Virus record (IMG/VR): IMGVR_UViG_2671181122_000005
Coordinates: 1-25,637 of that record
Origin: a virus
Lineage: Duplodnaviria > Heunggongvirae > Uroviricota > Caudoviricetes
Length of the DNA stretch: 25,637 nt
Reading direction: 5' to 3' (one strand)
The notes beneath the pieces are model-generated. The model saw only the letters and a list, made by a program, of their open reading frames with translations, searched no databases and was not told where the DNA came from. Below, in pieces: positions 1 to 25,637 of this stretch. The translations under genes were made by a program, and so were the position numbers. How positions within the stretch are numbered: position 1 is the first letter of the stretch; each line of letters opens with the position of its first letter.

Positions 1-27
1 TGGCTCAAAGCTGAAAGCTTTCCGGAA

Positions 28-51
28 CCCCCAGCCTAGCTGGGGGTTTTC
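28..51 (+). terminator. Intrinsic terminator hairpin (cccccag / ctggggg) followed by a T-run
   Basis: GC stem with a 5-nt loop followed by tttt on the plus strand. It is convergent with the next terminator, which marks a gene boundary. Confidence 0.5.
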
Positions 52-55
52 TGTG

Positions 56-84
56 CACAAAAAAACCCGCTCATCGGCGGGTTT
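56..84 (-). terminator. Intrinsic terminator downstream of the ORF6N-type gene
   Basis: Stem cccgc/gcggg with an A-run on the plus strand, giving a long T-run after the stem on the minus strand. Confidence 0.55.
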
Positions 85-159
85 AAGCTGTGCGGCGTAG
101 TAACCACTCTTAACAGTATATTCAACTTTTTACGATCGTAAAGCGTTCGGGGGAAATTT

Positions 160-720
160 TTAAAGCCGCATCAACCGCTCCACCAGTTGCTCTTTACGGG
201 CAACGATCCACCCGTGTTGCTCCAGATAAAATTTAAACCGTTCCAGAGTGCATACCATCGCATCGGCGGGCACCTTTTCCGTGAACTCAACCTGACCATG
301 TTTATCGAAGTGGATCAGTAATGCGCATCCATCATTTTCGATAGATGTGTTTTGTGCCGCTGGTGGTTGTTTTTGGTTGAAATAACAGTCTTCCAGTTTT
401 TCGAATACTTCCCACGCCTGATCGGTTTCGAGCATTTTGGCGTGACGGGCTGCTCCGCGTTCTGTCCAGAGTATGAGCTTTCGGACATTTGGGGCGATCG
501 TTTGAAAATCCCTTAAAGAGATTTTCAAATTTTGGAGGTCTGCGCCTTTCGCAATTATGTAGTGCTTCCCTTCTGCAAATCGCTCTTTATTACGGTGGTG
601 ATTTCTATGAATACACTCGACGCTACAGCCATATAGTTTGGCCAGTAACTCTGTAGTGACAACTGGGAGCTGGTTGTGTGTGATCGGGGAAAGAGTTTCG
701 ACAGAAACTTGAGTCGTCAT
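160..720 (-). CDS. ORF6N/antirepressor-like domain protein (186 aa), first gene downstream of pR'/tR'
   Basis: Six-frame ORF. The N-terminal segment (QLPVVTTELLAKLYGCSVECIHRNHHRNKERFAEGKHYIIAKGADLQ) resembles the ORF6N / Bro-N-type phage antirepressor fold. Family assignment is from memory. Confidence 0.55.
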   Translation of the reverse strand: MTTQVSVETLSPITHNQLPVVTTELLAKLYGCSVECIHRNHHRNKERFAEGKHYIIAKGADLQNLKISLRDFQTIAPNVRKLILWTERGAARHAKMLETDQAWEVFEKLEDCYFNQKQPPAAQNTSIENDGCALLIHFDKHGQVEFTEKVPADAMVCTLERFKFYLEQHGWIVARKEQLVERLMRL

Positions 721-882
721 GATAACGCCCTCTGGTTGATGGATTTAACTATCACCACCGTCAGGTTCCAATCATTGGGTGGTGAGACGTACAGGGTTGG
801 AACTACCGGATCAACCAACCGGCGAGCCTTTCAGCTCCCCCATACGCCCCACCATTATTCAGATGTGCGTGTGCTTACGACA

Positions 883-906
883 ATAAAAAACACGCTCGCG
901 GCGTGT
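883..906 (-). terminator. tR'-like intrinsic terminator downstream of the late promoter
   Basis: On the minus strand, hairpin cacgccgcgagcgtg followed by ttttttatt, about 60-80 nt downstream of the candidate pR'. Confidence 0.5.
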
Positions 907-964
907 GTCTGTCGCGGTTGAATATCCGGGGTTCCAATCCCGACGCCAGATTTTGCTGACGCGC

Positions 965-1000
965 GAGGAATATAGCCCCGGACAATGTATATGGTCAAGC
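965..1000 (-). promoter_or_regulatory. pR'-like late promoter immediately downstream of Q (TTGACC -35, about 18-bp spacer, TATATT -10 on the minus strand)
   Basis: Minus-strand sequence cTTGACCatatacattgtccggggcTATATTcc starts 3 nt after the Q stop. This is the position of pR'/qut in lambdoid phages. Confidence 0.5.
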
Positions 1001-1002
1001 AC

Positions 1003-1398
1003 CTACATAATTCGTTCTACATATCTGTCCATCTCCAGCCGGATATCAAGCATCATCAACATGCCATCGATAACCCCTTCCGCCTTCTGCAGGCGCTTAC
1101 CAACACAGGTATCCGAACATCCAAGTTTCCGTGCCAGACTCATAAAAGTCATTCCATATACGTAATAATCCACCAGCAAATCGTGCAAATCCTGATTTTT
1201 CTTGTTTAACCGGGCCATACAGCCACAAATTATCATTGCATCATCATCAGAACACTGAGGACGTGATTTCACTTTCGACGGAATTAACCCTTTAAAACCA
1301 GCAGCGATCGACGCCCAGGATACATCTTCATGAGTGTTTGCAACCCAAGCCCCCCACCGTTCCATAACCTGCTGAATATCACGCGCCATCGTTATCAC
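1003..1398 (-). CDS. quuD: Late antiterminator Q (QuuD/phage 82-type)
   Basis: The translation ([46 protein letters not shown]...) is very close to DLP12 QuuD as I recall it. The true start is probably the Met at 1389; the ORF overlaps the rusA stop. Confidence 0.85.
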
Positions 1399-1750
1399 CT
1401 GTGATTTCGTAAATCTTCACGCCCAGTCGCCCACCAGGAACGAGCTGACCGCGCACAATATTGATTTCATCAAACTGCTCGTCGTCTATGAGAAGTTCGG
1501 CATGCGTCAGCGCATCCAGTGGTGCTTTCAGGATATTGTCCAGGTCACGACGGCGCTTATCCGGTGGCTCTGCAATCACCTTTATCGCCAGCCTTCCGGA
1601 CAGGCTTAATTTCAGCCGCTGCTGGCGAACAATAAGCGCCACAGCCCGGCGATAACGCTTTCCCTCCTCCGAGATAAAATATGTGCTGCCACGGCGTCGC
1701 CAGTAAGTGTTCACCGTCGGCGGGTAAGGTAAAACCAAATCTATGAGCAT
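1379..1750 (-). CDS. rusA: Holliday junction resolvase RusA
   Basis: The 123-aa translation carries the RusA hallmark [19 protein letters not shown] and ends in a GGRL-type C-terminus. It lies between a DUF968 gene and Q, as in DLP12. Confidence 0.9.
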
Positions 1751-1762
1751 CAGTCACCTCTT

Positions 1763-2812
1763 TTACCCAAGCACGCCAGTTGCAAAGGCGTGATCAAGAA
1801 AACGAAAAATTAAATCAACCTGAGAGCCATGCTTTTCTTCGAACGCCAGCGGATCCGCATGAAGCTCGTTGTGATGCTCCCGACACAGCGGTAGCGTGAA
1901 AATATCGTGAGATTTTGTCCCCATTCCGCCCTGACCATGACCAATCAGGTGATGGGGATCGTCGGCTGGCTTACCACAACACGCACACGGCTGAGTCTTC
2001 ACCCAGCGTGTGTATTTCTCGTTAACCCAGCGGCGACGTTTAGGTCGTTTCATGAAAGATTCCGGAGACTCAGGATCAACGGCAATGCTGACCACCGTCT
2101 TTTCCTGTGGTGGGTTCTGTTGCTGGTGGACGTCAGGCAGTAACGCAATATTTTTTGTGCGCTGCTTCAGTATGCTGGTGGCGGTCTGCTCTCCCGGCAC
2201 GATGTCGCTTTCACGGTACATTGAGCGGATTTTTTCCGCACGCACCCCCAGCGAACGACGTAATACCGCTTCCGGTAGCGCGTCCGCCACCTGATTGCGG
2301 ACCGCCCACCAGGATAATTCAGCCAAAGATAATTCACGCTCCTGCGTACCGCTTATTGCGTGACCGATGACGTCAATCATCCATGCTGACAGGTTTTGAT
2401 GAGCAAGTTGCTCGAGTGATTCGGATGTCTGGTCACGCAGCTGGTTGTCGCAGTGCCAGCACAACACCATTGCGCCGGTACCATAACGGTGAATGACAGT
2501 TTCGCTGTGATGATAATCGCCGTGTGGCCACTGGCAGGATTTAATATGGCGCAACAGCCAGTCAGACAATGCACCTGCACCACCAGCAGCACGAATCACC
2601 CGTGCGTTACTGAAAAACGGCAGCAATGTTTTGTCTTCCTCCAGCGGCTGGCGAACGGCAGGAACGACCCCGGACGGCAGATTACGCATGCTTTTCGGTT
2701 CCGGCTCCATCAATACCCGGGTATTGTGGAATACTGGCATGGATTCACGGCCCGGCTTAACGATCACCAGCCCGAGTTCCGGTACCAGAACAGGTCGAAG
2801 TAATACCCGCAC
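1763..2812 (-). CDS. ydfU: YdfU-like DUF968 protein (349 aa)
   Basis: Same length as K-12 YdfU. The C-terminus has the Cys/His-rich motif CACCGKPADDPHHLIGHGQGGMGTKSHDIFTLPLCREHHNELH. Confidence 0.75.
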   Translation of the reverse strand: MRVLLRPVLVPELGLVIVKPGRESMPVFHNTRVLMEPEPKSMRNLPSGVVPAVRQPLEEDKTLLPFFSNARVIRAAGGAGALSDWLLRHIKSCQWPHGDYHHSETVIHRYGTGAMVLCWHCDNQLRDQTSESLEQLAHQNLSAWMIDVIGHAISGTQERELSLAELSWWAVRNQVADALPEAVLRRSLGVRAEKIRSMYRESDIVPGEQTATSILKQRTKNIALLPDVHQQQNPPQEKTVVSIAVDPESPESFMKRPKRRRWVNEKYTRWVKTQPCACCGKPADDPHHLIGHGQGGMGTKSHDIFTLPLCREHHNELHADPLAFEEKHGSQVDLIFRFLDHAFATGVLG

Positions 2813-2813
2813 G

Positions 2814-3092
2814 TTACCTCCAGATGCGTTGCTGGAATGTGCGAGACGGACGCGGTGGGCGTTCAGAGTAAGGAAGCCTGACGGAGATTATCCAGTGACG
2901 GTAGTCGAGACTAAGGGCTTTCTTAACCTCGTATCCGCGCCTGCGGTAACACTGAATTATCCATTCAGCCTGCTCTTCAGTACATGGAGGGTGTTGGAAC
3001 CATTCAGACTTGAATGCGTGAGAATACCGCTCGTGCGTGCAGGCAAGAACGGGCGAATTATCAGAATTGTAATATTTTACGTTGCGTGCCAT
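2814..3092 (-). CDS. Small nin-region protein (92 aa), DUF1364/YbcO-like
   Basis: ORF packed tightly against ydfU, with its stop adjacent to the ydfU start. Family assignment is tentative and from memory. Confidence 0.5.
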   Translation of the reverse strand: MARNVKYYNSDNSPVLACTHERYSHAFKSEWFQHPPCTEEQAEWIIQCYRRRGYEVKKALSLDYRHWIISVRLPYSERPPRPSRTFQQRIWR

Positions 3093-3158
3093 CGGTTTTC
3101 TCCGGTGGCACGGTGTTACTCAGCGGGAGTTCAGCCCCGCGCAAGATTGTAGATGAGT

Positions 3159-3410
3159 TTATTCTTCTGCAAAAGCTGAAAAGCCTGCTTTTATTCCGAT
3201 CTCTTTCAGTGCCTGTAATGAAGTGACAAACTCACCTTCGCGCAAGATAAATCCGTCTGTCACTCGACCATCCACAAAATTAATTAACGCAGCCCCATTC
3301 TTTCGCAAACACATAATGCGGTAATGACTAACAAGATTTCCATTTTCAACGCACACAGCATAGAGGCCATCTTCACAAAAAATTTTACGCAGTTCTTCGA
3401 TGTTCATCAT
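3159..3410 (-). CDS. rem: Rem-like small protein (83 aa)
   Basis: 83-aa ORF immediately downstream (in minus-strand sense) of hokD, the position and size of Qin rem. No sequence-level confirmation was possible. Confidence 0.45.
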   Translation of the reverse strand: MMNIEELRKIFCEDGLYAVCVENGNLVSHYRIMCLRKNGAALINFVDGRVTDGFILREGEFVTSLQALKEIGIKAGFSAFAEE

Positions 3411-3523
3411 CAGAATCCTTCCGGATAATTAGCTCTCCCCTTTAAGGGACCATCCCTCTTATCCCTGCGCGCTACTTAAGTATTTTTGATTCTATTCCGG
3501 CGCCGTCCAGAACTTCAAACGCG

Positions 3524-3558
3524 TTGAAAATAAAAACAAAAACCCGCCGAAGCGGGTT
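3524..3558 (-). terminator. Intrinsic terminator at the 3' end of the hok transcript
   Basis: Stem cccgc/gcggg with a cgaa loop and a long A-run on the plus strand, giving a T-run after the stem on the minus strand, about 70 nt below the hok stop. Confidence 0.55.
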
Positions 3559-3626
3559 AAGTGCGGGTGCGTTGAGGATGCCTGCCACATCAGAGGTGGC
3601 GAGGGATTTCTCCCTCGCCGGGTCTC

Positions 3627-3782
3627 TTACTCCTCAGGTTCGTAAGCTGTGAAGACAGCGACCTCCGTCTGGCCGGTTCGGATTCGTACCTCGCAGAGGT
3701 CTTTCCTCGTTACCAGTGTCGTCACTATGACGGTTAAACAGATGACGATCAGGGCGATTAACATCGCCTTTTGCTGCTTCAT
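3627..3782 (-). CDS. hokD: Hok/Gef family type I toxin, HokD (RelF)-like, 51 aa
   Basis: The internal Met of the 70-aa ORF gives MKQQKAMLIALIVICLTVIVTTLVTRKDLCEVRIRTGQTEVAVFTAYEPEE, which differs from K-12 HokD at about one residue. Confidence 0.9.
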   Translation of the reverse strand: MKQQKAMLIALIVICLTVIVTTLVTRKDLCEVRIRTGQTEVAVFTAYEPEE

Positions 3783-4095
3783 AGCCTGCTTCTCCTTGCC
3801 TTCCGGCACGTAAGAGGCTAACCTACATGTGTCTAGCATGAAATTGGCCTCAGATTAATGTTAAGCGTCTTGCAGGACGCGTAATGTTAACTGGGGCTTT
3901 TCTCTATCTGCCTTTGGTGTTCATGCCTGAGACAGATAGCCTCAAGCACCCGCAGCCATTCTACTTAACTCCCGTTACCCCGCCAATATGAAATCAGTCA
4001 GAAAGGCGATCCATAAGAATAATGAATTCTGTAAGGCAATAGTCTCACTGTCTAACATATCTTACCTGATTACTTTACAATATAATAATTCATAG

Positions 4096-4740
4096 TTAAA
4101 TCAAATGAATGTCATCATCCAATAATTCATTAGTAGTAATACTACCTTTTTTGAAAAAATTTTCATTTGTCTCAGCAATTTTTGCATCATTAACAAATTC
4201 ATCACACATCCCAAAATAATGAAAAAATCTATTTAGTTTACATATTCCAATGGTATAGTGCCCTTTAGGTGTTTTGTCCACATAAACACGATTTGCTTTT
4301 ATAATATGCATCTCATAATCATCTATATGTGGATGAACGATGCGAAATGATGCAGATGCAGTTGGATAGTTTTTGCGCCGCCCCCCATTTATTACGGGTT
4401 CAAATAACACTTCATTTTTACCTTTGAATTCATTGCAGTCAGGACATACTACACATAGATTCTTAGGTTCAAAAATAAAACATAGATATTGAGATTTTGG
4501 CACAATATGCTCTATAGGAGCAGCTTGTGCAGCTCTTACCCCAATAGGCTCATGACAATATACACATTCTAGCTTTTGTTCTTCTCTGTAATGATTTCTA
4601 ATTTCTGCACGGAGAACTTGCAAATCATCATCTCCCCAGTTGGTATGCTTAAAATCTGGAGAAGACAATTTTTTCTCAATAATATCTAATGACTCTGCGC
4701 TGAATCTAATTGGATTTTTAATTTTTGGCATAAATTTCAC
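4096..4740 (-). CDS. HNH endonuclease (214 aa), PtuB-like partner of the upstream ATPase
   Basis: HNH/zinc-finger core: CVYCHEP (aa 59-65), EHIVPKS (aa 77-83), CVVCPDCN (aa 96-103). The start overlaps the ATPase gene by 23 nt. AT-rich codon usage. Confidence 0.75.
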   Translation of the reverse strand: MKFMPKIKNPIRFSAESLDIIEKKLSSPDFKHTNWGDDDLQVLRAEIRNHYREEQKLECVYCHEPIGVRAAQAAPIEHIVPKSQYLCFIFEPKNLCVVCPDCNEFKGKNEVLFEPVINGGRRKNYPTASASFRIVHPHIDDYEMHIIKANRVYVDKTPKGHYTIGICKLNRFFHYFGMCDEFVNDAKIAETNENFFKKGSITTNELLDDDIHLI

Positions 4741-6091
4741 ACACCTGAGATACGGAATTTACGAGTTCATTAATAGGGTCATTACTATTAACGTTTTCAA
4801 GGAGAAGTTGGAGTTGTTTTAATTCACGCCAATTATCATCTGTTACTAACTTAGCAGTCTTAACTTTTGAAAGTAAATTGAAAGCTAACCTGGCAATGTA
4901 TTCATTCATAATGCCAGGGGCATCAAATAGTTCCGCAAGTTGATAGTCTGCAGACCGGTTGCTAAAGTATTTTGCTTTATAAAGATAACTTTTCGACAAA
5001 GATGTTATATAACAACCTTTATTCGGCAAATTGGATATTATTTGTGGTGAATGAGTTGCAATTATGAATTGACAACCTGAGTAAGTTAAAAATGCTTTTG
5101 TTAACATAATGATAAACTCTTCCTGCCATCGAGGATGCAAGCTTATTTCCGGTTCATCAATTAATATTATAGAACCATCAGTTATATGCCCTGCAATTCC
5201 AAGCAACATCACTAATAAACATTGTTCTCCCGAGCTCGCACGTTTAAGTGACATGGGACCATAGCTTTTTTTTATGAGTCGCATATCCATCAATCTCATG
5301 AAGCCAGCGTTCATAAGTTTAAGAATTGATCTAGAAAAATAATTATTCGCATAAGTCGAGCCAACCAATGTTTCACCATTGGTAAAATCGACTGACAAGG
5401 TTACAGCCCTACGTTCAGGTTCAAATCGATTAATTTCAACCAGTGCTTCGTAAATATCATGACGTGATTCGGAGTTTAACTTTAAGAGACTCTCAATATT
5501 CTTCCTGTCAATTTTTATATTGTATTTTAAATATAACTCCTTAACTTCCGTTAATATCTCATCTGAATATACACCAATGAAGTTATAGTCAGGAGTGTCC
5601 GGTCCGTTGTAAGTTGGTTTAAATACAAACTCTATATGGGGCTCAAAATCAATAGAATGAAAAACATCGAGTAAATTTGCAGGATTTTCTGAATAAGCAA
5701 GTTTCTCTAGCCAACCTCTCGCTGCTGAAGATAAAAGGGATACGGCATTTGATACGCCGAAGGGGCCTTCTCCACGCATACCCACATAGCGATAATTATT
5801 TTCTTTCCTTTGGTGATTTAATGACCTACGCCCTGGAGGGAATTTATCGAATGGGCTGGTAGATACGGCAATTAACTTTGGTGTTATTTCTCTGTCAAAT
5901 AATGGATTAAAAGTTTTCAAGAAATGAACATCTTGAATACAGTCTTTAGCAATCTGAGATAACAATCTGCTTTTTCCAACGCCATTTTTACCTACAATTA
6001 CTGTAAAAATATTCGCATTATCAGAAACATCACCTTCTATAGCAAGTTTTAAGGTTCGACTATCATGATGGGTATAATATAGTCTTTTCAT
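4718..6091 (-). CDS. ABC/AAA_21-type ATPase (457 aa), PtuA-like
   Basis: Walker A GKNGVGKS (aa 34-41), signature-like SSGEQ (aa 286-290), Walker B IILIDEPE (aa 308-315), H-loop ATHS (aa 345-348), with a long insert between Walker A and the signature, as in SMC/RecF-like defence ATPases. Confidence 0.75.
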   Translation of the reverse strand: MKRLYYTHHDSRTLKLAIEGDVSDNANIFTVIVGKNGVGKSRLLSQIAKDCIQDVHFLKTFNPLFDREITPKLIAVSTSPFDKFPPGRRSLNHQRKENNYRYVGMRGEGPFGVSNAVSLLSSAARGWLEKLAYSENPANLLDVFHSIDFEPHIEFVFKPTYNGPDTPDYNFIGVYSDEILTEVKELYLKYNIKIDRKNIESLLKLNSESRHDIYEALVEINRFEPERRAVTLSVDFTNGETLVGSTYANNYFSRSILKLMNAGFMRLMDMRLIKKSYGPMSLKRASSGEQCLLVMLLGIAGHITDGSIILIDEPEISLHPRWQEEFIIMLTKAFLTYSGCQFIIATHSPQIISNLPNKGCYITSLSKSYLYKAKYFSNRSADYQLAELFDAPGIMNEYIARLAFNLLSKVKTAKLVTDDNWRELKQLQLLLENVNSNDPINELVNSVSQVCEIYAKN

Positions 6092-6503
6092 TTTATTTTT
6101 CTCTCATTAAAATGCTCTTAATTAAGAATACCTATGCCTTTAACAGGCTCATAGTTATGATTTGTGATGCTTTCAAAAGGGTATGTAACTAAGTATTGAA
6201 CTCTACACCTAAGATTCTAAGATTTTTAAATTAAAGTAGTTAAACATGCTTTTGATTGTACTCATTCTATGTCCATCGTTGCTGCATGTCTAGATATCGT
6301 GCCCCGCTATTGTTATGTAATGATATGATGGACGCCCTGTCTGAAGCAGCCAGTGAAATATTTTTACTGTCTGCGTTTTCTACAGGAGTAAATCACATGA
6401 GCACAATCAGAGTTGTTGGTATTGATATTGACCTGTGCCCAATTTTTTGAGACATATATTGGTACGCTCTTGGCACAGGGCTGCTGCTGCAGCCCTGACA
6501 GCT

Positions 6504-7072
6504 TTAGACTTCGATCGATTCAGAGATCTCTAATGCATCATCAACTTCTATACCCAGATAACGAACTGTGCTTTCCGTTTTCTTATGGCCCAACGGAAGT
6601 TGGATCACCCGGAGATTCTTAGTTTTCTTGCAGACAAGGCAAGGTTTTGTTCTTCTCATGGAATGTGTGCTGTAAAGCGAATCTTCGAGACCAAGCTTTT
6701 CTCCCCCCTATGAAAGATTCGGTTATATTGCAGGATTGATATGTGTTGGTTAGTACCGACCCGAGATCGGAACAAGTAGTCTTTACTGCGTAAATTGCCA
6801 AGCTTTATCAATGCAGAAACAGCTTCTCTTGTCCCTTTGGTTATCTCAAATTGGATAGGACTGCCAGTTTTTCAGTTGCAGCACCGTAGCTCTGCTTGAA
6901 ACCGAGCTAAATCACGCGTTTTACCTTCCAGTTCAAGCCGGATTTGGAGCCCCCAGATATGAGATATCTGAAGTGGTCTTTTTGGGCCTATGATACTGTC
7001 TTTGTTCCTCGGTGACGTATTCATACTCAAATCTCCTGCAATGTGGAAGATTTGAGTATGGTTGTCTCTCAA
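6504..7072 (-). pseudogene. Frameshifted small tyrosine recombinase (FimB/FimE-size) remnant
   Basis: Minus-strand frame ending at 6504 encodes ...LYSTHSMRRTKPCLVCKKTKNLRVIQLPLGHKKTESTVRYLGIEVDDALEISESIEV*, with the HxxR...LGH...Y catalytic C-terminal pattern. Upstream pieces sit in two other frames (ORFs 6619..6801 and 6872..7072), with one shift at a C6/G6 homopolymer (6703-6708). Confidence 0.45.
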
Positions 7073-7125
7073 GAGCGAAATAGGTCAACTATAACTAGTT
7101 GTTGTGCATGTACGAATTCTGCCAA

Positions 7126-7971
7126 TTAATTATTGACAATAAAAATTCTGGAATGTTCGAAATCATCATATCGAATTATAATCTGGTTGACTGCATCTAT
7201 TGTTGGCGCCATTTCAGTTATAATATCTCGATAACCTAAAGAGTTAAATACATTTACTAAGGCCTCACACCGCAGGCCAATAGCAATTACGACATTATAA
7301 ATTGCCAGCCGTTTATTTTCTTGTTTAACTGCAAGAGTGAGTTCGATAGCAGTAGTTTTATCGCTTTGGATTGCATTATATAGAGATACTATATTTGCCA
7401 TATCATCAGAGAATGTATGTATTGAATCACAAAGAGGGACGTAATAGGCATGATAGTGTGTTTCCCAGCCAATTACTTCGAAAAGCTTTTTGGTTCCAGG
7501 ATATTCAGGTGTATTTGGCCACAATCTATTAAACATATCAGTTAGCTCTTTTCCGATACGAATCCTTTCATCTGCTGCTGGATTAGTCATTTCTTTGGAT
7601 TTTAAACACTCCAGCCACCGTTTCCCATTACTATGAACTAATTTCTTACTACCCTTGAGTAATGCTTGTGCATTTTTTCCATCATCAATTGCTATATAAA
7701 ATTGATTGGCAGCCTGTTCCATTATAACTCTAGTTAATACTTCCGATGCTGAAAAGGCTCCGGTACTCAAAGAAAATATAGCCTGATTACTAAGTTCATT
7801 CAGTACATTAAAGTAATGTAAAACCATCAATTTTTGTTCCACCCCCTTTAGGTTATCTATTTTATTTTTATGCCTCTCAAATTTCGCATGGATATATTTA
7901 TTTATCGCGGCTATTTTTTTTACATCTTCGTCGAAATCAAACGGGCAACGTCCAAACGATTTTTTCCTCAT
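7126..7971 (-). CDS. Hypothetical protein (281 aa), unassigned; candidate accessory/defence gene
   Basis: Long AT-rich ORF in the accessory block. No family recognised. The C-terminus has an Rx5H-type motif (RYDDFEH) that could be HEPN-like. Confidence 0.6.
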   Translation of the reverse strand: MRKKSFGRCPFDFDEDVKKIAAINKYIHAKFERHKNKIDNLKGVEQKLMVLHYFNVLNELSNQAIFSLSTGAFSASEVLTRVIMEQAANQFYIAIDDGKNAQALLKGSKKLVHSNGKRWLECLKSKEMTNPAADERIRIGKELTDMFNRLWPNTPEYPGTKKLFEVIGWETHYHAYYVPLCDSIHTFSDDMANIVSLYNAIQSDKTTAIELTLAVKQENKRLAIYNVVIAIGLRCEALVNVFNSLGYRDIITEMAPTIDAVNQIIIRYDDFEHSRIFIVNN

Positions 7972-8410
7972 ATATTCCTCCTGTTTTACAATCTCCCATA
8001 AGTTGGAAAATTATACACTGGAGATTACCTATAAATAACTGCGCACGATAGCTAGTCAGTGCAAGAAGTACAAACAAGTGAACGGTGCGTATCAGATACC
8101 TAGCTTAAAGTTCGCGATAGCCGTACTCTGTGTATTAGCTCAGACATTACCTGACAGGTTGAGTAGATAGAATCGAATCAAAGCTGACAGTCTGGTTTGG
8201 ACTGTGGGGTCAACCGATGGATGCAACACACAGCGATCTACAGACATTACTAACATAGCGGTGTATTAATCATCGGGGAGCAGATCAGACTAACATTAAG
8301 CATTAGTAGTAATTTGCAGAGCATCCGTTTCTTACACAAAGCAAACCCCCACGCTAGCCCAACCCTGTGCCACACAATGTCAATTCACATCTGAACTAAT
8401 GCTCTTTAAT

Positions 8411-8611
8411 CTAGTAACGTCTAAAATATCGAACATTTCCCTGATAAAATGCCAGTATGCGCTGCATAACTTCACTCATTGTGGTGGTTTCTTCCGGCAG
8501 TTCTGCCTGCGCTGGCTGTTCCTGCTGAACGTTGTTATCAGCCACACGCCAGGTGTACGCGCTTTTATCAACAAAACCAGCCTTTTTCAGTTCCCATAGT
8601 TCGTTCAGCAC
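8411..8611 (-). CDS. Small protein downstream of P (66 aa, GTG start), possibly the 3' part of a frameshifted gene starting at 8685
   Basis: A 26-codon ORF ([26 protein letters not shown]) with a strong SD (GGGAGGA) starts at 8685 in another frame and abuts this ORF. Confidence 0.3.
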
Positions 8612-8717
8612 TTCTTCACGCGCGCAGCAAGTTCTATGGATGTGGCTTTTCCCATTGCTTTCAGTGCGTCAAAAACAGTCTCCATAAATTTCCTCCCGGT
8701 AAAAATTACTTCTCAAC

Positions 8718-9383
8718 TCAAACAAGCCCAGCCGCTTTCCGGCGTTCATATTCCTGTTTCAGCAACTCAATTGGCGTTGGCCCCGACGGGCGTTTGGGTG
8801 CCGCCAGTTGTCGCCGGACTGGCGGAACGCTCAGGCCGTTACTAACATGCTTTGCCCATTTCGTCAGCTGCCGTTCTGCAAGCCGTTTTAATTCCCCTTC
8901 GGTCATCTGGCGCTCAACCCCCTTTGAACGCATCTCGAGGCAAATGTGATACAGCACAGGCTGAGACCACGGGTACTTATCACTTCCGTCGTATCGCCAG
9001 GACTCATTGCGCCAGCGGCGGTACTCCTCCATCACAGCATCCACCGTCAGACCGAATGGATTGGCTCCGCTTTCCGAAATCAGTGCCACAAACTCAGCCA
9101 GGTCCGGAGGCCATGTTTCACCCTCCCGGCAGCGGTCCATGCACTGGCGGCAGACCTGTCGGATTTGCTGCTCAGTCATCGCACCAATCTGTGCAATCCA
9201 GAGCTTCGAAGGTGCGGCCCCGTTCTTCTGGGTCCAGCGGTTCGAATAAACCTCCCCCATGAGTTCCCACAGCTTCCACGCCGTTTCCGTCGCGGATAAA
9301 TCCGTTTTCACGTTCCCACTGCTCACGTGCTGCCCGAATTTCCTGAACTGCCCGTGATGCGGTGCCCCCTGGTGCTGCTGCAT
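8718..9383 (-). CDS. Replication protein P-like (DnaB loader), start uncertain
   Basis: Similarity to lambda P from memory in segments such as PWSQPVLYHICLEMR and MTEGELKRLAERQL. The ORF overlaps the O-like ORF by about 210 nt, so the true start may be an internal Met (9260 or 9179). Confidence 0.6.
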   Translation of the reverse strand: MQQHQGAPHHGQFRKFGQHVSSGNVKTDLSATETAWKLWELMGEVYSNRWTQKNGAAPSKLWIAQIGAMTEQQIRQVCRQCMDRCREGETWPPDLAEFVALISESGANPFGLTVDAVMEEYRRWRNESWRYDGSDKYPWSQPVLYHICLEMRSKGVERQMTEGELKRLAERQLTKWAKHVSNGLSVPPVRRQLAAPKRPSGPTPIELLKQEYERRKAAGLV

Positions 9384-10278
9384 GGTTCACCCCCTTGCTG
9401 ACTGGTTTAACCTGCGCCCTGACGTGATTTACGTGACGGGCGAATTTCTGCTCCCACTGAATCTGCGTAAACACTTTCCCCTCATCACTCCAGTAATCCC
9501 GGAATGCGGCAAGTTCAGCAGGTGTAAATTCCGGCTCCGGCAAAGCCATCCCCCACAACGCAGCCCGTCGTCGAAAATCCCGCGACGGATGCCAGCTATC
9601 GGTCATCAGAAATTTTCCGATGGGTTCTCTCAGGCCATCCAGGAATACTGCCTGTAACGACAAAACTTCCTGCTCACTGGTCAGAGCACTCTCGCGTGCG
9701 TTATGTGTGGGGTTTAGAACTTTGGGTTCCTTTGGGTTCCGTGATCCGTTTTTGGGTGTCTTTGATGGAAAATTTGGGTGTCTTTGGTTATTTTCCATGC
9801 AGCTAAGAGTTCCGTTTTTGGGTCTGTTTTGTGCTGAAACATAACCATTTTCGGTACTGTTTTTATTAACAGCACCAATTTTACCCACCTTTAAAGACTC
9901 CCGTTTTTGGGTGTATTCAGGCTCGGCAACACTTTCTTCTACACCGATAAGTCGGTACACCACAATTTGCTTTGTTCTGCCTTTTCTCTCACCGGTATCA
10001 ACAATTAACCCAATCTCCATCAGGTGTCGTAAGCTGTCCTGCACTGTCTTTTTGTTCAGTTCCGTTACTTCTGCCAGGGCAGATACAGACGGGTATGCAC
10101 ACAAATCGGCACCGCACATATCAGCAAGCCAGGTCAATACTGACTTACTGGATGAACTGCCGGTTTTCACCTTTTTAGCCCATCGTAGTGCATCGATACT
10201 CATACGAACCCCTGGCAGACATTTGTTTATCTGCAAAGTAATATTGATATTGCTGACGATACGCATGCTTGAAAGCAA
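9172..10278 (-). CDS. Replication initiator O-like protein with HTH N-terminus and internal origin iterons
   Basis: 368-aa ORF with an HTH-like N-terminal region. The central part is encoded by the iteron array (PKNG-type repeats in the protein), as for lambda O/ori. Confidence 0.65.
   Translation of the reverse strand: MLSSMRIVSNINITLQINKCLPGVRMSIDALRWAKKVKTGSSSSKSVLTWLADMCGADLCAYPSVSALAEVTELNKKTVQDSLRHLMEIGLIVDTGERKGRTKQIVVYRLIGVEESVAEPEYTQKRESLKVGKIGAVNKNSTENGYVSAQNRPKNGTLSCMENNQRHPNFPSKTPKNGSRNPKEPKVLNPTHNARESALTSEQEVLSLQAVFLDGLREPIGKFLMTDSWHPSRDFRRRAALWGMALPEPEFTPAELAAFRDYWSDEGKVFTQIQWEQKFARHVNHVRAQVKPVSKGVNHAAAPGGTASRAVQEIRAAREQWERENGFIRDGNGVEAVGTHGGGLFEPLDPEERGRTFEALDCTDWCDD
9715..9915. 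repeat. Iteron array (TTTGGGT-containing direct repeats), putative phage origin of replication inside the O-like gene
   Basis: At least 5-6 copies of ccgtttttgggtgt / ctttgggttcc-type repeats between 9720 and 9915, with an adjacent AT-rich stretch (9840-9890). Confidence 0.6.
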
Positions 10279-10726
10279 TAGCTTTTTCTATAAGCTCGTC
10301 AGTCTCACGTTCCACAACAGCTGGATCCGCAAAAAGCAGCCCGGACTCCACCACATCGCCATATTCTTTGTTTAATCCGGCGATCATGTACGTAATGCTT
10401 TTTCCATCACTGATCTCACGATACAGCCTGAAATCACTAATTCGGATAGCCTCCATAATTGCCGGAATCAGCGCCGTGAATTTTTTCCGCTTATCCCTGG
10501 TGTCGATAGCTTTCCAGCGTTCGAATATCTTCACCCGGTTAACGCCCAGCGCCCGTTGATCAACCTCGCCATCATTAAACGTGACGCGTTGAACATCGAT
10601 GTTCGGGCGTTCTTTCAGAGCCCAGAATGCTTCCGTGATTAATATCGTCGCCTGCTCCTGTGTCATTCCTGGTCGGCATACCCAGGCATCCAGAGCCTCA
10701 CAAACCTGTTCAGGGGTGATTTTCAT
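10175..10726 (-). CDS. Phage early protein (183 aa) in the cII position; YdaT-like assignment is tentative
   Basis: ORF directly downstream of the cro-like gene, overlapping it by 17 nt. Family assignment is weak. Confidence 0.5.
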   Translation of the reverse strand: MKITPEQVCEALDAWVCRPGMTQEQATILITEAFWALKERPNIDVQRVTFNDGEVDQRALGVNRVKIFERWKAIDTRDKRKKFTALIPAIMEAIRISDFRLYREISDGKSITYMIAGLNKEYGDVVESGLLFADPAVVERETDELIEKAIAFKHAYRQQYQYYFADKQMSARGSYEYRCTTMG

Positions 10727-10937
10727 TGTTCAACCGCCCCGCCCGCTTTGCCTTACGATATTCGTCATAAACTTTGGGGTCGTACTGAAGTTCCCCGCCG
10801 GATGCCTCTTGCAGGCGCATCGCGCGACCTTCAGGAACCAGTTCCCCCCATTGAGAAACAGCAGATGGATCAACACCAGCAGCTTTCGCTACTTTGGCTT
10901 TCGTCCCATAAAAATTAATTACGTCTGATTTAAACAT
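10710..10937 (-). CDS. dicC: Cro-like repressor DicC/YdaS family (75 aa from the Met at 10937)
   Basis: MFKSDVINFYGTKAKVAKAAGVDPSAVSQWGELVPEGRAMRLQEASGGELQYDPKVY... The ATG at 10937 has a GGAGGGG SD. Divergent from dicA. Confidence 0.7.
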   Translation of the reverse strand: MFKSDVINFYGTKAKVAKAAGVDPSAVSQWGELVPEGRAMRLQEASGGELQYDPKVYDEYRKAKRAGRLNNENHP

Positions 10938-11014
10938 CACCCCTCCAAAGTTGAGTTTTCTCAATAGTAATCACTCAAGGAATCTCAAGTCAAGGGTTAT
11001 TAAGATATCTAAAT
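10938..11014. promoter_or_regulatory. Divergent dicC/dicA promoter-operator region containing the palindrome TTGAGTTTTCTCAA (10951-10964)
   Basis: 77-bp intergenic region between divergent repressor genes. A perfect 14-bp palindrome lies here, and a near copy recurs at 11485-11497. Confidence 0.45.
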
Positions 11015-11422
11015 ATGAACGAGAAAACTTTAGGTCAACGAATTAGAGAAAGACGCAAACAGGTTGGTTTAAGTCAAAACGATTTAAGCAAAGCTGCTGG
11101 CGTATCTGGCTCATCAATTTCACTATGGGAAAGCGACCATACAGCCCCGCGCGGGCAAAATTTGCATCGCCTGGCTGAGGTATTGCAATGTTCACCAACT
11201 TGGATACTGTTTGGTGACGAGGATAAAACACCAGATCCACCAGTTGCACTCAACAGCGCCTTAGACTTATCGGAAGATGAGTTGGAGATGTTGCGATTGT
11301 ATCGCGCACTTCCAAAATCAGAGCAGCAAGCACAAATCAGCGAACTCCGTGCCCGCGTTGAGAATTTTAATCGCCTATTCACCGAGCTACTAGAAGCTCG
11401 CAAACGTAACAAACATCAATAA
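11015..11422 (+). CDS. dicA: XRE-family repressor DicA (135 aa)
   Basis: The translation matches K-12 DicA along its length as I recall it (e.g. VLQCSPTWILFGDEDK, ELRARVENFNRLFTELLEARKRN). Confidence 0.9.
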   Translation: MNEKTLGQRIRERRKQVGLSQNDLSKAAGVSGSSISLWESDHTAPRGQNLHRLAEVLQCSPTWILFGDEDKTPDPPVALNSALDLSEDELEMLRLYRALPKSEQQAQISELRARVENFNRLFTELLEARKRNKHQ

Positions 11423-11484
11423 CCCCCCTTCACAAATTTTAAAGCCTTACATTTCAATGTATTGGCTTTATTTTGCATTAAATA

Positions 11485-11540
11485 TTGAGTTTTCTCATTA
11501 AAAGTACTTGACCAATATTCATGAGAAAACTAAATTACGA
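11485..11540 (+). promoter_or_regulatory. Putative DicA-repressed promoter of the ydfA-dicF-dicB operon (operator TTGAGTTTTCTCA, -35 TTGACC, -10 TAAATT)
   Basis: Operator-like repeat at 11485-11497, followed by TTGACC (11508-11513), a 17-bp spacer and TAAATT (11531-11536). Confidence 0.4.
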
Positions 11541-11613
11541 TCCATCAAGACACCGCACGGTGTTCTCAGCAAACAGTTCCGCTACCCCGGCGTTAAGGGG
11601 AAATGAGGTCAAC

Positions 11614-11766
11614 ATGGATACTATCGATCTTGGCAACAACGAATCTCTGGTGTACGGCGTGTTCCCCAACCAGGGCGGTACGTTCACCGCGATGACATAT
11701 ACCAAAAGCAAAACGTTTAAAACCGGATCTGGCGCGCGTTGCTGGTTAGCCAGAAACACTGACTGA
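11614..11766 (+). CDS. ydfA: YdfA-like small protein (50 aa)
   Basis: The internal Met, with a GAGG SD, gives MDTIDLGNNESLVYGVFPNQGGTFTAMTYTKSKTFKTGSGARCWLARNTD. Size and position match K-12 ydfA. Confidence 0.6.
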   Translation: MDTIDLGNNESLVYGVFPNQGGTFTAMTYTKSKTFKTGSGARCWLARNTD

Positions 11767-12143
11767 TGAGGCTGACGATGGAATTTAAAGATTTACCGTC
11801 TGATGTACAGAAAACAGCAGCTCATACATTGCATTCTGTGCTGCGAGAAATCGGGAAAGATATTGCAAGCGAGCCAGCAAAAGATCTGGCCCGGAAAATC
11901 AAGACCGCTTTCGTTGAGCTTTATAATGTTGGCACTGACTCTGAAACTGTCGAGACCAAGACCGTAAGTTCACCAATATTCTCACTTGAGCCAAGCGTAT
12001 TATCAGGTGAAATATGCACCGAGATTTCCAGCGAACTGCTTCCGGTAATACGAGAAGCAATTTGCCGTCGCGGTTTGGATGGAAGTTACGATCATGACGT
12101 CCTGCAAGTTCTCAGGACAATGGTGACTTCACTGGGGATTTGA
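11766..12143 (+). CDS. YdfB/YdfC-like protein (121-125 aa)
   Basis: ORF overlapping the ydfA stop (TGATG). An alternative start at 11778 has a GAGG SD. It occupies the ydfB-ydfC position upstream of dicF. Confidence 0.55.
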   Translation: MRLTMEFKDLPSDVQKTAAHTLHSVLREIGKDIASEPAKDLARKIKTAFVELYNVGTDSETVETKTVSSPIFSLEPSVLSGEICTEISSELLPVIREAICRRGLDGSYDHDVLQVLRTMVTSLGI

Positions 12144-12312
12144 TCCCTGCGTCCTCTAACCTTTTGATATAGCGGTCCTCCAAGAAGCGGTAAATTTTGT
12201 CGAAATCATCTTTCCCCTCTGGTTTATTCAGAGGATTACAGGACCCGTAAGTAGCGGCATACATTTCAACCGTTTTATCAAAAATATAAGAGACAAATTC
12301 TTCTTTAGTCAT
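12112..12312 (-). CDS. Small convergent ORF (66 aa) with a strong SD, inside the dicB operon region
   Basis: ATG at 12312 preceded by AAGGAAATCTAT, encoding MTKEEFVSYIFDKTVEMYAATYGSCNPLNKPEGKDDFDKIYRFLEDRYIKRLEDAGIKSPVKSPLS. No family recognised. Confidence 0.35.
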   Translation of the reverse strand: MTKEEFVSYIFDKTVEMYAATYGSCNPLNKPEGKDDFDKIYRFLEDRYIKRLEDAGIKSPVKSPLS

Positions 12313-12587
12313 ATAGATTTCCTTCTTGGTTATTCGGGATAAGAAGGATACCACCTCGCCTGACGTGGTTAAAAGCAGGCACACAACACGAAAGCGCACG
12401 GCGAAGTTCGTCTCACTGTACGGTGTCGTTAAATTTAATTCGACCGTGCGCTTCCGGTTGTGGCAACCCGCGAAATGGCGCGGCGGTAAGTATGGCGGGG
12501 TTATTCCTTCCCCCGTTGAGGACACCGGGTTGTCAGGTTGACCATACGCTTAAGTGACAACCCCGCTGCAACGCCCTCTGTTATCAA

Positions 12588-12646
12588 TTTTCTGGTGACG
12601 TTTGGCGGTATCAGTTTTACTCCGTGACTGCTCTGCCGCCGTTTTT
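12588..12646 (+). ncRNA. dicF: DicF small regulatory RNA (ftsZ-targeting sRNA)
   Basis: TTTCTGGTGACGTTTGGCGGTATCAGTTTTACTCCGTGACTGCTCTGCCGCC followed by a T-run matches the K-12 DicF sequence as I recall it. It lies between ydfC and dicB as expected. Confidence 0.85.
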
Positions 12647-12815
12647 AAAGTGAATTTTGTGATGCGGTGAATGCGGCTGAGCGCACGCGGAACAGTTAAA
12701 ACCAAAAACAGTGTTATGGGTGGATTCTCTGTATCCGGCGTTAATTGTTAACTGGTTAACGTCACCTGGAGGCACCAGGCACCGCATCACAAAATTCATT
12801 GTTGAGGACGCGATA

Positions 12816-13004
12816 ATGGAAACGTTATTACCAAACGTTAATACGTCTGAAGGTTGTTTTGATATTGGTGTTCTGCTCAGTAACCGGGAGTTTACTGAAG
12901 ATGCCATTAATATGAGGAAATATGAGCCTTATCTGCTCAATGATAATTCCATACTTTCCCGAATTGCTCTTCTTGAACTTGGTATTTTCGGAGAACGTCA
13001 ATGA
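12816..13004 (+). CDS. dicB: Cell division inhibitor DicB (62 aa)
   Basis: METLLPNVNTSEGCFDIGVLLSNREFTEDAINMRKYEPYLLN... matches the DicB N-terminus. The start is the internal Met of the 97-aa ORF. Confidence 0.85.
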   Translation: METLLPNVNTSEGCFDIGVLLSNREFTEDAINMRKYEPYLLNDNSILSRIALLELGIFGERQ

Positions 13005-13189
13005 CTTCAGCATTTGCACTGATGATGACGGTTTTTCTTATAACGGGTGAATCACAGAATGTGATTACCAGAATTTATGCCAGTAAAGAATCCTGCCTCC
13101 AGGCAAGAGACGAGCAAAAAATTTCTGGTGAATGCCTCCCGGTAAAAAAAGTATCGCTGTACCTGAATAACGAAACACCGGCTGGATAA
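13001..13189 (+). CDS. ydfD: YdfD-like small lysis-associated membrane protein (62 aa)
   Basis: MTSAFALMMTVFLITGESQNVITRIYASKESCLQARDEQKISGECLPVKK... overlaps the dicB stop. Position and size match Qin ydfD. Confidence 0.75.
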   Translation: MTSAFALMMTVFLITGESQNVITRIYASKESCLQARDEQKISGECLPVKKVSLYLNNETPAG

Positions 13190-13284
13190 CCCTCCAGCCA
13201 TATTAACACCATACCAACGGATTAAAAATGCCAGCAATGGCAGGGATTCGTTCACCCTGAAATCTGTAATGAGGTTAAAACAAA

Positions 13285-15759
13285 ATGAGTAAGGTCTTTA
13301 TTTGCGCTGCTATTCCTGATGAACAGGCAATAAAGGAAGAAGGTGCCGTCGCTGTAGCCACTGCCATTGAAGCCGGTGATGAACGTCGCGCCCGCGCAAA
13401 ATTTCACTGGCAATTCCTGGAACATTATCCGGCTGCTCAGGACTGCGCTTATAAATTTCTTGTTTGCGAGGATAAACCCGGTATACCCCGCCCTGCCCTC
13501 GATTCCTGGGATGCTGAATATATGCAGGAAAACCGCTGGGATGAGGAATCCGCTTCCTTTATTCCGGTCGAACCAGAATCCGATCCGATGAACGTCAATT
13601 TTGACAAGCTGTCCCTTGAAGTACAGAACGCGGTCCTGGTTAAGTTCGGTACATGTGAAAACATCACCGTTGATATGGCGATTGACGCGCAGGAATTACT
13701 GCAGGAAGACGTTGCTACCTTTGACGGGCATATCGTTGAAGCACTGATGAAAACGCCTGAAATTAACGCTATGTATCCGGAACGCAAACTGTTCGCTATC
13801 GGATGGGTTAAACACAAATGTAATCCGGGTGCCAAATGGCCCGAAATTCAGGCTGAATTACGTAACTGGAAAAAACGGCAGGACGCAGAGCGCAAAGAGA
13901 CTGGGAAATACACGTCTGTTGTTGATCTCGCCAGCGCCAGAGTCAATCAACAGAACACTGAAAACTCAGCAGGAAAAATCAACCCAGTCACTGCCGCCAT
14001 TTGTCGCGAATACAAGCAGACATGGAAAACGCTGGATGAAGAACTGGCCTACGCTCTCTGGCCTGGCGATATTGATACCGGAAACATTGACGGCAGCATC
14101 CATCGCTGGGCAAAAAATGAAGTTATCGACAAAGATCGCGAAGACTGGAAGCACATTTCCGCATCAATGCGCAAACAACCCGATGCCGTTCGCTACGACC
14201 GTCAGACTATTTTTGGCCTTGTCCGTGAGCGTCCGATCGACATTCACAAAGATCCCGTAGCACTGAACAAATACATCACTGAATACCTGACTACCAAGGG
14301 CGTGTTTGAAGATGACGAAGGAACAAATCAGGGCACAGCTGGTACTCTCCCGTCACCAGTACCAGAAACTGATGCAGTGGAAACGGCAATGCCGGACAAC
14401 GAAAAAACCGAATGCGAAGTGGAAGACGAACCATCTGTAGAGCGTGAGGGACCGTTCTACTTCCTTTTCACTGATAAGGACGGCGAAAAATACGGTCGCG
14501 CAAACAAACTTTCTGGTCTGGAAAAAGCACTGGCCCTGGGAGCTACGGAAATCACAAAAGAGGAATACTTCGCACGTAAAAACGGCACGTACTCAGGTTC
14601 ACAACAAAATACTGGTGCATCTGACACGATCGCACAACCAGAGCCGGTAAAAGTTACCGCTGACGAAGTAAACAAAATTATGCAGGCAGCCAATATCAGC
14701 CAGCCTGACGCCAATAAGTTGCTTGCTGTATCACGTGGTGAATTTGTTGCAGGGATTAGCGACCCGAATGATCCGAAATGGGTGAAGGGGATTGAAACCC
14801 GCGATTCAGTGAATCAGAACCAGCAAGAAACGGAACAGAACGGCCAGAAAGCGGAACAAAACAGCCCAAATGCGTTACAAAACGAGCCAGAAACGAAACA
14901 ACCTGAACCAGTAGCGCAACAGGAACCGGAAAAAGTCTGCACCGCCTGCGGTCAGACCGGCGGCGGCAACTGCCCTGATTGTGGCGCGGTGATGGGCGAC
15001 GCAACATACCAGGAAACATTCGATGAAGAGTATCAGGTTGAAGTTCAGGAAGACGATTCGGAGAAAATGGAAGGCGCTGAACATCCACACAAGGAGAATG
15101 CTGGCAGCGCTCAGGACCACGCCAGCGATAGTGAAACTGGCGAGACGGCAGATCACTCAATTAAGGTGAACGGTCATCAAGAAATCACATCCACCAGCAG
15201 GACGTGTGACCATCTAATGATCGACCTTGAAACCATGGGAAAAAATCCTGATGCCCCGATCATCTCAATAGGTGCAATATTTTTCGATCCGCAAACCGGA
15301 GATATGGGACCGGAATTTAGTAAGACTATCGATCTGGAAACTGCTGGCGGAGTCATTGATCGGGACACCATTAAATGGTGGCTTAAGCAATCACGCGAAG
15401 CGCAATCTGCCATTATGACCGATGAAATCCCGTTAGATGATGCACTGTTACAATTGCGGGAATTTATCGACGAAAACTCCGGTGAATTTTTTGTTCAGGT
15501 CTGGGGAAATGGAGCCAACTTCGACAACACGATTTTGCGCCGTTCATACGAACGGCAGGGGATCCCCTGCCCGTGGCGTTACTACAACGATCGCGATGTA
15601 CGCACAATCGTTGAGCTGGGGAAAGCCATAGACTTCGATGCCAGAACGGCTATTCCATTCGAAGGTGAGCGCCATAATGCACTTGATGACGCCCGTTACC
15701 AGGCAAAATACGTTTCAGCTATCTGGCAAAAACTGATCCCGAGTCAGGCTGATTTTTAA
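13285..15759 (+). CDS. Large phage exonuclease-family protein (824 aa) with a C-terminal DnaQ-like 3'-5' exonuclease domain
   Basis: C-terminal DEDD-type motifs (MIDLETMG..., NGANFDNTILRR, HNALDDARY). The central region is acidic and Q/E-rich, with a CxxC...CxxC zinc ribbon (CTACGQTGGGNCPDCG). It sits where Qin ydfE lies. Confidence 0.8.
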   Translation: MSKVFICAAIPDEQAIKEEGAVAVATAIEAGDERRARAKFHWQFLEHYPAAQDCAYKFLVCEDKPGIPRPALDSWDAEYMQENRWDEESASFIPVEPESDPMNVNFDKLSLEVQNAVLVKFGTCENITVDMAIDAQELLQEDVATFDGHIVEALMKTPEINAMYPERKLFAIGWVKHKCNPGAKWPEIQAELRNWKKRQDAERKETGKYTSVVDLASARVNQQNTENSAGKINPVTAAICREYKQTWKTLDEELAYALWPGDIDTGNIDGSIHRWAKNEVIDKDREDWKHISASMRKQPDAVRYDRQTIFGLVRERPIDIHKDPVALNKYITEYLTTKGVFEDDEGTNQGTAGTLPSPVPETDAVETAMPDNEKTECEVEDEPSVEREGPFYFLFTDKDGEKYGRANKLSGLEKALALGATEITKEEYFARKNGTYSGSQQNTGASDTIAQPEPVKVTADEVNKIMQAANISQPDANKLLAVSRGEFVAGISDPNDPKWVKGIETRDSVNQNQQETEQNGQKAEQNSPNALQNEPETKQPEPVAQQEPEKVCTACGQTGGGNCPDCGAVMGDATYQETFDEEYQVEVQEDDSEKMEGAEHPHKENAGSAQDHASDSETGETADHSIKVNGHQEITSTSRTCDHLMIDLETMGKNPDAPIISIGAIFFDPQTGDMGPEFSKTIDLETAGGVIDRDTIKWWLKQSREAQSAIMTDEIPLDDALLQLREFIDENSGEFFVQVWGNGANFDNTILRRSYERQGIPCPWRYYNDRDVRTIVELGKAIDFDARTAIPFEGERHNALDDARYQAKYVSAIWQKLIPSQADF

Positions 15760-15817
15760 TGTTCAACCCTGATCGCCGCTAACCGCATATAGTTAGCGGC
15801 GGTTATGAGATATAGCT

Positions 15818-16021
15818 ATGAGCAGCTTATTTTTAACCGAAGATGAATTGCTAATATTAACGGGCTGCAAATATGCAAGCCACCAGCGAAAATGGTTAAT
15901 GGAAAACGGGCTTCCGTTCTATACCAATCGTAGTGGCAAACCGATTGTCAGCCGGGATCTATTTACCTGCAATAAAACTTTACCACCACGCGAGGTAGAG
16001 CCGAATTTTGGTGCGATCTGA
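15818..16021 (+). CDS. Excisionase-like protein (67 aa)
   Basis: Small ORF immediately upstream of int, with its stop overlapping the int ATG (TGATG). Typical xis placement. Confidence 0.6.
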   Translation: MSSLFLTEDELLILTGCKYASHQRKWLMENGLPFYTNRSGKPIVSRDLFTCNKTLPPREVEPNFGAI

Positions 16022-17046
16022 TGGGAAGACGAAGGAAAAATCCTGAACACGAAAAATTACCTCCAAATGTATACCCAAATAAATATAGTTATGTATGGAA
16101 ACCAACATCCAGAGAATCTGTAACACTAACCGCCATCAAGGATGGTTTAGCTGCTTTATGGAAAAAGTATGAGGAAACTGTAAATAATCGCGATCGTGCA
16201 ATGACATTCGGTCGCTTGTGGGAAAAATTCCTCGCCAGCGCCTGTTACAGTGACCTTAGCCCAAGAACACAAAAAGATTATCTGCAACATCAAAAAAAGT
16301 TGCTTGCCGTATTCGGTAAGGTACCAGCGGATTCCATAAAACCAGAACACATCCGTCGATACATGGACAAAAGAGGGGAACAGAGCAAAACGCAAGCCAA
16401 CCATGAAAAAAGCAGTATGTCCCGCGTTTACAGTTGGGGATATGAGCGAGGGTACGTGAAGGCTAACCCATGTGCAGGTGTAAGTAAATTCAAGGCCAAA
16501 AACCGCGAACGATATGTAACCGACAAAGAATACCAGGCAGTATTAAGCGTTGCACCTCTTCCTGTTTTTATCGCAATGGAAATTGCCTATCTGTGTGCAG
16601 CGAGGGTTTCCGATGTGTTATCGCTGAAATGGGAGCAGATTGGAAACGACGGGATCTTTATCCAGCAAGGGAAAACAGGGAAAAAACAGATAAAAGCATG
16701 GAGTCCACGATTACAGGCGGCGATCGAAAAAGCAAAACAGTTACCAACATCCGCCTATGTAATCAGCAATCAATACGGCAACCGATATATGTACAAAGGC
16801 TTTAACGAAATGTGGGTAGAAGCAAGAAATCGCGCAGGCAAAATTTCAGGTATTTTAACCGACTTCACCTTTCATGATCTGAAGGCGAAAGGAATTTCAG
16901 ACTATGAAGGAAGCAGTCGGGATAAGCAACTTTTCTCTGGTCACAAAACCGAAGGGCAAGTGCTAATCTATGACAGGAAGGTTAAAGTTTCACCAACACT
17001 TGATGTCCCGTTACCTGAAAATATTCCAAGACAATATTCCAAGTAA
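16021..17046 (+). CDS. Tyrosine integrase (lambda Int family, 341 aa)
   Basis: C-terminal catalytic region with HDLKAKG...SGHKTEGQVLIYDRK (R-H-R-Y pattern), adjacent to the att core. Confidence 0.9.
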   Translation: MGRRRKNPEHEKLPPNVYPNKYSYVWKPTSRESVTLTAIKDGLAALWKKYEETVNNRDRAMTFGRLWEKFLASACYSDLSPRTQKDYLQHQKKLLAVFGKVPADSIKPEHIRRYMDKRGEQSKTQANHEKSSMSRVYSWGYERGYVKANPCAGVSKFKAKNRERYVTDKEYQAVLSVAPLPVFIAMEIAYLCAARVSDVLSLKWEQIGNDGIFIQQGKTGKKQIKAWSPRLQAAIEKAKQLPTSAYVISNQYGNRYMYKGFNEMWVEARNRAGKISGILTDFTFHDLKAKGISDYEGSSRDKQLFSGHKTEGQVLIYDRKVKVSPTLDVPLPENIPRQYSK

Positions 17047-17053
17047 TTCCAAG
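17021..17053. repeat. Three tandem ATTCCAAG repeats at the int 3' end, candidate Int arm-type binding sites (a fourth copy lies at 17263-17272)
   Basis: atATTCCAAGacaatATTCCAAGtaATTCCAAG, with another ATATTCCAAG about 100 bp on the other side of the att core. Confidence 0.4.
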
Positions 17054-17098
17054 TGTGATTTTTGTCACTGACTTAATGATGTGTAAGTGATTGAATTT

Positions 17099-25637: not shown

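Follow-up and report, generated by a model that had tools for sequence, protein, structure and literature searches.

In Escherichia coli K-12 (strain C600), relB and relE lie directly upstream of the toxin gene hokD, in the order relB-relE-hokD-rem. In the viral DNA analysed here, a stretch of 25,637 nucleotides hereafter called the window, a hokD gene stands without relBE, which raises the question of whether this toxin gene is controlled by an antisense Sok RNA or is left unregulated. Our analysis indicates that the locus is very probably a type I toxin-antitoxin module (hok/mok/sok) that is structurally complete, belongs to the hokD/hokW subgroup, resides in a Qin-like lambdoid prophage and is expected to work like the system of plasmid R1. 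The module is of an already known kind, and its subgroup has been characterised experimentally as hokW-sokW.

The hokD gene and its truncated K-12 relative

The hokD locus is flanked by rem (3410-3159) and by an HNH gene (4740-4096), both in its minus-strand orientation, and the interval from 3524 to 4095 represents the entire intergenic space separating the two. Further upstream on the hok strand, the HNH gene is preceded by an ATPase gene (6091-4718). The hokD coding sequence (3782-3627, minus strand) encodes 51 amino acids plus a stop codon and is preceded by the Shine-Dalgarno (SD) sequence AAGGAG at 3797-3792. In the list of open reading frames (ORFs), these 51 codons (3782-3627) form the final part of a 70-codon ORF at 3839-3627 on the same strand. 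The 51-aa protein matches the Pfam family HOK_GEF (PF01848) with 84 bits at a cutoff of 22, and scores 51.6 bits against the NCBIfam Hok subfamily model, which is under the cutoff of 73. It differs from K-12 HokD by a single residue, Thr22 for Ala22, which results from one base. A terminator scan located the intrinsic terminator of the hok mRNA at 3527-3558 (minus strand), formed by a hairpin (3558-3541) and a T-run extending to ~3527. Both the near-identical HokD and the downstream terminator reported in a first-pass annotation of this DNA were thus recovered on the minus strand, and the window likewise bears out that relBE is absent and that the HNH gene is the upstream neighbour. The relBE-hokD operon arrangement of K-12, in which the relE stop codon lies ~70 bp upstream and hokD has no leader of its own, is not found here. 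An identical 621-bp stretch is present in E. coli FORC 064, where RefSeq annotates the gene as hokD and its neighbours as "AAA family ATPase", "HNH endonuclease" and rem.

The small plus-strand ORFs in the interval (3524-3652, 3649-3813, 3884-3991 and 3988-4095) overlap hok, Sok or the promoter region and were treated as the antisense shadow of the module. Within hokD, the UAC codon for Tyr47 (3641-3644, minus strand) sits in a UACG motif (CUUACGAA), which is kept here; TadA has been reported to edit hokD mRNA from A to I at this site, changing Tyr to Cys (preprint 10.1101/2025.08.07.668861). According to the same preprint, overexpressed K-12 HokD is toxic. We would expect the Thr22 allele to be toxic as well.

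Alignment with the K-12 hokD region, which had been suggested as a check, shows homology from position 3796 onwards, starting at the hok SD and including the near-identical coding sequence, while everything upstream in K-12 is relE. K-12 hokD is therefore without the hok promoter, the tac and ucb elements, the start of mok and the entire Sok transcript (see below); it keeps an orphan fbi element and, of sok, solely the -35 hexamer. It is transcribed within relBEF from the relBE promoter (PMC3598666). Integration of relBE shortened an ancestral hokD ORF of ~70 codons, according to PMC6379469, which cites Ramisetty and Santhosh 2016. Judging from the alignment, K-12 is the truncated form of the module, as already published (PMC6379469). 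The earlier description of hokD as "retained without relBE" hence reverses the history: the full module is common, and K-12 carries the cut form with its junction at 3796/3797.

The frequencies of the two forms agree with this order of events. A complete leader (at least 80% coverage) is present in 4116 of 5426 complete E. coli genomes (76%), with a median of two and a maximum of nine copies per genome, and the K-12 relE-hokD junction occurs in 1166 of the 5426. Moreover, 74 deposited phage genomes, Stx-converting phages included, carry at least 80% of the 461-bp module used as query, and a survey found hok to be enriched in prophages (preprint 10.1101/2025.08.07.668861). The K-12-type junction was also seen outside E. 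coli, in Kluyvera sp. CHPC 1.2972 (locus L044); loci L013 and L054 have it too. Three near-identical hokD loci of the E. coli type (L008, L012 and L040) lie on small contigs labelled as a Veillonella parvula MAG, Xanthomonas pisi and Acinetobacter idrijaensis, respectively, and are probably assembly contamination.

Promoters, leader and a candidate Sok antisense gene

A consensus scan identified a candidate hok mRNA promoter at 3958-3986 on the minus strand, with a -35 hexamer TTGGCG (3986-3981), a 17-nt spacer and a -10 hexamer TAGAAT (3963-3958). The -10 ends six bases before G3951, which is the first base of the tac element and the predicted +1 of the transcript. This spacing between the -10 and the 5' end of tac is the same as in the R1 hok promoter, for which suppressor mutations have validated the -10 TATGAT (PMC9841398). 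Promoter and terminator together predict a full-length hok mRNA of ~419 nt (3533-3951, minus strand). The hok mRNA of R1 has a length of ~398 nt.

The tac element GGGUGCUUGAGG (3940-3951, minus strand) forms the mRNA 5' end and aligns with the start of the Rfam family RF01794 ('sok'). Over the hok leader (3777-3951, minus strand), all 157 model positions (1-157) are matched with 117.1 bits (gathering score 59, E = 2e-26), much more than chance would give. The model starts with GGGUGCUUGAGG, stops at the hok AUG and matches the hok-sense strand. RF01794, despite being named 'sok antitoxin', marks the hok leader and the Sok target and not the antisense RNA, so strand labels taken from the family would be wrong. 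On the plus strand, the same family reached only 12.8 bits (E = 4); this sub-threshold match was dismissed, as were weak isrK, rsmX and snoRNA family matches in the region. The hok 3' UTR (3537-3618, minus strand), with its two hairpins and U-run, gave an isrK match of 25.7 bits (gathering score 50), which probably reflects merely the common shape of a hairpin terminator.

To place the remaining elements, we used a scan of one genome per species that yielded 62 related loci, 23 of which were distinct and full-length and were aligned; they derive from Escherichia, Photorhabdus, Pantoea, Erwinia, Citrobacter, Kluyvera, Pseudocitrobacter, Rosenbergiella and Kalamiella and include one R1-type plasmid. 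All elements described here lie on the minus strand. The upstream complementary box or anti-SD (ucb; AAGCCCC, 3893-3899) can pair with either the mok SD region or tac. The mok SD GAGG (3848-3851) is nearly invariant among the 23 loci and corresponds to the GAGG at R1 positions 105-108, mutation of which abolishes toxicity (PMC9841398). The downstream complementary box (dcb; GCCUC, 3814-3818) is paired to the mok SD (GAGGC) when the 3'-shortened RNA is folded. Towards the 3' end, a hairpin conserved in the 23 loci (GGCGAGGGA-GAAA-UCCCUCGCC, 3598-3619) is predicted to form the protective 3' end of the processed, translatable mRNA, by analogy to R1, whose truncated mRNA loses its function when the last stem-loop is mutated (PMC9841398). 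The fold-back inhibitory element (fbi; CCUCAAcGCACCC, 3565-3577), which pairs with tac, lies beyond this hairpin.

The mok-equivalent frame (3627-3839, minus strand) comprises 70 codons in frame with hok, and its ATG (3839-3837) is placed 8 nt after GAGG. An ATG follows GAGG by 7-10 nt in all 23 loci, while the frame that it opens varies: 15 loci, among them the window locus, the hokC type and the plasmid copy of the R1 type, have it in frame with hok, six have long ORFs in the +1 frame, and in two it is a 19-codon ORF that stops close to the hok AUG. As the mok start is kept and its frame is variable, the alignment suggests that ribosome traffic upstream of hok is the conserved feature and not the mok peptide. 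Translation of hok would be coupled to that of mok through the GAGG-8 nt-ATG arrangement and the open 70-codon frame. One might instead regard the 70-codon ORF as the real toxin gene, with the 51-aa Hok as its C-terminal part and the N-terminal 19 residues being functional. The open frame in 15 of the 23 loci would fit this, as would the naming of the long form as MokW or MokC 'toxin' in phage and RefSeq annotations (phage records label such homologues 'MokW-like host killing protein', and RefSeq annotates mokC as toxin). Nevertheless, we judge it quite improbable: eight of the 23 upstream ORFs are out of frame or end near the hok AUG, the hok SD and AUG are invariant throughout, and amino-acid changes in R1 Mok are not expected to affect Hok (PMC9841398). 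Conservation of the 19 codons is explained by the dcb and the Sok promoter, which the mok DNA upstream of hok also carries. The first-pass annotation had taken the 70-aa extension as "probably leader, not protein"; it is the mok frame, and only the view that its extra residues are unlikely to matter as protein holds.

Opposite the mok 5' end, the plus strand reads CTCCTTGCCTTCCGGCACGTAAGAGGCTAACCTACATGTG-TCTAGCATG and includes a candidate Sok promoter at 3796-3824, composed of a -35 TTGCCT (3796-3801), a 17-nt spacer and a -10 TAACCT (3819-3824). The layout TTGnCn-17-TAnnnT is found in 21 of the 23 aligned loci, whereas in the two hokC-type loci one nucleotide is deleted from it. The R1-type Sok promoter reads TTGCGC-17-TATCCT. 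A generic sigma-70 scan, which requires at least 4/6 matches per hexamer, found no plus-strand Sok promoter. The Sok -10 matches the consensus at only 3/6 positions, so the scan missed the promoter and it was found by homology instead; this weak match probably also explains why its position had earlier escaped detection. The predicted Sok antisense RNA (3831-3902, plus strand) is ~70 nt long and would end in a U-run at 3899-3902, possibly reaching to 3905. Its free 5' tail, which complements the AUG and SD of mok, is followed by a hairpin (3846-3898) and then GGGGCUUUUCUCU. An RNA starting at ~3831 folds at -30.3 kcal/mol (z = -5.3) into a long GC-based hairpin with a U-tail. The terminator scan gave no Sok terminator, presumably because the stem is longer than the scan allows, and folding reveals the terminator. 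The architecture of promoter, hairpin and U-run is conserved across the 23 loci, barring the promoter deletion in the two hokC-type loci. A Sok-like antisense RNA had been anticipated on the plus strand within 3800-3950, and the candidate placed here at ~3831-3902 lies inside that range.

A literature search for 'sokD' returned nothing relevant. Independent experimental evidence on this promoter stems from hokW-sokW of Sakai prophage 5. The Sok -35 and -10 hexamers are identical to those of hokW-sokW in the Stx2 phage II sequence, which we identified via the primers given in the respective paper. In a promoter-less sokW construct (primers YO-421/422), TAACCTA was changed to GAGCCGG and antitoxin activity was lost, and sokW supplied in trans restores antitoxin activity (PMC8621323). 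The sokW Northern probe YO-592 covers the stretch homologous to Sok in the window.

A predicted and conserved structural switch in the hok mRNA

Folding of the 419-nt RNA gave a minimum free energy (MFE) of -169.7 kcal/mol (z = -7.5) with its 5' end paired to its 3' end. In this fold, nucleotides 1-12 (tac) pair with fbi (3577-3565), a duplex of -21.5 kcal/mol, and ucb pairs with the mok SD region (GCC with GGC). Upon removal of the last 53 nt, the MFE structure switches to tac/ucb pairing as in the Rfam consensus, and the mok SD (GAGGC) pairs with dcb (GCCUC, 3818-3814). On their own, the first 38 nt fold into a local hairpin in which tac is sequestered. As modelled, these folds correspond to the metastable, closed and open states described for the R1 hok mRNA (PMC9841398).

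The tac/fbi duplex forms in all 23 loci at a similar distance from the 5' end; long-range pairing of the tac/fbi type, proposed earlier as a test by leader folding, is hence both present in the MFE structure and conserved. MAFFT left a one-base bulge in fbi unplaced, and the pair count from the alignment covers only the first six tac/fbi pairs, which are paired in 100% of the alignment cells compared to at most 58% with slid partners; pairs beyond these were counted from RNAduplex output. The covariation score of tac/fbi was reached by none of 500 shuffles, with tac being nearly invariant and the covariation resting on few lineages. Two-sided changes occur at position 4 (U-A to C-G in seven loci), at positions 9 and 11 (G-C to A-U) and at position 12 (G-C to A-U in five loci). 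The open-state helices are 94.7% paired across the 23 loci, and the closed-state helices together with the 3' hairpin (3619-3598) are 84% paired, against at most 57% for the slid controls in both cases; as the structures were derived from the same sequence, these controls are somewhat flattering. The mok SD/dcb helix is paired in 94.8% of cells. For the 3' hairpin (3598-3619) alone the value is 94.7%, with two-sided changes at four pairs. The two competing pairings of ucb, with the mok SD and with tac, are both conserved.

Based on these elements and folds, the module would operate as follows. A weak constitutive promoter (3986-3958) would produce a stable mRNA of ~419 nt, whose tac 5' end would be kept in a local hairpin while transcription proceeds. 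In the finished transcript, tac would pair with fbi ~375 nt downstream and ucb would cover the mok ribosome-binding site, so that the full-length RNA would escape both translation and binding by Sok. The 3' end would slowly be trimmed as far as the hairpin at 3619-3598, with loss of fbi; tac could then pair with ucb, the mok SD would move to dcb, and ribosomes could load at the mok AUG (3839). Translation of mok would bring ribosomes to hok and, as mok is in frame here, a 70-aa extended Hok may be made too. The short-lived Sok (~3831-3902, plus strand), perfectly complementary to the mok start and SD, would pair with the trimmed mRNA, block mok translation and mark the duplex for RNase III. 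Hok would be made only once Sok synthesis stops, and would then insert in the inner membrane and depolarise or lyse the cell. The 3' processing, the RNase III cleavage of the duplex and killing upon Sok decay are known from R1 (PMC9841398) and in part from hokW-sokW (PMC8621323). Regarding the biological role, we favour the one that has been shown for hokW-sokW of Sp5, in which Sok would be lost and Hok made on prophage induction, aiding lysis and phage release; stabilisation of the prophage or exclusion of other phages are alternatives.

Some complete chromosomal hok loci have been reported as inactive, and a complete locus alone is thus no proof of activity. The module could be structurally intact and yet physiologically silent, a passenger or relic from which too little Hok is released. 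In line with this, chromosomal hokA, hokB and hokC gave no post-segregational killing or rifampicin activation according to the literature summarised in a preprint (10.1101/2025.08.07.668861), genes of the prophage close by show decay (in the identical FORC 064 locus, the integrase is frameshifted and a DUF1627 gene is truncated), and hok leaders elsewhere have been struck by insertion sequences, e.g. IS481 in O103:H2. We nonetheless consider silence rather unlikely. No inactivating lesion is visible in any element of the locus, 76% of complete E. coli genomes and the 74 phage genomes have kept the module, with compensatory changes that maintain its RNA structure, and the ~92% identical hokW-sokW is active (PMC8621323). 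The idea of a decayed copy like that at locus L015, which is without the tac element, was rejected, as no lesion was found here.

The upstream gene slot, annotation and related systems

PADLOC models identify the ATPase/HNH pair as a Septu defence system, with PtuA at 6091-4718 (E = 1e-165) and PtuB, the HNH protein, at 4740-4096 (E = 1e-83), both on the minus strand. Next to it lie a DUF5677 ORF (7971-7126, minus strand) and a frameshifted remnant of a tyrosine integrase (~7024-6504, minus strand; as annotated in the identical FORC 064 locus). Septu, the DUF5677 ORF and the integrase remnant (4096-7971, minus strand) take up the slot in which K-12 Qin has relBE. The conserved module spans ~460 bp, from the -35 hexamer (3986) down to ~3527, and homology among hokD-type loci begins at ~4023. 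The gene directly upstream differs between strains: none extra is present in BL21, QueH in ST131, relBE in K-12, and in O103:H2 an alpha/beta hydrolase, together with an IS481-family element inside the leader. From the fixed start of homology and the varying upstream gene, the module appears as a self-contained unit beside a variable cargo slot. In the O103:H2 strain PV16-126 (locus L068, 3666-4739), the IS481-family transposase lies between the hok leader and the hokD coding sequence. Similarly, insertion sequences have inactivated the K-12 genes hokA, hokC and hokE. The Septu (PtuAB) neighbour is the only uncommon feature of the locus, the PtuB-hok junction occurring in 19 of the 5426 complete E. 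coli genomes.

This neighbourhood allows for the idea that hok is expressed mainly by read-through from ptuA-ptuB and serves as a membrane effector or back-up of the Septu defence. Indeed, ptuB has the same orientation and its stop codon lies 110 bp before the hok -35, a terminator scan between the two found no terminator-like site, and K-12 hokD belongs to the relBEF transcript (PMC3598666). We consider this idea extremely improbable, however, since the module comes with a promoter of its own and with full Sok control, the boundary of its homology at ~4023 does not depend on the upstream gene, the junction is rare, and hok was not enriched beside defence systems in a genome-wide survey (preprint 10.1101/2025.08.07.668861). 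A read-through transcript would, in addition, still hold fbi, ucb and the Sok target. As to whether hok is read from its own leader or from the ATPase/HNH operon, which the first-pass annotation had left as alternatives, the own promoter (TTGGCG-17-TAGAAT) speaks for the former; read-through may happen and is not needed. Equally far-fetched, in our estimate, is a functional pairing of hok/sok with Septu, with Hok either as a second abortive-infection arm or as an addiction element that fixes the defence-cargo slot. If the former were true, ptuAB read-through or loss of Sok during infection would free Hok to act at the membrane; if the latter, lambdoid prophages would hold a swappable slot (relBE in K-12, QueH in ST131, the hydrolase in O103 and Septu here) secured by the module.

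Further regulatory RNAs were found elsewhere in the window. Rfam matches over the gathering score lie just downstream of a Q-antiterminator-like ORF (1003-1398), namely C4 antisense RNA (775-859), isrK (885-962) and c4-a1b1 targets (923-975), all on the minus strand; this cluster (775-975) looks like a regulatory RNA cluster of the P1/P7 or IsrK/anti-Q type. A full-length match to the DicF sRNA (12590-12641, plus strand; 72.5 bits) fits a Qin-like prophage.

As such, the hok/sok module belongs to textbook knowledge, and the value of the analysis lies mainly in annotation. RefSeq marks just the 51-aa hokD coding sequence at such loci. The leader matches in E. coli genomes fall under no annotated feature, which leaves Sok RNA, mok frame and promoters unannotated. 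Placing a candidate Sok at ~3831-3902 (plus strand) and treating K-12 as the truncated exception averts a misreading of the gene as an unregulated hok, and of the locus as one that lost relBE. Furthermore, the variable upstream slot, occupied by Septu here, may interest those who map defence hotspots in lambdoid prophages.

Among known systems, the closest is hokW-sokW of Sakai prophage 5 and Stx2-converting phages, an experimentally shown type I toxin-antitoxin system (Takada et al. 2021, PMC8621323) in which mitomycin C induction makes sokW RNA disappear and HokW appear (PMC8621323). The modules are ~92% identical over promoter, leader, mok/hok and fbi, and share the Sok -35/-10, a 70-codon in-frame mok and a lambdoid prophage as host. 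They differ in the C-terminus of the toxin (TAYEPEE of the HokD type here, VDYESEK in HokW), in a few bases of the Sok 5' tail and hairpin loop, and in the sequence past fbi. Moreover, the Stx2 phage II module is located elsewhere in the phage genome, whereas the one described here lies between the replication genes and rem/Q.

K-12 Qin hokD (relF) has a near-identical coding sequence, the same 3' UTR, fbi and terminator, and the same downstream neighbours, rem and ydfU. The E. coli hokC/mokC/sokC system (gef) also has an in-frame mok (69 codons) and the same layout of tac, fbi and Sok, with the 70-aa products of the hokC type and the window being 68-71% identical. It occupies a different chromosomal position outside a prophage; its Sok-target hairpin is shorter, and its Sok -10 region is shifted by 1 nt.

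Finally, hok/mok/sok of R1 (parB) contains the same set of elements, including an antisense Sok (a candidate one in the window) with a weak promoter inside mok, in the common order promoter, tac, ucb, mok SD/AUG, dcb, hok, 3' hairpin, fbi and terminator, and the refolding predicted here upon 3' shortening matches that of R1. R1 Hok is only distantly similar, HokW being 44% identical to it, and the host is a plasmid rather than a prophage. The Sok-target hairpin in the window exceeds that of the Rfam consensus by 16 nt. The true R1 mok lies in the +1 frame relative to hok, as follows from the positions of its mok AUG at 116 and hok AUG at 174 (PMC9841398), whereas the two are in frame here.

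Follow-up and report, generated by a model that had tools for sequence, protein, structure and literature searches.

Does the AT-rich DNA that lies between hokD and the replication genes of this E. coli lambda-like prophage belong to the phage, and if it came from elsewhere, what might it do for its carrier? The window analysed here, a whole stretch of 25,637 nucleotides, was annotated from a near-identical RefSeq record (99.96% over window positions 1-13500). An earlier note had placed an AT-rich accessory block at 3900-8410 and supposed that a variable cargo slot had there captured foreign DNA. The answer developed below keeps the substance of that view: the AT-rich stretch, about 4.3 kb long, is cargo of foreign origin that occupies a variable slot in the prophage.

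Composition and limits of the AT-rich stretch

The difference in composition holds up on quantitative analysis. GC content is 0.367 across 4024-8480 and 0.484 in the remaining prophage; 500-bp windows average 0.370 inside the block (sd 0.029, n=15) and 0.484 elsewhere in the prophage (sd 0.039; Mann-Whitney p = 8e-9), and of all 4.46-kb segments in the window the block is the one with minimum GC. GC3 breaks as sharply: 0.21, 0.28 and 0.27 in the cargo genes ptuB, ptuA and DUF5677, against 0.61 and 0.55 in the flanking genes P and DUF968. Uniform composition, which the note had named as evidence to the contrary, is thus not what is seen. The gene inventory is also as it was described: a 281-aa ORF, an ATPase and an HNH protein, all intact, a decayed recombinase, and non-coding stretches (about 1.1-1.2 kb in total).

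The bounds stand only in part. An AT-rich block is indeed present at 3900-8410, but 3900 falls inside the sok RNA, the homology break is at about 4023, and the foreign DNA ends near 8288. On the left, the toxin gene hokD (3627-3782, minus strand) and the antisense/regulatory RNA sok (3777-3951, minus strand; Rfam RF01794, 117 bits, E 5e-27) are conserved in four related prophages up to the break at about 4023 that the alignment defines; hokD/sok does not belong to the cargo but forms the slot's conserved left anchor. The Rfam scan of the block and its surroundings found no ncRNA family apart from sok.

On the right, backbone homology restarts at 8481, and BLAST places the right end of the module shared with P2-like prophages at 8288. 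Between these points, 8324-8479 (minus strand) is a DUF977 gene remnant, comprising the 3' end and downstream flank: it is 81-83% identical to positions 7554-7718 of L006 and 10642-10804 of L018, which overlap or abut the DUF977 genes of those relatives, and it also matches lambdoid phages. Because this is already phage DNA, the cargo proper, a mosaic of about 4.27 kb (4024-8288, delimited by homology breaks and GC), ends at about 8288. A 5' remnant of DUF1627 follows (pseudogene, 8483-8685, minus strand; RefSeq annotation, and alignment and BLAST to L003-L005), and then replication gene P (8718-9179). An internal deletion joined the DUF977 and DUF1627 remnants at about 8480; the rightmost ~190 bp of the interval first noted are thus phage-gene remnants, a point that goes beyond the earlier note, as do the identification of the ATPase and HNH genes as Septu and the mosaic makeup. 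Direct repeats flanking the block were searched for and none was found.

Genes carried in the block

Judged from their sequences, ptuA and ptuB are a complete, intact type I Septu system, predicted to be anti-phage. They lie adjacent on the minus strand: ptuA (4718-6091) encodes an ABC-type ATPase of 457 aa, and ptuB (4096-4731) an HNH nuclease of 211 aa from its annotated ATG, the ORF reaching upstream to a GTG at 4740 (4096-4740, 214 aa). A 14-nt overlap joins the end of ptuA to the beginning of ptuB, and this arrangement is kept in all six homologous Pseudomonas loci (39-66% identity). PtuA matches the PADLOC profile PtuA1 (PDLC00283, E 1.2e-165; residues 2-455 on profile positions 3-447 of 448) and Pfam AAA_21 (2e-20) and AAA_15 (1e-16); its motifs are all intact (Walker A K40, Walker B D312/E313, signature SSGEQ at 286, H-loop at 345). 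PtuB matches PtuB1 (PDLC00325, E 1.1e-83; residues 7-212 of 214 on profile positions 2-205 of 213) and Pfam HNH (E 4.5e-5), with catalytic H78 and N94 present (H75 and N91 in the 211-aa numbering) and the CxxC pairs as well. In sequence, PtuA is a distant relative of the PtuA proteins of solved structure, the match being confined to the surroundings of the ABC signature and Walker B, and no PDB sequence matches PtuB; target and trigger may therefore differ from those of the systems studied.

Upstream of ptuA, the non-coding region 6092-6461 (minus strand) has two sigma-70-like sites on the coding strand, at 6292-6264 (TAGACA-17-TAGAAT) and 6243-6214; the promoter scan counts such sites no more often than shuffled sequence leads one to expect. 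The same region matches no Rfam family, and its RNA structure is not unusual (z = -0.7). AT-rich cargo DNA may be silenced in the host. If the block is expressed in the lysogen, PtuA and PtuB would assemble into a complex that stays inactive until phage infection; infection would release the PtuB nuclease from PtuA, possibly with tRNA-Tyr as target, and this anti-phage action would shield the lysogen, hence the prophage, from competing phages.

Next comes a decayed short tyrosine-recombinase unit (6462-7079, minus strand; pseudogene 6504-7024, 'frameshifted; internal stop' in RefSeq). Its lesions are an 82-bp deletion, small indels, an internal stop and a frameshift, and no active integrase was found in the block. 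The intact form is a discrete unit of about 700 bp encoding 200 aa; the window copy shares about 90% identity with intact 200-aa genes elsewhere in prophages and with genes labelled 'site-specific integrase' on enterobacterial plasmids, of which 2,105 records match. The unit has sharp common ends in seven contexts, and occurs alone on plasmids and within other cargo sets, including those of the same slot, where intact copies sit mid-cargo. A conserved palindrome, CATACTCAAATCTCC-N9-GGAGATTTGAGTATG (7022-7060), covers the Shine-Dalgarno sequence and start codon of the recombinase and is seen in the window, L006, L018 and L007; the conserved form is 15-9-15 and lox-like, the window copy 13-13-13. 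As RNA it is predicted to form a 13-15-bp hairpin that sequesters the Shine-Dalgarno sequence and AUG (z = -5.1). When the contexts of the recombinase are compared, the point where homology is lost is 18-20 bp beyond the palindrome and not within the spacer. One Pseudomonas DUF5677 homologue has a 57%-identical recombinase two genes away and, on the other side, what remains of a second copy in inverted orientation.

The third intact gene (7126-7971, minus strand) encodes the 281-aa DUF5677 protein (Pfam PF18928, E 3.4e-9; PHROG 4167), all-alpha in its AlphaFold2 model (pLDDT 91.6). It is found in 57 E. coli genomes: 19 carry an allele at least 99% identical, as many as carry the block, and 38 an allele of about 92%. 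The two examples of the latter that were inspected (S88, IHE3034) sit in prophages of the P2-like type, flanked by genes for tail-fibre assembly and tail sheath, a slot that DUF5677 occupies together with the same recombinase. Elsewhere, homologues adjoin CBASS with nSTAND, a Gabija-like OLD-TOPRIM and UvrD pair, and GAPS4/DUF4365; one stands immediately after gene P in a lambdoid prophage of the Erwiniaceae, and one enterobacterial homologue sits among ordinary genes. PADLOC models give no match to the window protein. The C-terminal helix holds R267-x5-H273, which has the form of the Rx4-6H motif of HEPN nucleases; of 47 homologues, 40 keep the R and 32 the H, and in this set no conserved His comes after any of the invariant arginines (R81, R136, R221). 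In the DefensePredictor supplement an E. coli DUF5677 protein has a mean log-odds of 5.74, and this published model predicts DUF5677 to be defensive; when six Enterococcus phages were tried, a DUF5677 gene from the Bacillota did not protect. The window protein is a candidate single-gene defence protein, most likely one that serves defence or exclusion on its own.

The 317 bp upstream of DUF5677 (7972-8288, minus strand) travel with the gene, being about 86% identical in P2-like prophages (BLAST to L007 and L008). A TATAAT stands about 36 nt 5' of the ATG; no structured-RNA signal is seen in the region (z = -0.1). Its outer end (8260-8288), read on the minus strand, appears to resemble an IS3-family terminal repeat.

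The slot and the origin of its contents

Some part of window 3000-9500 is matched by 5,061 of 5,426 complete E. coli genomes; the block is present in 19, the only ones to carry this ptuAB allele, so that the other finding named in advance as contrary, conservation as core in related phages, is also not borne out. Alignment to related prophages, the check that had been proposed, both defined the boundaries and revealed alternative cargo in the slot. The anchors are the replication module (P, DUF1627, DUF977) on one side and the hokD/sok-rem-Q region on the other, and at least 10 distinct cargo sets, with known defence systems among them, lie between the same anchors. The contents in relatives include AbiLi/AbiLii (AbiL 4.5e-91 and 2.9e-29), PD-T7-1 (7e-157), an LA2681-type HEPN protein, a NACHT protein, a KwaB-like protein, the Paa adhesin, an alpha/beta hydrolase, an SDR with an HTH regulator, and QueH. 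In one relative, eight small phage-type ORFs occupy the slot. These observations support a temperate-phage hotspot for defence genes and morons, an arrangement of an already known kind; as non-defence cargo (paa, SDR and hydrolase genes) is also found, 'defence hotspot' does not describe its sole use. The earlier reading of a variable slot with captured foreign DNA is thus upheld, the block being rare and the cargo between the same anchors different in relatives.

How, then, did the contents come together? The observations support a mosaic in which at least two modules have travelled separately, and not a single capture. We consider it very probable that the block is horizontally acquired cargo of this kind, Septu plus a recombinase/DUF5677 cassette, in a slot of variable content within a lambdoid prophage of the Qin/Rac type, with a role in defence. 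The two modules would be independent of one another, a dead recombinase gene lying between them, and the whole was probably built by recombination among prophages and other mobile DNA at shared anchors, for which the hok/sok flank, the short recombinase unit and the DUF977 flank are proposed.

An alternative supposes that the block is one small integrative element, inserted site-specifically by its own tyrosine recombinase and later decayed. In its favour, there is a recombinase gene inside the block, intact copies sit mid-cargo in other sets of the slot, and the unit is sharply bounded by conserved ends and bears a lox-like palindrome (15-9-15). However, the block has no flanking direct repeats; the recombinase is mid-block, not terminal; the parts differ in distribution (19 genomes have Septu and 57 have DUF5677, and the recombinase is found on plasmids); right boundaries vary among the alternative cargos; and context homology stops 18-20 bp beyond the palindrome instead of in the spacer. 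One site-specific insertion is accordingly not favoured, and we regard it as very improbable. Still harder to credit, and scarcely plausible at all, is that the block is ordinary phage DNA, an AT-rich counterpart of the lambda nin/early-gene region native to the lineage. It does occupy the position of the lambda nin genes, all its intact genes share the early-right operon strand, and one relative has the phage-type ORFs here; against this stand the rarity of the block where the surrounding region is so commonly matched, the abrupt break in GC and GC3, and contents that pair Septu with a gene common to P2-like phages and Pseudomonas defence islands.

The contents might also be foreign but inert in this host, a relic, silenced or in decay, that no longer has a role. 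The recombinase is dead, DUF977 and DUF1627 are truncated, ptuA is frameshift-split in one of the 19 copies, IS elements abut or interrupt the block in several strains, and the promoter signal is not strong. Yet ptuA, ptuB and DUF5677 are intact in the window with every catalytic or invariant residue kept; the block is 99.5-100% identical across strains from humans, chickens, a dog, a panda, a rabbit farm, a cucumber and seawater; and one prophage remnant that has lost the early region still keeps it. An inert relic is therefore unlikely. A more ambitious proposal is tentative, and on balance doubtful: that the ~200-aa recombinase unit and its neighbour gene form an undescribed kind of small mobile cassette, shuttling single-gene defence proteins such as DUF5677 and PD-T7-1 between the hotspots of phages unrelated to each other (lambdoid P-hokD and P2 tail-fibre/sheath), plasmids and Pseudomonas defence islands. 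DUF5677 would then be a relative of Aditi DitA and a new effector that acts alone against phages. It draws on the sharp ends in seven contexts, the 15-9-15 palindrome, and the proximity of recombinase and DUF5677 in both E. coli and Pseudomonas.

Relation to known systems

Type I Septu (PtuA/PtuB) was reportedly described by Doron and coworkers in 2018. The window pair has the same form, an ABC-type ATPase gene then an HNH nuclease gene, with full-length PADLOC PtuA1 and PtuB1 matches. In the E. coli Septu Ec-B88, Walker A/B and HNH are required, tRNA-Tyr is cut at C48/A49, and the outcome is abortive-infection-like (PMC13096335). The window proteins have their Walker A/B and H-N-H residues at positions equivalent to the essential ones, and the PtuB numbering (H75/N91) coincides; the allele is a separate one, with Walker K40/D312 where Ec-B88 has K43/D316. 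Retron-Eco7 (Ec78) of type I-A has a homologous PtuAB effector pair (NCBIfam PtuA 3e-18, PtuB 3e-7; PADLOC ATPase_I-A and HNH_I-A matches). It differs in that the block lacks a reverse transcriptase gene (no such ORF in 3400-8800) and msr/msd RNA (no retron RNA in or beside it by Rfam scan), and in that the window NCBIfam scores are far under cut-offs (66 vs 500 bits).

DitA is said to be a protein of the Aditi defence system reported by Millman and coworkers in 2022. It carries Pfam DUF5677 (PF18928) at residues 276-427, and HHblits relates it to an E. coli DUF5677 protein with probability 96 (DefensePredictor supplement). In contrast, the window protein has a single domain in 281 aa and no DitB-like partner: downstream is the recombinase pseudogene, upstream are 511 bp of non-coding or remnant DNA, and a partner gene is absent from the P2-like copies too. 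The PADLOC DitA profile is matched neither by the window protein nor by 46 homologues.

The rem-hokD-relEB-ydfV-flxA segment of the Qin prophage of E. coli K-12 has the same backbone and the same slot, with relBE, ydfV and flxA as the cargo beside hokD; K-12 ydfW, considered as a remnant of the short recombinase, gives a BLASTP E of only 0.4. Defence hotspots of P2-like phages and P4 satellites, with Septu among the systems listed, were described by Rousset et al. 2022 (PMC9122126); their P2 locus is cos-proximal, and is not the tail-fibre/sheath locus that bears the DUF5677 cassette. The window slot differs from these hotspots in being lambdoid, between replication genes and hokD, and in also taking virulence and metabolic cargo. 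It resembles them in its fixed position in a temperate phage, in the conserved genes that bracket it, and in its many alternative cargos, known defence systems included.

Composition and limits of the block

The host element of the block is a Qin/Rac-type lambdoid prophage. On one side the gene order is antiterminator Q, rusA, DUF968, rem and hokD (3627-3782), followed by the block; beyond it come a DUF1627 remnant, replication protein P, a DnaT-like O-type protein, ydaT and cro, and then the repressor on the plus strand. The AT-rich stretch reported in the earlier note is confirmed both by sliding-window GC and by GC at third codon positions (GC3). With a 500-bp window, GC drops from about 0.50 to values of 0.31-0.44 in the interval from roughly 3800 to 8400; the mean within 4024-8480 is 0.370 (sd 0.029, 15 windows) against 0.484 (sd 0.039) for the rest of the prophage (Mann-Whitney p = 8e-9), and this is the lowest-GC 4.46-kb segment anywhere in the window. 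Among the block genes, GC3 is 0.28 (ATPase), 0.27 (281-aa protein) and 0.21 (HNH), compared with 0.61 and 0.55 in the flanking P and DUF968 genes. The gene content is likewise as described there: three intact ORFs and a frameshifted tyrosine-recombinase pseudogene, with slightly more than 1 kb of non-coding DNA.

The edges first proposed, 3900 and 8410, do not stand. The boundaries were located by aligning the window with four related prophages that carry other cargo. On the hokD side, homology ends at about 4023 (alignment A1), 70 nt below the stop codon of ptuB; Rfam places sok, the antisense RNA of the hokD locus, at 3777-3951 (117 bits), so that position 3900 is still within conserved backbone. 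On the right, homology restarts at 8481, within the 5' part of the DUF1627 gene (alignment A2 and BLAST). The segment just before this, 8324-8479, is itself a phage remnant, 81-83% identical to the 3' end of the DUF977 gene and its downstream flank in other prophages; the junction at 8480 thus marks a deletion within phage DNA, in which most of DUF977 was lost together with the 3' part of DUF1627. Foreign DNA in the strict sense stops near 8288, at the same end as a module common to P2-like prophages. The last 29 nt of this outer end of the DUF5677 module (8260-8288, minus strand) read TGATCTGCTCCCC... and, judged by eye, resemble an IS3-family terminal repeat.

Some observations concern the surroundings. 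In strains 2013C-4974 and OkiPb01713 the block match stops at about window position 8236; in 2013C-4974 an IS3-family element lies just past that end (L028 8254-9467) and the prophage early region is absent. The DUF1627 remnant has a 13-bp deletion (8590-8610 region; alignment A2 columns 754-766) that is also present in the paa-carrying relative L005 and not in three others, which suggests that the backbones of these two prophages are the more closely related. The window is colinear with the near-identical record NZ_CP148579.1 only to about 15807; it then has a different integrase (16021-17046, plus strand), and the prophage adjoins different DNA in the two strains. No tRNA gene was found within the window. 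A second AT-rich patch (17874-19333, GC 0.31-0.39) encodes an NleF-like ORF (189 aa, Pfam NleF_casp_inhib 7e-8) and a 234-aa ORF. Situated immediately past the tail fibre (collagen repeats, 19786-21105), Lom (21164-21763) and J-like (21830-25345) genes of a neighbouring lambdoid prophage, the patch has the appearance of type III effector cargo from a strain of EPEC type.

A Septu pair and a candidate defence gene

The 457-aa ATPase (ptuA, 4718-6091) matches PADLOC PtuA1 (PDLC00283) end to end (E 1.2e-165), and the HNH protein (ptuB, 4096-4731) matches PtuB1 (PDLC00325, E 1.1e-83); Pfam finds AAA_21 and AAA_15 in the former and HNH in the latter. PtuA retains Walker A K40, Walker B D312/E313, an SSGEQ signature and the H-loop; PtuB retains H78 and N94. 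The two genes overlap by 14 nt, and an overlapping pair is also found in all six related loci from species-representative genomes, every one of them in Pseudomonas (PtuA identity 39-66%). Septu proteins also occur in type I-A retrons; neither a reverse transcriptase ORF nor a retron RNA was found here, so the pair is Septu type I standing alone and not such a retron. The pair agrees with that type in every feature that sequence can test. An Rfam E-value scan of 3300-8900 returned only sok, and a retron or other ncRNA is rejected for that interval; nor is there unusual RNA folding in 6092-6461 (z = -0.7) or 7972-8288 (z = -0.1).

The allele diverges from the structurally solved systems: alignment of PtuA with the known structures of PtuA, retron PtuA and AriA is limited to the surroundings of the ABC signature and Walker B (E 1e-12 to 3e-7), and PtuB has no sequence match in the PDB. 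Within E. coli the allele is confined to the 19 genomes that hold the block, with a relative at 69% nucleotide identity in four STEC strains. It is not the studied Septu Ec-B88, whose PtuA residue numbering differs. Defence by Ec-B88 requires Walker A/B and H-N-H residues, equivalents of which are present here, and acts mainly against T5-like and some T-even phages; Ec-B88 cleaves tRNA-Tyr at C48/A49 (PMC13096335), and by analogy the window allele might have that target. By homology, PtuA oligomers would keep PtuB inactive until infection; the nuclease would then act, and the cell would no longer support phage growth.

The block genes have the orientation of the early-right operon. In the lysogenic state they would presumably depend on promoters of their own; after induction, read-through could serve. 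The region upstream of ptuA holds two sigma-70-like sites (6292-6264 and 6243-6214), promoter-like sites being no commoner than in shuffled sequence, and a TATAAT stands about 36 nt before the DUF5677 start.

The third intact gene (7126-7971) encodes a protein with Pfam PF18928 (DUF5677; 3.4e-9) and PHROG 4167. It matches no known defence family in PADLOC, NCBIfam or, beyond PF18928, Pfam, and none by Foldseek against the PDB. Homologues are few: a profile search of 1.84 billion representative proteins gave only 65 clusters, of single-domain proteins of about 280-300 aa. An AlphaFold2 model built from 47 homologues (pLDDT 91.6) is made up of ten helices. The invariant polar residues (E77, R81, E85, Q86, N89, R136, C181, D182, S183, H185, R221 and Y225) yield no canonical Rx4-6H motif; of the pair R267-x5-H273, the R is conserved in only 40 and the H in only 32 of the 47 sequences.

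When searched for by itself, the gene is found in 57 of 5,426 complete E. coli genomes: an allele at least 99% identical in 19, the number that hold the block, and one at about 92% in 38. In S88 and IHE3034, the two carriers of the latter that were examined, it lies in P2-like prophages and is bracketed by the genes for tail-fibre assembly and tail sheath; on the P2 map this corresponds to the Z/fun variable locus. The module common to the P2-like prophages spans 6540, within the recombinase gene, to 8288. Farther afield, a homologue comes directly after a lambda-P-type gene, beside DUF4365 and GAPS4-type genes, in an Erwiniaceae prophage; another adjoins CBASS and an nSTAND NTPase in Pseudomonas lurida; a third, at 35% identity, has a Gabija-like OLD-TOPRIM and UvrD pair nearby in another Pseudomonas (L014 8001-8861). 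Others are in a Burkholderia mobile element and, in one enterobacterial case, among ordinary genes. In Bacillota, DUF5677 is enriched beside serine recombinases, and the gene that was tested failed to protect against six Enterococcus phages. The DefensePredictor supplement predicts an E. coli DUF5677 protein to be defensive (mean log-odds 5.74) and links it by HHblits to Aditi DitA (PF18928 at residues 276-427); DUF5677 is not among the validated domains of that paper. From these associations, the gene probably encodes a stand-alone defence or exclusion protein.

A short recombinase unit

Between ptuA and the DUF5677 gene lies the recombinase pseudogene (6462-7079), which RefSeq flags for a frameshift and an internal stop; alignment with intact copies (194-200 aa, about 90% identical) reveals an 82-bp deletion and small indels. 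The unit measures about 700 bp. Besides the window copy, it was located in related prophages with other cargo (L006 4990-5700 and L018 6800-7510), in a P2-like prophage (L007 5983-6622) and at loci L019 and L020 (about 4990-5700). Intact copies stand mid-cargo in the same slot in 2012EL-2448 and E22, and adjoin DUF5677 in P2-like prophages. Among the 2,105 enterobacterial plasmid records that match the block, intact copies appear, where listed, as 'site-specific integrase' genes; in the two plasmids inspected they sit among unrelated accessory genes. In the Pseudomonas locus L014, the DUF5677 homologue has on one side a short recombinase (6473-7081) that shares 57% identity with that of E. coli, and on the opposite side an inverted 44-aa C-terminal remnant of a second copy (9602-9733).

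The same two ends, one about 40 bp beyond the stop codon and the other about 55 bp ahead of the ATG, recur in six of seven aligned contexts (the lambdoid slot and plasmids); the P2-like copy of S88 shares only the 5' end and diverges within the 3' part of the gene. By eye, the ends GTCCGCT...AGCGGAC form a short inverted repeat, and a 9-4-9 hairpin follows the stop codon. The Shine-Dalgarno sequence and start codon fall within a conserved 15-9-15 palindrome, which as RNA forms a 13-15-bp hairpin (z = -5.1). Homology breaks 18-20 bp outside the palindrome and not within its spacer, which would favour a regulatory hairpin over a crossover site. The unit may represent a very small mobile element or an anchor for recombination, and may recur at the junctions of cargo modules.

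Two other ideas were set aside. For a FimB/E-like invertible promoter beside the recombinase there is only a weak NCBIfam invertase match (1.8e-5), worse than XerA/XerC, and a 14-nt inverted repeat (6000-6013, 6357-6370) would cut into ptuA and is absent at other loci. Identity of K-12 ydfW (intK) with this recombinase is not supported (BLASTP E = 0.4).

The slot, its cargo and other hotspots

The variable cargo slot proposed in the earlier note is borne out. Of the 5,426 genomes, 5,061 match window 3000-9500 in some part, mostly on the hokD-rem side; only 19 hold the block, and other prophages have different cargo between the same anchors. That cargo includes AbiLi with AbiLii (PADLOC 4.5e-91 and 2.9e-29); PD-T7-1 (PADLOC 7e-157); an LA2681-type HEPN protein; a NACHT protein, a KwaB-like protein, DUF4209 and QueH; the Paa adhesin with a fimbrial pseudogene; an alpha/beta hydrolase; an SDR with an HTH regulator; eight small phage-type ORFs; and, in K-12 Qin, relBE, ydfV and flxA. 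In E. coli E22 a full-length PD-T7-1 homologue (L018 7771-9120) directly adjoins the intact short recombinase, in the place that DUF5677 has in the window. In the Erwiniaceae prophage (L011 5160-12819), which is also lambdoid but belongs to another genus, the DUF5677 homologue after the P-type gene is followed by DUF4365, NADAR, PRTase-CE and GAPS4-type PD-(D/E)XK genes; it seems that the slot behind the replication genes serves as a defence hotspot outside E. coli too.

Insertion at a single att site would be marked by flanking repeats; no convincing direct or inverted repeats flank the block, and right-hand boundaries vary among cargos, which together point to recombinational replacement. 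As the three parts differ in distribution and the recombinase is dead, the block was probably put together in successive steps, through recombination at common anchors. The assembled block would then have spread along with the prophage. The strains that carry it came from humans, chickens, a dog, a panda, a rabbit farm, cucumber and seawater. Identity among the 19 copies is 99.5-100%; one copy has a frameshifted ptuA, and the block has been kept in a prophage remnant whose early region was lost to an IS3-family element. EPEC E2348/69 is among the carriers; the block may thus affect how sensitive such strains are to phages used in therapy or typing.

Septu and defence islands on prophages are well established, and the finding is unsurprising in kind. 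Less ordinary, if they hold, would be the sharing of DUF5677 across phage families and the recombinase unit at cargo junctions. A rare, divergent Septu allele and a candidate defence gene are located in a slot that is well delimited and simple to search, in a family of E. coli prophages that is very common; DUF5677 may be a candidate defence gene common to hotspots of two unrelated phage families, and the presence of one cassette in both bears on how defence genes are exchanged. As the slot is defined and its prophages common, the interval from hokD/sok to DUF977/DUF1627/P could be mined for defence genes, like the P2/P4 hotspots. The slot behaves like those hotspots (Rousset et al., PMC9122126), but it belongs to a lambdoid phage, lies at another position and holds a mixture of defence, virulence and metabolic cargo.

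Follow-up and report, generated by a model that had tools for sequence, protein, structure and literature searches.

The minus strand of the window (the whole stretch of DNA analysed here, 25,637 nucleotides) carries the remains of a small tyrosine recombinase gene, int. Its flanking palindromes, its neighbouring cargo and its relatives elsewhere suggest that it is probably a decayed and immobilised member of a cassette-exchange system of an integron-like or pdif-like kind. The message of the window itself is modest: the recombinase is dead, its sites are eroded, and the Septu and DUF5677 genes beside it are fixed in the prophage.

The small Int pseudogene

Three-frame translation of the minus strand (MNTSPRNKDSIIGPKRPLQISHIWGLQIRLELEGKTRDLA..., ...KTGSPIQFEITKGTREAVSALIKLGNLRSKDYLFRSRVGTNQHIS..., ...LGLEDSLYSTHSMRRTKPCLVCKKTKNLRVIQLPLGHKKTESTVRYLGIEVDDALEISESIEV*), RefSeq annotation and DNA alignment place the dead gene, a member of a 'small Int' family, at 6504-7024, with its ATG at 7022-7024 and its stop at 6504-6506. 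The original prediction of a decayed minus-strand tyrosine recombinase spread over three frames is borne out by the translation and by alignment to an intact homologue. The extent first given to the gene, 6100-7125, was too generous, since positions 6100-6461 lie outside it and are non-coding leader sequence of the neighbouring PtuA/PtuB cassette. The pseudogene is 90-92% identical in nucleotide sequence to the intact gene of the WP_001305361 type, and its lesions were placed by DNA alignment to an intact 603-nt homologue (L002:8043-8645). All are described on the minus strand. An 82-nt deletion with its junction at approximately 6900-6910, flanked in the intact gene by 10-nt direct repeats (TAGCTCTGTT), takes out residues ~40-66, including R51, the presumptive first catalytic arginine. 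At 6868-6874, translation, alignment and 10 copies locate an A5 run with one extra A (6868-6872), which together with a substitution brings a TGA into frame (6872-6874). Translation and alignment also confirm the predicted shift in the G6 run at 6703-6708 (C6 on the plus strand), a -1 frameshift in which one base has been lost. With R51 deleted, two frameshifts and one TGA, the window copy is not a complete in-frame enzyme.

Eighteen complete genomes of E. coli share these lesions with 9 viral contigs (28 independent sequences by another count), and the whole stretch is unbroken in the 18 genomes at 98.8-100% identity. Ten independent sequences are alike in their 521-nt length and in all lesions, and RefSeq labels the identical 521 nt in E2348/69, a strain without a second int copy, 'tyrosine-type recombinase/integrase; frameshifted; internal stop'. 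Because identical lesions recur in the 18 genomes, the 9 viral contigs and the 10 independent copies, the assembly error once raised as an alternative is ruled out. Phase variation at the homopolymer is rejected as well. The run has the same length in all 10 independent copies, its one departure being a G>A substitution within the run in E2348/69, and repair of the frameshift would leave the catalytic arginine missing, the 82-nt deletion being irreversible; the homopolymer thus gives no ground for a phase-variable switch. The dN/dS ratio between the window copy and intact copies is 0.18-0.21, against 0.07-0.09 among the intact copies themselves; by this comparison the pseudogene is under relaxed selection.

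The intact recombinase family

Intact relatives are 200 aa long and comprise a catalytic domain only. The intact homologue matches Pfam PF00589 over residues 35-184 (69.1 bits, E 5.3e-19) and the integrase family PHROG 216 (9e-32). Residues R51, K79, H148, R151, H174 and Y183 are invariant in 26 intact sequences; the last four align with H244, R247, H270 and Y279 of XerD, and R51 and K79 are assigned as catalytic by position alone. An AlphaFold2 model from the 26-sequence alignment has a pLDDT of 56.6, too poor for fold comparison. The family spans Gamma- and Betaproteobacteria at at least 60% identity and comprises 569 50%-identity clusters at E<=1e-30. It is very large, strongly conserved and, from the dN/dS of 0.07-0.09, under strong purifying selection.

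The resemblance to FimB and FimE that had been proposed holds for size and for the catalytic-domain-only make-up, with intact relatives of 200 aa and not ~190. Membership of the Fim family is ruled out by the NCBIfam scores: the models for tyrosine-type DNA invertases, NF007370 and NF007371, give 18.2 and 25.5 bits against cut-offs of 221 and 222. The integron integrase model TIGR02249 gives 15.9 bits against a cut-off of 265, for a protein of 200 aa as opposed to ~320 aa, and the XerC and XerD models give 49.6 bits against 335 and 32.1 against 330.

The int module and its flanking sites

In more than 30 unrelated contexts, homology around int breaks between -53 and -66 from the ATG and between +41 and +49 past the stop. 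The gene sits in a discrete module of ~710 bp between two 24-bp palindromes of the form GTCCGCT-N10-AGCGGAC, which are inversely oriented at the module ends. The order of parts is class-2 palindrome, a hairpin sequestering the Shine-Dalgarno sequence, int, a terminator-like hairpin and class-1 palindrome. In the window these parts can be traced along the minus strand. The upstream class-2 site (7064-7087; TGACCTA TTTCGCTCTT GAGAGAC) is degenerate, its left arm destroyed with respect to the consensus GTCCGCT-TTTCGCTCAT-AAGGGAC. Next to it, a perfect 13-bp stem with a 13-nt loop (7022-7060; z -5.9) pairs the AGGAG Shine-Dalgarno sequence and the int ATG. This hairpin is a conserved part of the module: a CTCC..GGAG hairpin with covarying flanks is found family-wide, with 91% and 75% paired against 49% and 43% permuted when scored by an anchored count; MAFFT with RNAalifold put the stems out of register and predicted no structure. 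Directly 3' of the int stop is a GC-rich terminator-like hairpin (6476-6497; CAGGGCTGC-AGCA-GCAGCCCTG) that belongs to the module, and the class-1 site occupies 6462-6485, with spacer CTGTGCCAAG and the arm AGCGTAC for AGCGGAC. Both int-flanking sites of the window therefore have mutated arms. Neither the int-proximal hairpin nor its arms recur elsewhere in the window, and Rfam has no family matching this hairpin, the sites or the doublets described below.

The inverted repeats that the original prediction advised looking for are present, as the two 24-bp sites flanking int and as a 40-nt repeat (6282-6321 and 8024-8063; 31/39 matches) flanking int and the DUF5677 gene. The latter is non-random: its score of 33 exceeds that of every one of 500 shuffles, which average 19.3 and reach 30 at most. 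Such repeats, the inverse orientation of the sites around int, and the FimB/FimE-like size and domain architecture would suit a Fim- or Hin-like switch in which the int module, or the 1.7-kb segment between the 40-nt repeats, inverts and turns neighbouring defence genes on or off. We regard this proposal as very improbable. Set against it are the invertase scores given above, the absence of flipping of either segment in the assemblies of 18 genomes and 10 loci or among the L002-type matches listed, and the way in which cassettes differ, by presence, absence or replacement and not by inversion.

Cargo in the variable slot of the prophage

The decayed array lies in a low-GC variable slot of a lambdoid prophage (4024-8322), between hokD/sok and the DUF1627/P replication genes, with a GC content of 0.31-0.44 against ~0.5 in the flanks. 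The prophage has a separate full-length integrase at 16021-17046. Backbone homology of more than 3700 genomes ends at 4023, and homology to L159 is interrupted at 4023, 6465-7078 and 8313. At the right edge of the slot is a degenerate border site (8323-8346, plus strand; ATCCGTT TCTTACACAA AGCAAAC), homologous to a perfect site, GTCCGCTCTTGGCACAAAGCGGAC, at L159:10841-10864; this backbone site is also present in IHE3034. The left, hokD-side border (4023/4024) has no site. We found no 'empty' version of the prophage slot, and in the least filled example QueH is the only gene present, next to the resident border site.

Upstream of int, the minus strand encodes a 281-aa DUF5677 protein (7126-7971; PHROG 4167) that travels with int. 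Downstream, PADLOC identifies a Septu type I pair (4096-6091, minus strand) of two overlapping genes, PtuA (4718-6091; 1.2e-165) and PtuB (4096-4740; 1.1e-83); a PtuA ATPase with an adjacent PtuB HNH nuclease is by definition Septu type I. This cassette occurs in only 19 E. coli genomes, each time in an identical context, and a search for it in other site-bounded contexts gave only the same locus or distant homologues. Palindromes bracket the DUF5677 gene on both sides and the Septu pair on the int-proximal side only. The DUF5677-int unit recurs at 89.5% identity in the P2-like hotspot loci L102, L104-L106 and L117, and is thus common to the P2-like Z/fun hotspot and the lambdoid slot of the window. 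These comparative data come close to the earlier suggestion of a mobile cassette that brought its own, now inactive, recombinase.

The pseudogene does lie in a mosaic prophage that has a full-length integrase of its own, as would be expected of unrelated debris, in the sense of an ordinary phage integrase of which illegitimate recombination left a fragment. This explanation is scarcely credible for a gene that is preserved over almost its full length, belongs to a distinct family of 200-aa proteins, has kept its own flanking sites and hairpins and recurs with DUF5677 in another phage type.

Cassette arrays in other contexts

The palindromes also bracket one- or two-gene cargo in the form of PD-T7-1, PD-T7-5, HEC-08 and P2 fun(Z); known defence proteins are among the cargo. 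The HEC-08 cassette is carried by Nissle 1917, which has an intact Int (WP_001305361), and a PD-T7-1 array by WCHEC025943. Lambdoid and P2 hotspots contain sites, as do islands and SXT-type ICEs; loci of the latter carry the same int and sites around variable cargo. Between cargo units lies a 66-bp doublet, a class-2 site, 18 nt and a class-1 site, which is the int module minus int. The resulting array grammar is periodic: site, cargo, site, then int or linker. The int loci of enterics, 495 kb in all, contain 99 sites, where shuffled sequence gives 2. Beyond the enterics the enrichment of the strict motif is just ~3-fold (34 versus 11), and just 17 of 75 loci have clear flanking repeats above the 99% control. 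Among 5426 genomes, 802-1249 gave matches, with int at 1-3 positions per genome and the doublet at 1-4.

Homology breakpoints cluster at these sites, with 18% falling within 30 bp of one against 1.9% at random and none of 200 randomisations reaching as high a value. The PD-T7-1 cassette is present or absent with the joint inside a site. A cassette encoding a 314-aa protein is 99.1-99.3% identical in four contexts; on one side the homology runs exactly to the final base of a site (in one locus it extends two bases further), and on the other it begins inside a site or 12 nt before it.

Homologous recombination would also leave breakpoints at conserved repeats, and the doublets fold into stable hairpins. 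The palindromes and the int module could accordingly be homology patches or structural elements (terminators or mRNA-stabilising hairpins) at which cargo is swapped by general or short-homology recombination, with Int having another role or none; a 2026 study of P2/P4 hotspots makes no mention of palindromes or inverted repeats. We consider this unlikely, if worth keeping in mind. The sequence of the 7-bp arms is kept from Pseudomonas to E. coli and the spacers vary, which argues for recognition by a protein and not for structure alone. Moreover, 24 bp is very short for RecA, and the int gene, with its dN/dS of 0.07-0.09, is always nested between two sites.

A rather different possibility is that int and terminal inverted repeats form a selfish minimal insertion sequence, the doublets being MITE-like and the link to defence incidental, through a shared preference for AT-rich hotspots. 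The sharply delimited 710-bp unit, with inverted sites at its ends in many contexts, fits this description, as does a doublet equal to the unit minus int. Fold-back inhibition is known for IS10 and IS50, and the hairpin that sequesters the ribosome-binding site resembles it. The low copy numbers given above speak against such an element, as do doublets that alternate regularly with cargo instead of being scattered, and cargo whose movement, together with the sites that flank it, is independent of int; we noticed no target-site duplications. Our initial reading of the palindromes as terminal inverted repeats of a mini-IS was dropped, the same palindromes being present between all neighbouring genes at low copy, and this alternative now appears decidedly improbable.

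A model for cassette exchange

In the cassette-exchange model, which we prefer on comparative grounds, Int would bind the 7-bp arms and recombine like sites. Two sites in direct orientation would allow 'cargo + doublet' to be excised as a circle, which could re-insert at a like site in another hotspot, by analogy with attC x attI recombination in integrons or with the exchange of pdif modules. Cargo with an int-bearing doublet, such as DUF5677-int, would be autonomous, and other cargo would depend on Int supplied in trans. One point against the model is the spacing: 10 bp between arms of 7 bp is unusual in a double-stranded core site of a tyrosine recombinase. Short-homology exchange at the 24-bp repeats, whether RecA-dependent or by slippage, could also give the same joints.

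The system in the window is a fossil, its Int lacking Arg-I and twice frame-shifted and three of its sites having mutated arms; only degenerate sites are kept. With Int dead, the sites eroded, no site on the hokD side and no second int copy, DUF5677 and Septu appear frozen in the slot.

More tentatively, with the odds somewhat against us, we propose that the 200-aa Int and its palindromes may constitute a widespread, self-contained cassette platform, previously unrecognised as such. It would create and refill accessory-gene hotspots in P2-like phages (Z/fun), in the hokD-side slot of lambdoid prophages, in SXT/R391 ICEs and on E. coli islands, with single-gene anti-phage systems and resistance genes shuttled from one to another. 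Such a platform might be described as an 'integron of mobile-element hotspots' in which the recombinase gene sits inside its own composite site.

The question touched by this proposal is the rapid turnover of defence genes at fixed hotspots of phages, satellites, ICEs and islands, for which present accounts rely mostly on homologous recombination at conserved flanks. If the proposal is true, a dedicated small recombinase with short recognisable sites offers a concrete, testable mechanism of turnover, and genes bracketed by GTCCGCT-N10-AGCGGAC provide a rule for finding cassettes, which flags DUF5677 and proteins of 314, 326 and 373 aa as candidate defence genes. The 2004 observation on P2 fun would then become part of a far broader system, and so compact a recombinase (200 aa, with a site of 24 bp) might serve as a tool.

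Comparison with known systems

Our literature searches for the site sequences, for WP_001305361 and for a description of this recombinase-site system returned none of them. Several known systems share features with it. FimB and FimE are likewise ~200 aa, with a catalytic domain only and no separate core-binding domain; the similarity is at the superfamily level only, and we found no promoter-bearing invertible segment or orientation polymorphism. RAYT/REPIN systems also have one recombinase gene amid inverted palindromic repeats and non-autonomous doublets elsewhere. RAYTs, however, are HUH enzymes (IS200/IS605-type), whereas small Int is a PF00589 tyrosine recombinase whose doublets occur in small numbers per genome, in alternation with accessory genes.

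The pdif (XerC/XerD) modules of Acinetobacter plasmids are gene modules bounded by inversely oriented short sites in many contexts, with site orientation alternating along arrays, as in the small-Int arrays. Here, in contrast, the system has its own recombinase, which is no Xer orthologue, and its sites are not dif-like: GTCCGCT-N10-AGCGGAC is unlike the 28-bp dif sequence.

In phage P2, fun(Z) is flanked by the same kind of 24-bp palindromes, GTCCACTCTGTGCCAAAAGCGGAC and TTCCGCTTCTCGCTCAAAGGAAAC. According to a review (PMC8987985), Nilsson et al. 2004 (Mol Biol Evol 21:1) described inverted repeats on either side of fun through which site-specific recombination can take place, and we infer that these repeats are the palindromes just given. 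The same G-FI hotspot holds the DUF5677-int unit and int remnants, and homologous sites bound DUF5677-int in the P2-like locus and, in degenerate form, in the window. The difference lies in scope: the summary in that review covers the repeats and site-specific exchange, and neither a recombinase nor a doublet grammar nor occurrence in lambdoid prophages, ICEs or other proteobacteria features in that brief account.

Integrons likewise have a tyrosine recombinase beside a docking site, followed by small cassettes, often of a single gene, each with an imperfect composite palindrome that forms hairpins; cassettes are gained and lost precisely at the sites, and defence genes are among the cargo. 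The doublets and the site next to int are analogous to attC and attI, but in sequence and layout they are unrelated: the sites share no sequence with R''/L''-L'/R', and small Int, of 200 aa and without the integron-integrase signature, lies inside a doublet. Cassettes occur in both orientations and have long 5' leaders, and they are therefore probably self-expressed. Finally, small-Int arrays differ from integrons in riding in the hotspots of phages and ICEs.

The small recombinase pseudogene

Minus-strand translation of 6504-7024 yields a tyrosine recombinase (Int, encoded by int) split across three frames, with the recombinase motifs expected from the original prediction (HSMRRT..., LGHKKTESTVRYLGIEVDDAL); the 6100-6461 part of the range then proposed lies outside the gene. 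The DNA is that of E. coli: 6100-7125 is unbroken at 98.8-100% identity in 18 complete genomes, and RefSeq labels exactly these 521 nt in E2348/69 as 'tyrosine-type recombinase/integrase; frameshifted; internal stop', so that the pseudogene itself is already annotated. E2348/69 has no further int copy at megablast sensitivity. Outside the queried stretch the window is not E2348/69, which carries an IS481-family insertion between hokD and PtuB (8654-9742 of its locus L001, against window ~2700-4023) that is absent from the window.

Lesions were defined by alignment to an intact 200-aa 'site-specific integrase', WP_001305361 (L002:8043-8645). An 82-nt deletion between two TAGCTCTGTT copies, with its junction at ~6900-6910, has removed residues ~40-66 of Int, the run at 6868-6872 has one A too many and brings a TGA into frame, and one base is missing at the G6/C6 run 6703-6708, where a homopolymer frameshift had been anticipated. 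The same length of 521 nt and the same lesions occur in 10 independent sequences, 9 of them IMG/VR contigs, which rules out both an assembly error and a slipping homopolymer switch at the G-run; within that run E2348/69 has a substitution, and repair of the run would leave the 82-nt segment missing. Among intact copies dN/dS is 0.07-0.09; comparisons involving the window copy give 0.18-0.21, a pattern that fits relaxed constraint.

Since the prophage has a separate, ordinary integrase at 16021-17046, the small int is not the prophage integrase. Past that integrase, in the region 17874-25345, a low-GC NleF-like gene (17874-18443) is followed by the tail end of another lambdoid prophage, with tail fibre, Lom and J; the two prophages are thus in tandem or next to each other.

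Decay of int is common. The copy in FHI_NMBU_11 (L164 2643-3245) has an internal stop, the Int C-terminus is replaced after YLGIEVD in P2-like loci (L104 8001-8585), Yersinia phages (L009/L010 5001-5074) keep 74-nt 5' stubs, and many family representatives in protein libraries are fragmentary.

The recombinase family

Intact Int has only a generic catalytic-domain match (PF00589, residues 35-184, 5e-19), with ~34 residues N-terminal of it and without a separate core-binding domain. The NCBIfam search reached no named family: the best match, XerA, scored 58 bits against a cut-off of 220, with XerC at 50 (cut-off 335), Fim-type invertases at 25.5 and 18.2 (222 and 221) and the integron integrase at 15.9 (265). 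PDB relatives are distant Xer matches only. Because the Fim-type scores lie so far under their cut-offs, the predicted likeness to FimB/FimE holds for size and fails for type. The family is very large and unusually conserved, with 569 clusters at 50% identity (E<=1e-30; many clusters are fragments) and identities of 76-96% from E. coli to Proteus, Pantoea, Idiomarina and Pseudoalteromonas and of ~60% into Pseudomonas and Betaproteobacteria. Residues R51, K79, H148, R151, H174 and Y183 are invariant in intact relatives; R51 is gone from the window copy.

The int module and its palindromic sites

When the intact int locus is compared by blastn with all comparison loci, homology always starts 53-66 nt 5' of the ATG and ends 41-49 nt 3' of the stop, in more than 30 unrelated contexts, and the same borders recur in 800-900 E. 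coli genomes. In P2-like phages of Yersinia and E. coli the module is cut down to its first ~74 nt, which lie at the classical Z/fun moron site, between tail genes G and FI. A hairpin within the module (7022-7060 on the minus strand, a perfect 13-bp stem in the window) pairs the Shine-Dalgarno sequence and, in enterics, also the ATG; family-wide it has a CTCC/GGAG core whose covarying neighbours are 91% and 75% paired, versus 49% and 43% when permuted. Fold-back inhibition is established for IS10 and IS50, and by analogy the int hairpin probably blocks translation of read-through transcripts.

Some arrays hold two int modules 2-4 kb apart (L012, 7934-8652 and 11803-12504; L019, 1167-1872 and 3898-4592), and L056, with a second site pair at 11642-12388, is of the same kind. 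The paired modules of L012 and L019 are ~20% different in sequence, a divergence suggesting that independent int-bearing units have accreted.

The module ends are inverted copies of one motif, e.g. TGTCCGCTTCTGGCCGGTTAGCGAC, which in a Pseudomonas locus agree at 24 of 25 positions; the flanking inverted motif stands above the 99% shuffle level in 17 of 75 loci. A scan resolves the motif as a 24-bp palindrome, GTCCGCT-N10-AGCGGAC, repeated between the genes around int, with 99 sites (<=2 mismatches) in 495 kb of enteric int loci versus 2 in shuffled sequence. Class-1 sites (spacer ~GTGTGCCAAG), downstream of int, and class-2 sites (spacer ~CCTCGCTCAC), upstream, enclose one- or two-gene cargo on either strand in a regular array, the units being separated by a 66-bp doublet of class 2, 18 nt and class 1. 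The position of int is exactly that of the 18-nt linker. Doublets fold into stable single-stranded hairpins and match no Rfam family. A rival of lower weight is a selfish mini-IS whose MITE-like derivatives are the doublets; of 5426 E. coli genomes, 1249 are hit by an 81-nt doublet query, at 1-4 places each, which makes the doublet a low-copy accessory element and not a proliferating repeat.

Layout of the window slot

The low-GC block 4024-8322, lying between hokD/sok and the replication genes, forms the variable slot of the lambdoid prophage. The order on the minus strand is a border site (8323-8346), the DUF5677 gene (7126-7971), a class-2 site with its left arm destroyed (7064-7087), the Shine-Dalgarno hairpin, int, a terminator-like hairpin (6476-6497), a class-1 site with one arm mutation (6462-6485), a 370-nt leader and the Septu pair PtuA/PtuB (6091-4096). 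The degenerate border site is homologous to a perfect one in WCHEC025943, where the same slot has an intact int and different cargo, and is present also in IHE3034. The hokD-side border, 4023/4024, has no site left; backbone homology shared by >3700 genomes ends there. The hokD/sok toxin-antitoxin locus (3627-3951; Rfam sok, 96.9 bits) directly adjoins this left border, and K-12-type and IHE3034-type prophages have other cargo in the slot, e.g. QueH.

A P2-like prophage likewise has DUF5677 and int together in its Z/fun hotspot, at 89.5% identity, with a good class-1 site flanking the unit and int open over 194 codons. An arm of the site between them is ruined in both places, and the two genes therefore travel as one unit, which bears out the earlier suggestion of a cassette that brought its own recombinase. 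The other suggestion, an invertible switch, carries lower weight: the int module shows no orientation polymorphism, and no inversion is seen of the 1.7-kb segment between the non-random arms of a 40-nt inverted repeat. These arms (6282-6321 and 8024-8063; 31/39 matches; score 33, above all 500 shuffles) lie in the PtuA and DUF5677 leaders, enclosing int and DUF5677, and the DUF5677-side arm is found too in P2-like loci (L102, L104-L106, L117); the repeat may be a shared operator or a relic.

Probable exchange of cargo at the sites

The sites show cassette-level polymorphism. Across 39 enteric loci, 18% of internal megablast breakpoints fall <=30 bp from a site, versus 1.9% at random (0 of 200 randomisations as high). 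Nissle 1917 and FDAARGOS_536 have int and an HEC-08 cassette in common at 99.7% and diverge exactly at the post-int and post-cassette sites. WCHEC025943 has the order int, site, PD-T7-1, doublet, 314-aa gene, and FHI_NMBU_11 the order int, site, 314-aa gene, with the joint within the 24-bp site or right at its edge. Four unrelated places, namely two Ag43 islands, a vat/e14-like region and the lambdoid slot, hold this 314-aa cassette at 99.1-99.3% identity. With one copy as the reference, homology at the class-1 end stops at the last base of the site in two of the other three loci and 2 bases past it in the third, and at the class-2 end begins within the site in two and 12 nt before it in the third. 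We infer that Int would recombine the palindromic sites and that cargo plus doublet would exit and enter as a circle at like sites; cargo exchange through short-homology recombination only is an explanation of lower weight. The same palindromes flank P2 fun(Z), and a review (PMC8987985, citing Nilsson et al. 2004) places fun between inverted repeats that permit its site-specific exchange among phages and bacteria.

Cargo adjoining int includes PD-T7-1, PD-T7-5, HEC-08, dynamin-like pairs and, in the window, Septu. The 281-aa DUF5677 protein (PHROG 4167, of unknown function) has no match in a PADLOC search; as sites bound its gene in the window and in the P2 Z/fun hotspot alike, it is a candidate anti-phage gene, as are the unannotated 314-, 326- and 373-aa cargo proteins (L159, L009). 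Just downstream of int, different E. coli islands (L158/L002/L165) carry dynamin-family gene pairs, an ETEC_3214-family protein and a CBS-domain protein, possibly additional defence cargo.

An identical Int is found in SXT/R391-type ICEs, with an ars operon on one side of it and variable cargo on the other (mer genes, dfrA, integron integrase), and sites of the same kind adjoin int and stand at the far end by traF. The ICE contigs compared (L003-L008) have one identical 200-aa Int (P0063) beside the arsenic-resistance operon, with differing downstream cargo near traF (merR/merC, dfrA, qac-like) that includes a class-1-type integron integrase in two loci; two different cassette systems appear to occupy one hotspot.

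Relation to known systems

The inverted repeats at P2 fun have been known since 2004 (Nilsson et al., as cited in review PMC8987985). In the literature searched the site sequences are printed nowhere and a small recombinase nested in such sites is described nowhere; palindromes and inverted repeats are both absent from a 2026 study on P2/P4 defence hotspots. The int-site cassette system may nevertheless have been described before, and the window copy, now dead, is an ordinary instance of it. By function the closest systems are integrons and the pdif modules of Acinetobacter, and RAYT/REPIN elements have a similar layout, with a recombinase gene between inverted palindromes and doublets elsewhere, but the window system is a member of none of these.

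Follow-up and report, generated by a model that had tools for sequence, protein, structure and literature searches.

A 281-amino-acid (aa) protein encoded in a prophage of Escherichia coli belongs, by its sequence matches, to the family DUF5677, and we tentatively propose that it may be a stand-alone anti-phage protein that works by abortive infection or exclusion, independently of the Septu system encoded beside it. The gene lies at positions 7126 to 7971 of the 25,637-nucleotide stretch of DNA that was analysed here (the window), which is a Rac/Qin-type lambdoid prophage of E. coli. A preliminary description of this DNA had put the gene forward as a candidate stand-alone defence gene, and it remains a credible one; copies in P2-like prophages occur without Septu, and the gene occupies, beside a small tyrosine recombinase, the slot that is held at other loci by PD-T7-1, HEC-08, an anti-phage dGTPase or Lamassu.

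The open reading frame at 7126-7971 is a real and intact gene. By our own arithmetic, the chance of an open frame of 281 codons at this composition is approximately 1e-9, and RefSeq annotates the same coding sequence as 'DUF5677 domain-containing protein' in 19 complete E. coli genomes, including that of enteropathogenic E. coli (EPEC) E2348/69. Comparison of the window allele with a 92%-identical allele from P2 prophages yielded a dN/dS of 0.31; the gene is therefore under purifying selection. Its GC content (34.8%) is close to that of the island in which it lies (36.5% for 4024-8312) and differs from that of the remainder of the window (49.5%), and horizontal acquisition of the gene is supported. 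The features of the gene and its upstream region are as follows.

7126 to 7971, minus strand: DUF5677 coding sequence, 281 codons plus stop, ATG start.
7977 to 7982, minus strand: Shine-Dalgarno sequence AGGAGG, 5 nt before the DUF5677 ATG, as read from the sequence.
8010 to 8015, minus strand: candidate sigma-70 -10 hexamer, a perfect TATAAT, 38 nt before the DUF5677 ATG.
7972 to 8288, minus strand: non-coding leader of the DUF5677 module (approximately 317-320 nt), delimited by alignment and blastn boundaries.
8187 to 8205, no strand assigned: palindrome ACAGTC-N7-GACTGT in the leader, with one match in the window versus 0.03 expected.

The start codon, ribosome-binding site, base composition and dN/dS thus bear out the preliminary description of an intact, AT-rich reading frame, as does the upstream region, which had been described as non-coding and which holds no open reading frame of more than 46 aa on the strand of the gene from 7972 to approximately 8410. 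A promoter of its own probably drives the gene; the candidate -10 hexamer is accompanied by a weak -35 element, read as TTATTT, and a promoter consensus scan did not call the TATAAT at 8010-8015 because this -35 element falls under the scan threshold. Compared to the E2348/69 allele, the window allele lacks one T in a T-run near the 3' end, and this 1-nt deletion changes the C-terminal YCQ* to IVNN*; the altered residues lie in the low-confidence, disordered tail of the AlphaFold model. The product, of approximately 32 kDa, has a cytoplasmic-type sequence without membrane-like segments (maximum 19-residue Kyte-Doolittle hydropathy of 1.58), and no DNA-binding, membrane or signal features were found in it.

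While the preliminary description had left the protein unassigned, it matches the Pfam model for DUF5677 (PF18928) over residues 49-195 with 37.4 bits, versus a gathering score of 27.1, and PHROG 4167 with an E value of 1.3e-175; 43 of 43 aligned relatives also match the Pfam model (best E value of 3e-20). Both are function-unknown families in the databases, and the window protein appears to be an ordinary member in which no difference was seen. No Pfam family other than DUF5677 was matched and, as described before, there is no similarity to a phage structural or replication family; NCBIfam yielded no match, none of the 5027 models of PADLOC-DB v2 matched at an E value of 1 or below, and phmmer and profile searches of PDB sequences gave chance-level matches only. 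The family is rare. When 1.84 billion representative proteins were searched exhaustively with HMMER, 66 relatives were identified at an E value of 1e-3 or below, almost all of which are single-domain proteins of 270-300 aa; a second, word-index search with the 43-sequence profile gained few sequences, and no domain fusions were found. A tblastn search of 50,697 phage genomes with the protein found nothing, and the sole match among plasmids was an 8.4-kb record that carries the same Septu, recombinase and DUF5677 segment.

In the 43-sequence alignment R81 is invariant, and L79, E85, N89, W119, P158, F164, Y173, S183, H185, D190 and N193 are conserved in at least 90% of the sequences; the window protein has kept the full set. 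Many of these residues fall into two motifs, S-R-x3-E-x3-N in helix 3 (R81, E85 and N89) and S-D-S-x-H-x2-S-E-D-x2-N at the junction of helices 7 and 8 (S183, H185, D190 and N193), and the polar character of the conserved set (R, E, N, S, H, D) suggests an active site rather than a scaffold. Distant members of the family were found in varied surroundings: one lies within the tail region of another myovirus (L018), one adjoins a PemK toxin pair (L020), one adjoins a 2098-aa helicase with YjiV_N and MZB domains (L017), and three (L004, L006 and L014) are lone genes amid metabolic and regulatory housekeeping genes.

Within E. coli, the gene travels as part of a small cassette, to which the following features of the window belong or adjoin.

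6504 to 7024, minus strand: tyrosine recombinase pseudogene with an 82-bp deletion and frameshifts, annotated by RefSeq as a pseudogene in E2348/69.
6462 to 7078, minus strand: conserved recombinase unit, comprising the gene with approximately 50 nt upstream and 40 nt downstream, delimited by blastn against loci L009-L012.
7022 to 7034 and 7048 to 7060: palindrome with perfect 13-bp arms, spanning the ribosome-binding site and start codon of the recombinase.
4096 to 6091, minus strand: Septu system, given for context only, with PtuA at 4718-6091 and PtuB at 4096-4740.

On the minus strand the genes run in the order cro, a ydaT-like gene, an O-like gene, P (8718-9383), a frameshifted DUF1627 remnant, DUF5677, the dead tyrosine recombinase, PtuA, PtuB, hokD/sok, rem, DUF968 and RusA. 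A sister prophage in JS316 shares the backbone up to window position 4023 and from 8313 onward and carries different genes in between; the island from 4024 to 8312 is therefore a replaceable accessory block. Among 5426 complete E. coli genomes, 57 carry DUF5677, 19 of them with an allele of at least 99% identity, always in the arrangement of the window, and 38 with an allele of 92% identity; the reading frame is intact in all 57 except for one partial match. All five loci opened for the 92% allele are P2-like prophages in which the gene lies between the tail-fibre assembly and sheath genes, and Septu is absent from all five. The Z/fun-type tail site of P2 has been described as a hotspot for accessory and defence genes (PMC13586616). 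The segment common to the window and the P2 copies measures approximately 1.75 kb (from 8288 down to approximately 6540) and consists of a 317-nt leader, DUF5677, a 101-nt spacer and a gene for a 194-aa tyrosine recombinase. Homology ends at 8288, a border that coincides exactly with the start of the P2 backbone in the P2 copies, and the lambdoid backbone of the window resumes at 8313. DUF5677 is intact in the window and at all five P2 loci, even where the recombinase is dead, as in the window, or truncated, as in two of the five P2 loci (it is intact in the other three).

The recombinase is a protein of approximately 200 aa in which the catalytic R, H-x-x-R, H and Y can be read from the sequence; the intact copy in PCN033 has 194 aa and matches Pfam Phage_integrase with an E value of 9e-18, and the protein shares 25% identity with FimE over 155 residues. 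The recombinase unit at 6462-7078 is 88-92% identical to units in E. coli islands that carry other cargo (L009-L012), and it is present at 80-95% nucleotide identity in 801 of the 5426 E. coli genomes, with lambdoid prophages, P2 prophages, chromosomal islands and one plasmid as hosts; the flanking DNA on both sides varies by locus. We sampled eight other loci of this unit and checked the neighbours with PADLOC. At six of these eight, a PADLOC defence gene lies directly beside the unit, namely PD-T7-1 (L009; E value of 3e-156), HEC-08/DUF3644 (L010 and L023; E value of 1e-173), the anti-phage dGTPase (L021; E value of 6e-144), Lamassu LmuA and LmuB (L024) or dynamin-family, LeoBC-like proteins (L011; L023 has the same protein, WP_000998321.1). 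Other neighbours were a CBS-domain protein (L012), a reverse transcriptase gene with a frameshift near the unit in L011, and unrecognised open reading frames at L022 and others. In the window the counterpart neighbour is Septu. DUF5677 fills the same slot beside the unit as PD-T7-1 and HEC-08, and this shared position is the strongest argument, by position, for a defence role. Like DUF5677, PD-T7-1, HEC-08/DUF3644 and Rst_DUF4238 are one-gene systems, of 280-450 aa, found in AT-rich islands of temperate phages, but they share no sequence similarity with it. Orientation is a further difference: DUF5677 is co-directional with the recombinase, and the other cargo genes point away from it. The serine-recombinase loci termed RADS (PMC12632615) likewise combine a small site-specific recombinase with variable defence cargo, while the recombinase of the window locus is a FimE-sized tyrosine recombinase.

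In the literature searched, we found no functional characterisation of DUF5677 and no mention of the accessions of the protein; neither the supplements of the P2/P4 hotspot paper nor the domains newly validated by DefensePredictor include DUF5677. One study reported that, in defence-rich Bacillota contigs, DUF5677 is enriched next to serine recombinases and co-transcribed with them, and included a single Bacillota DUF5677 open reading frame among those tested against six phages in Enterococcus faecalis, where it was not among the five protective ones (PMC12632615). This negative result weighs little here, since the host was a different one, six phages were used and the homologue is distant.

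The neighbours of DUF5677 suggest two explanations other than a defence function of its own. It could be a third, accessory component of Septu, as the genes share a strand and an AT-rich island and all 19 genomes with this Septu variant carry the 99% allele, but we regard this as highly improbable. The window's Septu variant was found only in these 19 genomes with the lambdoid arrangement, which represent a near-identical prophage lineage (at least 99.6% identity), so that the 19 co-occurrences count as one; PtuA and PtuB alone match the full-length PADLOC Septu models (E values of 1e-165 and 1e-83, respectively), the dead recombinase gene and 370 nt of unrelated DNA separate DUF5677 from ptuA, and none of the 38 genomes with the P2-borne allele has a match to the window's Septu. 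In one strain PtuA is split and DUF5677 is intact. Since the cassette occurs without Septu in P2-like prophages, DUF5677 does not depend on PtuA and PtuB, and its independence of Septu is well supported; the two are immediate neighbours on the same strand of the same island, but they are separate modules, as Septu has no need for a third gene and the DUF5677 cassette is found without it. The preliminary description had allowed for action either alone or with the adjacent ATPase/HNH pair. The former is made credible by the P2 copies; joint action is unlikely, as the pair is a complete Septu system and the cassette ends before ptuA. A partnership with the tyrosine recombinase, as directionality or accessory factor or as a stabilising 'addiction' module that prevents loss of the cassette, is somewhat less far-fetched, yet still improbable. 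The two genes are adjacent, co-directional and 101 nt apart, they have moved together between two phage types, and DUF5677 also lies next to serine recombinases in Bacillota (PMC12632615), but the recombinase unit is present in approximately 800 genomes and DUF5677 in only 57, and DUF5677 has stayed intact next to recombinase genes that are dead or truncated. Moreover, none of the eight contigs checked that carry distant DUF5677 genes had a recombinase Pfam match near the gene, which argues against an obligatory recombinase partnership.

The main rival to the defence reading is that DUF5677 is a prophage moron with a non-defence role, for example in anti-defence, in regulation of the host or prophage, or in some other benefit to the lysogen, and that its position at the hotspot reflects only the tolerance of the site for insertions. 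We consider this doubtful, with a real chance of being correct. Approximately one-fifth to one-quarter of P2/P4 elements have no recognisable defence genes at their hotspots, and genes for partition and toxins are likewise found at the P2 hotspot (PMC9122126, PMC13586616); DUF5677 has no PADLOC match, its Bacillota homologue was not reported as protective (PMC12632615), and several relatives are lone genes amid metabolic and regulatory ones. On the other hand, recognised defence genes make up most of the neighbours sampled for the same recombinase unit, and the protein shows no DNA-binding, membrane or signal features, with conserved residues that are polar and active-site-like. That the gene is instead a decaying remnant without current function might be suspected from its neighbours, as both the recombinase and DUF1627 are pseudogenes, and from the frameshift in the last codons of the window allele; this is very hard to reconcile with a frame that is intact in 57 genomes save for one partial match, a dN/dS of 0.31 and the retention of the conserved residues, and the terminal frameshift touches only the disordered tail.

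The fold of the protein bears on how it might act. HEPN domains are four-helix up-down bundles composed of two alpha-hairpins, in which a polar residue follows the R of the Rx4-6H motif, and HEPN RNases are metal-independent and leave 2',3'-cyclic phosphate ends. The Rx4-6H motif closes helix 3, helix 2 carries a conserved acidic residue, the connection between these two helices often contains an insert, and some HEPN families, including AF0298 (2hsb) and AbiV, have relocated catalytic residues (PMC3710099). An AlphaFold model of the DUF5677 protein from the 43-sequence alignment (pLDDT of 94.2, pTM of 0.91) predicts an all-helical fold of ten helices with no strands; an earlier model from a 4-sequence alignment (pLDDT of 61) was discarded in favour of this one. 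The preliminary description had pointed to an Rx5H-type string near the C-terminus, RYDDFEH, as compatible with a HEPN-like nuclease. The string is present, at residues 267-273, but it does not behave as a HEPN motif: relatives of 23-43% identity have Q, N, E or D in place of R267, and Q, A, V or a gap in place of H273, the wider family has E-H-[DE] at this segment, and the string is placed in the last helix of the protein, away from the position of the motif in HEPN domains.

The family-conserved residues offer a different candidate site. In the model, H185 lies at the end of the helix formed by residues 170-186, a placement like that of the Rx4-6H His in HEPN domains, and is followed by the loop that leads on to the next helix; R81, E85 and N89 lie on one face of the helix formed by residues 73-94, with the helices of residues 99-166 intervening before the H185 helix. 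No Arg was found 4-6 residues before H185, where positions 179-181 are P, L, C or small residues and never R; the protein thus lacks the defining HEPN motif, and we do not file it as HEPN. Compared with the HEPN superfamily, and especially with the minimal HEPN-T/UPF0332 proteins (AF0298, PDB 2hsb) and AbiV-type variants, DUF5677 is without an Rx4-6H and has its invariant Arg approximately 100 residues upstream on another helix; it also has four additional helices, which make it twice as large as a HEPN domain. Neither the protein nor the 43 relatives matched a Pfam family of the HEPN clan. The structure search suggested in the preliminary description (Foldseek against PDB and BFVD) gave nothing under an E value of 0.04, with TM scores below 0.25. 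Likewise, hhalign comparisons of the DUF5677 profile with HEC-08/DUF3644 and with the CBS-domain protein of the hotspot islands gave probabilities below 1%, which is a weak test as both targets were single sequences. The modelled layout would fit a HEPN-like core with a displaced Arg. A HEPN-like fold is possible, though the RYDDFEH string does not establish it, and DUF5677 may work like a HEPN RNase.

The leader upstream of the gene was considered as a possible source of control. It is 88% identical to that of the P2-prophage copies, which is about the level seen at synonymous sites. The region from 7972 to 8700 has no tandem repeats, the leader has no Rfam match, and its folding energy equals that of shuffled sequence (z-score of -0.04). 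We accordingly rejected the leader as an RNA antitoxin of a type III toxin-antitoxin or Abi system (no tandem repeats, Rfam match or unusual folding), as a riboswitch (no Rfam match, and folding energy like that of shuffled sequence), and as the carrier of a small open reading frame (nothing above 46 aa on the strand of the gene). As far as can be read from the DNA, there is no sign of an RNA or small-protein antitoxin upstream of DUF5677, and the protein, if toxic, must therefore be self-restrained. The palindrome at 8187-8205 is a candidate operator, hairpin or recombination site, and a related sequence, CTGACAGTCTG, recurs at P2 hotspot borders. A separate inverted repeat (6287-6321 and 8024-8058) matches at 27 of 35 positions, the same as the best of 100 shuffles, and no comparable repeats flank loci with an intact recombinase; we therefore do not claim an invertible element.

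In our tentative model, DUF5677 would be a prophage 'moron' encoding an all-helical cytoplasmic protein of approximately 32 kDa that is expressed from its own promoter. Its cassette of leader, DUF5677 gene and FimE-sized tyrosine recombinase has been exchanged between a lambdoid prophage, where replication gene P lies on one side and the nin/hokD region on the other, and P2-like prophages, where the cassette lies between the tail-fibre assembly and sheath genes. The helical core may resemble that of HEPN proteins, with a non-canonical site composed of S183-x-H185 and R81-x3-E85-x3-N89, and its activity could be a metal-independent cleavage of RNA that stays off until infection. The analysis shows that the gene is real and under selection, that it is a DUF5677 member in a cassette of this structure, that it is independent of Septu and fills a slot of a defence hotspot, and that the fold is helical; we infer its function in defence, the chemistry as an RNase, the trigger and the promoter. 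The most specific version of this proposal, in which DUF5677 would be a previously unrecognised HEPN-like branch with a split active site (Arg/Glu plus Ser-x-His) that provides one-gene abortive infection and moves between lambdoid and P2 prophages as cargo of the recombinase, itself the anchor of a defence hotspot present in approximately 15% of E. coli genomes, is unlikely to hold in all its parts.

If DUF5677 is protective, a Pfam family that has no function would gain one, and a compact one-gene system would have been carried by unrelated temperate phages into E. coli pathotypes such as EPEC E2348/69, K1 strain IHE3034 and avian pathogenic E. coli (APEC) strains. If its helical core is a variant of HEPN whose catalytic residues have moved, the sequence definition used for finding HEPN nucleases would be widened. 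If it has no anti-phage phenotype, it would be a documented case of cargo without a defence role at a position where defence genes otherwise prevail. The recombinase-anchored hotspot may be a more useful lead than DUF5677 itself; it would represent a tyrosine-recombinase counterpart of the serine-recombinase defence marker (PMC12632615). As its neighbours in the sampled loci are mostly recognised systems, the small tyrosine recombinase offers a practical bait for new defence genes, and its unrecognised neighbours, including DUF5677, are candidate defence genes.

The accessory island (4024-8312) that holds the DUF5677 cassette and the Septu genes is bounded on the nin side by hokD and sok. In the lambdoid backbone, a DUF1627 gene remnant, lying between the island and replication gene P, marks the hotspot's upstream edge. 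The features at these two edges are as follows.

3537-3618, weak isrK-like match (25.7 bits, under the gathering score)
3541-3558, terminator-like hairpin
3627-3951, - strand, hokD toxin gene and sok antisense RNA (Rfam RF01794, 117 bits)
8411-8685, - strand, frameshifted remnant of a DUF1627 gene

Elsewhere in the window, the stretch at 20001-20500 (GC up to 0.67, AT skew -0.57) is far from the remainder in composition and lies within overlapping long ORFs at 19501-20409 (+ strand) and 19786-21105 (- strand).

Within the island, the 3' end of the DUF5677 ORF differs from that of E2348/69, the EPEC comparison genome, by a one-base deletion in a T-run (about 7136-7141), which changes the C-terminus from FYCQ* to FIVNN*. 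This deletion could be genuine variation or a sequencing error in the homopolymer; the same allele was matched exactly in two other genomes. An imperfect 35-nt inverted repeat (6287-6321 and 8024-8058) encloses the DUF5677 promoter region and gene as well as the dead recombinase; its 27/35 matches are borderline, as this count equals the top value among 100 composition-preserving shuffles. An invertible segment bounded by this repeat is conceivable but unsupported, and the intact recombinase loci showed no similar repeats.

The DUF5677 leader also carries a palindrome, and copies of its half-site motif were found in L003, the P2-like prophage locus of strain PCN033.

Window 8187-8205, palindrome ACAGTC-N7-GACTGT
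L003 7770-7780, 10079-10089 and 10202-10212, half-site motif CTGACAGTCTG
L003 7914-8291, + strand, 125-aa hydrophobic ORF

The motif recurs, in inverted orientation, at each of the two borders of the P2 tail hotspot (i.e., the site between the tail-fibre assembly and sheath genes), with one copy located within the P2 backbone; the palindrome and these copies may be related to the way in which the cassette entered P2. The hydrophobic ORF, which has no Pfam or PADLOC match, was found together with the DUF5677-recombinase cassette at three of five inspected P2 loci and is missing from the window.

The recombinase unit itself encodes a FimE-sized tyrosine recombinase (194-200 aa), for which we found no description in the literature under its accessions.

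Window 6462-7078, - strand, recombinase unit (pseudogene 6504-7024)
L003 8314-8898, intact copy
L010 6001-6603, intact copy, with HEC-08 cargo
Window 7022-7034 and 7048-7060, palindrome with perfect 13-bp arms (CATACTCAAATCT / AGATTTGAGTATG) and a 13-nt spacer

This palindrome, which spans the recombinase's ribosome-binding site and start codon, is kept in all loci with the unit. It may form a hairpin acting on translation, or it may be a site to which the recombinase itself binds; the cargo switches at 7078, 18 nt past it. Of the 5426 complete E. coli genomes, 801 carry the unit at 80-95% identity, and its flanking DNA is variable on either side. Among eight other sampled loci, a directly adjoining gene matched a PADLOC defence model (PD-T7-1, HEC-08, LeoBC-like, dGTPase or Lamassu) in six. 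The recombinase unit looks like a defence-hotspot marker of the tyrosine-recombinase type.

Follow-up and report, generated by a model that had tools for sequence, protein, structure and literature searches.

An uncharacterized antisense accessory gene in the early-left operon region of a lambda-like prophage and its co-inherited convergent partner domain

The minus-strand ORF at 12112..12312 of the prophage sequence analyzed here (IMG/VR record IMGVR_UViG_2671181122_000005, taken over its whole length of 25,637 nucleotides and hereafter called the window) is almost certainly a genuine protein-coding gene of lambda-like prophages. Comparison of its diverged copies indicates that the encoded 66-aa protein is under purifying selection. 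We consider it best filed, as an uncharacterized member, among the antisense accessory genes of the lambdoid immunity/early-operon region. Its only unusual feature is a convergent partner domain that is inherited together with it. The elements of the gene itself are:

12112..12312, minus strand: small gene, 66 aa (WP_000159335.1, phrog_34441), identified from PGAP annotation, dN/dS and an AlphaFold2 model
12324..12320, minus strand: Shine-Dalgarno AAGGA, 7 nt 5' of the small-gene ATG
12112..12143, both strands: tail-to-tail coding overlap of 32 nt between the 3' end of the small gene and the 3' end of a 121-aa gene

The 66 codons run from an ATG at 12312..12310 to a stop at 12114..12112, and the product begins and ends as MTKEEFVSYIFDK...VKSPLS (complete translation: MTKEEFVSYIFDKTVEMYAATYGSCNPLNKPEGKDDFDKIYRFLEDRYIKRLEDAGIKSPVKSPLS). 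The first-pass annotation of this DNA had described a 66-aa ORF preceded by AAGGA, convergent with the plus-strand gene upstream and overlapping its 3' end. Coordinates and Shine-Dalgarno position were re-read in the sequence and agree with that description, and the overlap measures 32 nt. The ORF listing contains many antisense ORFs of comparable length in the window. An antisense ORF of such length is therefore unexceptional by chance, and it is the comparative evidence that decides, not the ORF alone. A GTG-extended version of 137 aa (to 12525) was considered and dropped because the part upstream of the ATG is not conserved. All copies of the gene share the N-terminus MT(K/N)EEFV, 5' of which there is no conservation at the protein level, and the Shine-Dalgarno is AAGGA or GGGAGG in the seven of seven loci aligned.

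The gene is not new to the databases. The homology search that had been suggested by the first-pass annotation found the ORF already listed as a hypothetical protein both in RefSeq (WP_000159335.1, an identical sequence named by PGAP) and in PHROGs, where phrog_34441 (function unknown) matches the small protein over its full length (1-66 of 66, E 1.5e-50). A prophage located beside yccA in E. coli Z1322HEC0003 is 100% identical to the window, and the ORF there carries the same PGAP annotation. WP_000159335.1 is also annotated in O111:H- 11128, in derivatives of E. coli B, in REL606 (ECB_RS08150) and in BL21(DE3) (ECD_RS08100); in the B strains the gene is located in the Qin prophage. Its DNA is present in 398 of 5426 complete E. 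coli genomes, every match being at least 99% identical, and in the phage record mEp460_ev081. K-12 is without it: homology to the K-12 Qin prophage ends at 11757, which is the end of ydfA, and restarts at 12371. The first-pass annotation knew of no gene in this position in K-12, and the interruption of Qin homology bears this out. Scans of the small protein and of its partner with Pfam, NCBIfam and PADLOC gave nothing above threshold, and PHROGs returned families of unknown function only. Our literature search found no paper mentioning WP_000159335.1, and the dicF and ydfC papers that it did find concern K-12 only.

The family is very small. A word-indexed search of 5.8 billion proteins returned 19 matches to the small protein, and 13 matches to its profile came from an exhaustive HMM search covering 1.8 billion cluster representatives. 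Ten of those 13, at E<=1e-10, are close relatives, fragments or chimeras; a 73-aa protein (P0022) is the sole more distant full-length homologue in the exhaustive search. The three weakest matches were multi-stretch alignments to long proteins and were treated as noise. Diverged copies of the small protein include two at 88-89% identity (P0004, P0005), one from Cedecea at 73% (P0011) and two at 54-57% (P0018, P0019). Two further sequences (P0009 and P0015, at L075 4001-4045 and L076 1957-2001) are truncated or chimeric: they match the small gene at 100% identity over its first 15-44 codons only, beyond which the sequence is unrelated, and look like the remnants of recombination or deletion junctions within the gene. 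Three contigs that contain the gene and its partner at 91-100% identity come from metagenome-assembled genomes labelled Veillonella parvula, 'Proteobacteria bacterium' and Geobacteraceae (L017, L018 and L019); they are probably E. coli-type prophage contigs that were mis-binned.

Conservation and codon substitution, the checks proposed in the first-pass annotation, proved informative. The frame is kept in copies at 54-89% identity, and dN/dS is 0.08-0.28 among six copies down to 54% identity (Nei-Gojobori, for pairs with estimable dS). Twenty-eight residues are invariant in an alignment spanning 54-98% identity. The opposite strand cannot account for this constraint because just the last 32 nt of the gene overlap another gene. 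Between the small protein and the artefact that had been left as alternatives, it is therefore the protein that is favored by the PGAP and PHROGs entries, the dN/dS values, the conserved Shine-Dalgarno and a conserved block further upstream. A chance ORF or antisense over-annotation from which no product is made, to which the abundance of similar antisense ORFs and the lack of a match to any family with known function might have pointed, is very improbable and close to refuted, given a frame, start, Shine-Dalgarno and upstream block that are kept down to 54% identity, a dN/dS far below 1 that the 32 shared nucleotides cannot explain, and the existence of the distant 73-aa homologue.

The AlphaFold2 model of the small protein is a confident two-helix hairpin (H3-22 and H31-54; mean pLDDT 82.8), whose tail (...VKSPLS) is modeled with lower confidence. 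Both helices are amphipathic, and the protein is acidic, hydrophilic and soluble (pI 5.3, GRAVY -0.68). Foldseek searches of the model against PDB and BFVD gave no match at E<=0.001; the fold, a helical hairpin, is too simple. A profile search against PDB sequences gave no match either.

The convergent partner and the cassette that carries both genes

The small gene lies within a mosaic cassette, the parts of which are:

11778..12390, both strands: mosaic cassette of about 610 bp (partner, small gene and promoter), replacing K-12 ydfB-ydfC
11778..12143, plus strand: partner gene of 121 aa (phrog_33007), second in the dicBp early-left operon
11985..12140, plus strand: C-terminal domain of the partner, E.LP..I..G..G.Y...V...M..SLG, which always accompanies the small gene

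The partner had been called ydfB/C-like. This holds for its position, with ydfA on one side and the dicF precursor region on the other, but not for its sequence, since comparison with K-12 YdfB and YdfC gave no BLASTP match even at E<=100 and no DNA homology. In K-12 Qin the same position is occupied by ydfB-ydfC, two co-directional small genes with no antisense gene and no DNA or protein homology to the cassette. The partner consists of an N-domain (aa 1-55), a low-confidence linker, which is probably disordered judging from the model, and a C-domain (aa ~75-121). Its model is of low confidence (pLDDT 58.5, from a shallow alignment) and places two helices in the C-domain. The protein has a GRAVY of -0.04 and two amphipathic helices, with no hydrophobic membrane segment evident.

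It is the C-domain, of about 50 aa, that stays with the small gene. It is convergent with the small gene and overlaps it in 70 of the 70 loci with a full-length small gene, and the overlap between small gene and partner ranges from 32 to 56 nt across the contexts examined. In two of these loci (L003 and L010) the C-domain is fused to a different, unrelated N-terminus. In Cedecea (L004 and L005) it forms an ORF by itself, which has an AGGAG ribosome-binding site of its own and is located between cro and a cII-like gene. One of the Cedecea C-domain ORFs (L004 3568-3897, minus strand) has lost its stop after ...SLGV and runs 55 codons further, so that the read-through crosses the whole small gene antisense to it and gives a 109-aa ORF; gene callers picked the small gene. 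In the C-domain, dN is 0.2-0.9 for distant pairs, far below a saturated dS, omega is 0.14 for L003 versus L010, and the omega of 0.6-1.0 found for close pairs rests on very few substitutions and is uninformative. A profile search with the C-domain gave no match.

The N-terminal ~55 aa of the partner (11778-11942, plus strand) behave differently and recur in many prophage proteins with unrelated C-termini. Their consensus is MEFKELP.DVQKTAAHTLHSVLR.IGKDI..EPAK.LA..IK.AF.ELY. In other prophages of enterobacteria (P0044-P0047) this N-terminus is followed by one of at least four unrelated C-terminal regions, and it matches four further PHROGs. It seems to be a common N-terminal module whose C-termini can be exchanged.

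The limits of the cassette can be read from two kinds of comparison. Homology to K-12 Qin breaks at 11757 and 12371, and nucleotide homology to three relatives with unrelated flanks (L007, L008 and L019) extends from 11778, the ATG of the partner, to 12387-12399. The homology being bounded in this way, the unit that moves is about 610 bp long and comprises the partner, the small gene and its promoter. In all contexts the partner reads in the direction of an early lytic operon, and the small gene reads against it. In the window and in five relatives (L003, L007, L008, L010 and L013) this is the early-left operon, next to a repressor of the DicA or S24 CI type; in Cedecea (L004) it is the rightward cro-cII operon. 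Whatever the repressor type, the cassette is never further than one to two genes from a repressor or cro gene. The distant homologue P0022 (in L013) is likewise tail-to-tail with the first early-left gene and beside a repressor gene; its 63-aa partner has no detectable relationship to the C-domain (hhalign E 0.31). In the two relatives at 54-57% identity, the early-left operon contains a tRNA gene downstream of the cassette (L003 4953-5025 and L010 3968-4040, both on the minus strand). In the window, dicF occupies that side of the cassette, though at a much shorter distance.

Predicted transcription of the small gene and its relation to DicF

The elements relevant to transcription in this region are:

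12345..12373, minus strand: predicted small-gene promoter, with extended -10 TGgTATCCT at 12353..12345 and weak -35 TTTAAC at 12373..12368
11508..11536, plus strand: dicBp-like early-left promoter, TTGACC-17-TAAATT, a consensus match only
12389..12457, plus strand: stem-loop in the operon RNA (-27.8 kcal/mol, z -2.3), containing the putative RNase III site
12590..12641, plus strand: DicF sRNA (Rfam RF00039, 72.5 bits), outside the cassette

Alignment of the 110 nt 5' of the small-gene ATG from seven diverged loci revealed a block, GGTGnTAyCCTT, that is invariant in all seven and lies about 30 nt 5' of the Shine-Dalgarno. It is present even in Cedecea, despite flanks that are otherwise unrelated. 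The block may be read as an extended -10 promoter of the small gene, weak in appearance, and a simple -35/-10 consensus scan did not call it. Transcription would start near 12336-12340 and leave a 5' UTR of about 25 nt. An inverted repeat in the promoter spacer (ACCAC-N10-GTGGT) was considered as an operator or hairpin and dropped, being out of register in L007 and L004. A search for an intrinsic terminator 3' of the small gene on the minus strand found none. We think it somewhat more likely than not that the small gene is expressed in the lysogen from this predicted promoter. The dicBp-like promoter of the window faces it at a distance of about 810 nt, and across contexts the promoter-like sites of the early operon face it at 440-810 nt.

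In K-12, DicF is processed from the polycistronic RNA that starts at dicBp, RNase III giving a 190-nt species and RNase E the 53-nt form (PMC10448788). If placed by the length given in that paper, the 5' end of the 190-nt species would be near 12452 in the window. The predicted small-gene transcript starts about 115 nt upstream of that position and heads away from it. It would then be antisense to the upstream part of the operon RNA only, and to neither DicF species. The first-pass annotation had the small ORF facing the dicF region, which reverses the arrangement: it is the 5' end of the gene and its predicted promoter (12345-12373) that are nearest to dicF, and transcription is directed away from it. 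The related suggestion that the transcript would be antisense to the DicF precursor can be kept for the long polycistronic RNA initiated at dicBp, but not for the 53-nt DicF or for the 190-nt product as placed here.

The adjacency to dicF is incidental, a by-product of the site where the cassette landed, because the seven diverged cassette-bearing relatives that were scanned, representing six contexts, gave no DicF match. Among the relatives scanned, a match was found only in the near-identical phage mEp460_ev081. A functional tie between the small gene and DicF was rejected on this count (none of seven). The location nevertheless matters for comparisons between strains. About 7% of complete E. 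coli genomes, including those of the B strains REL606 and BL21(DE3), have the cassette in place of the ydfB-ydfC segment. When K-12 DicF/DicB regulation is carried over to such strains, it should be considered that a cassette gene is likely transcribed against the operon.

Possible roles of the small protein

We tentatively propose that the small protein is made in the lysogen, is silenced by convergent transcription, and neutralizes the C-domain of the partner; taken as a whole, we give this proposal somewhat less than an even chance. The small gene would be transcribed in the lysogen from its own promoter with weak -35 and extended -10, while the DicA homologue, the repressor in this prophage, would keep the early operon silent. 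Firing of the early promoter would switch the small gene off through convergent transcription and 3' RNA overlap, and the partner would be made, so that the two products would be expressed in opposite states. The acidic two-helix small protein might bind and neutralize the two-helix C-domain, acting as an antitoxin-like safety catch against leaky or incoming expression of the early operon.

The functional coupling of the two proteins is the more doubtful element, possible but appreciably short of even. In its favor, the C-domain stays with the small gene throughout (70 of 70 loci), whether fused to an unrelated N-terminus (L003, L010) or standing alone (L004). In addition, the cassette boundaries coincide with mosaic junctions, and the distant 73-aa homologue retains the tail-to-tail arrangement beside a repressor gene. 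Against it, the co-occurrence could reflect the physical linkage of overlapping genes and not function. If the pair is coupled and its expression mutually exclusive, it would represent a portable control or exclusion module added to lambdoid immunity regions. As it stands, the small gene is an uncharacterized, ordinary-looking prophage accessory gene.

Another reading, which we find rather unlikely, is that the small gene is an independent moron expressed in the lysogen from the slot used by sieB, whose product would need no partner to act on a target in the host or in an incoming phage, for example in superinfection exclusion, defence or some other lysogenic conversion, and that the partner is a mere neighbor. 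The immunity region is known to harbor exclusion genes of the rexAB, sieB and BstA types. In lambda, sieB (34482..35036, plus strand) is convergent with and abuts N (35037..35438, minus strand), the first gene of the early-left (PL) operon, and in the lysogen it is transcribed from a promoter of its own. The slot and orientation seen in lambda, P22 and Rac, antisense within the early-left operon and convergent with its first gene or genes, are those of the small gene. The constant proximity of the cassette to a repressor or cro gene, and the presence of other accessory modules in the same prophage (Septu and hok/sok), also fit this reading. Likewise, the cassette is present or absent between flanks as a moron would be, replacing ydfB-ydfC relative to K-12 and standing between unrelated flanks in L007, L008 and L019. 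As for autonomous expression, the extended -10-like block of the seven diverged loci would be its own promoter, albeit one missed by the consensus scan, and the minus strand beyond the gene showed no intrinsic terminator.

The likeness to sieB does not extend to the proteins. SieB proteins have roughly 160-190 aa and hydrophobic segments. SieB is a membrane protein and much larger, 184 aa in lambda (a 555-nt CDS) compared with the 66 aa of this soluble and acidic product, and the two have no similarity of sequence or fold. Nothing above noise came out of a tblastn comparison of the small protein with the sieB region of lambda. Homology to SieB was rejected on the lack of a family match together with the size, GRAVY (-0.68) and pI (5.3) of the small protein, which moreover resembles no PADLOC, Pfam or NCBIfam model. 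Finally, sieB differs from the small gene in that here a tail-to-tail partner domain is co-inherited, and a moron reading leaves unexplained why, in three contexts that are otherwise unrelated, the C-domain is found with the small gene.

Alternatively, the role could be exerted at the level of RNA or transcription, head-on transcription damping a leaky early-left operon by interference, or by antisense pairing and RNase III, with the protein being secondary. In the prophage of the window, DicF and DicB, both toxic, would be restrained as well. Every context has the small gene antisense to an early lytic operon, the two promoters face each other, and a transcript for which a terminator was not found may reach far into the operon. 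The dicBF operon is, moreover, toxic, under layered control and processed by RNase III (PMC10448788). We nevertheless regard this as an improbable main role. Low dN/dS, a strong and conserved ribosome-binding site and a confident fold show that the protein counts in its own right. In addition, DicF is absent from most prophages with the cassette, and the small-gene promoter looks weak. Damping of this kind is compatible with the lysogen-expressed neutralizing protein that we prefer and does not exclude it.

Phage switches offer a parallel for such a layout. In the pR/pL pair of coliphage 186 and the OOP-cII pair of lambda, convergent units belong to opposite states of the life cycle and one can suppress the other, in a face-to-face arrangement like that of the small gene and the early operon. 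However, those switches involve repressor or cII genes or a non-coding RNA, whereas the antisense unit here encodes a protein under selection. The small-gene unit also lies 440-810 nt from the lytic promoter, and interference between the two is putative.

Toxin-antitoxin systems are the other natural comparison for a lysogen-expressed protein that would neutralize its partner. The txpA/RatA and bsrG/SR4 pairs of B. subtilis prophages are type I systems with convergent units overlapping at their 3' ends. The tail-to-tail overlap is common to both arrangements, although here it comprises 32-56 nt between ORFs. Type I toxins are small hydrophobic membrane peptides, in contrast to a partner of 121 aa with a GRAVY of about 0 and two amphipathic helices, and type I antitoxins are non-coding antisense RNAs, in contrast to an mRNA that encodes a protein under purifying selection. 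A type II system was rejected, the genes being convergent and not co-directional and neither protein having a match in Pfam, PADLOC or NCBIfam. It would go further to regard the pair as an undescribed two-gene module, in which convergent and 3'-overlapping genes for helical proteins are expressed in mutually exclusive fashion and the small protein (possibly with its mRNA as antisense) neutralizes an early-operon effector. We think this quite unlikely. If true, it would represent a new lysogeny safety catch or toxin-antitoxin-like switch that fits into either early operon of lambda-like phages.

Other features of the prophage

Several other elements of the window were recorded, among them a Septu defence pair (4096-6091, minus strand) located between the replication genes and hokD:

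4718-6091, minus strand: PtuA, AAA ATPase (PADLOC E 1e-165)
4096-4731, minus strand: PtuB, HNH (PADLOC E 1e-83)

Rfam sok adjoins hokD, and isrK and the C4 antisense RNA with its a1/b1 target (Rfam) are located just upstream of the Q antiterminator gene (1003-1389, minus strand); these RNA features lie at 775-975 and 3627-3951, both on the minus strand. A rem gene is found at about 3159-3410 (minus strand); in K-12, rem is the antirepressor of DicA. Between the replication genes and the Septu pair there is also a DUF5677 gene (7126-7971, minus strand) together with a frameshifted pseudogene of a second tyrosine recombinase (~6504-7024, minus strand), which suggests a nested insertion.
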